Part shown: positions 1-64,000 of the stretch, piece after piece
How positions within the stretch are numbered: position 1 is the stretch's first letter
How the letters are laid out: each line of letters opens with the position of its first letter
Notes under the pieces: model-generated
What the model saw: only the letters and a program-made list of their open reading frames with translations
Database searches by the model: none
What the model was told of the DNA's origin: nothing
Made by a program: the position numbers and the translations under genes
Assembly: GCA_015490715.1 (NCBI GenBank)
Contig: WFXH01000106.1
Location: 2,177 to 66,176, forward strand
Direction: 5' to 3'
Source of the DNA: Saprospiraceae bacterium
GTDB lineage: Bacteria; Bacteroidota; Bacteroidia; Chitinophagales; Saprospiraceae
Length of the DNA stretch: 64,000 nucleotides

Positions 1-381
1 CTCACGCCTATTTTGATGATGTTTGTGTTGATGTGGGTCGTAGGCATTGACTTTGAGGCGGGCACTTCGATTGTGGCGCCCATCATGCTCGGAATCGTCA
101 TGGACGACACCATTCATCTCCTTCATCACTACAAGCGGTATCGCATGCAGGGATGGAGTGTGCAGGAGGCCATGAATGGATCGTTGCGTTACGCAGGACG
201 TGCGGTAGTCACTACCTCAGTGGCTTTGGGGCTGGGTTTTCTCATCATTGCCTTTAGTGCCATTCCCACCTTGAGTCATTTTGGCCTGCTCAGTTCGGCC
301 ACCATATTTTTTGCCTTGTTGGCAGATGCGATCTTTTTGCCGGCTCTGATCAAGTTGTACGGGAGAAATTCCCGAGCTTGA
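1..381 (+). CDS. RND/MMPL-family transporter, C-terminal fragment (5' end lies outside the window)
   Basis: The frame is open from the window edge. It has hydrophobic TM segments and 'PIMLGIVMDDTIHLLHHY', typical of the last TM bundle of RND/MMPL exporters. Stop at 379-381. Confidence 0.6.
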   Translation, partial: LTPILMMFVLMWVVGIDFEAGTSIVAPIMLGIVMDDTIHLLHHYKRYRMQGWSVQEAMNGSLRYAGRAVVTTSVALGLGFLIIAFSAIPTLSHFGLLSSATIFFALLADAIFLPALIKLYGRNSRA

Positions 382-385
382 ACAG

Positions 386-913
386 TTATTGGTAGGATTT
401 CCAGGGTGTGGTCTTGTACGACTTTGTGGTGATGTAGCGCATTTCTTTCATGAGGGCGGGGACATCTTTGTAGCCTGGGGAGATGACGATGGTGTTAAGA
501 TTTTCATCCATGTATAAAATCGTTGGATAGGCGAGCCGTCCGCGCAGCAGTTCGTAGGCTAATCGGTTGACCTTCCGTCGGCCCGAACCGATGAGCTCGT
601 AGGTTTTGCCCTTGAAGGAAATGGGTTCACGCTGTTCGGCATTGAATTTGACGGCGTAGAAGTGCTTATTGATGTATCGAATGACCTCTTTGTCCGAAAA
701 GGTCTTTCGATCCATGACTTTGCACCAACCGCACCAGTGGGTATATACATCTACGATGACGGGACGTTTTTCCTTTTTCAAAGCCTCTTGGACCTCTTCC
801 CAATTCATCCAGCGGATTTTTTCATCACTGGAGTGATTTTGTGCCGAGGGTGCAGTGATGAATAGGAGTTGCGCGATGAGAAAGACAGTTAGCATTCGAA
901 GTTTCAGCATCAT
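386..913 (-). CDS. Secreted thioredoxin-fold protein (DUF255/thioredoxin_7-like)
   Basis: CxxC motif 'THWCGWCKVMD'. ATG at 913 gives the signal peptide MMLKLRMLTVFLIAQLLFITAPSAQ. The longer 229-aa track ORF adds an implausible N-terminus. Confidence 0.75.
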   Translation of the reverse strand: MMLKLRMLTVFLIAQLLFITAPSAQNHSSDEKIRWMNWEEVQEALKKEKRPVIVDVYTHWCGWCKVMDRKTFSDKEVIRYINKHFYAVKFNAEQREPISFKGKTYELIGSGRRKVNRLAYELLRGRLAYPTILYMDENLNTIVISPGYKDVPALMKEMRYITTKSYKTTPWKSYQ

Positions 914-1068
914 GGACGACGATTTTCCGTGTTGGTCGATACGAAAAGTAAACGAAGGGTTGTATAAACTATTGCTCAGTTGATGCGTTGCTTTGGATAA
1001 TAGAAGGGGGGAACTCTTTTGGGTGGTGTGCAGTTTGTTTAAATGAGTATAAAATAATAGGAAAGGAT

Positions 1069-2145
1069 ATGGCAATGCTGGTCAAGAGCAAGTTATCGCA
1101 GTTTGATTTTGAATTGCCCGAAGAGCTGGTGGCAAAATACCCTGCCGAGGAACGCGATGCCTCGCGATTAATGGTCGTGCACCGGGATACGGGCACCATT
1201 GAACACAAAACATTTTACGATTTAAAGGATTACTTCGAAGAAGGGGACACCTTGATCTTTAACAACACCAAGGTGATACCAGCACGGCTATACGGATACA
1301 AGGAAAAGACAAATGCCCAGATCGAAGTATTTCTCTTGCGGGAGTTGAATCCGCAGCTTCGGCTCTGGGATGTGATGGTCGATCCCGCCAGAAAGATCCG
1401 CGTGGGCAATAAGCTGTATTTTAAGGATAAAAAGGGCAACATCGTACTTCTTGCCGAAGTGCTGGACAATACCACTTCGAGGGGGAGGACCATACGTTTT
1501 AGCTTTAACGGCACCAATGAAGAGTTTAAAAAATTGTTGTACAGCTTGGGAGAACCTCCCATACCGAAGTATCTCGGCCGCAGAGCTGAAAAGATCGACG
1601 AAGAGCGATATCAGACCATTTTTGCGGAGATAGAGGGGGCGGTGGCGGCGCCCACAGCGGGTTTGCATTTTTCGGAGCGGCTACTCCGATATTTAGAGCT
1701 CAAGGGAATACATATCACCCAGCTAACGCTCCACGTCGGTCTCGGCACGTTTCGCAATATCGAGGTGGAGGACCTCTCAAAACATCAGATGGACGCTGAG
1801 TACTACCACATTCCCGAGGAGACGGCTGAAATCGTCAATAAGTCTAAAAGAGAAGGACGCCGCGTGTGTGCGGTGGGCACAACGGTGATGCGCGCATTGG
1901 AGTCGTCCATCACTGCGCAAGGATTTCTAAGGCCGTCGGAAGGTTGGACCAATCTCTTTATCTATCCGCCTTTTGAATTTCACATCGCCAACTGTATGGT
2001 TACGAATTTTCACATGCCCAAATCGAGCCTCTTCATCATGGTCTCGGCATTTGGTGGGCTTGAGCTCATGCGCGAGGCTTATCAGGAGGCCATAAAAGAA
2101 AAGTATCGATTTTTCACCTATGGTGATGCCATGTTGATTTTATAA
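1069..2145 (+). CDS. queA: S-adenosylmethionine:tRNA ribosyltransferase-isomerase
   Basis: Full-length QueA-like sequence: '[26 protein letters not shown]', 'AAPTAGLHF', '[11 protein letters not shown]', '[10 protein letters not shown]'. Start taken at ATG 1069 (MAMLVKSKL). Confidence 0.93.
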
Positions 2146-2229
2146 AAAAGTGGGAACAGTGCGAACCTTTTAAGGACTTCTGTTATTATCAGTGTATTGA
2201 AGGTATATCTAACCAAAACTATTGGGGAT

Positions 2230-2451
2230 ATGTACTGGACGTTGGAATTGGCGCATTACTTAGAGGATGCTCCCTGGCCAGCGACGCGAGATGAATTGAT
2301 CGACTATGCTATTCGATCAGGAGCGCCGATAGAAGTGATCGAAAACCTTCAGGAATTGGAAGACGAGGGAGAGGTATACGAGAGCATCGAAGACATCTGG
2401 CCGGACTATCCTCGCAAGGAGGATTTTCTCTTCAACGAAGACGAATATTGA
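2230..2451 (+). CDS. DUF2795 domain protein
   Basis: 'MYWTLELAHYLEDAPWPATRDELIDYAIRSGAPIEVIENLQEL' matches the small DUF2795 family. ATG 2230 is preferred over the TTG at 2197. Confidence 0.7.
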   Translation: MYWTLELAHYLEDAPWPATRDELIDYAIRSGAPIEVIENLQELEDEGEVYESIEDIWPDYPRKEDFLFNEDEY

Positions 2452-2460
2452 TGGATCTTT

Positions 2461-3183
2461 ATGCAGGATGAGCGCGACACGCAAGATGGATTAGAGGATC
2501 ACTCGACCAAGAGAGTGGTCATTGCCATTGATGGGCTTTCTTCGTGTGGCAAGACCACTTTAGCCAAGGATCTGGCCCACCACCTTCAATGGCTCCACAT
2601 CGATTCAGGGGCCATGTATCGCGCTCTGACCTGGCTGATGATCCAAAAGGGTTGGACGATTGAAGAGCTCCTTCAACACCTGGAAGACGTCGAATTAGAA
2701 TTGACCAGAGAAAATGGCGAAGCGCTTATCCGCCTCAATGGCCAGGTGGTGAGAGATGAGCTGCGGGATCCGCGTGTGACCGAACAGGTCAGTGCCGTAT
2801 CGATGATCCCCGAAGTTCGGAGATTTTTAGTTGAAAAACAGCGCGCTGCTGCGCGCAATGCTTCCGTGGTCATGGACGGCCGAGATATCGGTACCGTCGT
2901 ATTCCCCGATGCCGATATCAAGTTTTATCTCACAGCTGATGAAGATGTTCGCGTCCGGCGACGTCATCGGGAGCTTCTGGAAAAGGGCTATGAGATTGAC
3001 GAGGAAGAAGTGCGAAGACAGATACGTCAAAGGGATCACCTGGATACCACGCGCGCCCACTCGCCACTGAGGAAGGCAGAGGATGCTATCGTACTCGATA
3101 CCTCCCATCTCAGCCGACAGGAACAGCTCGAGGAGGCGCTCAATATTATCCGCCGCAGATTGGAAAAAATTACGTCACCATAG
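2461..3183 (+). CDS. cmk: Cytidylate kinase
   Basis: P-loop 'IAIDGLSSCGKTTLAKDLA', 'IDSGAMYRA', 'VMDGRDIGTVVFPDA', 'DTTRAHSPL'. Confidence 0.92.
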   Translation: MQDERDTQDGLEDHSTKRVVIAIDGLSSCGKTTLAKDLAHHLQWLHIDSGAMYRALTWLMIQKGWTIEELLQHLEDVELELTRENGEALIRLNGQVVRDELRDPRVTEQVSAVSMIPEVRRFLVEKQRAAARNASVVMDGRDIGTVVFPDADIKFYLTADEDVRVRRRHRELLEKGYEIDEEEVRRQIRQRDHLDTTRAHSPLRKAEDAIVLDTSHLSRQEQLEEALNIIRRRLEKITSP

Positions 3184-3190
3184 TATTCGT

Positions 3191-4024
3191 ATGCCTGCCT
3201 ATGGCAAGTGGATAGCTGTGCTCTCCTTTCGCCTCTTCGGCTTTGGAAAATACGTACTCTACAGTCTTTGGAGCCGTCAGAGAGGCATGGTTTCAGCTTG
3301 TGATTTGCCGCTATACGCCTTTGAGTATCGCCCAGTATTGAAAGAGCCGAAATTGGACAGCTACTGTGATGCGGGACGAGAGAGGGGCAGTATGACTGAC
3401 GGGCGGCATTGGGGTGCGGGGAGTTTGCGCGTCTTGCCGTGGGGGAAAAAAGCTGATGCGAGTACTCCGCCCATACAAGGGGCCTTGCTCCGGTGGTGGG
3501 CCGAACATCTCAACGTACATGCCGTCTTAGAGCTCGGCACTCATCGAGGGGTGGGTACATCGTATTTGGCAAGAGCCGCGTCGGTTGAACGTGTCTGGAC
3601 GATCGACGCAAATGAGCGAGCCCTTGTGCAGGCGCAGAGATTGTGGGATAACCTTGGGGTGTCGCATAAGATTCAGGCGATTCACGGTTGCTTTCAGGAG
3701 GTGTTGGGTGGAGTCTTAAGGCGAATGCCTTCACCGCAGTTGGTGTATATGGACGGTCATCATGAAGGAGAGGCCACACGTCGGTATTTTGAAATTATTG
3801 CTCAACACATGCCCGATGGGGGATGGATCATCGTCGACGATATACGGTGGAACCGCGATATGTATCGATGCTGGAAAGGCCTGTGCGCACACCCTCGGAC
3901 GAAGATGGCCATTGATGTCGGGTATATGGGAATTATTCAACTCCAAAAGGTGGAGGATTTGCCTACTCCCTTGGCCCCTATCTATTGGCTTCCCCGTCCG
4001 GGGTGGCGCTGGCTCTTTCGCTGA
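3191..4024 (+). CDS. Class I SAM-dependent methyltransferase
   Basis: 'VLELGTHRGVGTSYLA' (motif I-like), 'VYMDGHHEGEAT' and 'GGWIIVDDI'. ATG 3191 avoids the overlap with cmk. Confidence 0.6.
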   Translation: MPAYGKWIAVLSFRLFGFGKYVLYSLWSRQRGMVSACDLPLYAFEYRPVLKEPKLDSYCDAGRERGSMTDGRHWGAGSLRVLPWGKKADASTPPIQGALLRWWAEHLNVHAVLELGTHRGVGTSYLARAASVERVWTIDANERALVQAQRLWDNLGVSHKIQAIHGCFQEVLGGVLRRMPSPQLVYMDGHHEGEATRRYFEIIAQHMPDGGWIIVDDIRWNRDMYRCWKGLCAHPRTKMAIDVGYMGIIQLQKVEDLPTPLAPIYWLPRPGWRWLFR

Positions 4025-4039
4025 CGATATGTGTGGTGG

Positions 4040-4384
4040 CTACCCCTTTTTGCGGTTTTTGCGCTTGTATTCGTAGTCTTTGCGCTCGAGTTCGATTTGG
4101 CGCTTGACGTGGCGCCGAAACTGTTCGAAGAGCTTATGTGCAGCTACGACGGGATCGATATCTTCCTCTGCGTGTAAGACCTTTTTGCTCTTCATGTCGA
4201 GGGCAGCGCTTATGCGAAATACTCGACCATTGTGCGCCACGATTACTTCAAAGGTAAGAGGTTTGGAGTAGCGTTTAAACCACTCTTCAAACTTTTGTCG
4301 GAGTTTTTCGGCGAGTTGTTGGATCTCCTGGCGTTGTGCTTCGCCAGGGACTTCTTTCAGGTTTTTGATTTGTAGTGAAACCAT
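4040..4384 (-). CDS. HPF/RaiA-like ribosome-associated protein (tentative)
   Basis: 114 aa. The predicted beta-alpha-beta-beta-beta-alpha pattern ('LTFEVIVAHNGRVFRISAALDMKSKKVLHAEEDIDPVVAAHKLFEQFRRHVKR') and basic tail resemble the S30AE/HPF family. Confidence 0.45.
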   Translation of the reverse strand: MVSLQIKNLKEVPGEAQRQEIQQLAEKLRQKFEEWFKRYSKPLTFEVIVAHNGRVFRISAALDMKSKKVLHAEEDIDPVVAAHKLFEQFRRHVKRQIELERKDYEYKRKNRKKG

Positions 4385-4406
4385 AAATGTCGACGTGTTA
4401 AAGAGG

Positions 4407-4994
4407 TTAAGCGGATTGAGGTAATTGTTTGTTGAGCTTTCTCAAATCAAGTCCCATGGCGAGATTGAGAATCCCAAGGAAGACAAACGACAGTGCCGTC
4501 AGGATGACGATACTCAAGATGCCAAAGAGGGGATCCAAAATAATGAAAAAGCTCAACACCATGGTGATGAATCCCATGAGGGCGAGCCACCACCAGCCGG
4601 GAAATCTGGCTTTTTTAAGTGTCCAACCAAGGCTAATGGACATAGCTCCTCGAAAGGTAAACCAGAATCCCATGTAGAGGCGCAACACCTCCGCACTGAG
4701 TGGTGGGAAGATCAACATGAGTAATCCGACGATTACTTCCAATGCCCCTGTAAAGAGATACCAACCCCAGTGATCGTTGTTTTTGCGGTTGGAAAGGGCA
4801 AAGGCAATGTGGAGGATTCCGTAAAAGAAGATCATCCACGCGAAAAATATGGATAGGCTCAAGTAGGCTATCGCTGGATTGAGCAGCATAAAGGCTGCTA
4901 TTCCGAGCATGGACAAGCCGATGACTACCGGTATCCACCAGTTTTTTGTCAGCGCATGAAATCCTGCAATTGTCTGTGTACGTGCCATAGTCAA
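4407..4994 (-). CDS. HdeD/DUF308 family membrane protein
   Basis: About six TM helices. The N-terminal 'KNWWIPVVIGLSMLGIAAFMLLNP' is the DUF308 repeat signature. Confidence 0.65.
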   Translation of the reverse strand: MTMARTQTIAGFHALTKNWWIPVVIGLSMLGIAAFMLLNPAIAYLSLSIFFAWMIFFYGILHIAFALSNRKNNDHWGWYLFTGALEVIVGLLMLIFPPLSAEVLRLYMGFWFTFRGAMSISLGWTLKKARFPGWWWLALMGFITMVLSFFIILDPLFGILSIVILTALSFVFLGILNLAMGLDLRKLNKQLPQSA

Positions 4995-5064
4995 AGATTT
5001 TATTGGTTTTATAAAATGATTTTATCCTTGAAAAGAGACAGTTTGTTTTTGTTTAATATCAGGC

Positions 5065-5739
5065 TTATTTCTTAACGTTTTGGATAGCTCGTAACATGTT
5101 GTTTCCCTGTACGATAGCTCTTTGGACGAAGGAGAGCTTGAGCGCCATGAGGTCGGCTATTTCGTCTTCGTCGAGTTGGCCAAAGAGGTGGAGTTCGAAT
5201 ATTTTGCGCACGCCATCGGGCATGGCCTTGAGGACGTGTTCAAAGGCGTGTTTTTGCGATGGCGTGAGGGATTTTTCGTCGGACTGTAAGTGTTGTAGTA
5301 CAAGTGCTTCGAGGTCAGGGGTTAAGAGATAAGTTTTGGGCTTGTATTCGTCGAGGTGGTAGGAGATATCGTCGAGTTCTTCAACCAGGACGTAGTCGTA
5401 ATCTGCATCGACGGTAAATTTTTCTTCCAGTGTCTTGAGCTCTTCTTCGAGCAGTTGGTGGATGGGTACTTTTTTCTTTTGAGGCAGTTCTTTTTCTTCG
5501 TATCGATCTAAGATGAGCATAGCTATTTCGAAGGCGGAGATTTTGATGTCTTTGAGGTCGTCGTGGGAGTTGGTGACTTTTGCAAGTTCGGCGATGACTT
5601 CGTCAAAGATCTCTTCGGAGGTGAGCATGTTTTTGGGCAGAATGCCCTTTCGTTCGAGTAGGCGTAGTCGGTAGCGTACATAGCGCATCAGATCCTCCTT
5701 GATGGGTTGGATTTTGTCGAGCAAGTCCTTAACGTTCAT
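5065..5739 (-). CDS. Sigma-70 family (ECF-like) protein with a long acidic linker
   Basis: The C-terminus 'MPDGVRKIFELHLFGQLDEDEIADLMALKLSFVQRAIVQGNNMLRAIQ' looks like a sigma region 4 HTH. The N-terminus 'LMRYVRYRLRLLERKG...SEEIFDEVIAEL' resembles region 2. About 70 acidic residues lie between them. Confidence 0.45.
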   Translation of the reverse strand: MNVKDLLDKIQPIKEDLMRYVRYRLRLLERKGILPKNMLTSEEIFDEVIAELAKVTNSHDDLKDIKISAFEIAMLILDRYEEKELPQKKKVPIHQLLEEELKTLEEKFTVDADYDYVLVEELDDISYHLDEYKPKTYLLTPDLEALVLQHLQSDEKSLTPSQKHAFEHVLKAMPDGVRKIFELHLFGQLDEDEIADLMALKLSFVQRAIVQGNNMLRAIQNVKK

Positions 5740-5761
5740 GGTTTTGTTTTTTGGTAAGATG

Positions 5762-5787
5762 CAGGGGAAGGAATCCTCCTTCCCCTG
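5762..5787 (-). terminator. Perfect 11-bp stem / 4-nt loop hairpin downstream of the YfdX-like gene
   Basis: caggggaagga-atcc-tccttcccctg, beginning 15 nt after the stop at 5802. No clear U-tract on the minus strand. Confidence 0.45.
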
Positions 5788-5801
5788 ATAAAGTTAGGCA
5801 A

Positions 5802-6743
5802 TTATTTTTGTGTGGAAAAGTGTTTTTGACGGAATTTGCTCAACTGTTCTTTTAATTTTTCCAGGCTTTGAGTAATCGCTTCGGCAGCTTCTTCTCTTTC
5901 GATGCTGCGTTTGATGTCGTGAATAGCTTTGTAGAGGTCTTTGTAGTCTTTGGTGCGTTTGCCGTAGCCGAGCGCTTCAGCGAGTTTGAGCTGGTAGTCG
6001 GCGTTGTCGAGGAGTTTGATAATCTCTTCACGATCGGCAGCCTTAGCTAAGTCGAGAGCGAGGGCTTCAATGACGTATTGCTGTGCCCTCATCACGGGTA
6101 GTGGGATGATTTGCTCGGTGATGACTAAGGTATTGAGCATTTTTTTGAGCAAGTCGGAAGCTTCTGCAAGGCGCTTTTGACGGATTAGTACGGCTGCTTC
6201 TTTGAGTCCTTGCGGATAGGTGGCTAAGGGAAGATTGACGGTCGATATTACGATTTCACTGGCCAGGTCGTTGAGCAAGGTACGAGCTACCTGATAGTAA
6301 CCTTTGTCCATGGCCTTTTCGGCCTCGCCGACGATTCCCTTGATGGCATGGATGTCGGTGATGACTTCGTTGACACGAGAGTGCACATCAATGGGAAGTA
6401 GGCTCAATTCGGGATGAGCAGCGGTGAGGATTTCGATTTTTCCAATGAGCTCGGCAATGATGCGCTCGGCATTTTCCTGGTGAATACTGTCCAGCTGAAG
6501 GATCAACGCCTGGGTTTGTGCAATCACTTCGACGGCTTCGCGGATGAGCTTTGACCTTTGATGCAACAATACGGTGTCGATGTCGGCCTGGATGCGCTTA
6601 CGGACCGTGTCTTGAGGGAGTTTTAAGGTGTCTGGTACAGCTACGGACTCTTTATTTGCTTCTACACGATCGACTTGGGTCTCCGCATTGGTACAGGAGA
6701 CGGACAATACGCTCAGTACGAAGAATACAATCCACTTTTTCAT
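5802..6743 (-). CDS. YfdX-family-like lipoprotein (two helical repeats)
   Basis: Lipoprotein signal MKKWIVFFVLSVLSVSC from ATG 6743. The helical repeats 'KGYYQVARTLLNDLASEIVISTVNLPL' and 'KRLAEASDLLKKMLNTLVITEQIIPLP' resemble the YfdX 'MPL...A...LL' pattern. Confidence 0.45.
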   Translation of the reverse strand: MKKWIVFFVLSVLSVSCTNAETQVDRVEANKESVAVPDTLKLPQDTVRKRIQADIDTVLLHQRSKLIREAVEVIAQTQALILQLDSIHQENAERIIAELIGKIEILTAAHPELSLLPIDVHSRVNEVITDIHAIKGIVGEAEKAMDKGYYQVARTLLNDLASEIVISTVNLPLATYPQGLKEAAVLIRQKRLAEASDLLKKMLNTLVITEQIIPLPVMRAQQYVIEALALDLAKAADREEIIKLLDNADYQLKLAEALGYGKRTKDYKDLYKAIHDIKRSIEREEAAEAITQSLEKLKEQLSKFRQKHFSTQK

Positions 6744-6930
6744 GATTCTTGATGTTTTTTTGTTTACGATTTTATTCAACACGCGATTACTTAACATAAT
6801 TTATGCCGATAGCTGGGATGGGCACAAAATATCAGTTAATGAAGTGTTTATGTGTCAATATGGCATTTTATAGGAAAAAGCCCTGCTGCAAGATGCGACA
6901 AAAAGTCGGTAGCATCGGGTAGTCGATGCC

Positions 6931-8397
6931 TCAGCGGAAGAGGAACTGGACGGTCTTTAAGACGTCGTCGTGTAGGATGCGATCGTGTTGGAGCGGAGGG
7001 ATGATTTCTCGGTAGTGGTGGACGTGTTCTTTTAGGTGAGTGGATAGTTGTGCATGGCGGAAGTGGAGGGCTTGGGCGGCGCACATCCACTCGATGGCGA
7101 TGGTAGATCGCAGGAGGGGGAGCATTTTGTAGAGTTTTAGGCCTGCATGGGCAGCCATGCTGACGTGATCTTCCTGGCCGTTGCTACTGACGATGGAATC
7201 ATTAGTTGCGGGATGGGCCATCCATTTGAGTTGGCGCACGAGGGCAGCTGCGCTGTATTGGGCGATCATGAGTCCGGATTCGAGGCCGGCATTGGGTGTG
7301 AGGTATTCGGGGAGATCGCGTTGGCCGGAGAGGAGGGTAAAGGTTCGGCGCTCGGAGATGTTGGCGACTTCGGAGAGGGCGATAGCCAAGCTATCTAAGG
7401 CGATACCCAGGTTTTGAGCGTGGAAGTTGCCGCCGCTGAGGATGCGTCCGTTGTGGGGGTCAAAGATGGGATTGTCGGTGACGGAGTTGATTTCGGTGTG
7501 GATGATTTTTTCGCAATGACGCCAGGTGTCGTAGGCTGGCCCCAGTACTTGTGGCACACATCGAAAGGAATAGGGGTCTTGCACGCTATAGCGTAAGCGG
7601 GTGGGTAAATCGCTTTGGTCAAGCCAGTGGCGTAGGCGTTGTGCGACCCACTTTTGTCCTTCATGGGGGCGGATGATATGGATGAGTGGGTCTAAAAAGC
7701 TCACATCGCACTGGTAGGCCTCGATCGACAGGGCTGCTGTCATGATGGCGACCTCCAAGATTTTATAGGACTCTATCAATGAGGCCACTGCAAGGGCCAA
7801 GGTGAATTGAGTGCCGTTGAGCAATGCAAGTCCTTCTTTTGCCCGTAGTTCGATGGGTTGAAAGTCGACATGGTGTGCCTGAAAGGGCCGAACTTGGCCG
7901 TCTATCCATATTTCGCCTTTCCCGATGAGGGGAAGACACAAATGTGCCAGCGGAGCGAGGTCACCCGACGCGCCAAGTGAGCCGTATTCGTAGACCACGG
8001 GAGTAATGCCTTTGTTGAAGAGCTCTATGAGTTTATGGATAATAAGCGGACGAATGCCCGAATATCCATTTCGAAGGCCGATAATTTTGAGCAGTAACAT
8101 AAGACGTGATATCTCCTCGGGTACGGGTTCGCCTAAGCCGCAGGCATGGGATAAGAGGAGATTGTGCTGGAGTATGTGCAGCTGTTGTGGCGATATTTGC
8201 ACATTGCACAACGAGCCGAAGCCCGTGTTGATGCCGTAGTATGCCTTATTTTCACGTTGGAGAAGGGCCTCAAGTTTTTCTCTACTCTCTTGAAGGGTCT
8301 GCGTGATACGGGGAGCACAGTGCAGTTGTGCGTTGCGCTTACACCAGCGGTAAAGATCCTCAGCGCTGTAATGCGAATGGTCGATGGTGACGTCCAT
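6931..8397 (-). CDS. hutH: Histidine ammonia-lyase
   Basis: MIO-forming 'GSLGASGDLAPLAH', 'YGINTGFG', 'GLALLNGTQ', 'GNFHAQ'. ATG 8397 (MDVTIDH) is preferred over the TTG at 8409. Confidence 0.93.
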   Translation of the reverse strand: MDVTIDHSHYSAEDLYRWCKRNAQLHCAPRITQTLQESREKLEALLQRENKAYYGINTGFGSLCNVQISPQQLHILQHNLLLSHACGLGEPVPEEISRLMLLLKIIGLRNGYSGIRPLIIHKLIELFNKGITPVVYEYGSLGASGDLAPLAHLCLPLIGKGEIWIDGQVRPFQAHHVDFQPIELRAKEGLALLNGTQFTLALAVASLIESYKILEVAIMTAALSIEAYQCDVSFLDPLIHIIRPHEGQKWVAQRLRHWLDQSDLPTRLRYSVQDPYSFRCVPQVLGPAYDTWRHCEKIIHTEINSVTDNPIFDPHNGRILSGGNFHAQNLGIALDSLAIALSEVANISERRTFTLLSGQRDLPEYLTPNAGLESGLMIAQYSAAALVRQLKWMAHPATNDSIVSSNGQEDHVSMAAHAGLKLYKMLPLLRSTIAIEWMCAAQALHFRHAQLSTHLKEHVHHYREIIPPLQHDRILHDDVLKTVQFLFR

Positions 8398-8441
8398 TGA
8401 TTTGTGCAATTAAATCGCGTGTCGGCCTCAAAGATAGTGAC

Positions 8442-9248
8442 TTACCAGTAAGGGAGGTACTGCACAATGCGCAAACCCAGGCCATAGGATTGGATGTGAG
8501 GTCGGGCGTATTTTTTGCCTGTGAGGTTGATGCGCCAGTCTTTATGGCGAGGATCCAAAAGGCTGAGCTGGTAAATGAGGTAGAGTTCGGCAGCGGTGTA
8601 GTCGAGGAGGAAATACCGTACATTTCCATCGATACCGATGTACCATTGTACGGACGACCAAGGACTGGAATTTTGCAAGGACGGATGTTGGTGGAGCAAG
8701 AGTTCGAAATCTGGATTGTCGAGGGTAAAAAACTGTGCTGGAGCCAGCACAGTGGAATCTCGAAAGTATTGATCCTCAGTTTGTAGATCGTACTGGTACA
8801 TCAGCTGTACCCCAATGCCGTACTGCCAGTCCTTACGGTAGGTCTTACTGGGTTGGGTCCACACAAAGGTGTAATGGAGGGGGATGAGGAGGGATTTTTT
8901 GCGTATGAAATAGTAGAGGGACTGTGGGGAAGGAGACTTATCCTTGAAATGATATTGCCCAGAGGCATAGCCGAGACCGACCTCTAAGCGGTGTCGGTTG
9001 CCGAAATCGAGGCCATAGAGAAGGCTCGCATGGAATGTCGGTCGAATTTTTTGATGGAGTGCATCTTTTCCGAAGTGGTCGAAATTCGACCAACGTGGAA
9101 GCTGCACCTGTCCCTGAGCGGCAAAATAGGAATATAGACCACCGGCCTGGGACCACAGAGGCACTGCTGTGAGGGCAAGGAGCCAGAGTGCAATCAGTTG
9201 GTGAAGAGACGACGGCTTAAACCCTGAGGATGGGGTCTTCAAATGCAC
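8442..9248 (-). CDS. Hypothetical outer-membrane beta-barrel protein
   Basis: GTG start, signal peptide 'LIALWLLALTAVPLWSQA', alternating aromatic/hydrophobic strands and a C-terminal 'IVQYLPYW'. Confidence 0.4.
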   Translation of the reverse strand: MHLKTPSSGFKPSSLHQLIALWLLALTAVPLWSQAGGLYSYFAAQGQVQLPRWSNFDHFGKDALHQKIRPTFHASLLYGLDFGNRHRLEVGLGYASGQYHFKDKSPSPQSLYYFIRKKSLLIPLHYTFVWTQPSKTYRKDWQYGIGVQLMYQYDLQTEDQYFRDSTVLAPAQFFTLDNPDFELLLHQHPSLQNSSPWSSVQWYIGIDGNVRYFLLDYTAAELYLIYQLSLLDPRHKDWRINLTGKKYARPHIQSYGLGLRIVQYLPYW

Positions 9249-9265
9249 GCTTTGCGGACTGAATG

Positions 9266-9955
9266 TTACTGCACTTTTTCTGTGGTCGTGCCGACGACTT
9301 TGAAGCGCAGACCGATTTCGTCGTTGATGAATTTGTCTTTGAGGTTGTCAAAAAACTTTTTCGACTTGTATTTGATGCCGAATTCGGTTCGGTCGATGAT
9401 GAAGGGAAGGGATTCGATGGTACAAGTGCGGTCTTGACAGTGGAATTTGATTTTAAATTTAATCGGCTTGGAGATGCCTTTGACAATGAGTGTGCCCGTT
9501 ACTTCATGGGTTGCGCCGTCTTGATCGTTGTTAAGAGGGGTAATTTTATGGGTGATAAAGCTGGCTCGGGGGTATTTGTCGACTTCGAAGAAGTCTTCGC
9601 TGCGGAGGTGGTTTTCGAGTTTTGCTTTCCATTCGCCTTCGAGGTCGTGGTTTTCGATAGTGGTCATGTCGATGACCACTTTGCCGTTGACGAGTTGGCC
9701 GTTGAGGACGCCGAATTCTCCATCTTCGATTTTAACGATGCCGTTGTGCGTACCTGTGGGTTTGGACCCTTCCCAGTAGACAAGGCTTTGGGAGGTGTCG
9801 ATTTTATACGTTTGGACATCCTCCATTTTAATATGGGGGATGTTGCTCACGGCTTCATCTTTGGAGATATGTGCTTTTTCGCCTTTAGGTTTAGTGTCAC
9901 AGGCGAGCAGGGTAGCTGAGCTGAATGCGATAAAGAGCAGATGGTTTGCTTTCAT
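9266..9955 (-). CDS. YceI family lipoprotein
   Basis: Lipobox 'ATLLAC'. YceI-like 'HEVTGTLIVKGISKPIKFKIKF' and 'SEDFFEVDKYPRASF'. Its start overlaps the bshA stop by 4 nt. Confidence 0.75.
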   Translation of the reverse strand: MKANHLLFIAFSSATLLACDTKPKGEKAHISKDEAVSNIPHIKMEDVQTYKIDTSQSLVYWEGSKPTGTHNGIVKIEDGEFGVLNGQLVNGKVVIDMTTIENHDLEGEWKAKLENHLRSEDFFEVDKYPRASFITHKITPLNNDQDGATHEVTGTLIVKGISKPIKFKIKFHCQDRTCTIESLPFIIDRTEFGIKYKSKKFFDNLKDKFINDEIGLRFKVVGTTTEKVQ

Positions 9956-11124
9956 GTTGATGGCGTTTTGACGTTTTGTATTACTCCAGCATACAACGCC
10001 TCGTACTGGGGCAATATTTTATGGATGTGAAAGGCATCGGCACGCTTACGCGCATTGTAGGACATTTGATTGTACAGCTGAGCATCTTGGAGTAATTGCA
10101 GGGCGCGTTGGCACATGTGGTCGATGTGGCCGACATCGACGAGGAATCCCGATTTTTCGTCGTCGACGACTTCGGGCACGCCTCCTACGCGGGTGGCTAT
10201 GACGGGCACTCCCGAGGCCATGGCTTCGAGGAGCACCAGGCCAAAGCTCTCACTTTCGGAGGCATGGAGCATGAGATCGGATGCACTCAGTAGGGCATGG
10301 ATGGAGTCCATCTTGCCGAGGAAGTGCACGCGATGACAGATTTTGTATTCGCGGCATTTGTTTTCGAGGCTCAGGCGCGTGGGACCATCGCCGACGAGGA
10401 GAAGTACAGAGGGTATCGACTTTTGGATGCATACAAAGGCTTCGAGGACGTCTTCGACGCGTTTGAGCGGCCGAAAGTTGGAGATGTGGATGAGGATTCT
10501 TTCGCCGTTGGGGGCGAAGTGCTGGCGGATTTTGCGTACGATTTCGGGAGGGGGTGTTTGATGTCGGGAAGGCACGAAGTTGTAGATCACATCGATATGG
10601 CGTTGGATACCGAACTTTTGGATGGTTTCGCCTTTGAGGAAGTGGGACACGGCTGTGACGCGGTCGGAGTGCATGATGCCGAATTTTACGACGGGAAAAT
10701 AGGAGGGATCCTTGCCCGTGAGGGTGATGTCGGTGCCGTGTAGGGTGAGCACCACGGGCACATGACGCTTGTAGTCGCGCAGGATTTGTTTGGCTAAATA
10801 TCCTGCTGTGGCATGTGGAATGGCATAATGGACGTGAAAGAGGTCGAGCTTTTCATACAATCCGATGTCCACCATTTTACTGACCAGGGCTGATTCGTAA
10901 GGGGCATAGTCGAAGAGGGGATACGGGGCAGGTGTGACTTCGTGATAGTAGACGTTGAGGGCATCCGAGTTGAGTCGAGCGGGTCGGTCGTAGCTGATAA
11001 AATGTACAGCGTGGCCCTTTTCAGCAAGGGCGAGGCCGAGCTCGGTCGCAATGATGCCGCTACCTCCGTAAGTGGGATAACATACAATGCCGATTTTCAA
11101 GCCCTGTCGATTGGAGTTGTTCAT
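9952..11124 (-). CDS. bshA: N-acetyl-alpha-D-glucosaminyl L-malate synthase (bacillithiol biosynthesis GT4)
   Basis: '[37 protein letters not shown]' and '[32 protein letters not shown]' are characteristic of BshA. Confidence 0.85.
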
Positions 11125-11288
11125 AAATGCAAGAGCTTTGATGGTTGTCTATTATAACATTTATCGTTCAAAATGGGGGTACAAGTATCGACTGTTATCC
11201 GTTGTATAAAGTGAAATTAATACGACAGGGCCATTGAACATATTTTTTATCACGGTCTTTAAAGAGGTAGACGTCTTTTAGGGAGTGT

Positions 11289-12470
11289 ATGAAATGGCAG
11301 TTGGTGTATATCCGTACAGAGCCATCGTTGAAGGAAGAGATGGATCGTCTCCTTCGGGAGGGGCGTTATCCCCATGCGGTGATGTTTTACGGTCCGTCGG
11401 GGTCACCAAAGGTCCGCTTGGCCCTGGGGTGGGCAAGTGCATTGCTGTGTCTGGCGGCTGACCAGCGGCGTCCGTGTGGTCGGTGCCGATCCTGCCGACA
11501 AATGGAGCAGTTGATGCATCCTGATCTACACTGTGTAGTGCCGGTGCCATCGGGTTATGCCCGTGTGGGAGAAGTGTTGAAATGGTGGACAGAGAGCATT
11601 GTCGAACATCCCGAACTACAGCTCACAGAGTGGGTGGACATTCTTCAGTCGCGGGCAAGTAAGAAGAAAGATGCAGAAAGTGCCACCAGTCCTGTGTCAG
11701 GGGGTAGCCGGAGGGCGCGTGCCAACATTTCTGCGGAGGCGCTTCTCGATGCGATGGACAACATGTACCTCAAGAGCTATGAAGGTGGGGCAAAGGTGCT
11801 CTTTGTGTGGATGCCGGAATATTTAGGCAAGGAAGGCAATCGCTTGCTCAAGCTGGTCGAAGAGCCCCCCGACGATGCGTATATCGTCTTTGTAGCTGAA
11901 AAGCTCCATCCGATATTGCCTACACTGCTCTCAAGGGTGTGGAAATTTCGCGTTCCTCCCTATTCGAAGGAGGATTTACTGCATGTGCTGGAGGAGTCAT
12001 CGGTGGGCGTGGATCATTTCATGGATGTAGAAGGCTTTGACGGGAGGGATTACGAGGGGGTGCGCTATTTTATGCAAGGGGATCATCTGGAATACCTCGA
12101 GCGATGGATGGAGGGCATCATGAAGGGGGATCGCCTCTTGTGGCGCAAGGAGGCCGATGCCCTTCAAAGGCGCAGTACGGATGATATCCTTGCCCTGCTA
12201 AAAGGATGGCTCTTTGTGCTGCAAAAGGGGCTGGAATGGCGTGCCTCAAGCAAGGAAGGAGCGCATTTTCTCTTTAAAGAGCGGAATATAATTCGCAACT
12301 TTGCGGAAAAAGTACCACTTTCGGTGTTAGCAGGAATGCAAAGTGTACTCGAACAGTCCATTGCGGATATTCGGCGCAATGTACAGGTGCGATTGTGGTA
12401 CATGTATTTTAATCATGAAATGGAGGCCTTGTGGAAGAGTGCAAGGCGTCAAAAAATGATAGCTGAATGA
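11289..12470 (+). CDS. holB: DNA polymerase III subunit delta'
   Basis: 'GRYPHAVMFYGPSGSPK', zinc module 'CGRCRSCRQMEQLMHPDLH' and 'LLKLVEEPP...TLLSRV'. Confidence 0.85.
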   Translation: MKWQLVYIRTEPSLKEEMDRLLREGRYPHAVMFYGPSGSPKVRLALGWASALLCLAADQRRPCGRCRSCRQMEQLMHPDLHCVVPVPSGYARVGEVLKWWTESIVEHPELQLTEWVDILQSRASKKKDAESATSPVSGGSRRARANISAEALLDAMDNMYLKSYEGGAKVLFVWMPEYLGKEGNRLLKLVEEPPDDAYIVFVAEKLHPILPTLLSRVWKFRVPPYSKEDLLHVLEESSVGVDHFMDVEGFDGRDYEGVRYFMQGDHLEYLERWMEGIMKGDRLLWRKEADALQRRSTDDILALLKGWLFVLQKGLEWRASSKEGAHFLFKERNIIRNFAEKVPLSVLAGMQSVLEQSIADIRRNVQVRLWYMYFNHEMEALWKSARRQKMIAE

Positions 12471-13708
12471 GACAGGACGTACAAGGAGATATATATCGAG
12501 TTGAAAAACGCGATGTGCGAAAGGGATGTGGTAAGTCGGGCATGTGCACAGTGCTCGGCTGCACGCGGCTGAGCACTGTCGATTGGTTGAGTTTGTTCGA
12601 CATCGAGGATCCCGAGCCCTTCGATTGCCACGAGGTGAGTTTTAAAAATGGAGCGACTAAGGGATTTTTTCGCAATGCCCGCAAGCTGGACATCTACACG
12701 GGCCAGTGGGTGGTGGTCGATACGGGCAATGGCAGAGATGTGGGCATAGTGACGCTGTCGGGTGAGCTTGCGCGATTGCAGATGAAAAAAAAGGGCATAG
12801 CCGAAGAGCATGTCGAGCACAACATCATACGTCACGCTACCGAGCAGGACTTACGGCGCATGGAAGAGGCGCGCCAGCGCGACAAGGAGGCGCTCATCAA
12901 GGCGCGCGTGATCATTCGCTCCTTAGGGCTGGACATGAGTTTGGGCGATGTGCAGTATCAGGCAGACTTGCGCAAGGCGACATTTTATTACACCGCTAAG
13001 GAGCGCGTCGACTTTCGAGAGCTGGTAAAAAAATTGGCTCGAGAATTTCGTATCAAGGTAGAGATGCGCCAGATTGGGGTGCGGCAGGAGTCGGCACGCA
13101 TCGGAGGCTTAGGGTCATGTGGGAGAGAGCTGTGTTGTTCGACGTGGTTGACCGAATTTAAGTCGGTGTCTACCTCAGCTGCGCGCTATCAAAATCTCGT
13201 CGTCAACCCCTCCAAACTCACAGGTCAATGTGGGAGGCTGAAGTGTTGTCTCAATTACGAACTCGATACTTATTTGGAAGCATTGCTCGACTTTCCCCTC
13301 AATGCGGAGGTGATTAAGCTCAAGGAGGGGCATGCGCGCTTGGTGAAGATGGACATTTTTAAAGGCTTGATGTACTATGTCAAGGAGATCGGCGATACGC
13401 GCAGCGTCATCACTCCGCTTACTAAGGAACAAGTACGCCAGTTGATCAAGCTCAACGAAGAGGGCATATTCCCGGCCGATTTGAAGGACGAGGCTAAGAC
13501 GAAAGCCGAAAGACAAGAAGGCAGGCCGAAGACCGCGTTGGATTCCCTTTCGACGGAATTTGTCTTGGAGCTCGATCAGCTCGAAAAGGAAACGCGTTCG
13601 CGTACGTCGAAAAAGTCGTCGGGTAAAAAGCAAGCTTCGGGGCAAGAGCAAAAGAAAAAGAGGCGTAGAAGACGCAAACCACCACATAACAAGACGAGAA
13701 AAAAATAG
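12467..13708 (+). CDS. PSP1 domain protein (YaaT/RicT-like)
   Basis: 'VQYQADLRKATFYYTAKERVDFRELVKKLAREFRIKVEMRQIG' and 'GGLGSCGRELCCSTWL...CGRLKCCLNYE'. ATGA overlap with the holB stop. K/R-rich tail. Confidence 0.85.
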   Translation: MRQDVQGDIYRVEKRDVRKGCGKSGMCTVLGCTRLSTVDWLSLFDIEDPEPFDCHEVSFKNGATKGFFRNARKLDIYTGQWVVVDTGNGRDVGIVTLSGELARLQMKKKGIAEEHVEHNIIRHATEQDLRRMEEARQRDKEALIKARVIIRSLGLDMSLGDVQYQADLRKATFYYTAKERVDFRELVKKLAREFRIKVEMRQIGVRQESARIGGLGSCGRELCCSTWLTEFKSVSTSAARYQNLVVNPSKLTGQCGRLKCCLNYELDTYLEALLDFPLNAEVIKLKEGHARLVKMDIFKGLMYYVKEIGDTRSVITPLTKEQVRQLIKLNEEGIFPADLKDEAKTKAERQEGRPKTALDSLSTEFVLELDQLEKETRSRTSKKSSGKKQASGQEQKKKRRRRRKPPHNKTRKK

Positions 13709-13711
13709 TCT

Positions 13712-16549
13712 ATGGAGACAAACTCTTTCGTGTGGAGGCATATCGGACCGAGGCCTTCAGATATTGCCTCCATGTTGGAAGCGTTGGGTTTAGATTCCTT
13801 GGAGGCTCTCGTCGACAAGATTGTGCCGGGGGATATTCGCTTGGAGCAGGCCATAGAGCTTCCGCCAGCCATGAGCGAGTGGGAGTTTGCCCATCACATA
13901 CGTAAGATAGCGGATAAGAATCGCGTGTTTCGTTCTTTTATCGGTCAGGGGTACTATCGCACCATTATGCCGGCGGTCATTCGGCGCAATGTGTTGGAAA
14001 ATCCGGCTTGGTATACGCCGTATACGCCCTATCAGGCGGAAATTGCGCAAGGTCGATTGGAGGCTATGTTGCTCTTTCAGACAGTAGTGTCGGAGCTGAC
14101 GGGCTTGCCGCTTGCCAATGCCTCTTTGCTCGATGAAGGCACGGCCGTTGCCGAAGCAGTATTGATGTGCCATCGTCTTGCGACGAAAAAGTATAGGAAA
14201 CAGCCCCGCAATAAGGTACTCATTGACGAGGGGCTCTTTGATCAGTCTTTTGAAGTGGTAAAGACGAGATGTCGGGCTTTGCAGATCGAATGGCAGTACA
14301 GTAACATCACTGAGGATCTCCTCGATGAGCGGTGTTTTGCTGTGGTATTGCAGTATCCCGACAAACACGGCAATGTGCGCAATTACGAAGGAATCATACG
14401 TGCAGCACAGGCCAAGGGTGTGTATGTGGTCGTAGCGGCAGATTTGTTGGCGTTGGCCCTGTTAGAGCCGCCTGGGGCATGGGGCGCGGACGTCGTGGTG
14501 GGATCTTCTCAGCGTTTTGGCATCCCGATGATGTACGGTGGGCCCCATGCGGCATATTTTGCCACTAAGATGGAATATAAGCGACAGGTGCCGGGGCGCA
14601 TCATTGGCGTTTCGGTCGACAAACACGGCAATCCCGCTTACCGCATGGCCCTTCAGACGCGCGAGCAGCACATCCGACGCGAAAGAGCCACCTCCAATAT
14701 TTGTACGGCTCAAGCCCTGCTGGCCACTCTGGCAGCTATGTATGCCGTCTATCACGGACCCCAGGGATTGACCAATATCGCTCGACGCATCCACGCGATG
14801 ACCGTAGCTCTGTATAAGACGTTGATCGCAAGGGGGCTGAAGGTCGTCAACCGCACATTCTTTGACACCCTCACGGTAGAAGTGTCCGATAGTGCGGTAG
14901 TGCAAAAGCGCTCTGCAGAACGAGAGCTCAATTTTTTCTATCGCGACGGCAAGGTTGTACTCAGTCTGGATGAATGCACGACAGCACAAGACCTGCGCGA
15001 TATCGTATGGTGCTTGACGGGTGAGGAAGCGACAGTAAATGTAGTCGACCATGCAATCGAAATTCCATCGGAATTGCAGCGTGAAGGGGGGTTTTTGCAT
15101 CAGGAGGTGTTTCATCGCTATCACTCCGAGACGGAGATGATGCGATTTATCAAGCAGCTCGAGACAAAGGATCTCTCGCTGGTGCATGCCATGATACCAC
15201 TGGGATCTTGTACGATGAAGCTCAATGCGGCTTCGGAGCTTACACCTATCAGCTGGGAGGAATTTGGCGAGATGCACCCGTTTGCGCCGCCTGAGCAGGC
15301 CGAAGGATATCTCCAGCTCATTGCTGCGTTGGAGGAATATCTGTGTCGCCTGACGGGATTGGATGCGTGCTCACTGCAGCCCAATTCGGGGGCGCAGGGC
15401 GAATATGCGGGATTGTTGGCGATAAAGCGGTACCATCACAGCCGGGGAGAAGGGCATAGAAATGTAGTGTTAATACCTCGCAGTGCCCATGGAACCAATC
15501 CTGCCAGCGCGGTCATGGCGGGATTGGAGGTGGTCTTTGTGGATTGCGATGAGAGAGGCAATATCGTCGTAGCCGATTTGGAGGCCAAGGCGGAAGAGCA
15601 TCGCGACTGCCTCGCGGCCCTAATGGTGACGTATCCCTCGACCTATGGAGTCTATGAGTCAGCTATCCGCCGGATTTGTGCCATCGTGCACGAACATGGA
15701 GGATTGGTCTATATGGACGGTGCCAACATGAATGCCCAGCTCGGCATCACTACACCAGCGAAGATTGGTGCTGATGTGTGTCATCTCAACCTCCACAAGA
15801 CCTTTGCCATACCGCATGGGGGAGGTGGGCCGGGTGTAGGGCCTATTTGTGTCAACAAAAAGTTGAAGCCCTTTTTACCGGGCCATATTTACGCTCCGAT
15901 GAAGGGAATGTCCAGGGAATGGGCTGTTTCGTCGGCGCCTTTTGGCAGTGCGGGTATCTTGCCGATCTCCTATGCTTTTATACGCCTGATGGGGGCAGAC
16001 GGTCTCAAATTAGCGGCGCAGGTGGCGATGCTCAACGCCAATTACATGAAGAAGCGGTTGGAAGAAGCCTTTCCCGTGCTGTTTGTCGGAGAAAACGACA
16101 TGGTGGCCCATGAATTCATCTTAGACCTTCGCCCTTACAAAGACATCGTGCATGTCGAAGATGTGGCCAAGCGCTTGATGGATTATTCCTTTCACGCTCC
16201 GACGATATCCTTTCCCGTTGCCAATACCTTTATGATTGAGCCGACGGAGAGTGAGAGCAAGGCGGAAATTGACCGCTTCTGCGATGCCATGCTTCAAATC
16301 AAGGAGGAAATTTTAAAAATTGTGCGTGGGGAGTACGATGCAAGAGACAATCCGATCCATCAAGCGCCCCATACGCTGCAAGAAATTGCCTCTGACGAGT
16401 GGTCTCACCGTTACACTCGTCGGGAAGCGGCGTATCCCATGGAGGAGTTGAAACACCGCAAGTTTTGGCCATCGGTGGGACGCATCGACAATGCCTACGG
16501 TGATCGGCATCTTCAGCCGAGTTGTGGACTGCAGGAGTTATGCGTTTGA
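13712..16549 (+). CDS. gcvP: Glycine dehydrogenase (decarboxylating), single-chain P protein
   Basis: 945 aa. 'PYQAEIAQGRLEAMLLFQ', 'TREQHIRRERATSNICT' and 'HLNLHKTFAIPHGGGGPG' (PLP lysine region). Confidence 0.96.
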   Translation: METNSFVWRHIGPRPSDIASMLEALGLDSLEALVDKIVPGDIRLEQAIELPPAMSEWEFAHHIRKIADKNRVFRSFIGQGYYRTIMPAVIRRNVLENPAWYTPYTPYQAEIAQGRLEAMLLFQTVVSELTGLPLANASLLDEGTAVAEAVLMCHRLATKKYRKQPRNKVLIDEGLFDQSFEVVKTRCRALQIEWQYSNITEDLLDERCFAVVLQYPDKHGNVRNYEGIIRAAQAKGVYVVVAADLLALALLEPPGAWGADVVVGSSQRFGIPMMYGGPHAAYFATKMEYKRQVPGRIIGVSVDKHGNPAYRMALQTREQHIRRERATSNICTAQALLATLAAMYAVYHGPQGLTNIARRIHAMTVALYKTLIARGLKVVNRTFFDTLTVEVSDSAVVQKRSAERELNFFYRDGKVVLSLDECTTAQDLRDIVWCLTGEEATVNVVDHAIEIPSELQREGGFLHQEVFHRYHSETEMMRFIKQLETKDLSLVHAMIPLGSCTMKLNAASELTPISWEEFGEMHPFAPPEQAEGYLQLIAALEEYLCRLTGLDACSLQPNSGAQGEYAGLLAIKRYHHSRGEGHRNVVLIPRSAHGTNPASAVMAGLEVVFVDCDERGNIVVADLEAKAEEHRDCLAALMVTYPSTYGVYESAIRRICAIVHEHGGLVYMDGANMNAQLGITTPAKIGADVCHLNLHKTFAIPHGGGGPGVGPICVNKKLKPFLPGHIYAPMKGMSREWAVSSAPFGSAGILPISYAFIRLMGADGLKLAAQVAMLNANYMKKRLEEAFPVLFVGENDMVAHEFILDLRPYKDIVHVEDVAKRLMDYSFHAPTISFPVANTFMIEPTESESKAEIDRFCDAMLQIKEEILKIVRGEYDARDNPIHQAPHTLQEIASDEWSHRYTRREAAYPMEELKHRKFWPSVGRIDNAYGDRHLQPSCGLQELCV

Positions 16550-16558
16550 TGAAGTGTC

Positions 16559-17539
16559 ATGACTGGCCAGGTTGTCGTCACCGGTGCAGCGGGATTTATC
16601 GGGAGCTGTTTGATCGCGCATCTCAACCGACATTTTCCTCAGCTCGACATTATTGCGGTTGATGATTTTCGGCGCCCTGATAAATCAGCCAATTATCGCA
16701 ACGCTCGCGTACTGCGTTTTATACCGCGACAACAATTTTATACCCACCTTCCCGACGGGAAGGGTATTGTAGGTGTCTTTCATCTGGGAGCGCGTACCGA
16801 TACGATGGAGCGCGATTGGAAGCTCCTCAGCCGGCTCAATCTCGAACCGTCAAAGGTGTTGTGGAGCTGGTGCGCACGGCATTCGATACCTTTGGTGTAC
16901 GCATCGAGTGCAGCGACCTACGGAGATGGTCGATGGGGCTTTGTCGATCGGCACGATATTGTCGCTGCACTCCAACCACTCAATGCATATGGAAAGAGCA
17001 AAAACGAATTTGACAAGTGGGCATTGCAGCAAGCCGAGGCCCCTCCCCATTGGTATGGGGTAAAATTTTTCAACGTCTTTGGCCCTAACGAATACCACAA
17101 GGGCCGGATGGCTTCGGTGGTGTGGCATGGCTTTCAACAAATACGGCGCGATGGGGTGTTGCGCCTATTTAAGAGCTATCGCTCGGACTATGCCGATGGC
17201 GAGCAATGTCGGGATTTTATCTACGTACGCGATGCCCTGCGGATCATCATTCACCTCTGGCAGATGCGGCCGGCAAGTGGACTGTACAATGCAGGCACAG
17301 GCAAGTCGGAGACCTTCAATGCATTGGGAGAGGCCCTCTTTGAAGCGATGGGTGTACCTCCACGCATAGAATATATCGACATGCCTGTGGATGTACGACA
17401 GCATTATCAGTACTATACGCGAGCTGATATGACAAAGCTCGGACAAACGGGGTTTGACCTCACTGGTATGATGAGCCTTCGCGAGGCTGTGCGGGAGTAC
17501 GTTCGAGCATACCTCTTGCGTAGAAGACATTTTTCATAG
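16559..17539 (+). CDS. hldD: ADP-L-glycero-D-manno-heptose 6-epimerase
   Basis: 'VVTGAAGFIGS', 'YASSAATYG', 'NAYGKSKNEFD', 'FNVFGPNEYHKGRMASVV', 'RDFIYVRD'. Confidence 0.88.
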   Translation: MTGQVVVTGAAGFIGSCLIAHLNRHFPQLDIIAVDDFRRPDKSANYRNARVLRFIPRQQFYTHLPDGKGIVGVFHLGARTDTMERDWKLLSRLNLEPSKVLWSWCARHSIPLVYASSAATYGDGRWGFVDRHDIVAALQPLNAYGKSKNEFDKWALQQAEAPPHWYGVKFFNVFGPNEYHKGRMASVVWHGFQQIRRDGVLRLFKSYRSDYADGEQCRDFIYVRDALRIIIHLWQMRPASGLYNAGTGKSETFNALGEALFEAMGVPPRIEYIDMPVDVRQHYQYYTRADMTKLGQTGFDLTGMMSLREAVREYVRAYLLRRRHFS

Positions 17540-17625
17540 AAGATTTCGCTGCTGGCGAGACGGACAGAGTAAGAGATGTGGGAATCCGCTGAAAGTATTA
17601 ACTTTCGGATAGGAAATGTGGACGG

Positions 17626-18426
17626 ATGAAGATTGTTTTTCCCACGGACTTTTCGGATGCTGCGCTACACGCATTTAGTTATGTGCGGGAACTCGCTGAG
17701 GAGCTCAATGCGGTCGTATCCTTAGTGCATGTGTACGACATGCCGGTGCTGCAGGGGGATTCGGATTTTCTCAATTTGGAGGAGCTCTTAGAAGAGCGTC
17801 GTCAGAAGGCGGAGATGAACTTAAAGGCATTGGCGGGGCTTTTGCCCTTTCACAGGGTGGGGGAGATGCAAGCGGTGTTTGGCATGTTTGTGCCCGATGA
17901 GATCGTCGCATTTGCTGAGCAGGTGCGAGCGGATATGATCGCCATGGGTGCCAAGGGCGAACACTCGCTCATCGAAAAAATTTTGGGTAGCGTGACGACG
18001 CACACGATGTTGAAGTCGCCTGTTCCGGTGTTGTCCATACCCCACGAGGCGGAGTACCGCGGTGTGCGGCGCATTGCCTATGCTACGGATTTGCATCCGC
18101 ACTCGTGGGTGCCGCTGGGATTTCTCAAGCAGATCGCCCAAAAGCTCAATGCGGAGATACGCGTCGTGCACGTGCGCACGCCGGATTATCCATCGGATGA
18201 GGCCATGCTCGAAGTGCCGGCCAGTGGGGATGAAGCGGTGCAGATGGATATCATCGAGCATGAAGATGTGGAGTGCGCGCTCAACGATTACATACAAAGG
18301 GAGCAGATCGACTGGCTGGGGATGTTTATACCGCGCAGGCGATTATGGGAGCGCTTGTTCCACCGGTCGCTGTCGAAGCGCATGTTTTTTCATTCGTCGG
18401 TTCCACTCCTGACGTTTCGTGGATAG
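17626..18426 (+). CDS. Universal stress protein (tandem Usp domains)
   Basis: Two Usp-like halves: 'KIVFPTDFSDAA...AMGAKGEHSLIEKILGSVTTHTMLKSPVPVL' and 'RIAYATDL...'. Confidence 0.75.
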   Translation: MKIVFPTDFSDAALHAFSYVRELAEELNAVVSLVHVYDMPVLQGDSDFLNLEELLEERRQKAEMNLKALAGLLPFHRVGEMQAVFGMFVPDEIVAFAEQVRADMIAMGAKGEHSLIEKILGSVTTHTMLKSPVPVLSIPHEAEYRGVRRIAYATDLHPHSWVPLGFLKQIAQKLNAEIRVVHVRTPDYPSDEAMLEVPASGDEAVQMDIIEHEDVECALNDYIQREQIDWLGMFIPRRRLWERLFHRSLSKRMFFHSSVPLLTFRG

Positions 18427-18432
18427 AGGAGT

Positions 18433-20244
18433 TTATTTGAGCTCCTGAAGTTGGACGAGTTTGCGGTAGAGGCCGTCCTTTTGTTGAAGGAGTTGGTCGT
18501 GGGTGCCGCTTTCGACGATTTTTCCCTTGTCGAGGACGACGATGGTGTCTGCGTCGCGGATGCTGGCCAGTCGGTGTGCAATGATGATCGAGGTGCGCTG
18601 ATGCATGATATTTTGCAGCGCCTGGCGGACGATTTGTTCGGATTCTGCATCGAGCGACGAAGTGGCTTCGTCGAGGATGAGTAGTTCGGGATTTTTGAGT
18701 ATGGCACGTGCGATAGTGATGCGTTGGCGTTGACCGCCGGAGAGTTTTGTGCCGCGATCACCGACAACGGTTTCATACCCCTTGTCAAGTTGGCTTATGA
18801 AATCGTGGGCGTGTGCAGCTTTGGCTGCAGCCATCACTTCGTGCATGTCTGTCGGACGGCCAAAGGCGATGTTGGCATAGACGGTATCGTTGAGTAGGAT
18901 GGGCTCTTGACTCACCAGGCCGATGAGTTTGCGGAGATCGCTTCGTCGGATCTGGCGCAAATCGGTGTCGTCGATGTAAATAGCGCCCTGGGTGGGATAG
19001 TAAAACTTGAGGAGGAGGTTGATGAGTGTCGTCTTGCCGGAGCCCGAGCTACCCACAATGGCAATTCGCTGACCTTTTTGGATGGTGAGGTCGATCTGAT
19101 GAAGGGCCTCGGCATCGGTATCGGGATATTGAAAACGCACTCCTTTGAAGGAGATAGTGCGGTGAAAGCCGCGAAAGGGCACCGTGTCGGTATCGTCGCG
19201 CTCTTCGGGGAGTCGATAGATTTCTTCGATACGTCGGTAGGCTGCGATGCCCTTTTGCAGAGAGTAATAGGCTGTGGCGAAAGACTTGGAAGGGCTGATG
19301 ACGTTGTAGAAAGCAAACAAAAAGGCGAAAAAGGCGCCGGGCGACATCTGCCCGTTGAAAACCAACTGGGAACCGTAGGCAATGAGCAAGGCCACCACTA
19401 CGATTCCCGAAAATTCCGACAGGGGCGAGGAGAGGTCTTTTTTCCGGAGCACGGACTTGAGACGTTGGCGATAGAGGGTGTTCCATCGGTCAAAGATGCG
19501 TTTGAGATAGTTCTCGGCGCCAAAGGCGCGGACTACCTGAATGCCCGTGATAGTCTCGTCGGTGATGGCGCTTATCTGGCCGAGCGCCTCCTGGATGTCG
19601 CGGGATTGGCGCTTCAATTTGGCCGAGATTCGGTTCATGATCAGGGAGATGAGCATGATCAACACGAGCACAAACAAGCTCAGCTGCCAGCTGAGCAGAA
19701 ACATGAACAAGAGGCTGCCGAGAAGGACCAGGGGTTCGCGAAAGAGAATTTCGATCACGTTGATGATGCTCCACTCCACCTCGTGGACATCGCTGGTGAT
19801 GCGCGATATAAAATCGCCCTTTTTTCGGTCGGCGAATTGGTAGAGGGGAAGGAGGAGCAATTTGTCGTACAGTCTGCGTCGTAGATCGTACAAGATACCG
19901 CTGCGCACAGGAGCCATGAGATAGAGCGATAAGTAGCGGAAGAAATTTTTGAGGAAAAAACTAAGTACGATGAAGAGGACGATCCACCAGATGGCTACAG
20001 AGGGCGGGTACTGCTGTAAGAATCGGTCGAGCTGATAGAGCAGGTGTTGGAGTGCATTAGAAAACTGCAGGGGTTCGGTGGGCGGGGAGACAGCTTCCTT
20101 ACGCGTTTGAAACAGCCCTTCCATCAGTGGGATGAAGAGGGGGATGTTGATGACCATGAAGAAGGCCATCAGAACATTGGCGAGGATGGCGAGCAATACC
20201 TTTTTGGCATAAGGGCGAAGCAGTGTGATGAGCGTGCGCCACAT
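18433..20244 (-). CDS. ABC transporter, fused permease/ATP-binding (MsbA-like exporter)
   Basis: Six N-terminal TM helices, Walker A 'GSSGSGKTT', signature 'LSGGQRQR', Walker B 'LILDEATS'. Confidence 0.88.
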   Translation of the reverse strand: MWRTLITLLRPYAKKVLLAILANVLMAFFMVINIPLFIPLMEGLFQTRKEAVSPPTEPLQFSNALQHLLYQLDRFLQQYPPSVAIWWIVLFIVLSFFLKNFFRYLSLYLMAPVRSGILYDLRRRLYDKLLLLPLYQFADRKKGDFISRITSDVHEVEWSIINVIEILFREPLVLLGSLLFMFLLSWQLSLFVLVLIMLISLIMNRISAKLKRQSRDIQEALGQISAITDETITGIQVVRAFGAENYLKRIFDRWNTLYRQRLKSVLRKKDLSSPLSEFSGIVVVALLIAYGSQLVFNGQMSPGAFFAFLFAFYNVISPSKSFATAYYSLQKGIAAYRRIEEIYRLPEERDDTDTVPFRGFHRTISFKGVRFQYPDTDAEALHQIDLTIQKGQRIAIVGSSGSGKTTLINLLLKFYYPTQGAIYIDDTDLRQIRRSDLRKLIGLVSQEPILLNDTVYANIAFGRPTDMHEVMAAAKAAHAHDFISQLDKGYETVVGDRGTKLSGGQRQRITIARAILKNPELLILDEATSSLDAESEQIVRQALQNIMHQRTSIIIAHRLASIRDADTIVVLDKGKIVESGTHDQLLQQKDGLYRKLVQLQELK

Positions 20245-20258
20245 CCCGGATATGCGGT

Positions 20259-21626
20259 TTACTCTCCTTCAGCGAGGGATTTGAGGTCGAAGTTGTCGAT
20301 GAAGCTCGTATCGTATTGGCCTTTGATGAAATTGGGATCTTGGAGGAGTTTTTTGTGAAAGGGGATGGTGGTCTTGACGCCTTCGACGATAAATTCGTCG
20401 AGGGCGCGTAGCATTTTGCGGATGCATGCTTCGCGGGATTCGGCCTTAGCGATGAGTTTGGCGATGAGGGAGTCGTAATAGGGGGGTATGACGTAGCCGG
20501 CGTAAGCGTGGGTGTCTACGCGAATACCGTGTCCTTTAGGGCTGTGGAAGGCTTCGATTTTGCCGGGGCTTGGTCGGAAGTCGTTAGCGGGATCTTCGGC
20601 GTTGATGCGGCATTCGATGACGTGCATTTTGGGCGGTGGAAGTCGGTCTTTGCCTTTGATTTGTTGGCCGGCGGCGATGAGGATTTGTTCTTTGATGAGG
20701 TCGAGGTTGAGGAGTTCTTCGGTGACGGGGTGTTCGACTTGGATACGGGTGTTCATTTCCATGAAATAGAAGTTGCCATCTTTGTCGAGGAGGAATTCGA
20801 CGGTTCCGAGGCTTTCGTAACCGATGGCTTTGCCTGCTTTGACAGCGGCTTCGCCCATTTGTTTGCGTAGTTTTTTGGTCAATATGGGAGAGGGGGATTC
20901 TTCGAGGAGTTTTTGGTGGCGTCGTTGGATGGTACAATCGCGTTCGCTGAGGTGGATGACATTGCCGTATTGGTCGCCGGCGATTTGTATTTCGACGTGT
21001 CGCGGTTGTTCGATGTATTTTTCGATGTAGAGGCCGCTATTTCCGAAGGCGGCTTGCGCTTCTTGCTGGGCGATATTCCACTGGTCTTCGAGTTGGTCGG
21101 CGGAATGGACGATGCGCATGCCTTTTCCGCCGCCTCCGGCGGTTGCTTTGAGGATGATGGGATAGCCGATTTCTTCGGCGATGCTTTTGGCTTGTTTGAG
21201 GCTTTTGACCACGCCTTTAGAGCCGGGAATGACGGGCACGCCGGCTTTTTGCATAGTTTCTTTGGCGGTGGCCTTATCTCCCATCTTTTGGATCATCTCT
21301 GGAGTGGGGCCGATGAATTTTATGCCGTAATCGCGGCAGATTTCAGCAAATTCGGCGTTTTCGGCGAGAAATCCGTATCCCGGATGTAGTGCATCGGCAT
21401 TGGTGATTTCGACGGCCGTCATGATTTTGGGCATGTTGAGATAGGATTCGGTGGCTGGAGGTGGGCCGATGCAGATGGCTTCGTCGGCGAAGCGCACGTG
21501 GAGGCTATCGCGGTCGGCTGTAGAATAGATGGCCACCGTGTTGATGCCCATTTCCCTGCAGGTTCGTATAATCCGCAGAGCTATTTCCCCGCGGTTGGCT
21601 ATGAGTATTTTTTTAAACATGTACAC
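20259..21626 (-). CDS. accC: Acetyl-CoA carboxylase, biotin carboxylase subunit
   Basis: '[23 protein letters not shown]', '[10 protein letters not shown]', 'GGGGKGMR', '[14 protein letters not shown]'. Confidence 0.96.
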
Positions 21627-21644
21627 GGCTTTTTAATAGGCCGA

Positions 21645-22136
21645 TCAATCCGGCTCTACCAAAAACAACACCTGGTCGTATTCGACGGGTGTAGCATCTT
21701 CGACGAGCACCTTGACGATGGTGCCGCTGACTTCCGACTCAATTTCGTTGAAGAGTTTCATCGCCTCAATGATGCACACCACATCTCCTTTTTGGATTTT
21801 GTCGCCCACCTTGACGTAGGGCGGTTTGTCGGGTGCGGGGGCGCGGTAGAAGGTGCCCACCATGGGGGATCGTATTTCGAGGTATTCTTTTTTGTCGGCC
21901 TTGTCGCCCTCGCCTTTTTGCTCTTTTGGTGGCGGGGTTTCTGCTGGACTTTCAGCAGGTGTAGGCATAGTGGTGGGGGGCATGGCCGGGACGATGGTGG
22001 TTTGTGCTTTGCCCTTTTCTTTGGAGTAGTGTTTAGTCCGAACGAGGATTTCGAAGTCTCCCTTTTTATAGCGGAATTCCTTGAGTTCGCTTTTGTTGAG
22101 GAATTTGAGTAGTGCGAGGATGTCTTGCAAATCCAT
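21645..22136 (-). CDS. accB: Acetyl-CoA carboxylase biotin carboxyl carrier protein
   Basis: Biotinylation motif '[13 protein letters not shown]', Pro/Ala/Thr-rich linker, directly upstream of accC. Confidence 0.93.
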
Positions 22137-22276
22137 GGTACGACGATTGTTTTTGAGGCTTCAAAGATAACAACACTGCAATGAACATGCCGACTGATAC
22201 GCTGTTGGGCCTACGGGGCTCGTAGGCTGGTTTTGCTTTGTGGCGATCGACTTTTTGGGAGATGCTGATGTAGCAC

Positions 22277-22843
22277 TCAGGATTTGACGCGCTCGTAGTA
22301 TTCTCCCGTCTGGGTATTGATTTTGACGTAATCTCCTTCGTTGATGAAGAGGGGCACTTTGATGGTAGCACCTGTTTCGAGGGTGGCGGGTTTCATTGCG
22401 TTGGTGACGGTATTGCCCTTATCCCCTGGCACGGTTGATTGGACTTGTAGGATGACGTATTGGGGCAGCTCGGCCATCAGAGGACGCTCGTTTTTGGCAT
22501 CGAAGAGTACATCGATGATTTCGCCTTCTTTGAGAAATTGGGGGCTGGAGATGAAATCTTCGGGCAGCGAAATTTGCTCGTAGGTTTCGTTGTCCATGAA
22601 GTGATAGCCGCTATCGTCGTTGTACAAAAATTGATACTTGCGTCGCTCGACGCGTACGGGGTTGATTTTGTGGCCAGCGGGAAAGGTATGGTCGATGATT
22701 TTTCCGCTGGTGAGGCTTTTGAGTTTGGTTCGGACAAAGGCATTGCCTTTGCCGGGCTTGACGTGTAGGAATTCGAGTATGGTGTAGATGTCGTTATTGA
22801 ATTCGATGCAGAGGCCTCGTCGGATGTCGGAAGTTGTAGCCAT
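22277..22843 (-). CDS. efp: Elongation factor P
   Basis: 'DIRRGLCIEFNNDIYTILEFLHVKPGKGNAFVRTKLKSL', 188 aa. Confidence 0.95.
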   Translation of the reverse strand: MATTSDIRRGLCIEFNNDIYTILEFLHVKPGKGNAFVRTKLKSLTSGKIIDHTFPAGHKINPVRVERRKYQFLYNDDSGYHFMDNETYEQISLPEDFISSPQFLKEGEIIDVLFDAKNERPLMAELPQYVILQVQSTVPGDKGNTVTNAMKPATLETGATIKVPLFINEGDYVKINTQTGEYYERVKS

Positions 22844-22886
22844 GGTGAAATTTTGCGCAAAAATAGGATTTTTCTTCGTGAAGCGC

Positions 22887-24818
22887 TTATTGTTGCAGTT
22901 GGGCGCGGAAGAGGTCGATAAATTGTTTGAGAGGCATAAAACCTTTGTCGCCCTGTCCTTGGATGCGTACGGAGACTCCTCCTTGGTCTTCTTCTCTTTG
23001 GCCGCAGATGAGGATAAAGGGAATTTTTTTCAGTTCGCTTTCGCGTATTTTTTTGCCCATGGATTCGCTGCGCTCGTCGACGTAAGCGCGTATGCCCTGT
23101 GCTTGAAGCTCGTGGAGTACGCTTTTGCAGTAGGGAATAAAGGGGTCACTGACGGGGATGAGGACGACCTGGTCGGGGGCGAGCCATAGAGGCAGCTTGC
23201 CGGCGGTGTGTTCGAGCAGGATGCTGATAAAGCGTTCGAGAGAGCCAAAAGGGGCCCGGTGGATCATGACGGGGCGGTGTGGTTGGTTGTCGGCACCGAT
23301 GTATTCGAGGTTGAAGCGCTCGGGGAGGTTGTAATCCACTTGGATGGTGCCGAGTTGCCACTGTCTGCCGAGGGCATCGCGGACCATGAAGTCGAGTTTG
23401 GGGCCGTAGAAGGCGGCTTCACCGGGCATGTGCACGGCTTCGATATCGAATTGTCGCACGGCCTCGATGATGGCCTGCTCGGCCTTTTGCCAGTTGTCTT
23501 CGGAGCCAATGTACTTTTGAGGATTGTCTGGGTCGCGCAGGGAGATTTGTACGGTGTAGTTTTTAAATCCCATTTTGTCGAGTACGTGGGTGGTGAGTTC
23601 GAGTACGTTGAGGAATTCGCTTTGGAGCTGTTCGGGGGTACAAAAGATATGGGCATCGTCTTGGGTAAAGCATCGCACGCGCGTCAGACCGTGTAGCTCA
23701 CCACTTTGTTCGTAGCGGTAGACGGTGCCGAATTCGGCTATGCGAAGGGGGAGTTCACGATAGGAACGCGGTTTGGAGGCATAGATTTCGCAGTGGTGGG
23801 GGCAGTTCATGGGCTTGAGGAGGTATTCTTCGCCTTCGTCGGGAGTTTTGATGGGGCGGAAGCTGTCTTTACCGTATTTATCCCAATGACCGGAGGTCTG
23901 GTAGAGCTCTTTTTTGCCGATGTGGGGTGTGACGACGAGCTGGTAGCCGCGTTTTTGTTGTTCGCGGTGGAGGAAGTCCATGAGTTGCTGGCGGACGACG
24001 GTGCCGCGCGGCAGCCAGATGGGTAGTCCTGCCCCGACGCGTTGGGAAAAGGTAAAGAGTTCGAGTTCTTTGCCGAGCTTGCGGTGATCGCGCTTTTTGG
24101 CCTCTTCGATGCGGTGAAGGTATTCTTGGAGGAGCTTTTGTTTGGGGAAGCTGATGCCGTAGACGCGTGTCAATTGCGGGCGGTTTTCGTCGCCTCTCCA
24201 ATAGGCGCCGGCCACTTTAGTGAGTTTGACGGCTTTAATCAAACCGGTATGCGGGATGTGTGGGCCTTTGCAGAGGTCGGTAAAATTGCCCTGTGTGTAG
24301 AAGCTAATTTCGCCGTCCTGGAGTTCTTCGAGGAGTTCGAGTTTGTAGGGGTCGCCTTTTTGCTTGAAATAGGCGATGGCTTCCTCTTTGGGCACTTCTC
24401 TGCGCAGGTAAGGCACTTTGCGGCGGGCGAGTTCGAGCATTTTCTGCTCGATCTTTTCGAGATCGTGCGCCGAGAGTGTGCGATCGCCTAAGTCGACGTC
24501 GTAGTAAAATCCCTCCTCGATCGGAGGGCCGATGCCAAATTTGACGCCTGGATAGAGTGCTTCCAGAGCTTCGGCGAGCAAGTGCGCCGAAGAGTGCCAA
24601 AAGGCATATTTGCCGCCGGAGTCCTCCCAGGTGAGGAGTTTGATACGGGCATCTTCCTGGATGGGACGCGTGGCATCGATGATTTGGCCGTTGACCTCGG
24701 CGGCGAGCACTTTTTTAGCGAGCGCGGGGCTGATGGATTCAGCGATTTCTAAGGCCGTGACGCCCGCGGGAAATTGTTGGGTACGTCCGTCGGGAAATTG
24801 TATGGTGATTTTTTCCAT
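22887..24818 (-). CDS. thrS: Threonine--tRNA ligase
   Basis: 643 aa. TGS N-terminus, '[10 protein letters not shown]', '[13 protein letters not shown]', 'MNCPHH', '[14 protein letters not shown]', '[16 protein letters not shown]'. Confidence 0.96.
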
Positions 24819-24902
24819 TTCGGCAAGTTCGATAGCGGTACAAAGGTAACCATTTCATACATCGGAGAAAAGCCGCCGCGTGTTCGTTGTGGGCGGGATA
24901 TT

Positions 24903-25991
24903 TTATTGGGGTAAGAACTCAGGGTTGTTTAAAAAGGAGGTGTCGGTGAGTGTTTTGAGGAAGGCGAGCAGGGCCTTTTTTTCGTAGGGTGTGAAGTGTT
25001 TTCCCCCTTGAGGAAGGGCTTTCATCAGGGGATCCGCGAAGGGCGAATATTGGAGGCCTTCGCTGTAGAAGTCGATGACTTCCTCGAGTGTGGCAAAGCG
25101 CCCGTCGTGCATATAGGGGGCGGAGCGTTCGATATTGCGCAGGGTGGGCGTTTTAAACTTGCCGCGATCGCTGCGTTTGCCCGTAATTTTTTCCAATCCG
25201 AGGTCGGAGGGTACACTGTCGAGGGCGTTGTTGTGGAAGGCATTGTCGGTAAAGAGCAGACCACTGTGGCAATGGAAGCAGTCGCCCCTTTCGCTGTAGA
25301 AAAGGTCGTAACCGTCCTGTTCAAGGGGTGTGAAAAACACCTTGCCCTGTAGGGCGAGGTCGAAGCGGGAGTTGCCCGAGATGAGGGTGCGTTCGAATTG
25401 GGCAATGGCTTTGACCACGTGGTAGCGCGTGATTTCGGTTGTGCCAAAGGCGCTGTAGAAGAGTTTGGGATAGACGGGATGGCGCTGGAGACGTCGGACA
25501 ACTTCCTCCCAGGTGGCGGCCATTTCGTCGGGATTTTCGACGGGGTGTAGTGCTTGTTCTTCGAGACTGGACACACGTCCATCCCAGAAGAGCTTTTTCA
25601 TCCAGCCCGCATTGATAATGGGGGGAGCTTGTCTTGTACCGATAGCGCCAGTAATGCCGAGGGAGAAGCGCCTGTCGTCGGAAAAGGAGTGTTCAGGCTT
25701 ATGGCAGTCTGCGCAGCTCTGAGTGCTATCGCCCGATAGAATGGGGTCAAAAAACAGCTTCTTGCCGAGTGCGATGCCCTCTTTGGTGAGGGGATTGTCG
25801 TCGGGGATTTCCATGATGGGAAAGCCTTCGGGTATTTGAAGCGATACGTAGGTGGGTTTGTAGGGCGGAAGGGTGTCGTTTTGGTCGGGAGTGACCTTTT
25901 CTTTTTTGTTGCAAGCGCTAAAGAACACAGGGGTGATTATGAGGGATAGAGCAATTAGCCCGAAGATACTTGCTTCGAAGAAGCGCTTCAT
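24903..25991 (-). CDS. Di-heme cytochrome c peroxidase family lipoprotein (MbnH/MauG-like)
   Basis: Lipobox 'VFFSAC'. Two heme motifs, 'CADCH' and 'CFHCH', plus 'TPTLRNIERSAPYMHDG'. Begins 14 nt downstream of the MbnP-like gene. Confidence 0.8.
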   Translation of the reverse strand: MKRFFEASIFGLIALSLIITPVFFSACNKKEKVTPDQNDTLPPYKPTYVSLQIPEGFPIMEIPDDNPLTKEGIALGKKLFFDPILSGDSTQSCADCHKPEHSFSDDRRFSLGITGAIGTRQAPPIINAGWMKKLFWDGRVSSLEEQALHPVENPDEMAATWEEVVRRLQRHPVYPKLFYSAFGTTEITRYHVVKAIAQFERTLISGNSRFDLALQGKVFFTPLEQDGYDLFYSERGDCFHCHSGLLFTDNAFHNNALDSVPSDLGLEKITGKRSDRGKFKTPTLRNIERSAPYMHDGRFATLEEVIDFYSEGLQYSPFADPLMKALPQGGKHFTPYEKKALLAFLKTLTDTSFLNNPEFLPQ

Positions 25992-26005
25992 TGCCGCGTG
26001 TTTTG

Positions 26006-26800
26006 CTATTTGTCTGTAAGATTGGCAAGCCGAAAGACGGTAGAACCGTTGTCGCGCAAGACTTCCTGGGCTGCTTGATTGGGCATAATAGCGGGTCCGT
26101 AGTACTCAAAGTCGAATACATGGGGGTTTTGAATCCACTCCTGTAGGTCCATGATGATGTCGACATTCCAATCGTTGCCCTTGATGTGCATTTTATGAGG
26201 GAAGGGCAGAGTGACGACAAAGGAGTTGTCGTTGCCCCAAGTGGGCCCAGCGTGGAGGTTGAAGGGTTTGGGGAGCGCGTTGTCGTCGGTCTTATACATA
26301 CCTTCGTACTGCATGTAATGGAAGCCGGGATCTTTGAGTGGGTCGGTGGTATCGCCGAGTTGTTTGGGCCAGTACATACTCTGGTAGGCCACGGTGTTGG
26401 GCAGGAAGGACTTGTGATTGTTTTCTGCTGAGAGTCCAAAGCGAAAGGATATGCTGTCGTACCTGCCTTCGGGTACGAGGTTGAGCTGGAGGGCTAAGGA
26501 TGTGGTATCGTGGATGTCGATGAGATGGCCGGAGTTGTACAGGAGAGACTCTCCGTTTTTGTACAAGACGAATTCGGATAGGATGTATCGCAAGTTGGAA
26601 ACGCTGTAGCGATAACCCGTAGGAGCGCGGTAGATGAGGGTGTCTGTGCGGAGGGGCTGGTCATCGACCGTGTGTTTGAAGTGGAGAGTAAGCGTACCGG
26701 GCTGGGCGGGTTTGTTGCAAAATTGAGCAAGGACTCCTACCGCAAGGAGAAGCCCTATAGAGCACCACTTTCCCCAACGCATCGTGGAAGGCGTTTGCAT
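26006..26800 (-). CDS. MbnP-family-like periplasmic protein
   Basis: Signal/lipobox 'VGVLAQFC'. 'LTLHFKHTVDDQPL...YSVSNLRYILSEFVLYKNGE' resembles the MbnP family, which is normally encoded immediately upstream of the di-heme MbnH partner. Confidence 0.5.
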   Translation of the reverse strand: MQTPSTMRWGKWCSIGLLLAVGVLAQFCNKPAQPGTLTLHFKHTVDDQPLRTDTLIYRAPTGYRYSVSNLRYILSEFVLYKNGESLLYNSGHLIDIHDTTSLALQLNLVPEGRYDSISFRFGLSAENNHKSFLPNTVAYQSMYWPKQLGDTTDPLKDPGFHYMQYEGMYKTDDNALPKPFNLHAGPTWGNDNSFVVTLPFPHKMHIKGNDWNVDIIMDLQEWIQNPHVFDFEYYGPAIMPNQAAQEVLRDNGSTVFRLANLTDK

Positions 26801-26877
26801 AATGGACTTTTTCTAAAAACGCCGTGCGGTGAGTCAATATTTTTGCGTTTGCAGCTCGAAAAGTTGATTAACTCATT

Positions 26878-27921
26878 TTAATCTCTGTAGAGTTCGATGA
26901 GTTTTCGAATGTTTTCATCTCTTTGGAGCTTAGGGTGTAAAAGGAGAAATTTATCACCCAGCTCTGGCTCTGTTTGGATGAGATCGCACAGGGTAAGCCA
27001 CCCTTTTTGATAGGTATCTTTTTGGAGCAAGTCAAGGGCTGCGGAGCGCATGGTGAGTTCGACGCCGACTGTGTGTTGTTCGGCAGTATGTAGGGTTTGT
27101 TTTGCGCGATCGAAGAAGTTGTGACGCAGGTAGAAGTCGATGAGTTCAGCCCAATATTGCGGCTCATCTGGTATATTGGATGTAGCCTGGAGGTAGTACT
27201 TTTCGGCGATTTTGTAGGCTTTGAGTTTTTCGTACGCTTTGGCCAGTCCGAGCAAGTAGGTTTCGTCGATCCAGTTGGAGGCGAGTGCTTTTTTGAAATA
27301 GTGGATGGCCTTTTTATACTGTCCTTTGAGGAAATGCACTTTACCTGCAAAGAAGAGGATTTTGTCGTATTCGGGATCGAAGCGGAGGTATTTGTCGATC
27401 CACTGCTGCGCCTCGGATAGTCGATGGAGTCGAATTAAGATATCGACGAAATTGGCAAACGCCTCCTCTTCCCATTCAAAGGTATGGAAGATGTATCGAT
27501 ATACTTCGGCTGCTCTTTTGAGGTGGCCTTGTTGGTAGAGCAATTCGGCATAGTCGAAGTAGGCATCTTCATAATAGGGGTTGATGAGGGTGGCGAATTC
27601 CAGTGCTTGGAGCGCATCGTCGTATTGTGCCAAGGAGGCATAGGCCTGTGCTAAGTTGTACCAGGCCAATTCGTTGTAAGGAGCTTTTTCAATGAGATAG
27701 AGATGGAGTTGTATGCTTTCTTCGTATCGTTTCGACAATTCTACATTGAGGCCGATCTTTTCAAGAGCTTCTTTGTCGTATGGATCTCGTTCAAGCATGC
27801 GCTTGAGGAGATGAAACATCAAGTCAAAATCCTTCATAGCTTTTATAGCAATTTTGGTTAGATGGATAGAGAAGCAATCGTTCATGGGAGGCAAGCCCTT
27901 GTAGCTCGCCGCAATCGGCAT
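26878..27921 (-). CDS. Tetratricopeptide repeat protein
   Basis: Repeated 34-aa TPR-like units ('AWYNLAQAYASLAQYDDALQALEFA', 'LGLAKAYEKLKAYKIAEKYY'). The exact start is uncertain. Confidence 0.7.
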   Translation of the reverse strand: MPIAASYKGLPPMNDCFSIHLTKIAIKAMKDFDLMFHLLKRMLERDPYDKEALEKIGLNVELSKRYEESIQLHLYLIEKAPYNELAWYNLAQAYASLAQYDDALQALEFATLINPYYEDAYFDYAELLYQQGHLKRAAEVYRYIFHTFEWEEEAFANFVDILIRLHRLSEAQQWIDKYLRFDPEYDKILFFAGKVHFLKGQYKKAIHYFKKALASNWIDETYLLGLAKAYEKLKAYKIAEKYYLQATSNIPDEPQYWAELIDFYLRHNFFDRAKQTLHTAEQHTVGVELTMRSAALDLLQKDTYQKGWLTLCDLIQTEPELGDKFLLLHPKLQRDENIRKLIELYRD

Positions 27922-28198
27922 AATGGGCTATACACTTTGCGGGTATTTGTTCGTCTCTTTATACCCTTCATTGTGCTGATGTACGCATACTTCCCAGCTG
28001 GTTGAATCGCATGGGTTCATCAGCACGTTTGCGCGTGTAAAGTTACGTACACTCTTTCAAATGTGGATGGGATTTGATGGATAAAATTTGATATATGAAG
28101 AACAGTTAATGCATTGTCTGTTGAGCAATAGCTCACTCCCATATATTTTTTCACAGAAAGCGTGATTGAAATTTTGAAAATAAAATGACGAAAAGCAC

Positions 28199-28230
28199 AA
28201 AAAAATAAAAAGGCCTCACGAGGAGGCCTC
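28199..28230 (-). terminator. Rho-independent terminator after tRNA-Gln
   Basis: Minus strand reads AGGCCTC-CTCGT-GAGGCCT followed by TTTTTATTTTTT. The hairpin begins 8 nt past the tRNA 3' end. Confidence 0.8.
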
Positions 28231-28236
28231 TCAGGA

Positions 28237-28309
28237 GGTAGACCCACCAGGATTCGAACCTGGACTGACGGAATCAAAATCCGGAGTGCTACCGTTACAC
28301 TATGGGTCT
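28237..28309 (-). tRNA. tRNA-Gln (anticodon UUG)
   Basis: Hand-folded cloverleaf: acceptor AGACCCA/TGGGTCT, D stem GTGT/GCAC, anticodon arm CCGGA-TTTTGAT-TCCGT (one mismatch), T arm CCAGG-TTCGAAT-CCTGG, discriminator A, and the encoded CC. Confidence 0.85.
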
Positions 28310-28408
28310 ACGCGAGTTTTTTGCGATGCAAAGTTACATCTTCCAACCATCACATACAAAGCACGCAGGGGGGTTTTGTTTTAAATTGTTGAATTATACA
28401 ACAAAAAT

Positions 28409-28948
28409 TCAGGAGATTTTTCGATAGATGGAGGGGAGATGGCGCCCTAATTCGTTGTAATCCAAGCCGTAACCGATGACGAAGTCCGGAGGTATTTCAA
28501 ATCCGACGTAGTCGATCGCTAAGGGTTTTTGCAGCATGGTGGGTTTGAGCAGGAGGGTGCAAATACGTATGGATTGGGGTTGGAGCCCCTGTAGGGCGGG
28601 CAGGAATGCGCTCATAGTCTTGCCGGAGTCGATGATGTCTTCGACGACGATGATGTCTTTGCCGCGCAGCATGGGGTCGAGGGGTCCGGAAAAGACGACT
28701 TCACCGGTAGAGGTAAAGCCTTTATAGGAGGAGAGTTTGATAAAGCTCACCGTGGAGGGGATGTTGGCTTCGCGAATCAAGTCGGCCATGAAGACGAAAG
28801 CTCCGTTGAGTATACCAAGGAAGACGGGCGTTTTGTCGCGATAGTCGTGTCGGATATAACGGCCGAGGGCAGCCACTCTTTGGCGGATCTCTTCAGCTGT
28901 GATGCACTCTTCGAAGAGGTAGTTGTGTATGCGGATGCGCTTATTCAT
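28409..28948 (-). CDS. hpt: Hypoxanthine phosphoribosyltransferase
   Basis: PRPP-binding 'KDIIVVEDIIDSGKT' and 'VGFEIPPDFVIGYGLDY'. Confidence 0.92.
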   Translation of the reverse strand: MNKRIRIHNYLFEECITAEEIRQRVAALGRYIRHDYRDKTPVFLGILNGAFVFMADLIREANIPSTVSFIKLSSYKGFTSTGEVVFSGPLDPMLRGKDIIVVEDIIDSGKTMSAFLPALQGLQPQSIRICTLLLKPTMLQKPLAIDYVGFEIPPDFVIGYGLDYNELGRHLPSIYRKIS

Positions 28949-30362
28949 TTGTGGGGGTGTTAGGGGGGGTGAGGTAGCGGTCTAAGAGGTAGACGAGGCT
29001 GGTCATGGCGGCGGCGCCTGCTTTGAGTTCTCTGGGGTGTACGGCTTCGAAGACGTCGATGGGGGTATGGTGGTATTTGAAGTATTGATGGGGCTGGGGT
29101 CGCAAGCCGAAGAGCAGGGTGCCGAAGGGTTTGAGTTTGCTGACGTCGGCGCCGCTGCCACCTTTTCGTATGAGCAGATCCAATTGGAGCAGGTGGGGAG
29201 CGATGACCTGTTGGAGGATCGAGTCGTAGTAGGGTTGGAGTTGGGGTTGAGCGTCCCAGTGGAAGCCTACGGGGGCGAAGCCGCCGGCGTCGGATTCGAT
29301 AGCGGCGAGGTGCACTTCACCACTTGTGCGTACGCTATCGGCATAGGCCCGTGCGCCCCCGCCGCCGTTTTCTTCATTCATATAGGCTACGAAGCGGATG
29401 GTATGGCGAGGTGTGTAATCGATGGCGACGAGGGTTTGAAGGACCTGCAAGGCCTGTACGATGCCGGCTCCGTCGTCGTGGGCGCCTTGGCCGTTGTCCC
29501 ATGCATCGAGATGACCGGCTACTACGATAATTTGGTTGGGGTAGGTGCTGCCTGTGATTTCGCCGATGACGTTGTAGGAGCGACGGGGGCCGAGGTTTTT
29601 ACTGCTGGTGCGGATGCGAGCCATGATGCTCCCGCGCTGGCGGATGAGTGCGCTGAGGCTGTCGGCGTCGAGTGTGCTGATGGCGATTGCAGGGATGGCC
29701 TTTTCGCCTTCGCGGAAGATGGTGACGCCCGTATGGGGTATGTCATCTAGATAGTGGGTCATGCTGCGCACGATGGCGCCCACTGCGCCGTAGCGAGCGG
29801 CTATAGCGGGGCCGCGTACACGCTGATCGACTGCCTGGCCATAGGCGCGAAACGGGGAGACCTCGCCTGCATCCATGGGGCGGTTAAAGAAGACGATGCT
29901 CCCCTCGAGGGCCTGTCTACCCAGTCGCTCGAGGTCATCCAAGCCGTAGACTTCTTGTACTACCGCGGTTATGCCTTCGGCGGGAGTAGACGGCGAGCCT
30001 CCGAGGGTCGTACAGTCGAGCGATAGCGGCGTATCGCCATCGTAGACGATCACTTCTTCAATGCGACCGCGCACCCAATAATTGGGAATGGAGCAAGGCT
30101 GAAGACGTGCGTGGACCTTTGGCAGCGTGTCTACGATTTCATACACATAGCGAATGGCGCTATCTGCAGCAGGAGAGCCCGCCAATCGTCCACCGATTTG
30201 TGTCAGGCCTTTAAGCCATTGGTGGCAATCGCCCGACAGGTAGATGTGGCGGTGTATTTGACGGAGTTTTTGGATTTCGCCTGGGTTGAGCTCTTGGCTC
30301 GAAAGGTGTATCGAGGCAATCAAGGCTACAAATAAGGTGCTAATCAGGTATTTCTTTGACAT
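28941..30362 (-). CDS. M28 family metallopeptidase (secreted aminopeptidase)
   Basis: Signal peptide, plus 'VVAGHLDAWDNGQGAHDDGAGIV' and 'MNEENGGGGA' metal-ligand motifs. Its 3' end overlaps the hpt start by 8 nt. Confidence 0.8.
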   Translation of the reverse strand: MSKKYLISTLFVALIASIHLSSQELNPGEIQKLRQIHRHIYLSGDCHQWLKGLTQIGGRLAGSPAADSAIRYVYEIVDTLPKVHARLQPCSIPNYWVRGRIEEVIVYDGDTPLSLDCTTLGGSPSTPAEGITAVVQEVYGLDDLERLGRQALEGSIVFFNRPMDAGEVSPFRAYGQAVDQRVRGPAIAARYGAVGAIVRSMTHYLDDIPHTGVTIFREGEKAIPAIAISTLDADSLSALIRQRGSIMARIRTSSKNLGPRRSYNVIGEITGSTYPNQIIVVAGHLDAWDNGQGAHDDGAGIVQALQVLQTLVAIDYTPRHTIRFVAYMNEENGGGGARAYADSVRTSGEVHLAAIESDAGGFAPVGFHWDAQPQLQPYYDSILQQVIAPHLLQLDLLIRKGGSGADVSKLKPFGTLLFGLRPQPHQYFKYHHTPIDVFEAVHPRELKAGAAAMTSLVYLLDRYLTPPNTPTNE

Positions 30363-30454
30363 AATTTATGCATTTAGCAGTCGGCTGGACAAAGATACGC
30401 ATGAAATTTGCATGGGTTGAGTGACGATATTGGGTCTGACTGCGTTGATAGGAT

Positions 30455-31030
30455 ATGGCACTACATCGACTTGGAGTACTGTTTGTGGTTTTGCTCTGTG
30501 TAAGGGCCAGCGGTGCTGCGCAGAGCGGGATTAATTTAAAATTTGGTTTGAGCTATCTCGAGACTCAGGCGTTGGATCAGAAGAGTGGAGCGGGTACGTA
30601 TTACGGTTGGCATGTGGCTGTGGCGGGACGTTTAGGCAAGTATCGCTTTTTTGTCAATCCCGTGGTGCGGTATACGAGTTATGATCTCAGTGCGAAGGCC
30701 GATATTTCGAAGTTGTGGAAGGGCACGAACAAGCTGCAATACCTCAGTGTCGCTACGCTTGGGGGATGGAGATTGATACGGTCGCGACCCTTTACCCTGC
30801 GACTGCATGGAGGGGTGGATCTGGATTTTTTAATGGATGTGACGGACAACAAGTACGGACTGACGGCGGAGGATTTTGAGGATTTGCATTTTCAGGGTGT
30901 GGGGGTAGTGGGTTTTGATGTGTATTGGTTGACGATAGACCTGAAGTTTTCGCAGGGGTTGAGTCCTCGACGCAAGGGGGTGCGTGATGATTCTACTGCC
31001 CTGGAGCTGTCAATGGGGTTTTTCTTTTAG
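30455..31030 (+). CDS. Small outer-membrane beta-barrel (porin-family) protein
   Basis: Signal peptide 'VVLLCVRASGAAQ', alternating beta-strand pattern, C-terminal 'ELSMGFFF'. Confidence 0.45.
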   Translation: MALHRLGVLFVVLLCVRASGAAQSGINLKFGLSYLETQALDQKSGAGTYYGWHVAVAGRLGKYRFFVNPVVRYTSYDLSAKADISKLWKGTNKLQYLSVATLGGWRLIRSRPFTLRLHGGVDLDFLMDVTDNKYGLTAEDFEDLHFQGVGVVGFDVYWLTIDLKFSQGLSPRRKGVRDDSTALELSMGFFF

Positions 31031-31357
31031 TAGTTCGACAGAGGGGTTCCAGCAGATTTGTTCGAAATCGATGACGCGGTGGTTGCGTATGCGTACGCCT
31101 TCGCTTTCCAGTAGGGATTGCATGAGCGTGGGGGTGGCAAAGGCGTGTCGTCCCGTCAGTTCTCCTCTGGCGTTGACGACGCGGTGGGCGGGGATGTCGG
31201 AGGGATTGGCGTTTTTGAGGAGGTTGAGGGCTTTGCCGACCATTCGAGCGGAGGGTATGCCGAGGTATTGGGCGATCAATCCATAGGTCGTCACTCTGCC
31301 TTTAGGGATGAGGCGCACGATTTCATACACTGCTTCGTACCAGTAGAACGATTTCAT
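31010..31357 (-). CDS. MGMT-family DNA-binding protein lacking the acceptor cysteine (alkyltransferase-like, ATL)
   Basis: 'GRVTTYGLIAQYLGIPSARMVGKALN' HTH and 'IPAHRVVNARGEL', where canonical O6-alkylguanine transferases have PCHRV. Confidence 0.75.
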   Translation of the reverse strand: MKSFYWYEAVYEIVRLIPKGRVTTYGLIAQYLGIPSARMVGKALNLLKNANPSDIPAHRVVNARGELTGRHAFATPTLMQSLLESEGVRIRNHRVIDFEQICWNPSVELLKEKPH

Positions 31358-31746
31358 ACAGGAGAAGGACCTTTAGGTAGTCTTTTTTTCCTGTTGGCGA
31401 AGAGGTATGCGAGAAAGCTAAAGGGTTTTCGGTTTTGGAGATAGTGAGGGTCGTCTTGGTGGGCGTAGGCTTCGCGTTCGAAGCAGATGTGGCGGTAGGC
31501 CGTGTGGAAGTTGCGGTGGTAAGTGAGGCGCAGGAGGAATTCGAGTACGTACCAGAGGAAGAAGGGGAGGAATAGGAGTTCGAGTTGTTGGCGGAAATGG
31601 ATGCGTTCGTGGTTGACGAAGGAGGGATTGGCGAGGAGGGAGCGGTCTTTGAGGAGGACGACAGGGCCGAGGGTGATGGCGGAGACGAAGGCGAAGCTAA
31701 GGGGCTGCAGCCAGCGGGGCCAGGTGAGGAAAAGGGGCACGCGCAT
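31354..31746 (-). CDS. Small membrane protein with an HExxH motif
   Basis: 130 aa with 2-3 hydrophobic helices. 'FVNHERIHFRQQLE' contains H-E-x-x-H. 4-nt overlap with the downstream ATL gene. Confidence 0.4.
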   Translation of the reverse strand: MRVPLFLTWPRWLQPLSFAFVSAITLGPVVLLKDRSLLANPSFVNHERIHFRQQLELLFLPFFLWYVLEFLLRLTYHRNFHTAYRHICFEREAYAHQDDPHYLQNRKPFSFLAYLFANRKKRLPKGPSPV

Positions 31747-31751
31747 GGTGC

Positions 31752-34700
31752 TCAGTTTTCCTGTTTGAGGTTGAGGTTGAGTTGGGCACTGACGATGGGC
31801 ATGTATTTCTGGTAGACGGGCGAATCTTCGCCGAGGTACTGGAGGATGTTGAACACTTCGAACAGCGCTCTGGTGGTGAATTGCACATCCATTTCGAAGG
31901 ATTGGAGGTCTTCGTCGTCGAGGGATTGGTAGAATTCGAGGTCTTGGATGAGGTTGTCGATGAGGTCGGGCAGGTAGGTTTCGATGGTTTGGCGGTCGCC
32001 TGCTCTCATAAGTTCGTTAAAGAAGCTGACGGTTTGGTAGTCGAAGGGGAAATTCATGTTGGGGAATGCCTCGAATTGTTTTTGGATGAGTTTGATGGCT
32101 TTGTCCTTTTTGCCTTCGTCGATGAGCTCCATGGCGACGCGGAGCATGACGTATTTCATGGCTTGTACGGAGGGCGCATAGCTTGGATTGACGTAGGTGT
32201 CGTATTTATCGAAGTTGCCCCATCGGAATTTATTCATGATGCGTTTGTAGACCAGGTCGGTATCGACGTGTCCGAGGCCGAAGACGCTCAGATCGCGACG
32301 TGGTTGGTCGGTTTTGACGGCTGTGATGCGGAAGGCCAGTCCTTCGAGGCGCAGGTAGGGTTGGAGGCCGAGCATTTGTCGTTCGCGGACGGTGATGGCG
32401 AAGTAGATGGGTCGGTCCCAGATATTGGAGCCAATGATGTCCATGACGGCGATTTCGTCTTTACGCAGGTAGGGGATGTTGCCGAGGTTGAGCCAGATTT
32501 TGTCGGCGATGCTGTCGGTGGGTCGAGCCATGCCGAGTTCGATTGCACGTTTTTTGTTGACGGGGATGTAGATTTTGCGGGTGGGGAGGAAAGTTTCGAC
32601 TTGATCGCCGTAACGTGTAGAGACGGGATTTCTTTGGGCCAGATGTCTCAGGACGCGGTCGATGGGCCAGGGTTTTTCATTTTTGATGAGGCCTTCGGGG
32701 AAGGGGACCATATTGCGTTTTTCGCCGACGTATGCCTCGGCGGGGATGGTTAATTTGATTGGGGGCGATTCGTTGACTTTGCGGCGCATGGAGTTGATAT
32801 ACCAGTCGACGGCGATGAGGCTGAGGTTGATGACGCGCACATCGCGTCGGATTCCTTCTACTTCTTGGGCGTACCAGAGGGGATAGGTGTCGTTGTCGCC
32901 GTAGGTGAAGAGGATGGCGTTGGGTGAGAGGGATTCGAGGAAGTTAATGGCGTAGTCTCTTGCGGCGTAGTGGCCGCGTCGGGAGTGGTCGTCGAAGTTT
33001 TCGACTCCCATGATGGTCGGAGCGGAGAGTGCGAGGAGCGTACTGACGAGGGCGACGGTATGGGGTTGTTGGACGTATTTTTTGAGGAAGGCATAGAGTG
33101 CGGCAGCGCCAATGCCCACCCACATGGCAAAGGTGAAGAACGAGCCGGCTAAGACGTAGTCGCGTTCGCGGGGCTCATTTGGTGGTTGGTTGGAATAGAT
33201 GATAATGCCAATGCCGGTAATGATAAAGAGAGCGAGGATGGCGTAGAATTCCTTTGGGCTCTTGCGGTACTGGAACCACATGCCCAGCAGGCCGAGCAGG
33301 AGGGGTATGAAATAGTAGGTGTTGCGGGAGGGGTCGTTTTTCATGCGGTCGGGGAGCTTATCCATGTTGTAGAGGTGCCATTCGTCAATGGGTTTGATGC
33401 CACTGAGGTAATGGCCATTTTTGAGGTCCCACGGATAGAAGCCCTGCTTGCCGTTTTGTCGCCCGACGAAGTTCCACATGAAATAGCGCCAGTACATCCA
33501 ACCGAGCTGATAGCGGAGGAAGAAGCTGAGGTTGAAGGCCATGGTGGGCTTTTTGTTTTCGGAGGTGTTCCACATGCGGTAGATTTTGGGTCGATTTTGG
33601 TCGGTGTGGGAGATGCGCGGGAAGAGCATTTTATCTTTATCGCTGTATTCGTAGCTGAGTTTGTGATCGACGACTTCGTAGTGGTCCCCTACTCTTCCGT
33701 AGCGCGGTTCGCTCTTGATTCCGATGGGTTTGGCTTCGTAGTGTGGACCCCACAGGAGCGGTCGTTCGCCGTACTGTTCGCGGTTGAGGTAGGACAGTAG
33801 GCGCATGGGTCCGTACGGTTCGCTCATGTTGATGGGGGGATTGGCGTTGGCTCGGAGCACGACCATTCCATAACTGGTGTAGGCCAATATCATCAGGGTG
33901 GCGGCCATCATGGCAATTTGCAGCAGGTGGCTCTTTTTGCGGTGAGCCAAGCGGAATCCCCAGAGCAAGAGGCCGCCGATCACTATTATGACGAAGACGA
34001 TTCCACTGTTGAAGGGCAAGCCGAGGGTGTTGACCGCAAAGAGGTCGAATTTAGACCACAGCCAGGGTATTCCAGCGATAAGGAATTTTTGTATAAAAAT
34101 AATGCCCGCCGTGCCGAGGAGGCCCGCAAGCGCATATCCGACGAAGCTGTGCTTTTCAAAGCGCTTGAAATAGTACAGGATGCTGATGAGAGGTAAGGTG
34201 AGCAAGCTCAACAGGTGCACGCCAATGCTCAGGCCGATGAGGAAGAATGCGAGGACGAGGTATCGATCGTGTTCTCTGTCGTCGGGAAGGTCGTACCACT
34301 TGACGGCTGCCCAGACGGTGGCCGCGGTAAAGAAGCTCGAAAGTGCATAGACTTCTCCTTCGACGGCGGAAAACCAGATGGAAGTGGCAAAAGCCGAAGT
34401 CAGTCCAGCGACAAGCCCTGCACCTGCACTGATGAGGCTATCGGCCAGGGTGGGTTCTTTGATACGCCCGACCAGTGCGATTTTCGTCAAAATGACCGTC
34501 GTCAGAGCGACAAACATCGCCATAAAGGCGGTAGCCGTGGCCGACATGAGATTGACGGCTACCGCGATGTGGGAGGGATTGTCCGAAAGGAGATCCCCAA
34601 GCCAGGCGAAGATGCGACCTATCATGAGAAAAAGCGGTGCACCTGGCGGATGCACCACTTCGAGTTTGTATGCCGCTGAGATAAACTCTCCGCAATCCCA

Positions 34701-34802
34701 TAGGCTTACCGTGCTCTCTACCGAAAAGTAGTACACAATGGCGGCGATGGCAAAGGTGAGCCATCCGGCTATATTTTTCAATGTCTTATAACTCAACTGC
34801 AT
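31752..34802 (-). CDS. DUF2723 domain membrane protein (GT-C fold, TMEM260-like putative glycosyltransferase)
   Basis: 1016 aa. The N-terminal 'SVESTVSLWDCGEFISAAYKLEVVHPPGAPLF' is the DUF2723 signature. Many TM helices, then a large soluble C-terminal half. Confidence 0.8.
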   Translation of the reverse strand: MQLSYKTLKNIAGWLTFAIAAIVYYFSVESTVSLWDCGEFISAAYKLEVVHPPGAPLFLMIGRIFAWLGDLLSDNPSHIAVAVNLMSATATAFMAMFVALTTVILTKIALVGRIKEPTLADSLISAGAGLVAGLTSAFATSIWFSAVEGEVYALSSFFTAATVWAAVKWYDLPDDREHDRYLVLAFFLIGLSIGVHLLSLLTLPLISILYYFKRFEKHSFVGYALAGLLGTAGIIFIQKFLIAGIPWLWSKFDLFAVNTLGLPFNSGIVFVIIVIGGLLLWGFRLAHRKKSHLLQIAMMAATLMILAYTSYGMVVLRANANPPINMSEPYGPMRLLSYLNREQYGERPLLWGPHYEAKPIGIKSEPRYGRVGDHYEVVDHKLSYEYSDKDKMLFPRISHTDQNRPKIYRMWNTSENKKPTMAFNLSFFLRYQLGWMYWRYFMWNFVGRQNGKQGFYPWDLKNGHYLSGIKPIDEWHLYNMDKLPDRMKNDPSRNTYYFIPLLLGLLGMWFQYRKSPKEFYAILALFIITGIGIIIYSNQPPNEPRERDYVLAGSFFTFAMWVGIGAAALYAFLKKYVQQPHTVALVSTLLALSAPTIMGVENFDDHSRRGHYAARDYAINFLESLSPNAILFTYGDNDTYPLWYAQEVEGIRRDVRVINLSLIAVDWYINSMRRKVNESPPIKLTIPAEAYVGEKRNMVPFPEGLIKNEKPWPIDRVLRHLAQRNPVSTRYGDQVETFLPTRKIYIPVNKKRAIELGMARPTDSIADKIWLNLGNIPYLRKDEIAVMDIIGSNIWDRPIYFAITVRERQMLGLQPYLRLEGLAFRITAVKTDQPRRDLSVFGLGHVDTDLVYKRIMNKFRWGNFDKYDTYVNPSYAPSVQAMKYVMLRVAMELIDEGKKDKAIKLIQKQFEAFPNMNFPFDYQTVSFFNELMRAGDRQTIETYLPDLIDNLIQDLEFYQSLDDEDLQSFEMDVQFTTRALFEVFNILQYLGEDSPVYQKYMPIVSAQLNLNLKQEN

Positions 34803-34963
34803 ACGGTCACTCTTTTGTTTGGCTTGGTTTGTAACGCTAGCGATTTCAACAAATTATGAATATGTCGCACCGATTTTCCTCTTGTAAATGTCTGTGCTGT
34901 ACAAATGTTCGAACAAAAGTAGAAGATTTATGCTAATTACGCTGTGATGCGTGCCCTCAAGGT

Positions 34964-35497
34964 ATGTTGTTCATGGGTATCTTTGCGCCTGTTATGGATT
35001 TTTTCCGATACTTGCTCATCCTGGGTCTGGCTGTCGGTATGGGCGTATTGCTCTTGGGTGTCGTGCCTCAGCGCATTGATGAAGAGATGACTTTTTTGCA
35101 GTCTTGTGACCGCGTGCGGGCATGGGTGGAGGATCCTGAGCGATGGTCGAGGTGGTGGGAGGATCTCGAAGGGGTGCATCGCAGCGAAGACGGTCGATAT
35201 GAGGCTACCATAGCGGGGTCAGGTCAAGTAGTGCGCATCGAAAAAGTTGAAAGTAGGGATAAAATCGTGCGCTATACGGTGGAGCGGGAGAATGAGCGGA
35301 TCACGTATTTTTGGCGCTTTGGCGAAGAGGGCAATCACTGTGTTGTCGAGGTATTGATGGAGATAAGGTCGAATACGCTACGGGGACAATTGGCTCTGGC
35401 ATGGAATCGCAAGGAGCGGAAGGAGCATCTCGAGGAGCAACTCACTACATTACAGCGCGTGTTGTACGAGCAGCCCGTGCTTCCTCAAAAAAAGTAG
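34964..35497 (+). CDS. Membrane-anchored SRPBCC-like protein (tentative)
   Basis: N-terminal TM helix, then about 130 aa with a START/SRPBCC-like strand pattern ('VRIEKVESRDKIVRYTVERENERITYFWRF'). Start uncertain. Confidence 0.35.
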   Translation: MLFMGIFAPVMDFFRYLLILGLAVGMGVLLLGVVPQRIDEEMTFLQSCDRVRAWVEDPERWSRWWEDLEGVHRSEDGRYEATIAGSGQVVRIEKVESRDKIVRYTVERENERITYFWRFGEEGNHCVVEVLMEIRSNTLRGQLALAWNRKERKEHLEEQLTTLQRVLYEQPVLPQKK

Positions 35498-35625
35498 CCT
35501 TCAGACTGGGAATCCGAAGGCTATACGACCATTTGGCTTTACTGGGCGAAACCAAACAGTGCAGCGTCTACACTTATATAGACTACCGAAATGGGAAAAA
35601 CGCTGCCTGAGGGGTGCAATTTTTT

Positions 35626-37365
35626 TTAAAATTTTTCGGGTGAGCTGTATTGAATACGTCCGTCGACGATGGTGTAGAGCACTTTCGTGTTAGGAATGCT
35701 GTCGACGGGGCAGGTAAGGAGATTTTGGGACAGGATGACGAGGTTGGCCCTGAAGTGGGGTTGTATTTTGCCGATGTTGTTTTCTTTAAGGGCTCGGGCG
35801 TTGCCAGCGGTATAGAGGTGTAAGATTTCATACCGCTGCATGGCTTGTTCGGGGAAGAAGGTAGTGCCGTCGTCTCTGCGTCGGCGTGTCACTGCTGCGT
35901 AGATGTTTTCGAAGGGGTTGATCTCTTCGACGGGCACGTCGGTACCGATAGCGAGTTGGGCACCTGCATCGAGAAGGGAGCGCCAGGGATAGGAGTACAG
36001 GCGAGCGCGACGTGGGCCGAGGCGCTTAACGACAAAAGGGGCGTCGGAGGTACAGTGAATGGGCTGTACCGAGGCGATGACGCCCAGTTGGGCAAATCGA
36101 GGGATGTCTTCGGGGAGGATATGTTGGGCGTGTTCGATGCGCCAGTAGTGGTGTTTGGGCAGGAGGCACTGCGCTTGCCACGCTTCGATGAGGTTGAGCA
36201 TCACGTGGTTGGCGCGATCACCAATGGCGTGAACGCACAATTGGAGTTGGTACTGTGCACAGAGCTCGGCGAGTTTTTGTATGCTGTCCGGAGGTGTGGT
36301 CACCTGACCGGTATCGGTTGGGCGGTCGGCATAAGGTTCGGTCAGCCATGCGCCATACGAGCCGAGTGCACCGTCGAGGAAAGCCTTTACGCCCTTGACC
36401 TTTAGATTGGGCGTACCCTGTCGGTGGAGATGCTCTTGGAGAGCACGTTGAATCTGTGCAGGCGTGCCGTAGAGCATTACAAATACGGGTATGACAAAAC
36501 TTTCAGGCACTTGCAGCCACTGGCGGTATTCGTTGGGCGTAGTGGCCGCATCGTAAAAGGCGGTGATGCCGTTTCTAATGCAGTGGGCCATGGCGCGACC
36601 GATAGTGGATGCGATGTACGCTTTGCTCTGGGTTTGAGAGCGGCGATGATGTTCGAACGTGTCGAGGATGAGACGCATGGCATTTTCTTCGAAGATGCCG
36701 GTAGGGGCTCCGTTTTCATCGCGCACGATTTTACCCCCTTCGGGATCGGGGGTTAGGGTGTCGACACCTGCCAATTCCATAGCTTTTTGGTTGGCGAGGA
36801 GGGCGTGGCCGCTTGCGTGGATGAGTACCACGGGATGATGTGGTGTGCGGGCACTGAGCAGATGATGAGTGGGGTATCCGTGGATATTGGGGGAGGGTGG
36901 GCTATCCCATTTTTCCTGGTGCCAACCTCGTCCGTAGATCCATTCGCCCGAAGGAGTCTGTGCAGCGCGCTTGGATACGCTGTCGATTATTGCTGCCCAG
37001 CTGTGAGCGCGTTGCAGTTGGAGTTGTGCGAGGCTCTGGCCGAGGCTGAAGAGATGACCATGCCCTTCGATCAGTCCAGGCATGACAAAGGCCCCCTCTG
37101 CGTCGATGATGCGTGTCGAGGGGGTGCCAAACGAGTCGAGGATCGTCGAATCGGTCCCTACACCGATGATCCAGCCATTGTCTATCGCGATGGCTCCTCG
37201 AAGTGTTTGGGGGCTCGTTCCGTCAAAAATCTCTGCATTGACTATGATGAGCATGGCTGGTTTTGCCGTCGATGAGCTTGATGAGGGGCTGTAGCAGCTA
37301 GTCCAAATTGCGAAGAGTACTATGGAGCAAAAAGTGACGACGAAAATATACCGAAAAGCGCGCAC
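35626..37365 (-). CDS. Amidohydrolase family (YtcJ-like, amidohydro_3) lipoprotein
   Basis: 'FVMPGLIEGHGHL', 'HASGHA', 'CVHAIGDRA', 'SVQPIHCTSD', 'GTDVPVE'. The in-frame GTG at 37365 yields the lipoprotein signal (M)RAFRYIFVVTFCSIVLFAIWTSC and removes the overlap with the divergent gene. Confidence 0.75.
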   Translation of the reverse strand: MRAFRYIFVVTFCSIVLFAIWTSCYSPSSSSSTAKPAMLIIVNAEIFDGTSPQTLRGAIAIDNGWIIGVGTDSTILDSFGTPSTRIIDAEGAFVMPGLIEGHGHLFSLGQSLAQLQLQRAHSWAAIIDSVSKRAAQTPSGEWIYGRGWHQEKWDSPPSPNIHGYPTHHLLSARTPHHPVVLIHASGHALLANQKAMELAGVDTLTPDPEGGKIVRDENGAPTGIFEENAMRLILDTFEHHRRSQTQSKAYIASTIGRAMAHCIRNGITAFYDAATTPNEYRQWLQVPESFVIPVFVMLYGTPAQIQRALQEHLHRQGTPNLKVKGVKAFLDGALGSYGAWLTEPYADRPTDTGQVTTPPDSIQKLAELCAQYQLQLCVHAIGDRANHVMLNLIEAWQAQCLLPKHHYWRIEHAQHILPEDIPRFAQLGVIASVQPIHCTSDAPFVVKRLGPRRARLYSYPWRSLLDAGAQLAIGTDVPVEEINPFENIYAAVTRRRRDDGTTFFPEQAMQRYEILHLYTAGNARALKENNIGKIQPHFRANLVILSQNLLTCPVDSIPNTKVLYTIVDGRIQYSSPEKF

Positions 37366-37428
37366 GGTCGTTTGATTTCTAAAAATTGAATAAAACAACG
37401 ATTGGATTATAGGACAAACATACGAATT

Positions 37429-37773
37429 ATGAAGCGATACATTGTGTTTCCTATGCTGGGGATGGTGCTTATAGTGACGCTGGGGAGTTGCAAGAAGGAG
37501 AAGGTTGCTGCCTGTGACGAAGAGGTGACGTATGAATCCCACGTGCGGGCTATTATACAGCAGAATTGTACTGTGACTGGCTGCCATGACGGGTCGAATG
37601 GGATGCGCAAGCCGTTGCGCACATACGATGAGGTGATGGCTGTCATTGACTGGGTGGAGCGACGCGCGGTCATCGAAAAGTCGATGCCGCCGGCGGCAAG
37701 TGGTGGGCCGTTGTCGGAGGAAGAGATTCGCCTGTTGCGCTGTTGGTTGGAGCAGGGCACACCGGAGAAATGA
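37429..37773 (+). CDS. Small lipoprotein with a cytochrome-c-like C-X4-CH motif
   Basis: Lipobox 'VTLGSC'. 'IIQQNCTVTGCHDG', 'EKSMPP' and 'LSEEEIRLLRCWLEQG' resemble PSCyt/planctomycete-type cytochrome c domains. Confidence 0.45.
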   Translation: MKRYIVFPMLGMVLIVTLGSCKKEKVAACDEEVTYESHVRAIIQQNCTVTGCHDGSNGMRKPLRTYDEVMAVIDWVERRAVIEKSMPPAASGGPLSEEEIRLLRCWLEQGTPEK

Positions 37774-37779
37774 GTTGAA

Positions 37780-40558
<2,779 letters not shown>

Positions 40559-40699
40559 CGGAATGATTTGACACGTCGCATCGCAAAGATAATCCTACGA
40601 CAGAGCACATAGATGCACCATTTTAAAAAATCCCTTTATGAGAGGACTGAAATGTATGAAAAGGTAGAGGGGGGATGTGAAAAAAAGGGTTAATAGCGT

Positions 40700-40707
40700 T
40701 ATATTTG
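40700..40707 (+). promoter_or_regulatory. Bacteroidota-type -7 box (TAnnTTTG) upstream of clpS
   Basis: TATATTTG lies 20 nt before the clpS ATG, in an AT-rich divergent intergenic region. Confidence 0.35.
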
Positions 40708-40727
40708 CAAGGTAAAACGGACGCATC

Positions 40728-41012
40728 ATGGCAGGGCATAGAGAACGCATTGAGGAAGTCGTCGATGTAATAGAGGATGTCGATCGGGTGCGCCATCTGG
40801 TATTGTACAACGATGATTACAACACATTTGACTGGGTGATACAGTGTTTGGTCGAGGTGTGTGGGCATTCGCTTCAGCAAGCGGAGCAGTTGACATATCT
40901 CGTTCATTTCAAGGGGAAGGCCACGGTCAAGTCGGGCGTCTTATCGGTGCTTAAGCCGATGAAGGAGGCCCTTGTCGAGCGCGGCCTTTCTGCGGTCATC
41001 CAATCGGATTAG
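40728..41012 (+). CDS. clpS: ATP-dependent Clp protease adaptor
   Basis: 'VLYNDDYNTFDWVIQCLVEVCGHSLQQAEQLTYLVHFKGKA'. Confidence 0.92.
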   Translation: MAGHRERIEEVVDVIEDVDRVRHLVLYNDDYNTFDWVIQCLVEVCGHSLQQAEQLTYLVHFKGKATVKSGVLSVLKPMKEALVERGLSAVIQSD

Positions 41013-41690
41013 ATGGTCCTTTTGCCATCGCGGGGCACCCTCTTTCCCCATCCCTTGGCGGTAGAGGGCGATATCGTGGGTGTGACAAAAACACTGAATG
41101 TCGAGAGGCTTCAATCGGCCTACTTACACGGTATTTTTCCGTGGTACAATGAAGGGGAGCCGGTGCTTTGGTGGTTTCCCAAACCGAGAGCGGTGCTCTT
41201 TCCCTCCAAACTCCGCGTCCACAAGAGCATGCGCAATGTACTCAACCGTCGGCCGTGGAGGGTGAGTTGGGACAGGGCCTTTACGGAAGTCATACGACAT
41301 TGTGCAGAGGTGCCTCGCAAGGGCCAGCGGGGTACGTGGATCACGGAGGAAATGCAGGAGCGGTATATCCAGCTGCACCACCTGGGTTGGACCCATAGTG
41401 TAGAGGTATGGGAAGGCGATACGCTCGTAGGGGGATTATACGGGGTGTTGGTCGGTCGGGTGTTTTTTGGAGAGTCGATGTTTAGCTTGCGGTCGAATGC
41501 CTCGAAATACGCTCTCATCCACATGGTGAGGCAGTTGGAGCGTCGTGGTCTTCTACTCATTGATGTACAGCAAGATACGGCGCACCTGCGCAGCTTAGGG
41601 GCGGAGGCGATTTCTGCTGAGCGGTTTCACCATTTTATGCGCCAAAATCGACGCTATTGGCTGAGGTATGGGTCAATACCGTTTGGGTAA
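41013..41690 (+). CDS. aat: Leucyl/phenylalanyl-tRNA--protein transferase
   Basis: 'YLHGIFPWYNEGEPVLWWFPKPRAVL', 'GTWITEEM', 'SVEVWEGDTLVGGLYG', 'FGESMFS'. Starts immediately after the clpS stop. Confidence 0.92.
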   Translation: MVLLPSRGTLFPHPLAVEGDIVGVTKTLNVERLQSAYLHGIFPWYNEGEPVLWWFPKPRAVLFPSKLRVHKSMRNVLNRRPWRVSWDRAFTEVIRHCAEVPRKGQRGTWITEEMQERYIQLHHLGWTHSVEVWEGDTLVGGLYGVLVGRVFFGESMFSLRSNASKYALIHMVRQLERRGLLLIDVQQDTAHLRSLGAEAISAERFHHFMRQNRRYWLRYGSIPFG

Positions 41691-42362
41691 TTATTGTTCG
41701 AAGGCGAATTGCACGATGTTGGCGCCCATTTTGAGGGCCTGTTGGCGCTTGTATTCGGGGTCGTTGTGCACTTCGGGGTCTTCCCAGCCATCGCCGAGAT
41801 CGGTTTCATACGAATAAAAACACACCAAGCGTCCCTGGTAGATAAGGCCAAACCCCTGGGGAGGTTTGCCATCGTGTTCGTGGATCTTAGGAAGGCCGTT
41901 TTTAAATTCGAAGGCCTTGTGGTAGATGGGATGGTCGAAGGGGAGCTCGACGAAATCAAGTTCGGGGAAGACCTTTTTCATTGCAACGCGCACGTAGGGG
42001 TCCATGCCGTAGTTGTCGTCGATGTGGAGAAAGCCCCCTCCAATGAGGTACTGTCGTAAATTTTTTGCCTCCTGGTCGGAAAAGACGACGTTGCCGTGCC
42101 CCGTCATGTGGATAAAGGGGTAATTGAAGATTTCGGAGCTTCCGACATCGACGGTGGCGTAGTCGGGGTCGATGCGCGTGTGGAGATGGGTATTGCAAAA
42201 CTCCGAGAGGTTTTTTAGCGATGTGGGGTTGGCGTACCAGTCTCCTCCGCCTCGGTACTTTAGGAGGGCGAGCTTGATCGTGTAGAGGGGAGCTTGTGCG
42301 TGGAGCCCAAGTCCCATCACCAGGAAAACACTACCCAAGATGATTCGTGTTGCATACATCAT
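41691..42362 (-). CDS. DUF4159 domain protein
   Basis: Signal peptide from ATG 42362. 'LALLKYRGGGDWYANPTSLKNL' and 'YPFIHMTGHGNVVFSDQEAKNLRQYLIGGGFLHIDDNYG'. Confidence 0.75.
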   Translation of the reverse strand: MMYATRIILGSVFLVMGLGLHAQAPLYTIKLALLKYRGGGDWYANPTSLKNLSEFCNTHLHTRIDPDYATVDVGSSEIFNYPFIHMTGHGNVVFSDQEAKNLRQYLIGGGFLHIDDNYGMDPYVRVAMKKVFPELDFVELPFDHPIYHKAFEFKNGLPKIHEHDGKPPQGFGLIYQGRLVCFYSYETDLGDGWEDPEVHNDPEYKRQQALKMGANIVQFAFEQ

Positions 42363-42434
42363 CGTGACGTGTTGGCAAATTGGGTGTCCATACAACGTCG
42401 GAAGGAGCTTGTAGGATATATTTGATCTATGAAT

Positions 42435-42464
42435 TTTGATAAAAAAAGAGAAATCGTATCTTTG
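42435..42464 (+). promoter_or_regulatory. Candidate Bacteroidota promoter (-33 TTTG / -7 TATCTTTG) for proC
   Basis: TTTG at 42435-42438, an 18-nt spacer, and TATCTTTG at 42457-42464, 38 nt before the ATG. A second TATATTTG lies at 42417-42424. Confidence 0.4.
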
Positions 42465-42502
42465 AAAACTTTTAACAGCGGTGTGATGAAAACGTATCGA
42501 CG

Positions 42503-43315
42503 ATGCGAATCTTGATCATTGGTGGGGGCAATATGGGTTCGGTCTACGCGGAGAGCTTTTTAAAATCGCACATCGTAGAGCCTTCGAAATTGATGATTTT
42601 AGAGAAGTCGCCCCAAAAGGCGGAGGCATTGCGGGAGCGCAAGCTCGGGTCGGTATTTTTACGGCCGGAGGAGTGCTTGCCGCATTCGGATCTGGTGGTA
42701 TTGGCGGTCAAGCCGCAGGATACGGGTGAGCTCTTTCGCCAGATTGGGGACATGACGGATACCTCGCAGGTGGTGTTGTCCATCATGGCGGGTGTGAAGA
42801 TGCGCACGATTGCCGATGCGCTAAAGGTGGATAAAATAGTGCGGGCCATGCCCAACCTGCCGGCTAAAGTGGGGCGTGGCATGACGGTGTTTACGGCTGC
42901 CGAGGCGGTCACGCGCATCGAGCTGGCCATGGTGCAAAACCTCATCAACACCACGGGCAAGAGCTTGTACGTCCAGGAGGAATCCATGTTGGATGCGGCG
43001 ACGGCCATCAGTGGAAGTGGCCCGGCGTATGTGTGGTATTTCATGGATGCCCTCGTCGAAGCGGCACAGAATATGGGCTTTAACAAATCGGAGGCTGAGT
43101 TATTGGTGAGCCAGACCTTTTTAGGGGCTATTCAGCTCTATCAGGCGTCGGATTTAGACCTCACGGAGTGGATCCAACGCGTGTGTTCGCGAGGAGGCAC
43201 CACGGAAGCGGCCTTAGCCGATATGGATGCCCATCGCGTGCGCGCATTGTTGTGCTCAGGAGCAGATGCAGCTCTCAAGCGCGCTAAAGAGTTGGGCGAT
43301 GGAAAAGCATCGTGA
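42503..43315 (+). CDS. proC: Pyrroline-5-carboxylate reductase
   Basis: 'ILIIGGGNMGS', 'VLAVKPQD', 'RAMPNLPAKVGRGMT', 'SGSGPAYVWYFMDAL', 'VCSRGGTTEAAL'. Confidence 0.92.
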   Translation: MRILIIGGGNMGSVYAESFLKSHIVEPSKLMILEKSPQKAEALRERKLGSVFLRPEECLPHSDLVVLAVKPQDTGELFRQIGDMTDTSQVVLSIMAGVKMRTIADALKVDKIVRAMPNLPAKVGRGMTVFTAAEAVTRIELAMVQNLINTTGKSLYVQEESMLDAATAISGSGPAYVWYFMDALVEAAQNMGFNKSEAELLVSQTFLGAIQLYQASDLDLTEWIQRVCSRGGTTEAALADMDAHRVRALLCSGADAALKRAKELGDGKAS

Positions 43316-44297
43316 GCAAGAGCCTCCTGTGGTACTGGTAGCCACTGAGGTCCATAATGTCCTCATCGAAGGCTTAAGAGAGTTGGGGTATACGGTGATC
43401 TATCGGCCCTTGTGTGATGCGCATGAGCTTCTGCAGTGGCTTCCGAAGGTAGAAGGGCTCATAGTGGGTTCTGCTTCGGCCCTATCGTGTGCGCTTTTGA
43501 AGCGTGCGGCTCGGCTGCGCTTTATCGGCCGGCCGGGATCGGGCCTGGATCACGTCGATACGGCTTGTGCCGAGGTGCTCGGCATACGTCTTTTTCGTTC
43601 GCCCGAAGGCAATGCAGATGCGGTAGCTGAACACGTCGTGATGGCTCTCCTTGCCTTTGAGAGACAGTTGTTGAAGGCCGACCGCAGCATGCGACAGCAC
43701 CAATGGTTACGACGGCAATTGCGCGGCGTTGAGCTCACCGGTAAGTGCCTGGGCATCATCGGCTGTGGCCATACAGGGGGAGCACTTGCCCAAAAACTCA
43801 GCACATGGGGTATGCAAATACTTGTCTACGATAAGTACAAGACGGCTGTGGAGATGAAGCATCGACTCCCACATATTGAGGTCTGTGATCTCGAAGCGGT
43901 GTTAAAGCGATCGGATTACCTCAGCATCCACGTTCCGCTCACCGAGGAGACGCGACACATGGTCGATAGGGATTTTCTTCGCCGTATGAAACGCGGAAGT
44001 GTCTTGATCAACACCTCTCGTGGAGGAGTATTGGATCTCTCTGCTCTGGTGGAGGCCATGGAGAGCGGTCAACTTCGTGGAGCGTGTGTGGATGTTTTTG
44101 AAGAGGAAAATTGGGATAAGACAAAAGTGTCCGCAGATTTTAAGAGTGCCTACGAACGCCTTGCTTCCCTACCCAATACCATCTTGACGCCCCATATAGC
44201 TGGGCTCACCAACGAATCCCTCTACAAATGCAGTCTATCTTTAATGGAGAAAATTGCTCTATGGAGAAAACAGATGGAAGGCAGAAAGGATGAGTAA
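43299..44297 (+). CDS. D-isomer-specific 2-hydroxyacid dehydrogenase (PGDH-like)
   Basis: NAD motif 'LGIIGCGHTGGALAQKL', 'INTSRGGVLD' and 'TPHIAGLT'. The start is ambiguous: ATG 43299 overlaps proC by 17 nt, and a downstream GTG is possible. Confidence 0.8.
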   Translation: MEKHREQEPPVVLVATEVHNVLIEGLRELGYTVIYRPLCDAHELLQWLPKVEGLIVGSASALSCALLKRAARLRFIGRPGSGLDHVDTACAEVLGIRLFRSPEGNADAVAEHVVMALLAFERQLLKADRSMRQHQWLRRQLRGVELTGKCLGIIGCGHTGGALAQKLSTWGMQILVYDKYKTAVEMKHRLPHIEVCDLEAVLKRSDYLSIHVPLTEETRHMVDRDFLRRMKRGSVLINTSRGGVLDLSALVEAMESGQLRGACVDVFEEENWDKTKVSADFKSAYERLASLPNTILTPHIAGLTNESLYKCSLSLMEKIALWRKQMEGRKDE

Positions 44298-44306
44298 AGA
44301 ATTTTA

Positions 44307-44314
44307 TAACTTTG
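44307..44314 (+). promoter_or_regulatory. Candidate -7 box (TAACTTTG) upstream of the outer-membrane trio
   Basis: Match to TAnnTTTG, 52 nt upstream of ATG 44367 in the 69-nt intergenic gap. Confidence 0.3.
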
Positions 44315-44366
44315 GTGCTTTGAAGTACAGTTGGTAAAGGGAGTGAAAACAAAATACATCGATAGG

Positions 44367-47300
44367 ATGAAGAAGTTACTTGGCATTGCGAGTGCGTGTC
44401 TGCTGCTTATGGGCTATGCACGGTCACAGACGGTGCTTCAAGGGAAGGTAGTGGACTATGAGACGGGAGAGCCGTTGATAGCGGCCAATGTCGCTGTATA
44501 CTCCGACGGCTTGCTTGTGGCGGGTGATGTGACGGACTATGAGGGAAGTTTTCGCATTCCCGTTGATCCGGGCACGTACGAGGTAGAGGCATCGTATCTG
44601 GGTTATCAGACGATGCGGCTGACGGATATCGTGATGGTATCGGGGAAAATTCTCGTGCTGGATTTTAAGCTCAAGCGGGAGGGCGTAGTGCTCAAGGCTG
44701 TAGAGGTCAAGAGCAATAAGCCGCCCATTATCGACAAGGGCAATACGACGACGGGTCGTACGCTCACGGCAGAGACTATTCAAAATCTACCCTCACGCGG
44801 TGTCAACACCATCGTGACGCTTACGGCTGGAGCAACCTCTCAAGATGGAGGGAGCATCAACATCAAGGGAAGCCGAAGTGCGCAGACGGTGTACTATCTT
44901 GACGACATTCGGGTAACCTCTGCCAGCATGATTCCCAGTACAGAGATTGACCAATTGCAGGTGTTGACGGGAGGTATTGGGGCCGAATACGGAGATTTAA
45001 CGGGTGGAGTCATTGCGGTCACTTCGAAGGGGCCTCGAGGTAAGTTTAAAGGAGGCCTTGAGCTGGAGACTTCGCAGTTTCTCGATCCCTACGGCTACAA
45101 TTTGGCCAATATGTACGTCACTGGGCCGATATTGAAACGCGGCACCCGACCATTGCTGGGTTTCCGTGCTTTTGGTCAGTTTTTGTACCGCAAGGAGAGC
45201 GATCCACCAGCTGGAGGCATCTACGCAGCTACCGAAGAGACGATCAATGACCTATCGGTCAATCCGCTGATTAGGAAAGGGGGTATTTTGCTTCCGCGCG
45301 GTGAATTTCTCTCCTTAGGTAATGGCGTCGAACTCCGAAAGACGCGCCCCAACCAACCGCGTACCGATGTGGATTTAGGGGGGAAGTTATTCTACTACAT
45401 CAACGATGCCATGGATCTGACCGTGTCGGGGACGTACTCCAATGTGCACACGCGGTTTGTACCGCGCACATTCAATGGCGACAGTCGTTACAACTACTAT
45501 AGAGGTGCTGGCCCCTGGTATTTTTTCAATTGGCCGTACAATCCCGAGTTTATCCGCAACAACTACACCTTAAACATGCGCTTTCGCCATCGCCTGGGTG
45601 CCAAGTCGTCGATTGCACCTCCCAGCGGTGGGGAGAAGAAGAAAAAGCCCAACACCTCACTGATCAGCAATGCTTCGTATACGATCCATTTGGGCTATGA
45701 GCAGCAAAACTCAGTCGAACAAGATGCGCGACACAAGGATAAGCTCTTCAATTACGGATATGTCGGCAAGTTTGACCGTCGATGGGATACACTCGTACTC
45801 GGTGGGCTTCACATCGGATATCAAGAGCGTCTGGTATCGTACGAGCCTGCCGGCATCAATCCCATTCTTGAGTCGTACAACCAGTACATCGATCGCAAGC
45901 CCAATTTGTACTTTGAGTACAATGCGTACAACGGAGAGATTACGCCCCTGTACACTACGGTGTGGAACGTCTTCAGCAATGTCACTGGTGTGTACAATAG
46001 GTATCAAAAGAGAAAATTTGAGCGCTATACGGGTAAGGTGAAGGTGCAGTTTGACATCATTCCCTTTGGCATATCGCGCGGTGTGCACAACATCGTCGTA
46101 GGAGGTCAGTTTGAGCAGAGGGTGCATCGACTCTGGTCGGCCACTCCCATGGAGCTATGGAGAGCTGCGCGCATCTTAGCCAACCAGCACATCGGCTCGC
46201 TGGATACGCTCCACATCGTGGCTGAAAAGGATGGGGTGCCCATCTACGGCCTTCAGATTGAAGACGATCCCACCGACGTATTTGCCCGCGAAGTGCGCAA
46301 GCTGATGTTCCCCAACGAGCCGCTCATTGGGGAGGATAAAAACGGCACGATGTATCGGTATGTCAATACGGATATCCTATCGCCGGACGATTTGAGCTTG
46401 AGCATGTTTTCGCCGCGTGAGCTCTCCGACTTGCGCGTGTTGTACTTTTACGGTTACGACCACTTGGGCAACGAAACGCCCCTCAATGCGACGTTTGAAG
46501 ATTTCTTTAAGCGCGACGAAAACGGCGTACAGACCTTCACTGTAGCCCCATACAAGCCCATCTATGGGGCATTTTTCCTTCAGGATCGCTTCAACATCGG
46601 AGATATCATCTTCCGTTTTGGAGTGCGTGTGGATTATTTCGATGCCAATCAGAAGGTGTTGAAGGACAAGTATTCGCTGTATCCCATCATGACGGCGGCG
46701 GATTTTCACAGCGATCCGCAAAACGGGCCAAAGCCGCCCAACGTTGGCGACGATTTCAAGGTATATCTGGCCAAACCTGAGTCGAATGTCGTCTTGGGGT
46801 ATCGCGATGGCGATACGTGGTACGATGCCGAGGGTCGTCAGCTCAATAGCGGTAGAGAGCTATTCGGCGAAGGGGGATTGGTCCTGCCGGCCTTTTTGAA
46901 AGAGGATACGTTTTACAAGCTCGAAAGTCCCGCTTTCAATCCGGATTTAGCCTTCAAGGATTACGATCCCCAGGTCAATGTGATGCCGCGCCTGGGCTTT
47001 TCCTTCCCCATCTCCGATGAGGCCAATTTCTTTGCGCATTACGACGTGCTGGTGTCCAGGCCTTACACGGGAAACATCGCAACTGCTTATGATTACTTTT
47101 ATTTCACGGATCCCAACCGCACACCGGTCAATAATCCGGATCTCAAACCCGAAAAGATGATCGACTACGAGGTCGGATTTCAGCAAAAGATCACCGATAA
47201 CTCCGCCATTAAATTGTCGATGTACTATCGCGAATTCCGCAATCAAATTCAATTGCGCAATCTTCTCTTTACAGCTCCCGAGCCCATTAGTTCGTACATT

Positions 47301-48032
47301 CTATTTGACAACATCGACTTTGGTACGAGTAAGGGATTGACGGTCGAATACGAGTTGCGCCGTACGGGCAATGTGCAGATGCTCGTTTCCTATACTCTGG
47401 GCTTTGCAGAAGGCACGGGCTCGGATGAGGTTTCGCAGCGGCAGTTTATCAGCAGGGGCTTCAACATTCGCACCCTGTCGCCGCTCACCTTTGATGAGCG
47501 CCATCGGCTGGTGATGAACATCGATTACCGCTACGGCAGCGGCAAGCAGTACACGGGGCCGGAGCTCTATGGCATGCCGATATTCGAAAATACGGGTCTA
47601 AACATCCAGTTTACAGCAGCCAGTGGCCGTCCTTACACGAAGGCAAAGTTTCCCGGTCGCTTTGGAGGACGCGGCGTAGCGGGCCAAATCAATGGCGCGC
47701 GTCTACCTGCAAACTACACCGTCGACGCTAAGCTGGACCGACGTTTTACCTTCACTCTTGGAGGAAAGAAAAAGATCAACATGTATGCCTACCTGAGGGT
47801 CAATAATCTGTTTGATACGCGCAATATTCTCAGAGTGTATTCCTTTACGGGATCGCCCAAGAGCGACGGGTATTTTACGTCGGTAGAGGGACAAAATTCA
47901 CTGGCTCAGCTGCAACAATCGCGTCCTGAAGATGTGCAGTACTTCATCGAGATGTACAAGTTTCGCCTGCACAATCCGAACTTTTACTCTTTGCCGAGGC
48001 GTATACGCTTGGGCTTTTCCTTCTCATTTTAA
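44367..48032 (+). CDS. CarboxypepD_reg-fused TonB-dependent-receptor-like outer-membrane barrel (1221 aa)
   Basis: Signal peptide MKKLLGIASACLLLMGYARSQ. 'LQGKVVDYETGEPLIAANVAVY...PGTYEVEASYLGYQ' (carboxypeptidase-regulatory fold). Plug region 'TAETIQNLPSRGVNTIVTLTAG...IKGSR...VYYLDDIRV...EIDQLQVLTGGIGAEYGDLTGGVIAVTSKGP'. Long barrel ending 'RIRLGFSFSF'. Confidence 0.8.
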   Translation: MKKLLGIASACLLLMGYARSQTVLQGKVVDYETGEPLIAANVAVYSDGLLVAGDVTDYEGSFRIPVDPGTYEVEASYLGYQTMRLTDIVMVSGKILVLDFKLKREGVVLKAVEVKSNKPPIIDKGNTTTGRTLTAETIQNLPSRGVNTIVTLTAGATSQDGGSINIKGSRSAQTVYYLDDIRVTSASMIPSTEIDQLQVLTGGIGAEYGDLTGGVIAVTSKGPRGKFKGGLELETSQFLDPYGYNLANMYVTGPILKRGTRPLLGFRAFGQFLYRKESDPPAGGIYAATEETINDLSVNPLIRKGGILLPRGEFLSLGNGVELRKTRPNQPRTDVDLGGKLFYYINDAMDLTVSGTYSNVHTRFVPRTFNGDSRYNYYRGAGPWYFFNWPYNPEFIRNNYTLNMRFRHRLGAKSSIAPPSGGEKKKKPNTSLISNASYTIHLGYEQQNSVEQDARHKDKLFNYGYVGKFDRRWDTLVLGGLHIGYQERLVSYEPAGINPILESYNQYIDRKPNLYFEYNAYNGEITPLYTTVWNVFSNVTGVYNRYQKRKFERYTGKVKVQFDIIPFGISRGVHNIVVGGQFEQRVHRLWSATPMELWRAARILANQHIGSLDTLHIVAEKDGVPIYGLQIEDDPTDVFAREVRKLMFPNEPLIGEDKNGTMYRYVNTDILSPDDLSLSMFSPRELSDLRVLYFYGYDHLGNETPLNATFEDFFKRDENGVQTFTVAPYKPIYGAFFLQDRFNIGDIIFRFGVRVDYFDANQKVLKDKYSLYPIMTAADFHSDPQNGPKPPNVGDDFKVYLAKPESNVVLGYRDGDTWYDAEGRQLNSGRELFGEGGLVLPAFLKEDTFYKLESPAFNPDLAFKDYDPQVNVMPRLGFSFPISDEANFFAHYDVLVSRPYTGNIATAYDYFYFTDPNRTPVNNPDLKPEKMIDYEVGFQQKITDNSAIKLSMYYREFRNQIQLRNLLFTAPEPISSYILFDNIDFGTSKGLTVEYELRRTGNVQMLVSYTLGFAEGTGSDEVSQRQFISRGFNIRTLSPLTFDERHRLVMNIDYRYGSGKQYTGPELYGMPIFENTGLNIQFTAASGRPYTKAKFPGRFGGRGVAGQINGARLPANYTVDAKLDRRFTFTLGGKKKINMYAYLRVNNLFDTRNILRVYSFTGSPKSDGYFTSVEGQNSLAQLQQSRPEDVQYFIEMYKFRLHNPNFYSLPRRIRLGFSFSF

Positions 48033-48046
48033 TTAAATGCATTGGT

Positions 48047-51000
48047 ATGATGAAAAGGTTTCAAACGAATAAAAGGCAGAGCAATATGAACATGCTGCGG
48101 TATTTACTCCTTGTCGGGGTGTTTTTGGGACTATGGACTCCTGCGGAGGCCTATATCGTCCCCGGCAAGAAGAAAAAACGCGTGAGCAAAGTAGAGCTGA
48201 GGGAAAAGTGCAAACCACCAGAAGCTTTTGCGGATCTGAGTATCAACAATGTCCGCGCCCGACTGCTTACGGGCGGTGATTTGTGGTGGGACGGAGACGG
48301 CAAAGCGCGTTATGTCGTGCCCAAAGTCGATCCCACCTCGGGAGAGCCGGAAGTGTCCAGTCTCTTTGCAGGCTCGGTATGGATCGGTGGTTTTCAGGGT
48401 GGGAACTTAAAGGCTACAGCGCTCGACTATCGCACACAAGGATTTTCATGGTTTCCCGGTCCTCTTGACGACAGTACAGGGACGACCGATAGAGAGATTT
48501 GCGAGCGCTGGGACCGATTTTTTGAAGTGCTCGGCAAAGAGGTACGGGCTCATATCTCCAATTACAACAAGCGCAAGGAAGAAGGGACGTTGCCCATACC
48601 CGAAGATGAAATTCCCGATGGAGTAAAGTACTGGCCAGCCAAGGGCAATCGCTTTTTTGAAGAGCGATACCTCTTCCCCATCCCCGAGGGCAAACAGGGC
48701 TTTGGAACCTTTGCCGACGTCAATGGTAACTTCATCTATGACCCAGAATACGGCGACTTTCCCACCATCGAAATACGCGGTTGTGCGCTTTCACAAGAGC
48801 AAGTGCCCGACCAAATGTTCTTCTATGTCTACAACGACAAGGGGGCGGAGAGCACGCGCTTTGAGGGAGCCGTGGCCATGCAAATGGAGGTACAAGTGCA
48901 GGCCTTTGCCTATCAGACATCCGATGAGGTCAACGATATGACCTTTTATCGACACAAACTCATCAACCGGGCTACGCAGCGCATCGACAGTACCTACTTC
49001 GCCATGTGGGTCGATCCCGACTTAGGATGTTATGTTGACGACTACATCGGTTGTGATACCACAGGAGAAGTTGTGCTCGATACGGCTGGGAACTTTTTGG
49101 GATACCGCAGCCGAGACTTGATGTTTATCTACAACTCCGATGAGGTCGATGGCAATGTCGGCCCGGAATGCGATCAAGGGGTGCCCACTTATGGTACGAA
49201 CATCCCTATTTTGGGCGTGGACTACTTCCGCGGGCCGAAGGAGTTTTTCTTCGACTCCTTGGGCAATCCCCTCGATACCTTCGTAGAGCTCGGCATGTCG
49301 TCGTTTATGTATTACATCAACACGGGGAGCTCGCCCACGCCTATTCCTCCTATGACCGATCCCGATAAGATTACGGAAGTGTACAACTATATGACGGGGC
49401 GGTGGAAGGACGGCACGCGGCTTACCCTTGGCGGTACGGGCTATGACCCGCAGAGCACAAGGTATACGCGCTATGCTTTTCCCGGCTGGCCCAACGACCC
49501 CAATGGTTGGAGCATGTGTCAGGAGGGAACACCACCGGGTGATTTCCGCACAATACAAGCCTCAGGACCATTTATCTTGCTCCCAGGTGTGAAAAACGAG
49601 CTCATCATCGGCGTGGTATGGGTAGCTGATCAGGATTATCCCTGTCCTTCGTTGGATGAGCTCATTGCTGCAGATGAAAAGGCGCAGGACCTCTTTGACA
49701 ACTGCTTTGACATCACGGATGGACCGTCAGCGCCCAACGTTGACATTATCGAACTGGATCGCGAGCTCATCCTCGTATTGACGAATGATGACCCTACCCT
49801 CAATAACTACAAAGAGCAGTACAAAGAGCGGATCTTAGGCGCACCTCCCCAGATGAAAGATCCGTTTTACTATTTCGAGGGGTATCGCATCTACCAGGTA
49901 GCAGGGCCCAACGTCACGCGTGCAGAGCTCAACGATCCGGAAAAAGCTCGCGAAATAGCCACCTTTGACATCAAAAATGGTGTGAAAAAAATCTACAACT
50001 GGAAAGCCATTCCCAATCCCAACAAGCCCAGCGAACTCGTCTGGGTGCCTGAGCTCAAAGTCGAAGGCCTGGACAACGGCATACGCCATACGCTGCGCGT
50101 CACGGAAGACGCCTTTGCAGAATCAGGAGCCAAGCGGCTCATCAATCACAAGCCCTATTACTTCCTCGTCATTGCCTATGCCCAAAATAATGAGCTTCCT
50201 TTTGATCCAGATAGCCCCCTCACCACCTTTGAAACACCGTATATTGAGGGGCGTCTCAATGTGGGAGACGAAAACGGATTCCCCTACAAGGGTGTGCCGC
50301 GACCCATCATCTATCAAAAGCTCAATGCCGACTACGGCGATGGGCCGAAGATTGAAGCCTACGACGGTACGGGCGTCAACGGGCAGTTTTTGCGAATCGA
50401 TCAAGCCACAGAAGAAAAAATACTCAACGGCACCTTTGACGGCATCATCGGCTATGAAAAGGGTGCAGGCCCCATTCAAGTGCAGATTTACGATCCCCTC
50501 CGATGTAAAGATGGCGTGTTCTGGCTGTATTTTTACGACAGCAACAATCAAGATGCTGTCTTAGACAGCGATGCCAATTGGTATATGGTCTCGGAAGATG
50601 GTGACACCATCTTTTCCGAACGCACCATCGAACGACTCAATGAGCAAATCATCAAGAAATACGGTTTTGCCGTATCCATAGCGCAGACGAAAGAGCCCGG
50701 CTATTCGAAGGAGGACAACAACGGCTTTATCGGAGTAGAATACGAATATGCGCAAAACAAGCAGCAGCCGTGGCTCTTTACCGTGCCCAATGGATTCATC
50801 TACTTGTTTGAATTTCGCGGATTGAATCTCCAATTGCGCGCCTTCGATTTCATACAGAGAAACAACGAAAATATTACTAAAGTAGATCCCGCTGGAGCCT
50901 TTGCTTCGGCCTTTGGCCAGGGGTTTGTCCCCTACATCCTATGTGATCCAGAAACTTCGACAGGTTTAAGCGTCATTTCGCCAGCGTGGAGACACCCCAC

Positions 51001-52183
51001 TTCAGAAAACCACCAGAGCAGTCTCATAAGGAGTAGCAAGGCGTTTGACAACCTCAATAATGTCGACATCGTGCTGACGCCCGATAAATCGAAGTGGTCG
51101 CGCTGTATTATCGTCGAGACGACCACCAGGCCGATGGTTGAGTTTACAGGGCTTCAGACGGTGGGCCGTGCGGTAGAGTTTCAGCTCCGGCAAGATCCCT
51201 CTGTGTCGAAGGATGCCGACGAAAACGGTATGCCCATTCCGGACAATAGCGGAACAGTCGGTATGGGATGGTTTCCGGGCTATGCGATCGATGTGGAGAC
51301 AGGGCAGCGGCTCAACATTTTCTTTGGAGAGGCATCGATCTACAACAATGAAAATTTCTCGGATTTCCTGGATACCATCAAGCCGCAGGATGGGCTCTTA
51401 CGCGGTGCCGATATGATGTTTAATCCGACCGATGAAATGATCTTTCCCGAGTTGCTGTTTGACTTCTTATTGCCGCCGGCTGTGTCGTTTTACGCTGGTG
51501 GTCAGCACAAGATTTACGTGACGAATACGCCGTATGATTCGTGTAAGAGCTTAGTGCGATATTTTGAGCGAAGTCACAACCGCAACATCAAAAGGGGTGT
51601 TGCGAAGATCACCTGGGCTGCGATTGCTACGCTGCAGCCGGGACAGAAGATGCTTTCCTACGCCGAGGGATTGGTACCCGATGAGGTGCGCATACGTTTG
51701 CGCGTCAACAATCCGTATGCCGTGTACAGCCTGACGGGCCAAAACAACGGCCACAACATGTATAAAATCACTTTCGAAGGGGTGCAGGCGCGTCCCATCG
51801 AGGAAGGCGAAGTGCCTGAAGCCCTTAAGGAGGTGCGCGTCGTGCCCAATCCCTATTACGGCCAGTCGGATTATGAGGGCAATCCGCTGGAAAACATCGT
51901 GAAAATCACCAATTTGCCCGAGCGATCGACGGTGACCATCTATTCACTCGATGGGCGCTTCATCCGACAGTATAAGCGCAACTTCCCCAAACCGCCACAG
52001 GGTGCCGTGGTGGGCGACAAGCAGTTTACGCCGGACCTCGTCTGGGATCTGAAAAACGACAAAAACATTCCGATATCGAGTGGCACGTATCTCATCCACA
52101 TTCGCGATGAAGATACGGGTCAGGAACGCATCATCAAGTGGTTTGGTATTATGCGTAAGTTTGATCCATCTACATTGCGTTAA
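48047..52183 (+). CDS. 1378-aa secreted protein of unknown function with a T9SS-like C-terminal sorting domain
   Basis: Signal peptide 'LRYLLLVGVFLGLWTPAEA'. The C-terminal ~115 aa, 'VRVVPNPYYG...STVTIYSLDGRFIRQY...SSGTYLIHIRDEDTGQERIIKWFGIMRK', fits the T9SS CTD beta-sandwich pattern. I recognised no catalytic motif. Starts 14 nt after the upstream gene. Confidence 0.65.
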   Translation: MMKRFQTNKRQSNMNMLRYLLLVGVFLGLWTPAEAYIVPGKKKKRVSKVELREKCKPPEAFADLSINNVRARLLTGGDLWWDGDGKARYVVPKVDPTSGEPEVSSLFAGSVWIGGFQGGNLKATALDYRTQGFSWFPGPLDDSTGTTDREICERWDRFFEVLGKEVRAHISNYNKRKEEGTLPIPEDEIPDGVKYWPAKGNRFFEERYLFPIPEGKQGFGTFADVNGNFIYDPEYGDFPTIEIRGCALSQEQVPDQMFFYVYNDKGAESTRFEGAVAMQMEVQVQAFAYQTSDEVNDMTFYRHKLINRATQRIDSTYFAMWVDPDLGCYVDDYIGCDTTGEVVLDTAGNFLGYRSRDLMFIYNSDEVDGNVGPECDQGVPTYGTNIPILGVDYFRGPKEFFFDSLGNPLDTFVELGMSSFMYYINTGSSPTPIPPMTDPDKITEVYNYMTGRWKDGTRLTLGGTGYDPQSTRYTRYAFPGWPNDPNGWSMCQEGTPPGDFRTIQASGPFILLPGVKNELIIGVVWVADQDYPCPSLDELIAADEKAQDLFDNCFDITDGPSAPNVDIIELDRELILVLTNDDPTLNNYKEQYKERILGAPPQMKDPFYYFEGYRIYQVAGPNVTRAELNDPEKAREIATFDIKNGVKKIYNWKAIPNPNKPSELVWVPELKVEGLDNGIRHTLRVTEDAFAESGAKRLINHKPYYFLVIAYAQNNELPFDPDSPLTTFETPYIEGRLNVGDENGFPYKGVPRPIIYQKLNADYGDGPKIEAYDGTGVNGQFLRIDQATEEKILNGTFDGIIGYEKGAGPIQVQIYDPLRCKDGVFWLYFYDSNNQDAVLDSDANWYMVSEDGDTIFSERTIERLNEQIIKKYGFAVSIAQTKEPGYSKEDNNGFIGVEYEYAQNKQQPWLFTVPNGFIYLFEFRGLNLQLRAFDFIQRNNENITKVDPAGAFASAFGQGFVPYILCDPETSTGLSVISPAWRHPTSENHQSSLIRSSKAFDNLNNVDIVLTPDKSKWSRCIIVETTTRPMVEFTGLQTVGRAVEFQLRQDPSVSKDADENGMPIPDNSGTVGMGWFPGYAIDVETGQRLNIFFGEASIYNNENFSDFLDTIKPQDGLLRGADMMFNPTDEMIFPELLFDFLLPPAVSFYAGGQHKIYVTNTPYDSCKSLVRYFERSHNRNIKRGVAKITWAAIATLQPGQKMLSYAEGLVPDEVRIRLRVNNPYAVYSLTGQNNGHNMYKITFEGVQARPIEEGEVPEALKEVRVVPNPYYGQSDYEGNPLENIVKITNLPERSTVTIYSLDGRFIRQYKRNFPKPPQGAVVGDKQFTPDLVWDLKNDKNIPISSGTYLIHIRDEDTGQERIIKWFGIMRKFDPSTLR

Positions 52184-52196
52184 AAAAAGCAAGAAC

Positions 52197-53285
52197 ATGA
52201 GGAAATACTTGATCCTTTGGAGTTTTTGGTGGATGTTTTTTGGGGTAGGCACTCTACAAGCGGGCAATCCAGACCGACAGGGAGAGGCAGGAGCCTACGA
52301 GTTGCTCATGAATCCATGGGCGCGATCGGCAGGATGGCACAGCATGGCGGCAGCATTTATCAGCGGATACGAGGCCGAGCGCATCAATCCCGCCGGGATC
52401 GTCGGCTTAAACAAGCTGGAGTTGGCCTTTGGGAGTGGGCAGTATTTGGTGCCCAGTGGGGTGACAATGAGTAGCTTAGGTTTTGCCTATCGACTATCGT
52501 CGAGTGCTGCCTTTGGCATAAGCTTGATGAACGTCAACGTCGGAGAGATCGATCTGACCACTGTCACCTCGCCCGAAGGCACAGGCGCCACCTTTTCGCC
52601 CACTCTATTCAATTTAGGGTTGAGCTATGCCTACGAGTTTAAAGACGAGGAAAATCCCAATGCAGGTCGAATCCGAGTCGGTGGGCTGTTGCGTATCATC
52701 TACGAAGGCATTACCGATGCCGTGGCTTCAGGAGTTGGGCTCGATGCCGGCGTGCAATACATTTCGGGCAAACGGGATCAGTTTAAATTTGGTGTGAGCT
52801 TGCGCAATCTCGGCACAAAGATGCAGTATCGCGGTACAGGTCTGGGCGTCGTACTCGTGCCCGGCGACATCCGTACTGAAATACAAGCCGCCGGATTTGA
52901 TATCCCTTCCCTGCTGCACATCGGTGCATCTTATGACCTCTACTTTGGCAAACAGCTGCGAACGACTGTTGCGGGCAATTTTACGGCTAACTCTTACTCA
53001 AGAGACGAAATTGGTATCGGTGCCGAAGTGGCCTTCTTAGAGCGCTTTATGATCCGTGCGGCGTATAAATACGACAACCGCTTTGGCTTCGACCAATACC
53101 TCGACAAGGTCAACAATGCCTATACGGGTCTGAGTCTGGGAGCGAGTTTTATTCTCGATCTCTTCCACACGTACAACGATGACGGCACGGTGCGTTCGAC
53201 CACCAAACTCGCTGTCGATTATTCGTATCGACACAGCAGTCCCTTTGCGGGGACACATAATCTGACACTTGCCATCAAAATATAA
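52197..53285 (+). CDS. PorV/PorQ-family outer-membrane beta-barrel protein
   Basis: Signal peptide from ATG 52197. 'GEAGAYELLMNPWARSAGWHSMAAAFISGYEAERINPAGI' parallels the PorV N-terminal signature (..FLLI.PDAR..G.G..G.A.......NPA.L). About 360 aa of alternating strands. Starts 13 nt after the upstream stop. Confidence 0.6.
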   Translation: MRKYLILWSFWWMFFGVGTLQAGNPDRQGEAGAYELLMNPWARSAGWHSMAAAFISGYEAERINPAGIVGLNKLELAFGSGQYLVPSGVTMSSLGFAYRLSSSAAFGISLMNVNVGEIDLTTVTSPEGTGATFSPTLFNLGLSYAYEFKDEENPNAGRIRVGGLLRIIYEGITDAVASGVGLDAGVQYISGKRDQFKFGVSLRNLGTKMQYRGTGLGVVLVPGDIRTEIQAAGFDIPSLLHIGASYDLYFGKQLRTTVAGNFTANSYSRDEIGIGAEVAFLERFMIRAAYKYDNRFGFDQYLDKVNNAYTGLSLGASFILDLFHTYNDDGTVRSTTKLAVDYSYRHSSPFAGTHNLTLAIKI

Positions 53286-53302
53286 CGGATCCGATCGCCC
53301 TT

Positions 53303-53707
53303 ATGGTCAAGCAGCTCGAGCACATCGGCATTGCCGTATCCGACATGGAGAAGGCCATCGATCTTTACAGTCGATTGCTTGGAAGGATGCCGTATAAGGA
53401 AGAAACGGTCGAAACCGAAGGGGTGCGCACCGTCTTTTTCCGAGTCGGTGAGGTAAAGATCGAACTGCTTGAAGGAATCGGTCCCGACAATCCCATCGAT
53501 CGCTTCGTGGCCAAGAGGGGAGCGGGGATCCACCATCTCGCCTACGAAGTAGAAGATATCTTTGAAGCGATTCGCTATTGCAAAGAACAGGGCTTCCACT
53601 TGGTCAACGAAGAGCCTCGGGTGGGAGCAGACAACAAATTAATCTGCTTTATTCACCCAAAATCCGCTGATGGGGTGTTGATCGAACTGTGTCAATCGAT
53701 CCAATAA
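53303..53707 (+). CDS. mce: Methylmalonyl-CoA epimerase (VOC family)
   Basis: 'LEHIGIAVSDMEKAIDLY', 'VKIELLE', 'GAGIHHLAYEVEDI', 'IHPKSADGVLIELCQ'. Confidence 0.85.
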   Translation: MVKQLEHIGIAVSDMEKAIDLYSRLLGRMPYKEETVETEGVRTVFFRVGEVKIELLEGIGPDNPIDRFVAKRGAGIHHLAYEVEDIFEAIRYCKEQGFHLVNEEPRVGADNKLICFIHPKSADGVLIELCQSIQ

Positions 53708-54469
53708 ATGCACTCCTCACTGAGTGTTGAGGAGGTCCTCCTTGCCTTAAGTGGAGGACTCATCGCAGGAAGCATCAATACTTTGGCCGGCAATGGCTCT
53801 GCAATTACCTTGCCCATATTGATGTGGGTATTGGGATTGCCGCCTCATCTGGCCAACGGAACCAACCGAGTGGGGATATTGATTCAGACGAGTTTGAGTT
53901 ACTTGGTCTTCCGGCGGCACAAAATGATTCGAGCAGAAGACTATGGGCTCTATATCTATCCCACCCTCATAGGTGCTCTGCTCGGTGTGATGATTGCGGT
54001 GTACATCCCGGCAGAGGCCTTTGTACGGACCTTTGGTCTACTCATGCTGCTGCTCTTAGCAGTAATAGCCTTTCGGACGAGTATACGAGCTTGGTCCGCA
54101 CCTAAGAGAGTTTCGGCTGGTAAGCTTAAGCTGTACAGTTTTATACTCGGCGTATATGGTGGTTTTATTCAAATGGGGATGGGCATCTTTTTCTTGCTCC
54201 TATTGATGGGCTTGACGCGGCGCAACATCATCGAGGCCAATGCCGTCAAGGTAACAGCTGTGGCGGTGTATACGGCCGTGATACTGGTCATTTTTGTGGC
54301 CTATGGAATGGTCGACTGGCAGATGGGCTTGCTCATGGCCGTGGGCCAGGGAATGGGCGGGTACTGGACGGCACGATGGGCAACGCGTCATCCGGCAGCT
54401 TCCACTTGGGCCTTTCGCATATTGATATTGTCGATGGGGCTCTCCGCATGGAAGGCCTTGACGGGTTAG
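53708..54469 (+). CDS. TauE/SafE family sulfite/anion exporter
   Basis: About 8 TM helices. 'GGLIAGSINTLAGNGSAITLPILM' and 'ANGTNRVG' are typical of TauE/SafE (DUF81). Starts directly after the mce stop. Confidence 0.7.
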   Translation: MHSSLSVEEVLLALSGGLIAGSINTLAGNGSAITLPILMWVLGLPPHLANGTNRVGILIQTSLSYLVFRRHKMIRAEDYGLYIYPTLIGALLGVMIAVYIPAEAFVRTFGLLMLLLLAVIAFRTSIRAWSAPKRVSAGKLKLYSFILGVYGGFIQMGMGIFFLLLLMGLTRRNIIEANAVKVTAVAVYTAVILVIFVAYGMVDWQMGLLMAVGQGMGGYWTARWATRHPAASTWAFRILILSMGLSAWKALTG

Positions 54470-54541
54470 CATTCAACCACCGACTATTGCGCGGTGTAAC
54501 TACTACGCAGAGCGTATCGTAACTCTATAAAATCACTTCAC

Positions 54542-55270
54542 ATGCAATACTCGAGAGCTGCATTGATCGCGCTGATGGCATTTCCAATGTTCTTGATGGG
54601 CTGTCAAGATCGTCCAACCGTCCGACTCTCTGGGGTGCGGACGGAAATCTCCTATTCGCTACCACCTTTTGAATCGATTTCGGCCAGTGGTATTTTTGAG
54701 CTCGTGCTCAATCCGGGCGATGAAGAGAGAATCACTATCCGCACGGATACCGCCATTTTACCCTTTCTTCATGTAACAGTGCAAGACAAAGAACTTCGCA
54801 TCGACATGGATAAAATCAAGATAAAAAAACAAGACAAAACCTCTCCAAGTGAGGAGATATTTCCGGAAATAGAGGTGGTCTATCGGGGTATAAAACGGTT
54901 GGCGTACAGGGGAGTGGGCGTGTTGCGGACAGGCGATACCCTACGGGCTACGGCTTTGAAGCTCATACACAAGGGTGTGGGGGCCCTGTATCTCGATGCG
55001 GTGGTTGATGGGGATATCGATGTGATGTATGAAGGTGTGGGAGAGATGCTCTTAACTGGCCATGCGCAGCGCATGCATTTGAAAGCCTCCGGGGTGGGCA
55101 AGATTGATGCGGGCGCATTTCGCGTGGTCAATGGAGTGGTAGAGGCCCGGGGTGTGGGTGAGGTAGTGCTGTTTGTGACGGACACCCTTTGGCTGGGGGC
55201 AAAGGGCATCGGAGAAATGTCTTTTACAGAGAAGCCCAGAATAATCCGTCCCTATGGCGATGATCGATGA
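54542..55270 (+). CDS. DUF2807 / head GIN domain protein
   Basis: Lipobox 'MFLMGC'. Repeated beta-helix-like 'G(V/I)GxL/I' units: 'YRGVGVL', 'HKGVGALYL', 'YEGVGEMLL', 'ASGVGKID', 'ARGVGEVVL', 'AKGIGEMSF'. Confidence 0.6.
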   Translation: MQYSRAALIALMAFPMFLMGCQDRPTVRLSGVRTEISYSLPPFESISASGIFELVLNPGDEERITIRTDTAILPFLHVTVQDKELRIDMDKIKIKKQDKTSPSEEIFPEIEVVYRGIKRLAYRGVGVLRTGDTLRATALKLIHKGVGALYLDAVVDGDIDVMYEGVGEMLLTGHAQRMHLKASGVGKIDAGAFRVVNGVVEARGVGEVVLFVTDTLWLGAKGIGEMSFTEKPRIIRPYGDDR

Positions 55271-55299
55271 TGTATCAACCCTTGAATAGGACATACACG

Positions 55300-55344
55300 C
55301 CGATCCTTCCTGTACGGTGAAGGAAGCCCTATCGGTCGAGTTTT
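55300..55344 (+). terminator. Imperfect hairpin plus T-run between the convergent GIN-domain gene and ilvE
   Basis: Arms ccgatccttcc / ggaagccctatcgg, followed by tcgagTTTT. Confidence 0.35.
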
Positions 55345-55369
55345 GGCATATGGCGGTAGGACGCATGTC

Positions 55370-56470
55370 TTATGCGTCGTTGGCATGAACGAGTTGGTTG
55401 AGAGCGCCAGTGGTTTTGACTGTCCAATGATATTTGTCGTCGACTTCACCGCGTTTGAGTTGGGTGAGGTAGTCTTTGAGTTTGAGGGAGAGCTGCCATT
55501 GGTCTGGCGGGAAGAACATGTCGATATCGCGATACCGTAGTTTTTGGACATTGGCGATGACGGCGGCGGTGCCGGAGCCGAAGCATTCGACGAAATCGCC
55601 GCGTTCGTAGGCGCGGACCAGGTCGAGGATATCGACTTTTTCTTCGCGCACGTCGTGTCCCCAATCGCGCAGAATGTGTATGATCGAATCGCGTGTGATG
55701 CCCGGCAAGATAGCACCGGTGAGTCTGGGCGTCAGTATACGGTCTTTGAAGACGAAGAAGATATTCATCGTCCCGACTTCTTGGACGAAGCGGAAGTCTT
55801 TGGGCTCCATCCACAACACTTGGTCGAAGCCCTGTTGTTGGGCCAGCTGGGTGGGATAGAGCGAGGCGGCGTAGTTGCCGGCCGTTTTAGCAAATCCCAC
55901 GCCGCCCTCGACGGCACGGATGTATTGGGTCTGGACCAATATGTTGAGGGGTTTGTTGTAATAGGGTCCAACGGGCAAGGTCATGATGAAGAATTTGTAC
56001 GATTGGGAGGGTTTGACACCGAGATGGGGGTCCCATGCGATCATGAGAGGGCGGATGTAGAGAGCAGCATCTTTGTCGTTGGGTATCCAGTGTTTTTCGA
56101 GTTCGACCAGTACTTTGAGTGCTTTGAGGAAGACCTCTTCGGGGAATTCGGGCATGCACATACGCCTTGCGCTGGTGTTGAATCTCTTGATGTGCATATC
56201 GGGGCGGAAGAGGAGCACTTCGCCCTGAGGGTTTTTCGTAGCTTTCATGCCTTCGAAGATGGATTGGCCGTAGTGCCAGGCGAGGTTGCCCGGGTGGGTG
56301 GGGATTGCACGGAGAGGTTCGATGCGGAAATTTTGCCACTTTCCGTCGACATAATCGGCCACAAACATGTGGTCGGTAAATTCTTTTCCAAAGCTGAGGT
56401 TTTGTAAGTCGACCTCGTCAATTCGACTCTTTTCGGCTCTCTGGATGTCGATGAAAATCTCTCCACTCAT
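55370..56470 (-). CDS. ilvE: Branched-chain amino acid aminotransferase
   Basis: 'FTDHMF', 'HYGQSIFEGMKA', 'LYIRPLM', 'VGPYY', 'AKTAGNYAASL', 'EVGTMNIFFV', 'LPGITRDSI', 'ECFGSGTAAVI'. ATG 56470 (MSGEIFI). Confidence 0.93.
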   Translation of the reverse strand: MSGEIFIDIQRAEKSRIDEVDLQNLSFGKEFTDHMFVADYVDGKWQNFRIEPLRAIPTHPGNLAWHYGQSIFEGMKATKNPQGEVLLFRPDMHIKRFNTSARRMCMPEFPEEVFLKALKVLVELEKHWIPNDKDAALYIRPLMIAWDPHLGVKPSQSYKFFIMTLPVGPYYNKPLNILVQTQYIRAVEGGVGFAKTAGNYAASLYPTQLAQQQGFDQVLWMEPKDFRFVQEVGTMNIFFVFKDRILTPRLTGAILPGITRDSIIHILRDWGHDVREEKVDILDLVRAYERGDFVECFGSGTAAVIANVQKLRYRDIDMFFPPDQWQLSLKLKDYLTQLKRGEVDDKYHWTVKTTGALNQLVHANDA

Positions 56471-56506
56471 GATCGTTAAATTTTTGTGCAAATTATGCGA
56501 TACTGC

Positions 56507-56514
56507 TACATTTG
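56507..56514 (+). promoter_or_regulatory. Candidate -7 box (TACATTTG)
   Basis: Match to TAnnTTTG, 16 nt before ATG 56531. This supports the shorter start for the downstream ORF. Confidence 0.3.
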
Positions 56515-56530
56515 TGCGATATTCAATGCG

Positions 56531-56980
56531 ATGCTACAGACCGACTTGTACATCATTCCGTCCGAAGACAAATCGTGTGTACATCATGCACCGTCCGCTC
56601 CCCGTGTGCTGGTGACTGTGCGGCAGGAGGATTTCACCCCTGAAGCGGAGGCACTACTTCAACGGATCATGCAATCCGTGCGCACGGATTACTCTACCGA
56701 CTGTGCGCTACTGGTTTTGTCTTCGAACACTTTCGTCCGATATTATAATGCCGTAAATATACGAAATGTTCGACAATTTCTCACATTTGGGGTGCCCTTT
56801 TCGCGTTTAGGGCTCATGGTTCGGGCTCGGACACATGAGTTCTTTCGGTTTCGTGGGATAAAATGTCTGTTGACGGTGCCGTTAGTCGAGCTCTTAGAGG
56901 AAAAGAGGGCCGGGCGTTCCGAAAAGCGACGAGCGCTGTGGAATCAACTCCAACGGATGTTTGAACTGAAAAAAGACTGA
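56531..56980 (+). CDS. Hypothetical protein (possible DNA polymerase III psi/HolD-like fold)
   Basis: 149 aa. 'PRVLVTVRQEDFTPEAEALLQRIMQSV' and the C-terminal 'KRRALWNQLQRMF' loosely parallel E. coli HolD as I recall it ('VRLVMVANDLPALTDPLVSDVLRAL', 'ARAALWQQIC'). Confidence 0.3.
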   Translation: MLQTDLYIIPSEDKSCVHHAPSAPRVLVTVRQEDFTPEAEALLQRIMQSVRTDYSTDCALLVLSSNTFVRYYNAVNIRNVRQFLTFGVPFSRLGLMVRARTHEFFRFRGIKCLLTVPLVELLEEKRAGRSEKRRALWNQLQRMFELKKD

Positions 56981-56987
56981 ATCAGCT

Positions 56988-57590
56988 ATGCGAAAACTCT
57001 TTGTAGCGACATCCAATGCACACAAACTGGATGAAATGCGCTCCATCGTCTCTGACGAATGGCAGCTCGTTGGCATGCACGAAGCGGGATTTAGGGGGGA
57101 TATTGACGAGGATGGCGAGACCCTGGAGGAAAATGCTTATTTGAAGGCCAGAGCTCTTTTTGACCATCTCGGTGGGGGGTGGGTCATTGGCGAAGATACG
57201 GGGTTGGAGGTAGATGCCCTTGATGGAAGGCCTGGTGCGCGCACGGCGCGCTTTGCTGGCGAAGGAGCCACGGCGCAAGAAAATATGGCCAAGTTGTTGC
57301 ACTTATTAAAAGGAGCAAGCGACAGAAGTGCACAGTTTCGGACCGTCATTACGCTCATAGATCCCCATGGCAAAGTCCACTATTTTGAGGGAATCTGCAG
57401 GGGGCGCATTGCGGAACAACCAATGGGCATGGGAGGATTTGGTTACGATCCCATTTTTATACCTGAGGGCTATGAAAAGAGCTTTGCTGCCTTGCCAGCC
57501 GAAGTGAAAAATCGCATAAGCCATCGTGCGCGTGCTCTTGCCGAGCTGCGCGATTTCATTCGACATCTGGAGGAGAAGCCTGCTCCGTAG
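56988..57590 (+). CDS. rdgB: RdgB/HAM1 non-canonical purine NTP pyrophosphatase
   Basis: 'VATSNAHKLDEM', 'EDGETLEENA', 'GEDTGLEVDALDGRPGARTARF', 'GGFGYDPIF', 'SHRARAL'. Confidence 0.92.
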   Translation: MRKLFVATSNAHKLDEMRSIVSDEWQLVGMHEAGFRGDIDEDGETLEENAYLKARALFDHLGGGWVIGEDTGLEVDALDGRPGARTARFAGEGATAQENMAKLLHLLKGASDRSAQFRTVITLIDPHGKVHYFEGICRGRIAEQPMGMGGFGYDPIFIPEGYEKSFAALPAEVKNRISHRARALAELRDFIRHLEEKPAP

Positions 57591-58590
57591 CTGGTGGGTC
57601 GTACGACCATCGGAGGTAGATGGAGCCCCATGTAAAGCCGCCGCCGAAGGCGGTGAGGATGAGAGCGTCGCCTTTTTTTAGCTGGTTTTCCCATTCCCAG
57701 AGGCAGAGGGGGATGGTGGCGGTGGTGGTATTGCCGTATTTGTGGATGTTGACCATGATGCGTTCGAGTGGAAATTCAAACATGTTGGAGATGCTCTGGA
57801 TGATACGCATATTGGCCTGGTGGGGTACGACCCACTGGATATCGTCTTTGGAGAGATGGTGGCGCTGCATGAGCTTTTTGATGGATTGCACCATGCCGTT
57901 GACGGCAAATTTGAACACAGTGCGCCCTTCTTGATAGATGAAGTGCTCGCGATTTTCGACGGTTTCGTGGGTAGCGGGGTGATAGGAACCTCCACCTTTT
58001 TGGTACAGGTAGTTTCTCCCCATGCCATCGCTTTCGAGCACACTGTCGATGATGCCCGTATCGTCGTCGGAGGGTTCGAGCAATACGGCACCGGCGGCGT
58101 CGCCGAAGAGTATGCACGTAGTGCGGTCGGTATAATCGACGATAGAGGACATCTTATCGGCACCTACGACGATGACCTTTTTCAGACCGCTTTCGACGAA
58201 TTTTGCACCCGTCTCGAGGGCATACAAAAATCCCGAACAAGCCGCGCTGATTTCGAAGCCGAAGCCCGAGCGGATGCCGACTTTGTCGCGGATGACATTG
58301 GCGGTGTCGGGGAACAGCATGTCCGGCGTAGCTGTGGCACAGATGACCAGATCGATTTCGTTTGGGTCGGTTTGGGTCTTATGCAGGAGTTGTTTGACTG
58401 CTTCGGCTCCGAGATCGGAAGATGCCGTATTGGGCTGGGTCATAATGCGTCGCTCTTTAATGCCGGTGCGAGTGGTAATCCACTCGTCACTGGTATCGAC
58501 CATTTGTTCTAAGTCCTTGTTGGTAAGCACAAAGGGGGGTACGTACGCCCCTACGCCGGTGATTTTTGCCCTTCGTCGATGTACGTCCAT
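57556..58590 (-). CDS. fabH: Beta-ketoacyl-ACP synthase III
   Basis: 'AACSGFLYAL' (active-site Cys), 'VPHQANMRI', 'GNTTTATIPL', 'AFGGGFTWGS'. About 20 aa C-terminal extension. Confidence 0.93.
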   Translation of the reverse strand: MDVHRRRAKITGVGAYVPPFVLTNKDLEQMVDTSDEWITTRTGIKERRIMTQPNTASSDLGAEAVKQLLHKTQTDPNEIDLVICATATPDMLFPDTANVIRDKVGIRSGFGFEISAACSGFLYALETGAKFVESGLKKVIVVGADKMSSIVDYTDRTTCILFGDAAGAVLLEPSDDDTGIIDSVLESDGMGRNYLYQKGGGSYHPATHETVENREHFIYQEGRTVFKFAVNGMVQSIKKLMQRHHLSKDDIQWVVPHQANMRIIQSISNMFEFPLERIMVNIHKYGNTTTATIPLCLWEWENQLKKGDALILTAFGGGFTWGSIYLRWSYDPPATEQASPPDVE

Positions 58591-58675
58591 GCCGATAGAG
58601 TGATTTGAGACCTGGCAAAGGACAAAAGTAAGTTAAAATATACAATTACGGTGGAGGATATTGACAGGAGGGTTC

Positions 58676-58683
58676 TACCTTTG
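58676..58683 (+). promoter_or_regulatory. Candidate -7 box (TACCTTTG) upstream of hbd
   Basis: Match to TAnnTTTG, 16 nt before ATG 58700. Confidence 0.3.
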
Positions 58684-58699
58684 CGAAAAAGTTGGGGAT

Positions 58700-59599
58700 A
58701 TGGGACAAATTCAACGCGTAGCAGTCATCGGTGCCGGCACGATGGGCAATGGCATTGCGCATGTGTTTGCGCTACACGGCTATGAAGTCTATTTGGTCGA
58801 CATATCGAAGGATTCGCTTGAGCTGGCTCTCGACATCATAGCGCGCAATTTAATGCGCATGGTCAAGAAGGAAAAGATACGCGAAGAACAAAAAGAGGCG
58901 GCCCTGTCTCGTATCAAGACGCATACGACACTTGAGATGGCGGTCGATCGGGTGGATCTGGTCGTAGAAGCGGTGGTGGAAGATTTTTCTGTCAAGGCCG
59001 ACGTGTTTCAAAAAGTCGATCGCATCGCTCCGTCGCATGCCATTTTAGCGACCAATACCTCCTCCATTTCGATTACGAAGATCGCTTCGGTGACCAATAG
59101 GCCGGAGCGCGTCATCGGCATGCACTTTTTCAATCCCGTGCCGGTGATGCAGCTGGTGGAGGTCATCCGCGGATTGACGACTTCGGATGAGGTGGCGCAG
59201 ACCATCATGACTCTGGCACGCGAATTAGGGAAGACACCTGTGGAAGTGCGGGATTTTCCCGGCTTTGTGTCCAATCGAGTGCTCATGCCCATGATCAATG
59301 AGGCCATTTATGCGCTGTACGAAGGAGTAGCTGGGGTGGAGGAGATCGATACGGTCATGAAATTGGGCATGGCTCATCCCATGGGCCCGCTCCATCTGGC
59401 CGATTTTATCGGCCTGGATGTGTGCCTCAACATCATGAAAGTACTCCACCTGGGTCTGGGGCGCGACAAATACGCTCCCTGCCCGCTTTTGGTTAAGATG
59501 GTCCTTGCTGGAAAGCTGGGTATCAAAACCGGCGAGGGATTTTACGATTATTCCCAGGGAACAAAAAACAAGCAGGTGTCTTCTATGTTTAGAAAATGA
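58700..59599 (+). CDS. hbd: 3-hydroxybutyryl-CoA dehydrogenase
   Basis: 'VAVIGAGTMGNGIA', 'ATNTSSISIT', 'GMHFFNPVPVMQLVEVI', 'PGFVSNRVLMPMINEA', 'HPMGPLHLADFIGLD'. Confidence 0.9.
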   Translation: MGQIQRVAVIGAGTMGNGIAHVFALHGYEVYLVDISKDSLELALDIIARNLMRMVKKEKIREEQKEAALSRIKTHTTLEMAVDRVDLVVEAVVEDFSVKADVFQKVDRIAPSHAILATNTSSISITKIASVTNRPERVIGMHFFNPVPVMQLVEVIRGLTTSDEVAQTIMTLARELGKTPVEVRDFPGFVSNRVLMPMINEAIYALYEGVAGVEEIDTVMKLGMAHPMGPLHLADFIGLDVCLNIMKVLHLGLGRDKYAPCPLLVKMVLAGKLGIKTGEGFYDYSQGTKNKQVSSMFRK

Positions 59600-59689
59600 T
59601 AGAGCGGAGGGATAGAGAGAGAAGCTGCATTTGGACAGGCAAAGGGATAAAATCCTGCGATAGAGTGTACAATTTCATACAAGAGCTGT

Positions 59690-59697
59690 TATCTTTG
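59690..59697 (+). promoter_or_regulatory. Candidate -7 box (TATCTTTG)
   Basis: Match to TAnnTTTG, 74 nt upstream of ATG 59772 in a 172-nt intergenic region. Confidence 0.3.
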
Positions 59698-59771
59698 CAG
59701 TCCCTTTATAGCATAGGACGAGCAGAAGCGACGATCGTGACCAATACGAGATAGGTGAAAAAATTCATGCC

Positions 59772-61370
59772 ATGCGTAAGAGATTAGTCATCTGGGGAGT
59801 CGACGAAAACGACAAGAGAGTCTTAGTAGGCATTGCACTCAACATCGAAGAAAACCTCATCGACTTATACATCTTTCACGAAGACTTAGTCACGGAAGAC
59901 TTTTACAAAGATTTCATGAAAAAATGGGGGCAAGAAGAGGCGGAGATCGAATTTCCGGAGGGTTACACCCATCTACAGCGCCCCTTGAGTGCTACGGAAT
60001 CCATTCTGCCGGACAATATCAAGGCGGACAATCCCGATATGGTCAGCCGCACGCAAATGGAGTGGCAGTTTCTCGTGCTGGCCGAAAAACTATACGCGTT
60101 TTACAAAGAGGAGCTCGAAAAACTCAAGGAAAAGGCTCAAGATCTCACCGAATTCAACAAAGAACTCTGGGAAGAGCTCAAGAGCTATTCTAAAAAGCTC
60201 AATGAGCAGATCCGCTCGCGCATGCTGTTTAAAAAACACAGCGACGAGCTGAAAAACGAGCTCAACAATCTCTTCCAAAAGCTCAAAGAACTAAGGGATA
60301 GCAGGGTGGTCGATCCTGAACTCGCTGAGGCGTCCAAAAAAATACTCAGCAAGGTCAAGGATATGCTCGCAGAGGTCAAAGAAAAATTTGAAAAAGGCAT
60401 TCACAAACGCATCCTATTCGAAGATCTCAAAAAAATCGAGCAATACTACAAAGAGCACTTCAGCGAAATCCTCCAACCCGATCGGCGTACCATCTATCGC
60501 ATGATTGACGACATGTACAAGGAGATCAAGAGGGTTCGCTTGCAAAGGCCCCAGGAGGGGGATGAAATACGGCGTACAAGAAGCCGCATCAGTGGCGTGG
60601 ACCGATGGCTCGACAAGCACGGCGGACAGCTCAAATCCCTCGAACGAGAACTCGAGCGCCTCGAAAAAAAAGACAGTGCACTTAATCAGCTCGAAGCCCA
60701 GCTGCGAGACCTGCGCATCAACATCATAAAAGAAAAAATAGCAGCCAAGAAGAAGAAGATACAAGAGCTCAAAGATCTCCGTCAAGAGCTCGAAGCGCGT
60801 CTTGAAAAACTTCTGGCTCGAGAAGCAGCCTCCGAAGCATCATCCGATAGTGCCCACCAATCTCAACAAAGCGAAGAAGCTACTCAAACTACTACCCAAA
60901 CAGCTTCGGAGCATTTAGCCGAAGATGAGGCCCAGGGAGGTGAATCCCTGGCGGAAAAAGCCGAGGAGATCGTCGAGACCACCAAAGCCATCGCCAAGGC
61001 CATCACGGATAAGGCCAAGGATGTACTGGAAGACGTAGTGGAAGAAGTCGTGGAGGAGTCCTCTGAAATAATGGAAGACGTCAAGGAATTTATCGGCGAT
61101 GCGGTAGAAAAAATCGAAGAACTGGTCGAGAGCAAGGAAGAGCAGAAAGAGGAAGATAAAGAAATAACTCAAAGCGCTACCGACGAAGAGTCTTCATCTA
61201 CTTCGGCAGCATCCGCAGAGGTAGATCAAAAAGAGGAAATTCAGGAAGAACAGGAGGAGAGTAAGGTGGAGGCCGACCAAGAGGTCGCGTCCGAAGAGGG
61301 GGCAGCGCAACAAGACGAGTCCCCGGAGGAATCTGCAAGCAGCGAAACTGAAGAGGAGAAGACCAGCTGA
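59772..61370 (+). CDS. Hypothetical protein: globular N-domain, long coiled coil and an extremely acidic low-complexity tail
   Basis: 532 aa. Heptad-like K/E/L-rich stretch over roughly residues 110-360. The last ~170 aa are dominated by E/S/A/T/Q. No signal peptide. Confidence 0.55.
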   Translation: MRKRLVIWGVDENDKRVLVGIALNIEENLIDLYIFHEDLVTEDFYKDFMKKWGQEEAEIEFPEGYTHLQRPLSATESILPDNIKADNPDMVSRTQMEWQFLVLAEKLYAFYKEELEKLKEKAQDLTEFNKELWEELKSYSKKLNEQIRSRMLFKKHSDELKNELNNLFQKLKELRDSRVVDPELAEASKKILSKVKDMLAEVKEKFEKGIHKRILFEDLKKIEQYYKEHFSEILQPDRRTIYRMIDDMYKEIKRVRLQRPQEGDEIRRTRSRISGVDRWLDKHGGQLKSLERELERLEKKDSALNQLEAQLRDLRINIIKEKIAAKKKKIQELKDLRQELEARLEKLLAREAASEASSDSAHQSQQSEEATQTTTQTASEHLAEDEAQGGESLAEKAEEIVETTKAIAKAITDKAKDVLEDVVEEVVEESSEIMEDVKEFIGDAVEKIEELVESKEEQKEEDKEITQSATDEESSSTSAASAEVDQKEEIQEEQEESKVEADQEVASEEGAAQQDESPEESASSETEEEKTS

Positions 61371-61387
61371 TTTTAAATAGTCGATTG

Positions 61388-63427
61388 TCAAGGAACAAAT
61401 ATCGCCCTGTCGAATACGCGGTATCCCTGGGAGTTGCGCAGCACAAGGCGGTGCCATCCGGAGGATAAAGCTCGGATAGATACGACAGAAGGACGCCCTG
61501 GGGTCGAGGCAGGAATGCGAATGTGTCGTAGGATTGTTCCATTGGGATGGATGATAGCGCCTTCGAGTGTATCGCCATCGGAGTAGAAGAGCACAAGGGA
61601 TTGCGCAGTGGCGGCGACAGTGATGCGCACGCCGGTGGATTTATTCAAGAAGTACACTAAATTGGAGGAGATAGTCTCTCCACTTTGGAGGAGTGCTTTG
61701 ATGCGATACCACGGGCCCAGGGGCTGCCATTTGCGATGGAGCGGAAGGGTGTAGACAGAGCTGGGGCCTGTTTGCGGTGGGATGAGGGTACAATCGGTAA
61801 AGGACTGTCCATCGTTGGAGGCTTGGAGTATAAAATGGCTGATGGGTTGGGTGGGGGTGAGTTTCCATTGGAGTAAGGGTGGGTTGAGGTGGGGCAGTAG
61901 GTTGAGTTGGATGTGTTTGAATGCAAGGGTTTGGCAGTTGTAGATTTGCATATCGCTTTTGCCGCAGGAGCCCTGGCTGTAGTTGATGACGTCGTTGCCG
62001 GCGTTGAGGTCGTTGGTAGAGAGGGAACGGCGTTCGGTACCATTGGCCAGTGCGTAATGCATGACGTCGTTGGTATTGATGACGTGGCCGAGTTGGTGGC
62101 TATGGCCCAATTCGTGGAGGGCGACGGTTTCGAAGTCGTATTGGTTGTTGGCGGTGCTGTTGTCGGCGGCGTCGTAGTTCCAGTTGGTACCGTCGTTGAA
62201 GACGAGGTCGGTTTCGTCGAGCACCCAGGTAGTACCGCCGTTGCATCCGATGAAGTAGCTGTAGGATTGGCCCAAGACGCCTGCTGGCAGCTCGTTGCCG
62301 TTGTCGAAACGCACGACATTGACGCCGTCGCCGGCGGCCTGGTCGATGTTGGTGGTGCCGTTGTCGTCGAAGTAGACGCCCGTGCCGTCGCAGCGCCAGG
62401 TGTCGAGAGCGCGGCGGAATGCGTCACGCGCCTGTATGTTGTTGTACAGTTCGGTGTGATACTTCAACACGTATCCGCCGCTGCCATCGGCGTCGACCAG
62501 ATTGGTGCGGTATCGGCGGTTGTTGTACGTCACGTTGGTGATGTTGTATTCTACCGTTAGCGACGTGCTGCTCAAGGCGCTGCTTCCGCTGCTGTTGGTG
62601 ACGCGGAATTTGCCGGTACCTGCATCGGTGGGCACTTTGACCTTGATTTGCGTGTCCGACCACGAGACGTATTCTGTGCTGAGGGGCTCGACGTCGATGG
62701 TTGCGCCTCCGTTGTTGGCATTGCTAAACTCGACCCGTCCACTGCCCCTCGAGGCGCCAAATCCACTGCCGTTGATGGTCAAAATGACGCCCTTACCGGC
62801 TTGCACTGCACCAGGTGAAAAACTCGTAATGGACACGGCAAGGGGATCACGCCATTCGGCCTTCGCTCTTCGAAGGGCTTTCTCAATCCAGGAATGCCGT
62901 ATCGGATAGCCCCATTGCTTTAGCAGTGCGTACCATTCGCCATCAATAGATCCATACGAGCCGTATAAATCGTAAGCGCGATTGGTCACGAGGTCGTAGT
63001 ATACGAGACCGGCGTGGGCATAGATAGCTCGAAAACGAGGAAGCTCTGTAGGTCGTTCGTCTACGAGAGCAATAGGTGAGGGTTCGAGTAGCCACATGCC
63101 CGTCTGTCCCACGGAGGGATGCAATGAAGGCACAACCACCTCTCGGCGAGGAAAAATCGTCCCGCCCGGTGAGAGAAGCTCTACGGTAGTGCTGTTCAAT
63201 GTTCCCTTGAGTACCTGATGGACTTGTAGCACGTACACGGTATAGATATGTCCTTGATGGCTATCCATAGCCGTATATGCGTCTTGCACGGTGGCCTCTA
63301 CTACGTGGGAAGCGTTAGTCATTCGCTCTTTTAGCGGTGCTTGCACTATTTGAGCGTTCATTCCTTGAAAGTGGAGTAGGATGGAGAGAGAAAAAATACT
63401 GCAAAAACACCTGTTATACTGTACCAT
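61388..63427 (-). CDS. Secreted metzincin-like zinc metalloprotease with an IPT/TIG domain and a probable T9SS C-terminal domain
   Basis: Signal peptide from ATG 63427. IPT-like 'VSITSFSPGAVQAGKGVILTINGSGFG...GKFRVTNSSG'. Zinc motif 'HELGHSHQLGH' followed by 'DVMHY'. C-terminal 'IRALSSGWHRLVLRNSQGYRVFDRAIFVP'. Confidence 0.7.
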   Translation of the reverse strand: MVQYNRCFCSIFSLSILLHFQGMNAQIVQAPLKERMTNASHVVEATVQDAYTAMDSHQGHIYTVYVLQVHQVLKGTLNSTTVELLSPGGTIFPRREVVVPSLHPSVGQTGMWLLEPSPIALVDERPTELPRFRAIYAHAGLVYYDLVTNRAYDLYGSYGSIDGEWYALLKQWGYPIRHSWIEKALRRAKAEWRDPLAVSITSFSPGAVQAGKGVILTINGSGFGASRGSGRVEFSNANNGGATIDVEPLSTEYVSWSDTQIKVKVPTDAGTGKFRVTNSSGSSALSSTSLTVEYNITNVTYNNRRYRTNLVDADGSGGYVLKYHTELYNNIQARDAFRRALDTWRCDGTGVYFDDNGTTNIDQAAGDGVNVVRFDNGNELPAGVLGQSYSYFIGCNGGTTWVLDETDLVFNDGTNWNYDAADNSTANNQYDFETVALHELGHSHQLGHVINTNDVMHYALANGTERRSLSTNDLNAGNDVINYSQGSCGKSDMQIYNCQTLAFKHIQLNLLPHLNPPLLQWKLTPTQPISHFILQASNDGQSFTDCTLIPPQTGPSSVYTLPLHRKWQPLGPWYRIKALLQSGETISSNLVYFLNKSTGVRITVAATAQSLVLFYSDGDTLEGAIIHPNGTILRHIRIPASTPGRPSVVSIRALSSGWHRLVLRNSQGYRVFDRAIFVP

Positions 63428-63584
63428 AGCCCTGAAATTTGCCAAAATTTTGAATAAAAATACGCATTTTTGGGGAAAATGCATAAATTTTTATGGCTTG
63501 CAAGGTGTTCGGGCTACTATTTCATACAACGCATATCGAGTAGGGAATATTGGTCGATCGGCCAAAGTTTGTAATCTTTGTCGC

Positions 63585-64000
63585 ATGGGAGGGAGCAATC
63601 GTCGGCTGTCCGCAATGCGTAGGGTGCTTTTAAAATGGGCGGAAAGCCATGGTCGACGCATGCCGTGGATGGAGGATCGGGACCCGTATAAAGTGTGGCT
63701 GGCGGAGGTAGTGCTCCAGCAGACACGGGTAGAGCAGGGGCTACCGTATTTTCGGAAATTGGTGCGTAAGTATCCCGACGTATTTCGTCTGGCTGCGGTG
63801 CAGGAGCGAGTATTTTTCAAGGACTGGGAGGGTCTTGGTTATTACCAGCGAGCGCGCAATCTGTTGAAGGCAGCCAGGTATATCGTCGATCAAAGAAGGG
63901 GTGTGTTGCCCACTACATATGAGGAGTGGCTACGGCTTCCCGGTGTGGGTCCCTATACCGCTGCTGCCGTAATGGTGTTTGCCTTCGAAAGGCCCTATTC
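63585..64000 (+). CDS. mutY: A/G-specific adenine DNA glycosylase, N-terminal fragment (3' end lies outside the window)
   Basis: Not in the ORF track because the frame is open-ended. My translation: 'LLKWAESHGRRMPWMEDRDPYKVWLAEVVLQQTRVEQGLPYFRKLVRKYPDVFRLAA...WEGLGYYQRARNLLKAARYIV...LPGVGPYTAAAV'. Confidence 0.88.
   Translation, partial: MGGSNRRLSAMRRVLLKWAESHGRRMPWMEDRDPYKVWLAEVVLQQTRVEQGLPYFRKLVRKYPDVFRLAAVQERVFFKDWEGLGYYQRARNLLKAARYIVDQRRGVLPTTYEEWLRLPGVGPYTAAAVMVFAFERPY

Follow-up and report, generated by a model that had tools for sequence, protein, structure and literature searches.

The window analysed here, a stretch of 64,000 nucleotides from a Saprospiraceae bacterium (contig WFXH01000106.1), carries three genes on the forward strand, located at 44367-48032 (gene 1), 48047-52183 (gene 2) and 52197-53285 (gene 3) and separated by intervals of 14 and 13 nt, which confirms the spacing given in the preliminary description of the locus. 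Gene 1 extends from the ATG at 44367 to the stop at 48032 and encodes 1221 aa with the C-terminus RLGFSFSF, its open reading frame beginning upstream at a TTG (44331). Gene 2 encodes 1378 aa; a second possible start at M14 (ATG 48086) would give a protein of 1365 aa and is the start used in a 97%-identical relative (P0001). Gene 3 goes from the ATG at 52197 to the stop at 53285 and encodes 362 aa. Signal-peptide-like N-terminal segments, already attributed to all three products, were seen by eye in each of them.

The preliminary description had taken the trio for one operon and named a strong terminator between the genes as evidence to the contrary; we looked for one and none was predicted within the 14-nt or the 13-nt gap, both of which are too short to leave room for a terminator. 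Concerning promoters, a Bacteroidota-type -7 motif, TAACTTTG, is found at 44307-44314 on the forward strand, 53 nt before the ATG of gene 1, and another, TAAGTTTG, at 52156-52163 (also forward strand), still within gene 2 close to its stop and 41 nt before the ATG of gene 3, could be an internal promoter; both are consensus matches only. TAnnTTTG occurs 35 times in the window against 25.6 expected, so that the motif by itself is weak evidence, and among related loci it is enriched neither upstream of gene 1 (14/118, with a background of 8%) nor near the start of gene 3 (13/133). Of the promoter proposed earlier ahead of gene 1, one consensus match is therefore present but is not conserved. A 2-Hacid_dh gene ends 69 nt upstream of the trio, a glyoxalase gene begins 17 nt past gene 3 and a TauE gene comes directly next; since this tight same-strand run reaches past the trio on both sides, the transcription unit may exceed three genes. 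In the window, the run goes on into unrelated housekeeping genes. As had been stated before, no SusD/RagB partner accompanies gene 1, none being matched in the ten neighbouring ORFs scanned, and T9SS core genes were not seen among the 35 scanned ORFs of the window.

Gene 1 is, from its sequence, an outer-membrane protein of the TonB-dependent-transporter type with a SusC-like front, composed of an N-terminal extension, a TonB-box-like strand and a plug. The extension is a CarboxypepD_reg-like domain (residues 24-103, 44436-44675, forward strand; PF13620, 54.4 bits, cut-off 32.3), and the plug (residues 132-215, 44760-45011, forward strand) is recognised by PF07715 with 30.6 bits against a cut-off of 23.9. 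Between the two, a candidate TonB box, VVLKAVEVK, was read from the sequence (residues 107-115, 44685-44711, forward strand), where the family consensus is LDxVVVxxYK; we take this strand to resemble the TonB boxes of SusC-type proteins. With the gene 1 family profile, matches were obtained to the N-terminal domains in 6ytc, a TonB-dependent receptor, and 9hfj, a SusC homologue, and to the plugs of Cir, PirA and PfeA (E between 3e-14 and 1e-6). No Pfam barrel domain was matched in the window protein by the Pfam scan; NCBIfam gave weak TBDT matches on the barrel region (E from 3e-10 to 2e-6, far under the cut-offs), and the C-terminal residue is F. Among orthologues, PF00593 was matched in L085 and, faintly, in L170, and PF14905 in L003. 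The architecture previously proposed, CarboxypepD_reg followed by a plug and a long barrel, is thus upheld by Pfam cut-offs for the two N-terminal domains and by weak matches for the barrel. Membership of the SusC/RagA family was considered and rejected: TIGR04056 is absent from the NCBIfam matches of gene 1 at E<=0.01, no susD/ragB gene is adjacent, and the likeness to SusC concerns the N-terminal extension domain only.

Gene 3 encodes an outer-membrane barrel of the PorV/PorQ family, in a clade apart from PorV, PorQ and PorV2. Residues 36-361 match the family model NF033709 with 102.9 bits (cut-off 90), in agreement with the family proposed earlier and not with FadL, which had been named as the alternative. 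The protein remains below the equivalog cut-offs for PorV (NF033710, 41.3 bits against 250), PorQ (NF033711, 53.7 against 220) and PorV2 (NF052325, 34.8 against 325). When the gene 3 family profile was compared with the PDB, PorV of F. johnsoniae (6h3i_F) was the sole significant match (E=1.2e-10) and none of the BAM subunits was matched. An assignment to PorP/SprF was discarded (TIGR03519, 16 bits against a cut-off of 90.55). Orthologues of gene 3 are named 'PorV/PorQ family protein' by PGAP, and some of them carry weak precomputed PF11751 matches.

Gene 2 encodes a secreted, multi-domain and mostly beta protein, with Sec export predicted, which is not a lipoprotein because it has no lipobox cysteine. 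It belongs to a family of about 6,000 clusters at 50% identity, and neither a Pfam domain nor a full-length NCBIfam model was found in it. For residues 35-1234, AlphaFold gave a confident model with a pLDDT of 89.3 and a pTM of 0.77; Foldseek returned no solved relative of this core, the domain-level matches being weak (TM <=0.28) and SusD structures being absent from the match list. A weak fold likeness to sugar-binding super-sandwich domains was also noted. The preliminary description likened the N-terminal motifs of gene 2 to a family from other phyla of the FCB group; in our non-exhaustive search this was not borne out, all the taxon-labelled relatives being Bacteroidota.

The last ~115 aa of gene 2, previously described as a T9SS sorting domain, do match such domains both in sequence and in fold. 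This C-terminal domain, a PorZ/PorU-like beta-sandwich, covers residues 1263-1378 (51833-52180, forward strand). The C-terminus of the NCBIfam PorZ model is matched with E=1.2e-5 (model positions 665-751, 24 bits, cut-off 260), the two top PDB matches of the gene 2 family profile are PorZ (8e-4) and PorU (0.018), and for the model of the domain (pLDDT 85) the best two Foldseek matches are PorZ 5m11 (E=6.5e-6, TMq 0.57) and PorU 6za2 (E=7.9e-4). TIGR04183 scores 17.7 bits on the tail of the window protein, below its curated threshold of 23, and is matched at E<=0.01 by 11 of 21 relatives of the trio type; among the same 21, the C-terminus of the PorZ model was matched in 12 and that of the PorU model in five. 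Type-B sorting-domain models gave no match for gene 2 in the NCBIfam or Pfam scans, and some relatives are labelled 'T9SS type A sorting domain-containing protein' by PGAP. Past the last strand of the domain lies a conserved tail, MRKFDPSTLR (residues 1369-1378, 52151-52180, forward strand), which marks the trio-linked members of the family; among relatives devoid of it, PF18962 was matched by 8/12. That gene 2 could be the PorU sortase (NF033707) or PorZ (NF052228) was rejected, as only the C-terminal ~90-110 residues match and no full-length match exists.

To the question whether the synteny goes beyond close relatives, raised in the preliminary description, the survey gave a positive answer: the order 1-2-3 on one strand is found in ~138 loci at 28-60% identity, drawn from 80 species-representative genomes and 79 metagenome contigs. 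Carriers belong to Saprospiraceae, Lewinellaceae, Chitinophagales, Cryomorphaceae and Vicingaceae, and include Haliscomenobacter hydrossis DSM 1100 and one Cryomorphaceae genome; overall, we put the environmental Bacteroidota species with the set in the hundreds. The genes are separated by a median of 34 and 76 nt, and across families the flanking genes vary while order, strand and short spacing of the trio persist. In some loci, extra gene 2 paralogues are located after the trio.

From this comparison a new finding emerged, namely a correlation between the type of sorting domain of gene 2 and the occurrence of genes 1 and 3 next to it. Gene 3 adjoins 148 of the 154 gene 2 copies bearing the PorZ-like domain with the ~10-residue tail, while tail-less copies, mostly with a canonical Por_Secre_tail, have an adjacent gene 3 in 0/9 cases and likewise lack gene 1; the association between tail and gene 3 adjacency has a Fisher p of 2.8e-11, to be taken as indicative only since the loci are not phylogenetically independent. 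Beside gene 2, genes 1 and 3 are nearly always both present or both absent. The existence of relatives with an ordinary sorting domain and without genes 1 and 3 implies that the core of gene 2 can work alone.

The closest parallels are PorU-PorV and PorZ-PorQ of the T9SS attachment complex in Porphyromonas gingivalis, where a large cargo retains its sorting domain and remains bound to a barrel of the PorV/PorQ family, and where it has been proposed that the cognate PorV-like barrels shield the sorting domain from cleavage (PMC10202324); by analogy, gene 2 might be retained in the same way. However, the likeness of gene 2 to PorU and PorZ is confined to the sorting domain and no full-length sortase model is matched, gene 3 falls below the PorV, PorQ and PorV2 equivalog cut-offs, the domain of gene 2 has the extra conserved tail of ~10 residues, and the unit includes a gene for a TonB-type transporter. 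Cargos with type-B sorting domains are known to have cognate carriers whose genes lie next to their own (PMC12618676, PMC10994853). In Flavobacterium johnsoniae the carrier gene directly follows the cargo gene, as in SprB-SprF and Fjoh_3952-Fjoh_3951, and the carrier, which is specific and stoichiometric, remains bound as the anchor of its cargo; one such carrier can also serve several orphan cargos (PMC12618676), to which the extra gene 2 paralogues after some trios offer a parallel. The trio differs from these PorP/SprF-like pairs because gene 3 belongs to another carrier family and the sorting domain of gene 2 is type-A-like, and the type-B units described in PMC12618676 have no transporter gene.

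The trio also recalls SusCD/RagAB, conserved pairs in which the gene of a TonB-dependent barrel with an N-terminal extension domain precedes that of a partner exposed on the surface (for SusCD, PMC12611786). Here, however, the scanned neighbourhood contains no SusD/RagB homologue, gene 1 has no SusC/RagA match, and the partner, unlike SusD, has ~1,300-1,400 aa, lacks a lipobox and appears to reach the surface via the T9SS and a PorV-like anchor. A precedent for contact between a TonB-receptor-type barrel and PorV, functional or physical, comes from PorF (PG0534), which is required for gingipain secretion, and from CHU_1606, which co-immunoprecipitates with PorV in C. hutchinsonii; both are TonB-receptor-like (PMC8564354). 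Compared by description and size, gene 1 (~135 kDa) is larger than CHU_1606 (~91 kDa), and a cargo and carrier of its own, encoded alongside it, are not part of the description of PorF in PMC8564354. Finally, BamG, a FadL-like barrel, docks on the larger BamA and holds the surface protein BamH through extracellular loops (PMC12578637, PMC12611786), but BamH is a lipoprotein and not a T9SS cargo, the PDB match of the gene 3 profile is PorV and not a BAM subunit, and the large barrel of the trio is of the transporter type and not a BamA.

Taken with these comparisons, we consider it probable, though far from certain, that gene 2 is a cargo and gene 3 its cognate carrier and anchor, the two working with the gene 1 transporter and forming with it a conserved outer-membrane module of Bacteroidota. 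Gene 2, once exported by Sec, would be recognised at the T9SS translocon not by the general PorV but by gene 3, a carrier of its own; it would leave the translocon on gene 3 and remain attached with its sorting domain uncleaved, like PorZ on PorQ or PorU on PorV, in which case gene 3 would be its membrane anchor. The anchored protein would then act beside the gene 1 transporter, probably capturing or processing a substrate that gene 1 would import with TonB energy. The idea of a cargo with a private carrier is strengthened because the sorting domain is closest to those of PorZ and PorU, which are retained in the attachment complex, and because its type co-varies with genes 1 and 3. Counted against the reading as cargo, anchor and transporter are the sub-cut-off TIGR04183 score of the window domain, the family members that have an ordinary sorting domain and neither gene 1 nor gene 3, a few tail-bearing copies of gene 2 that lack these neighbours as well (L077, L082), the weak recognition of the gene 1 barrel by models and the continuation of the same-strand run into housekeeping genes.

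The preliminary description had gone farther, proposing that a private PorV paralogue delivers or holds one giant cargo on a TonB-energised barrel in the manner of SusCD. The PorZ/PorU-like domain and the co-variation speak for the delivery part, while for the SusD-like lid what speaks is gene order only. It is conceivable, and we put it forward as a tentative proposal, that in many environmental Bacteroidota the lid is not a lipoprotein but a giant T9SS-delivered protein, tethered permanently on or beside the TonB-dependent barrel by a private carrier of the PorV family, with the short tail addressing it to this carrier in preference to the general PorV. If this is true, cognate pairs of T9SS carrier and signal would gain a third class, and type IX secretion would be linked directly to TonB-dependent uptake. 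Our literature searches, in accordance with the earlier statement, found no description of an architecture with a transporter, a giant T9SS-tailed protein and a private PorV/PorQ barrel.

A strict SusCD analogue, where gene 2, held by gene 3, takes the place of the lipoprotein SusD and binds substrate as a lid that opens and closes on the gene 1 barrel, appears doubtful. Gene 2 does lie directly 3' of the transporter, the usual place of susD, in ~138 loci, the N-terminal layout of gene 1 is of the SusC type, genes 1 and 3 come and go together, and CHU_1606-PorV and BamA-BamG are precedents for contact between barrels; however, gene 2 is ~2.5 times the size of SusD, no SusD structure is in its Foldseek list, the SusC/RagA model does not match gene 1, and the stand-alone relatives of gene 2 indicate that a barrel partner is not needed. 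We regard as improbable that gene 3 is instead a transient private shuttle, from which gene 2 would be passed on to the sortase PorU for removal of its domain and then, like an ordinary type-A cargo, either be set free or be attached to lipopolysaccharide, with adjacency serving only to match expression levels. PorV itself is a recycling shuttle (PMC10994853), and the TIGR04183 scores of 11/21 trio-type relatives, with the type A names given by PGAP to some, fit this; but the best sequence and fold matches are two uncleaved domains, those of PorZ and PorU, the extra conserved tail is peculiar to copies that have a private carrier, and the dedicated carriers studied to date remain with their cargo as anchors (PMC12618676, PMC10202324).

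The cargo and anchor reading is also to be weighed against a different role for gene 1, which could be a secretion accessory for gene 2, either a PorF-like T9SS-associated barrel or an Oar-like TonB-dependent exporter, and not a nutrient importer. Oar of Myxococcus, which has a CarboxypepD_reg domain and a plug, is needed for PopC secretion, and gene 1 is strictly linked to the cargo/carrier pair. The role of PorF in gingipain secretion and the co-purification of CHU_1606 with PorV (PMC8564354) point in the same direction. We hold this to be quite improbable, given that a plug, a TonB-box-like strand and a barrel are the standard equipment of an importer, that gene 1 with its 1221 aa is far bigger than CHU_1606 (91 kDa), and that the relatives of gene 2 with a canonical domain are presumably secreted without such a partner. 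As for the three genes being chance neighbours in a long housekeeping run, with no shared function, the extension of the tight same-strand run on both sides in the window and the lack of conservation of the promoter motif would agree with it, yet it is extremely improbable: order, strand and short spacing are held at 28-60% identity over several families with changing flanks, and the sorting-domain type of gene 2 co-varies with its neighbours.

The three large open reading frames that the preliminary description proposed for this region were all recovered at their positions on the plus strand. They are gene 1, encoding a protein of the TonB-dependent transporter type (ATG, 44367-48032; 1221 aa, C-terminus ...FSFSF), gene 2, encoding a giant protein that ends in a T9SS-type sorting domain (48047-52183; 1378 aa), and gene 3, encoding a PorV/PorQ-family barrel (ATG, 52197-53285; 362 aa). 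The gaps are 14 nt between genes 1 and 2 and 13 nt between genes 2 and 3, and no terminator-like site lies between the three genes in the window sequence. The start of gene 2 is ambiguous: ATG 48047 gives the 1378-aa product with a long charged N-region, and ATG 48086 (M14), the start chosen for the 97%-identical P0001, shortens it to 1365 aa and would widen the gap to gene 1 to 53 nt. Tight packing of genes on the same strand extends past the trio on both sides, with a 2-hydroxyacid dehydrogenase gene (2-Hacid_dh, 43227-44297, same strand) ending 69 nt upstream of gene 1 and a glyoxalase gene, followed by TauE, beginning 17 nt after gene 3. It is therefore plausible that the trio forms one operon of three genes, but the run of genes does not delimit it. 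Concerning the TAnnTTTG promoter suggested ahead of gene 1, a match to the consensus does exist (TAACTTTG, 44307-44314), but the motif is not enriched across related loci, where it occurs upstream of genes 1, 2 or 3 in 10-14% of 118-133 loci, against a background of 8%. Since TAnnTTTG is also common in the window (35 matches versus 25.6 expected), we count TAACTTTG only as a consensus match. There is a further possible promoter, internal to the run of three genes, at 52156.

In Pfam, gene 1 scores above threshold for both CarboxypepD_reg (residues 24-103) and Plug (residues 132-215), and no SusD-like protein was found among the ten neighbouring ORFs scanned, in agreement with the previous reading of gene 1 as a plug-bearing protein without a SusD partner. 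The TonB-receptor barrel models match it weakly, and the SusC/RagA model does not match. A 19-orthologue profile picks out the Cir, PirA and PfeA plugs, as well as the N-terminal domains found in a TonB-dependent receptor and in a SusC homologue.

The assignment of gene 3 to the PorV/PorQ family was likewise borne out, with 102.9 bits against a curated family cut-off of 90, and the sole significant solved relative of the gene-3 family profile is PorV of F. johnsoniae (E=1.2e-10). Gene 3 fails the single models for PorV, PorQ, PorV2 (NF052325, score below the cut-off) and PorP/SprF; as a literature term, "PorV2" returned only one T9SS match, an artefact of a superscript citation. A BAM complex, with gene 3 resembling BamG and gene 2 resembling BamH or BamM, was also considered and rejected, because BamG/BamA partners of this kind are lipoproteins, and because PorV, but no subunit of the BAM complex, is recovered with the gene-3 profile.

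The last ~115 residues of gene 2 (1263-1378) had been described as resembling a T9SS sorting domain. This region remains below the type-A threshold (TIGR04183, 17.7 against a cut-off of 23), but its best matches by sequence and by fold are PorZ and PorU. The C-terminus of gene 2 matches that of the PorZ HMM, and among 21 relatives the PorZ C-terminus is matched in 12 and the PorU C-terminus in 5; against the PDB, the family profile ranks PorZ (8e-4) and PorU (0.018) at the top. We also modelled residues 1240-1378 (pLDDT 85), for which the best two Foldseek matches are PorZ 5m11 (E=6.5e-6, TMq 0.57) and PorU 6za2 (E=7.9e-4). Among T9SS proteins it is these two that retain their sorting domain, which holds PorZ on PorQ and PorU on PorV (PMC10202324).

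The body of gene 2 starts with a signal-peptide-like segment without a lipobox cysteine. No Pfam domain was found in gene 2, and 33 family members gave no Pfam or NCBIfam match outside the sorting domain; searched by sequence, the PDB yielded no relative for gene 2 alone, and for the family profile it yielded the sorting domain and nothing else. AlphaFold gave a confident model for residues 35-1234 (pLDDT 89.3, pTM 0.77). A Foldseek search of this 1200-residue model against the PDB returned weak domain-level matches (E>=2e-4, TM<=0.28) and no others, the targets being beta-super-sandwich domains from glycoside hydrolases, glycoside phosphorylases, an amine oxidase and a mutarotase; we do not read these matches as signs of an enzyme or of a sugar ligand. 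Residues 1-1200 served as query in the representative search. Representatives of 50%-identity clusters match in 6,057 cases at E<=1e-3 and in 1,256 at E<=1e-30, and a relative is encoded in at least 599 places on contigs from a collection with a single genome for each species. This makes the gene-2 family one of the larger families of bacterial surface proteins still lacking any Pfam domain or full-length NCBIfam model.

All taxon-labelled relatives of gene 2 belong to the Bacteroidota (Saprospiraceae, Lewinellaceae, Haliscomenobacter, Phaeodactylibacter, Chitinophagales, Cryomorphaceae and Vicingaceae), and none labelled from outside this phylum appears among the best 80-150 matches of each search, so that the link with other FCB phyla suggested previously found no support. 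Saprospiraceae, Lewinellaceae and Cryomorphaceae matter in wastewater, freshwater and marine particle degradation, and cultured hosts make experiments possible (Haliscomenobacter hydrossis DSM 1100, Neolewinella agarilytica DSM 24740, Neolewinella antarctica DSM 105096, Membranihabitans marinus CZ-AZ5, Lewinella sp. JB7 and Phaeodactylibacter). In H. hydrossis DSM 1100 the trio lies at about CP002691.1:5109709-5118598.

To score synteny we used purpose-built HMMs, one for each trio protein. Genes 1-2-3 keep their order and strand in ~138 of the loci compared (80 from genomes and 79 from metagenomes), with median gaps of 34 and 76 nt. The window itself, from a Saprospiraceae genome, is 97% identical to JALWKB010000168.1. 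The synteny persists at identities as low as 28-36%; it is broad, clearly contrary to the absence beyond close relatives that the preliminary description had named as a refuting result. The flanks of the trio are partly kept as well, far beyond the family level: roughly every second Saprospiraceae locus has the 2-Hacid_dh gene upstream, and downstream of the trio GreA and a HIT-family gene recur, from Saprospiraceae as far as a Cryomorphaceae genome (loci L001, L002, L085 and L170). The window differs downstream, having glyoxalase, TauE and DUF2807 in place of GreA/HIT. In two distant genomes the trio is preceded, at a distance of a few kb, by another TonB-dependent receptor gene (L085, 1-330; L170, 1-1426), whose product is shorter (~820 aa) and comprises CarboxypepD_reg, Plug and barrel; in both, PcrB and AdoHcyase genes stand between this receptor and the trio.

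Inspection of the ends of the relatives revealed two kinds of gene-2 C-terminus. Trio-linked copies end in "...SGVYLIH....GE..KWFG..R.FDPSGL" or "...KWFGVMRP.DLD.F", that is, the sandwich followed by a conserved tail of ~10 residues, while the remaining copies have the ending typical of type-A cargo ("...K.(L/I)V(L/I)"), and Pfam Por_Secre_tail is matched by 8 of 12 members with this second ending. Over all loci, gene 3 is adjacent to the tail-bearing copy in 148 cases and absent in 6, while it is adjacent to none of the nine tail-less copies, five of which (L086, L087 and L167-L169) stand alone without gene 1 or gene 3, as judged on flanks of ~1 to 8 kb. The Fisher p-values for tail versus adjacent gene 3, 2.8e-11 with all nine tail-less copies and 5.8e-7 with the five stand-alone copies only, are indicative only, because the loci are phylogenetically non-independent and include a few duplicates. 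Genes 1 and 3 are almost always present or absent together, and the type of sorting domain co-varies with the presence of the gene-2 neighbours. Its co-variation with a private PorV-family gene suggests a routing rule by which T9SS cargo is directed to different carriers and kept uncleaved, a question that is open for PorZ and PorQ (PMC10202324).

In other genomes, extra gene-2 paralogues follow directly downstream of the trio (L002/L010, 11240-15265; L036, 12439-16440; L009, 5583-8138; L140, 7872-11873 and 12024-14717; L098, 2558-6619 and 7875-11852; L134, 11889-13415; L166, 13953-17018). Some of these keep the full tail, whereas in others it is shortened ("KAFVVQRPL") or replaced by an ordinary ending. 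A single gene 3 may serve more than one gene-2 cargo, an arrangement recalling F. johnsoniae, where one carrier serves several orphan cargos (PMC12618676). After the tandem paralogue of L002, a Bacteroidota MAG, lies an 803-aa ORF without Pfam match (15288-17699).

We infer that Sec would export the gene-2 protein and that the gene-3 protein, as its carrier, would collect it at the SprA translocon, following the general rule that a cognate carrier recognises its substrate at the translocon (PMC10994853). The uncleaved sorting domain would then keep it bound to its carrier, with the tail probably acting as specificity element. The strict linkage of genes 1 and 3 suggests that the anchored protein may work at the gene-1 transporter, and contact with a barrel has a precedent in a TonB-receptor-like barrel that co-purifies with PorV (PMC8564354). 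The preliminary interpretation is partly supported. Its cargo and private-carrier part is strengthened; that gene 2 forms a true lid on the TonB-energised gene-1 barrel, in the manner of SusCD, stays a hypothesis that we consider rather unlikely.

The trio is assembled from familiar classes of protein (TonB-dependent transporter, T9SS cargo, PorV/PorQ-family carrier), and cognate pairs of cargo and carrier are already established, namely PorU with PorV, PorZ with PorQ, and type-B cargo with carriers resembling SprF. Our full-text literature searches found neither a PorV-family protein that serves, outside the attachment complex, as private carrier of a type-A-like domain, nor the coupling of such a carrier to a transporter gene, nor a description of the gene-2 family. 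If the link to the transporter is physical, it would represent another route to surface-exposed transporter partners, alternative to SusD, in a phylum known for SusCD.

Elsewhere in the window, a 1016-aa ORF (31752-34802, minus strand) has an N-terminal domain of the TMEM260-like O-mannosyltransferase type (PF11028, residues 36-218), and its remaining ~800 residues have no Pfam or NCBIfam match. A 698-aa protein (61388-63484, minus strand) combines a TIG domain with a matrixin-type (M10) metalloprotease domain; the adjoining 532-aa ORF (59772-61370, plus strand) has a sole match far below threshold (17.1 bits against a cut-off of 125), and neither product matches a T9SS sorting domain. The plus strand of the window is G-rich in each 2-kb bin (GC skew 0.1-0.32), irrespective of gene orientation, save exactly over the trio (within 44000-54000), where the skew drops to nearly zero (-0.007 to 0.09) and the GC content is slightly lower as well.

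Follow-up and report, generated by a model that had tools for sequence, protein, structure and literature searches.

A large protein with a type IX sorting domain, encoded between a TonB-dependent transporter and a PorV/PorQ-family barrel, as a possible part of a surface uptake complex in Bacteroidota

Ordinary cargo of the T9SS, or type IX secretion system, loses its C-terminal domain. Oar of Myxococcus xanthus is a TonB-receptor-like barrel that carries a carboxypeptidase-regulatory-like extension and is linked to protein export. The TonB-dependent-receptor-like protein PG0534 is required for T9SS function in Porphyromonas gingivalis (PMC5445135). The C-terminal domains of PorZ and PorU are not removed and bind a 14-strand barrel of the PorV/PorQ family, with PorV keeping hold of the PorU tail and PorQ of the PorZ tail; a role in shielding tails from cleavage has been proposed for cognate PorV-like barrels (PMC10202324).

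The window, as the whole 64,000-nucleotide stretch of Saprospiraceae DNA that was analysed is called here, contains a gene for a 1378-residue protein (gene 2) between genes for a TonB-dependent transporter (gene 1) and a PorV/PorQ-family barrel (gene 3). The near-constant place of its family between two such genes suggests that the three products form an uptake complex of a new kind at the cell surface. The original prediction had described a giant secreted T9SS-tailed protein that has no known catalytic or adhesin domain and is the payload of its operon. This core reading is supported, but the fixed triad of genes and the link between tail and partner genes had been missed.

Table 1. Coordinates of the three genes and of the features of gene 2 in the window
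Feature	Position (nt)	Strand	Basis
Gene 1, TonB-dependent transporter, 1221 aa	44367..48032	+	Pfam, alignment; mechanical ORF from TTG 44331, ATG 44367
Gene 2, 1378-aa protein	48047..52183	+	ATG start; ORF and homologue searches
Signal peptide of Sec type, aa 1-35 (14-35 if Met14 is the start)	48047..48151	+	read off translation
N-terminal mostly beta module, ~aa 50-555	48194..49711	+	AF2 model m2172a77748ae, pLDDT 85, pTM 0.77
Asp-rich block WVDPDLGCYVDDYIGCD, aa 321-337	49007..49057	+	family-wide alignment
FN3/Ig-like beta-sandwich region, ~aa 560-750	49724..50296	+	strand-only secondary structure (AF2); boundary and FN3 likeness approximate
Middle region, mixed beta/helix, ~aa 751-1000	50297..51046	+	AF2 model m703ae872e4fd, conservation profile
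Conserved alpha/beta domain, ~aa 1001-1250	51047..51796	+	conservation and AF2; pLDDT mostly >90
Top conserved motif GMGWFPGYAIDVETGQRLNIFFGEAS, aa 1072-1097	51260..51337	+	alignment; also auto-picked best pattern for genome scan
C-terminal T9SS sorting domain, divergent/extended, aa 1262-1378, ending IKWFGIMRKFDPSTLR	51830..52183	+	NCBIfam, Foldseek
Gene 3, PorV/PorQ-family outer-membrane barrel, 362 aa	52197..53285	+	NF033709; ATG 52197 read from sequence

A fixed triad of genes and its tail type

Gene 2 starts 14 nt past the stop codon of gene 1. The choice of its start codon is ambiguous, with Met14 (nt 48086) as the alternative. A homologue that is 97% identical to the window protein (P0001) has 1365 residues, which matches the Met14 start, and translation from Met14 leaves a 22-residue signal peptide, MNMLRYLLLVGVFLGLWTPAEA, of more typical length. 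The N-terminus is hydrophobic, though variable, across all homologues in the alignment. In the translation of the window protein, signal peptide cleavage is expected past AEA, and no lipobox Cys is present near this site. The ORF is a real gene because one search returned >2600 full-length homologues and an exhaustive search 6020 representative clusters. At 50% identity, the family comprises ~6000 clusters, which come from Saprospiraceae/Lewinellaceae, from Bacteroidales (Salinivirga), and from other Bacteroidota. Its members share ~35% identity across orders over some 1200 residues. The mean column identity within Saprospiraceae is 57%, which is unusually high for a surface protein.

The two neighboring genes accompany gene 2 almost without exception. 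A co-directional transporter gene lies upstream in 71 of the 71 loci with enough flank, and a co-directional PorV-like gene lies downstream in 76 of 77, with short gaps on both sides; at one locus (L038), the PorV-like gene is missing despite ample flank. The gene order is the same in distant lineages (L083 of Salinivirgaceae, L084, L085, L086, and L091). The three proteins diverge at similar rates, their best tblastn segments in typical Saprospirales loci being ~40-45% identical to the window proteins. Gene 2 is usually present in a single copy, and in several orders the triad lies among housekeeping genes, adjoining greA-HIT. In the window, genes for a methylmalonyl-CoA epimerase and TauE are found downstream of the triad instead of greA-HIT.

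The transporter consists of a signal peptide, a CarboxypepD_reg N-terminal extension (Pfam, 1.7e-14), a TonB-box-like segment, a plug (Pfam, 5.2e-07; 30.6 bits against a cut-off of 23.9), and a long barrel with a terminal Phe. The barrel gave weak TonB-receptor matches in NCBIfam, and PF00593 is recorded for orthologues. An alignment of 72 orthologues displays a SusC-style pattern, L(D/E)xVxV..Y..PLI(D/E).DNTT, between the extension and the plug. A TonB box and a plug are typical of importers. Its plug, TonB-box-like segment, and C-terminal Phe place gene 1 among TonB-dependent transporters, a class marked by a plug, a TonB box, and a 22-strand barrel that ends in an aromatic residue, and by its sequence it looks functional. 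Gene 3 begins with an ATG 14 nt past the stop codon of gene 2, its mechanical ORF starting at GTG 52080 within gene 2. Residues 75-400 of this long ORF match NF033709 at 102.4 bits (cut-off 90), so that the protein belongs to the PorV/PorQ family. It scores far below the equivalog cut-offs of PorQ (53 of 220 bits), PorV (41 of 250), and PorV2 (34 of 325).

The C-terminal sorting domain is the only part of the 1378-residue protein matched in NCBIfam. The T9SS tail had been anticipated, but in kind it resembles those of PorZ and PorU more than those of ordinary cargo. It matches the NCBIfam PorZ tail with an E of 1.2e-05 (aa 1255-1363), whereas the generic model TIGR04183 reaches 17.7 bits (cut-off 23) and PF18962 an E of 0.13. 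Foldseek aligned the tail with PorZ (5m11; E 1.4e-06, 136 columns, 20% identity), and matched PorU (6za2) with an E of 0.06 over ~186-189 columns. The window protein and all seven other Saprospiraceae triad members match the PorZ tail, but not TIGR04183, at E<0.01. An extension common to the triad tails, KWFGxxRxxD(P/L)xx(L/F), is strongly conserved in the alignment, down to the last residues. The PorZ-like tail is not uniform across the family, because Bacteroidales triad members mostly match the generic type A model just under its cut-off (18-21 bits) and only two of seven match a PorZ or PorU tail. TIGR04183 matches 18 of 36 family members, some above its cut-off, and the name that NCBI gives to relatives is 'T9SS type A sorting domain-containing protein'. 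These names and matches, together with the signal peptide and the sorting domain, point to export by the T9SS.

Tail type tracks genomic context: extended tails occur in the triad and ordinary tails outside of it. In a small sample (n=4), orphan paralogues with ordinary type A tails (P0210, P0166, P0251, and P0161) had neither partner gene nearby. TIGR04183 scored 33 bits in P0166; the other three had no NCBIfam match, and their tails were judged ordinary from the alignment. Conversely, triad membership of P0203 was predicted from the tail alone and then confirmed at its locus.

A body without a known domain

The absence of a recognisable domain, as claimed originally, holds at the sequence level. 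Pfam gave no match for the 1378-residue protein or for 29 relatives, and neither a single-sequence nor a profile query matched any PDB sequence. AlphaFold models of the protein were confident (pLDDT 85 and 87), and their only significant fold match in the PDB was the C-terminal domain of PorZ. Sequence and fold searches returned no confident match to PorU/C25, a glycoside hydrolase, or an SprB-type adhesin that explains the body. The claim that FN3 domains are absent stands for the sequence pattern but perhaps not for the fold, as the overlapping C-terminal model gives a weak indication of at least one FN3/Ig-like sandwich (6hyf; E 0.075, TMt 0.53).

Several known classes were rejected. No known enzyme family, including glycoside hydrolases, was matched in Pfam, NCBIfam, or PDB sequences. 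The N-terminal module bears a weak likeness to large beta-sandwiches in the PDB (Cu amine oxidase and GH94/GH116 N-domains; TM 0.2 or less), and these matches appear to concern beta-sandwich regions because the model has few helices. The window protein does not match the PorU sortase model (NF033707; C25, His/Cys dyad, cut-off 420 bits) and has no Peptidase_C25 in Pfam; relatives match the PorU model only at positions 992-1076 of 1095. Full-length PorZ, which includes two beta-propeller domains, is defined by at least 260 bits to NF052228, and the window protein reaches 24 bits, all of them from the tail (positions 665-751 of the 757 in the model). A SusD-like or other surface lipoprotein partner is contradicted by the missing lipobox Cys, by the absence of SusD in Pfam and NCBIfam, and by the lack of a SusD/RagB or BtuG fold match. 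Similarly, a SprB/RemA-type gliding adhesin is not indicated, with no TIGR04131 (type B CTD) match and a PorP/SprF match of the neighbor at only E 0.0097.

The motifs originally highlighted are all present, namely DLSINNVRARLLTGGDLWWDG (aa 63-83), SSLFAGSVWIGGF (104-116), SWFPGPLD (134-141), and the Asp-rich block, and alignments show them to be conserved across the family. They lie in the N-terminal module, which contains a helical insert (~aa 149-208, AF2) and an invariant cysteine pair, C55/C152. In the family-wide alignment of 36 sequences, W321 and G335 of the Asp-rich block are present in all 36, D323 in 35, G327 and D332 in 34, D331 and D337 in 33, and D325 in 32. The flanking cysteines are less well kept (C328 in 24 of 36, C336 in 25 of 36), and the first is replaced in the Bacteroidales clade. 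The expected conservation of DPDLG..DDY.G.D therefore applies to its Asp and Gly residues, which are near-invariant family-wide, but not to its cysteines, which are clade-specific. The block is a plausible candidate for a metal or Ca2+ site.

Beyond the N-terminal module, the FN3/Ig-like region shows the pattern 'GPxAPxVD..EL' ... 'YxFEGYxVYQ'. The middle region ends in the least conserved stretch of the protein (aa 900-1000, conservation profile), and mid-protein insertions with BNR or Big_9/cadherin-like domains occur in three relatives (P0258, P0188, and P0192). Family-wide conservation peaks at aa 1001-1100. The alpha/beta domain that begins here has no fold match in the PDB and is a candidate functional site. 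Its invariant polar residues are T1011, W1017, S1052, Y1079, E1084, R1088, E1095, D1122, N1126, H1154, Y1157, and Y1163, with H1154 as the sole invariant His. The top conserved motif is followed by DMMFNP (1122-1127) and GGQHKIYV (1151-1158), and both conservation and likeness to an active site are greatest at aa 1072-1158, not in the N-terminal region stressed by the original prediction. The body motif is retained in the orphan paralogues as well. This suggests that the body may possess an intrinsic binding or catalytic activity, which the triad would couple to uptake.

Proposed role and alternatives

How would such a protein work? The preferred model, with a probability of about 0.4, is that the T9SS exports it, that its tail escapes cleavage and keeps it at the surface by docking in the PorQ-like barrel encoded alongside, and that it captures or processes there a substrate meant for the transporter. 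The protein would then be the surface-exposed member of a conserved outer-membrane module of three parts. It would pass the inner membrane by the Sec pathway, fold in the periplasm, where disulfides such as C55-C152 probably form, and cross the outer membrane through the T9SS by means of its C-terminal domain. Like the tails of PorZ and PorU, this domain would stay on the protein and dock in the barrel encoded 14 nt downstream, thereby holding the protein at the cell surface. The beta-rich body and the alpha/beta domain (E1084, R1088, E1095, D1122, N1126, and H1154) would bind or process an extracellular substrate, and the product would be handed to the adjacent, upstream-encoded transporter for energised import. 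The one link to the transporter is operon adjacency. Nothing in the body detectably resembles a binding protein or an enzyme, so that any substrate or chemistry is conjecture.

The housekeeping setting and the high conservation fit a nutrient system no better than a housekeeping machine of the envelope. An unlikely alternative is a T9SS or envelope accessory complex with a housekeeping role, in which the protein and its barrel join PorU-PorV and PorZ-PorQ as a third 'attachment-type' pair and, with the TonB-receptor-like barrel, serve secretion, attachment, or outer-membrane biogenesis and not uptake. The PorZ/PorU-like tail, a barrel closer to PorQ than to PorV by NCBIfam scores, the requirement for PG0534 in P. 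gingivalis, the usual single copy, and the greA-HIT synteny across orders are all consistent with this. However, only the tails match, as the body is unlike PorU (C25) or PorZ (beta-propellers), and the transporter retains a canonical TonB-box-like segment and plug, as in importers. The cargo-tailed orphans resemble ordinary secreted proteins more than machine parts, and among the named relatives that the homology searches retrieved, none comes from model T9SS organisms.

It is also doubtful that the protein belongs to the ordinary enzyme cargo of the T9SS, as a hydrolase or lyase with a new fold that is cleaved and then released or, in the manner of other type A cargo, placed on anionic LPS, with the operon serving co-regulation only and the PorV-like protein acting as a dedicated shuttle instead of an anchor. 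The invariant acidic/His/Arg cluster in a confidently folded domain and the orphans with normal cargo tails agree with such an enzyme, and type B cargo provides known cases of shuttles that are specialised for particular tails (PMC12618676). A discarded piece would not be expected to carry a triad-specific extension so strongly conserved, and the tail is closer to retained than to cleaved tails.

T9SS cargo includes large adhesins and S-layer proteins, which are usually fast-diverging and repetitive. A non-enzymatic adhesin or surface-layer component of stacked beta-sandwiches is improbable here: the multi-domain, mostly beta architecture, the weak FN3/Ig-like matches, and the Big_9/cadherin-like or BNR insertions of some relatives would suit it, but there are no Pfam-recognised repeats, sequence identity persists across orders, a compact set of invariant polar residues is kept, and the fixed pairing with a transporter would be left without explanation.

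The model of a tail-anchored surface subunit leads to a broader, more tentative reading that many Bacteroidota possess an undescribed outer-membrane machine in which a TonB-dependent transporter has a non-lipoprotein partner. If true, PorZ-PorQ-style anchoring would be a general way to build surface complexes, TonB-dependent uptake would have a direct tie to the T9SS, and the body would represent a new family of folds whose binding or catalytic site is new as well.

Comparison with known systems

The transporter shares TonB-receptor-like architecture with Oar and PG0534, two barrels that are linked to secretion and not to import of the classic sort. The likeness is generic to receptors, and PG0534 is ~92 kDa compared to ~135 kDa here. 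Unlike the role of those proteins, the transporter would not be needed for export of the gene 2 protein, which has a T9SS signal of its own.

Ordinary type A CTD cargo (TIGR04183/PF18962) and the window protein both start with a signal peptide and end in a sorting domain that is a beta-sandwich. In type A cargo, PorU removes the CTD, and the protein is then attached to anionic LPS or released. The orphan P0166 lies above the TIGR04183 cut-off and the window protein below it (17.7 vs 23 bits), and the conserved C-terminal extension is absent from ordinary tails.

The operon logic resembles that of SusC-SusD/utilisomes and BtuB-BtuG, a transporter beside a large putative substrate-capturing surface protein. 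The N-terminal extension is also that of such Bacteroidota transporters, although neither the SusC nor the RagA model (NCBIfam) is matched. The known SusD/BtuG-type partners are lipoproteins with an N-terminal lipid anchor, whereas the window protein has no lipobox. It has no SusD/BtuG similarity and would arrive via the T9SS, anchored by a separate barrel.

PorZ-PorQ and PorU-PorV of P. gingivalis involve large T9SS-exported surface proteins, as is proposed here. The body of the window protein is unrelated to theirs, with no C25 peptidase domain and no beta-propellers, and its barrel falls short of both the PorQ and the PorV cut-off; the unit here also includes a gene for a TonB-dependent transporter. 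Tail retention, established for PorZ and PorU, is inferred in the present case. By sequence and by fold, the tail of the window protein matches PorZ best and PorU next, and a PorV/PorQ-family gene lies directly downstream.

Family and body of the giant protein

By sequence comparison, the giant protein belongs to a very large, unannotated family. A homology search with it returned more than 2600 matches; each of the best 120 spans the full length, with 46-97% identity, no Pfam domain, and no name or only the label 'hypothetical'. An exhaustive search of 1.84 billion representatives with residues 50-1249, a query that leaves out the C-terminal type IX secretion system (T9SS) sorting domain (tail), recovered 6020 clusters (50% identity) at E<=1e-3, of which 1263 reach E<=1e-30. 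Full-length proteins (1200-1700 aa) make up most of the top 150, and roughly a fifth are shorter, partial ones. Named members come from Saprospiraceae and Lewinellaceae, including the cultured Neolewinella antarctica, Neolewinella aquimaris, and Membranihabitans marinus and an Aureispira MAG; from Bacteroidales and Marinilabiliales, including the cultured Salinivirga cyanobacteriivorans (L21SP5_02438); and from one 'Chlorobi bacterium' MAG. NCBI names them only 'T9SS type A sorting domain-containing protein' or 'hypothetical protein', and a literature search found no published description of the family or of its operon.

The closest homologue, P0001, is 97% identical and has 1365 aa. Because of this length, the real start of the giant protein may be Met14 (nt 48086), which yields a typical 22-residue signal peptide with an AEA end. 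The translation has no lipobox cysteine in the N-terminal signal region.

The body of the protein, that is, everything except the tail, matched no known domain. Pfam gave no match in the giant protein or in any of 29 relatives, and NCBIfam found no known domain beyond the tail in the giant protein and 36 plus 21 relatives. In the giant protein, NCBIfam matches lie at the C-terminus alone: the PorZ model aligns there through its tail (aa 1255-1363, E 1.2e-05), and TIGR04183, the generic model for type A sorting domains, scores 17.7 bits, under its cut-off of 23. PDB sequences gave no match by phmmer or by a 29-sequence profile. Further evidence comes from two overlapping AlphaFold2 models, each from a 120-sequence alignment and both confident (aa 36-900: pLDDT 85, pTM 0.77; aa 745-1378: pLDDT 87, pTM 0.85). 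The whole multi-domain models served as Foldseek queries against the PDB, the C-terminal one also against viral predicted structures. The C-terminal model had one convincing PDB match, to PorZ (5m11, C-terminal part; E 1.4e-06, 136 columns, 20% identity), and weaker ones to PorU (E 0.06), FN3 domains (E about 0.08-0.1), and a cargo CTD on its own (E 0.15); among viral structures it found sorting-domain-like and Ig-like matches only. The N-terminal model showed only a low-quality likeness to beta-sandwich proteins of very large size (copper amine oxidase, an exo-arabinanase, and GH94 and GH116 enzymes in their N-domains), and homology to these enzymes was not accepted at a TM of 0.2 or less and an rmsd of 8-20 A. 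A PorU-like sortase identity was ruled out because similarity to PorU is confined to the tails. The original prediction that the protein carries no known domain is thus borne out for the body. The remote fold check proposed with it was run as Foldseek with these two whole models, and its one convincing match was PorZ.

Mean column identity is 57% within Saprospiraceae and 33% in a 36-sequence family-wide alignment. The most conserved region is aa 1001-1100. The best single motif, G-M-G-W-F-P-G-Y-A-I-D-V-E-T-G-x-R-L-N-I-F-F-G-E-N-S (aa 1072-1097), is followed by D-M-x-[FW]-N-P (1122-1127) and G-G-x-H-x-I-Y-V (1151-1158), and H1154 is the sole invariant histidine. The conserved residues of aa 1072-1158 fall in a confidently modelled alpha/beta domain, which makes them the leading candidate site for binding or catalysis; they match no known catalytic signature. 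A Cys/His dyad of C1020 and H1154 was rejected. C1020 sits in a beta-strand, 5/36 members have another residue in its place, and it is mostly found together with C1166; it therefore looks like a disulfide partner. Invariance of C55 and C152, together with co-variation of C375 and C491 (19 both present, 13 both absent), likewise suggests disulfides.

The four motifs quoted in the original prediction are all present in the translation, at aa 63-83, 104-116, 134-141, and 321-337. The last was described as an Asp-rich, Cys-flanked block (DPDLG..DDY.GCD) whose conservation an alignment of homologues could check. It follows the pattern W-x-D-x-D-x-G-x(3)-D-D-x(2)-G-x-D, and the alignment upheld half of the description: Asp and Gly are kept in 32-36 of the 36 sequences, but the flanking cysteines are clade-specific (C328 in 24/36, with replacement in the Bacteroidales clade; C336 in 25/36). 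An obligate C328-C336 disulfide around the block was accordingly rejected family-wide. It is a fair guess that the block is a putative structural metal or Ca2+ site.

The three-gene module

The giant gene is the middle member of a co-directional triad, with a gap of 14 nt on either side (Table). The upstream product is a TonB-dependent transporter in which a signal peptide and a CarboxypepD_reg extension are combined with a plug and a long barrel. Across 72 aligned orthologues, a SusC-style TonB-box-like segment is conserved between extension and plug, and the C-terminal residue is Phe. The downstream product falls in the PorV/PorQ family (102 bits vs a cut-off of 90) and is closer to PorQ (53 bits) than to PorV (41 bits), far under both equivalog cut-offs. 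PDB sequence searches with the transporter and with the PorV-like protein gave no matches.

Table. Genes of the triad and other protein-coding features of the window
Feature	Position (nt)	Strand	Length (residues)
TonB-dependent transporter gene	44367..48032	+	1221
Giant protein ORF	48047..52183	+	1378
PorV/PorQ-family barrel gene (ATG at 52197)	52197..53285	+	362
DUF2807 protein	54542-55270	+	242
TMEM260-like protein	31752-34802	-	1016
IPT/TIG and matrixin (M10) protein	61388-63484	-	698

Synteny was counted by tblastn of the three window proteins against 84 genomic loci of homologues (L-numbers). The transporter gene lay upstream of the giant gene in 71/71 loci whose flank was long enough, and the PorV-like gene lay downstream in 76/77, co-directional throughout. 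All three genes give similar best-segment identities to the window proteins, about 40-45% in typical Saprospirales loci. The order is identical in the distant members L083 (Salinivirgaceae), L084, and L091, and in L085 and L086, whose giant proteins bear BNR or Big_9/cadherin-like insertions. L038, a 16 kb locus, is the only one with ample downstream flank and no PorV-like gene detected, and it has no N runs there.

In several orders (L083-L086, L091, L001, L002), greA and a HIT-family gene lie downstream of the triad, an unusually deep synteny for an outer-membrane operon. The window has methylmalonyl-CoA epimerase and TauE there instead, and L085 has TauE two genes past the PorV-like gene. 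In some Saprospiraceae (L002 at 10001-14020, L009, L022, L032, L044) a second giant gene lies directly 3' of the PorV-like gene. The second copy is also extended-tailed, and a single barrel might therefore act for both proteins. The gene after it in L002 (14043-16454) encodes 803 aa without a Pfam domain. A second, shorter CarboxypepD_reg and Plug protein (824 aa) lies a few kb upstream of the triad in L084 (1-330); it is similar in size to PG0534, a TonB-receptor-like protein that the Porphyromonas gingivalis T9SS requires.

Elsewhere the window carries housekeeping genes (proC, 2-hydroxyacid dehydrogenase, methylmalonyl-CoA epimerase, TauE, DNA ligase, ThrRS, GcvP), and in a genome scan it showed 97% protein identity to a Saprospiraceae MAG. 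The DUF2807 protein shortly 3' of the triad has a 'head GIN domain' and is putatively autotransporter-adhesin-like. The TMEM260-like protein has a strong protein O-mannosyltransferase domain (PF11028, E 7.7e-60), and the matrixin protein is possibly secreted too. GC skew of the + strand is strongly positive (0.1-0.3) over the first 44 kb, despite genes on both strands, and drops to about 0 (-0.01 to 0.09) at 44-54 kb, where the triad lies.

Two types of sorting domain

The well-conserved sorting domain of triad members is lengthened at the C-terminus by the segment KWFGxxRxxD(P/L)xx(L/F), which in the window protein reads IKWFGIMRKFDPSTLR. The window protein and all seven other Saprospiraceae triad members match the PorZ-model tail (E 6.8e-08 to 6e-03). 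None of these seven others reaches the generic cargo model TIGR04183 at E<0.01. With E 0.0025 the window protein departs from this in part, but its score is under the model's cut-off. Bacteroidales triad tails are intermediate, with the generic model just under cut-off in 6/7 and PorZ or PorU tails matched in 2/7.

Of the 36 sequences in the wide alignment, 12 lack the extension and end in a type A tail of the ordinary kind, which is poorly conserved. Seven of these were scanned: four match the generic model (21-35 bits, three above cut-off), three match none, and none matches PorZ. The genomic context of four ordinary-tail proteins (P0210, P0166, P0251, P0161; loci L087-L090) has neither a transporter nor a PorV-like gene alongside in any case. 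Among these four orphans only P0166 has a TIGR04183 match, and the other three were called ordinary from the alignment alone. All keep the body motifs, and in L090 the giant gene is preceded by a domain-less 1314-aa gene. Conversely, P0203, which was forecast to be a triad member from its tail alone, sits in a complete triad followed by greA-HIT. Tail type as read from sequence tracks the presence of the partner genes; the association is clean in a small sample. This tail-type rule and the triad itself are new points about the family.

Proposed role and comparison with known systems

PorU and PorZ of P. gingivalis keep their tails uncleaved and bound to PorV and PorQ, respectively, and it was suggested that the cognate PorV-like barrels shield the tails from cleavage (PMC10202324). 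By analogy with this precedent, a retained and docked tail is proposed for the giant protein. It would be exported via the T9SS, keep its specialised tail, be held at the cell surface by the PorQ-like barrel encoded with it, and serve the co-encoded transporter as a substrate-capturing or substrate-processing subunit. That the protein is a surface or secreted T9SS substrate is very probable. Docking of a retained tail in the barrel is somewhat favoured, and cooperation with the transporter in import is a tentative step, at slightly under even odds. The whole chain (export, docking, and cooperation in import) is given a probability of about 0.4. Orphans keep the body motif with cargo-type tails, which suggests an activity intrinsic to the body, coupled to uptake by the triad. 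The original view of a giant secreted, T9SS-tailed payload of the locus is supported and extended, and the finding is real.

Other readings of the triad were considered. It could be a housekeeping envelope or T9SS accessory complex, which is favoured by its housekeeping gene neighbourhood, by the high conservation of the giant protein, and by the requirement of the P. gingivalis T9SS for the TonB-receptor-like barrel PG0534 (PMC5445135); we consider this unlikely. Just as unlikely, the giant protein would be an ordinary cleaved cargo enzyme that merely shares the operon, with the barrel as its dedicated shuttle. A structural adhesin or surface-layer protein is improbable.

In guts, soils, sludge, and oceans, Bacteroidota are the dominant group in polymer turnover, and the outer membrane is the site of much of this biology. 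Two hallmarks of the phylum, TonB-dependent transporters with surface partners and the T9SS, have been studied as separate systems. For the giant family (~6000 clusters at 50% identity) there is neither a Pfam or NCBIfam model of the body nor a structural relative in the PDB, yet it is locked in a triad that joins both hallmarks. If anchoring and cooperation are true, the role of PorV-family barrels as dedicated anchors for non-machinery proteins can be tested directly on the triad. The triad would then also point to a rule, written in the sorting-domain sequence, that chooses 'cleave and release' or 'keep and dock', and would add a new class of transporter partner. The cultured Neolewinella, Membranihabitans, and Salinivirga species are available as hosts.

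T9SS surface proteins anchored by PorV-family barrels and TonB-dependent transporters with surface partners are already known kinds. Tests of membership in PorZ, PorU, SusD-like, type B adhesin, and enzyme families placed the giant protein in none of them; for the type A CTD class it is borderline, and some relatives are clearly members. BamP of the Bacteroidota BAM complex was ruled out as a PorV-like precedent, as it is periplasmic (PMC12611786). A related precedent for a barrel that anchors a surface protein, as proposed for the PorQ-like barrel, is BamG, a FadL-family barrel anchoring the surface lipoprotein BamH in the same complex (PMC12611786). The giant protein resembles SusC-SusD and BtuB-BtuG in the logic of a transporter with a partner and is a member of neither. 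For the proposed anchoring, its closest functional likeness is to PorZ-PorQ and PorU-PorV, again as a relative in kind rather than a member of either.
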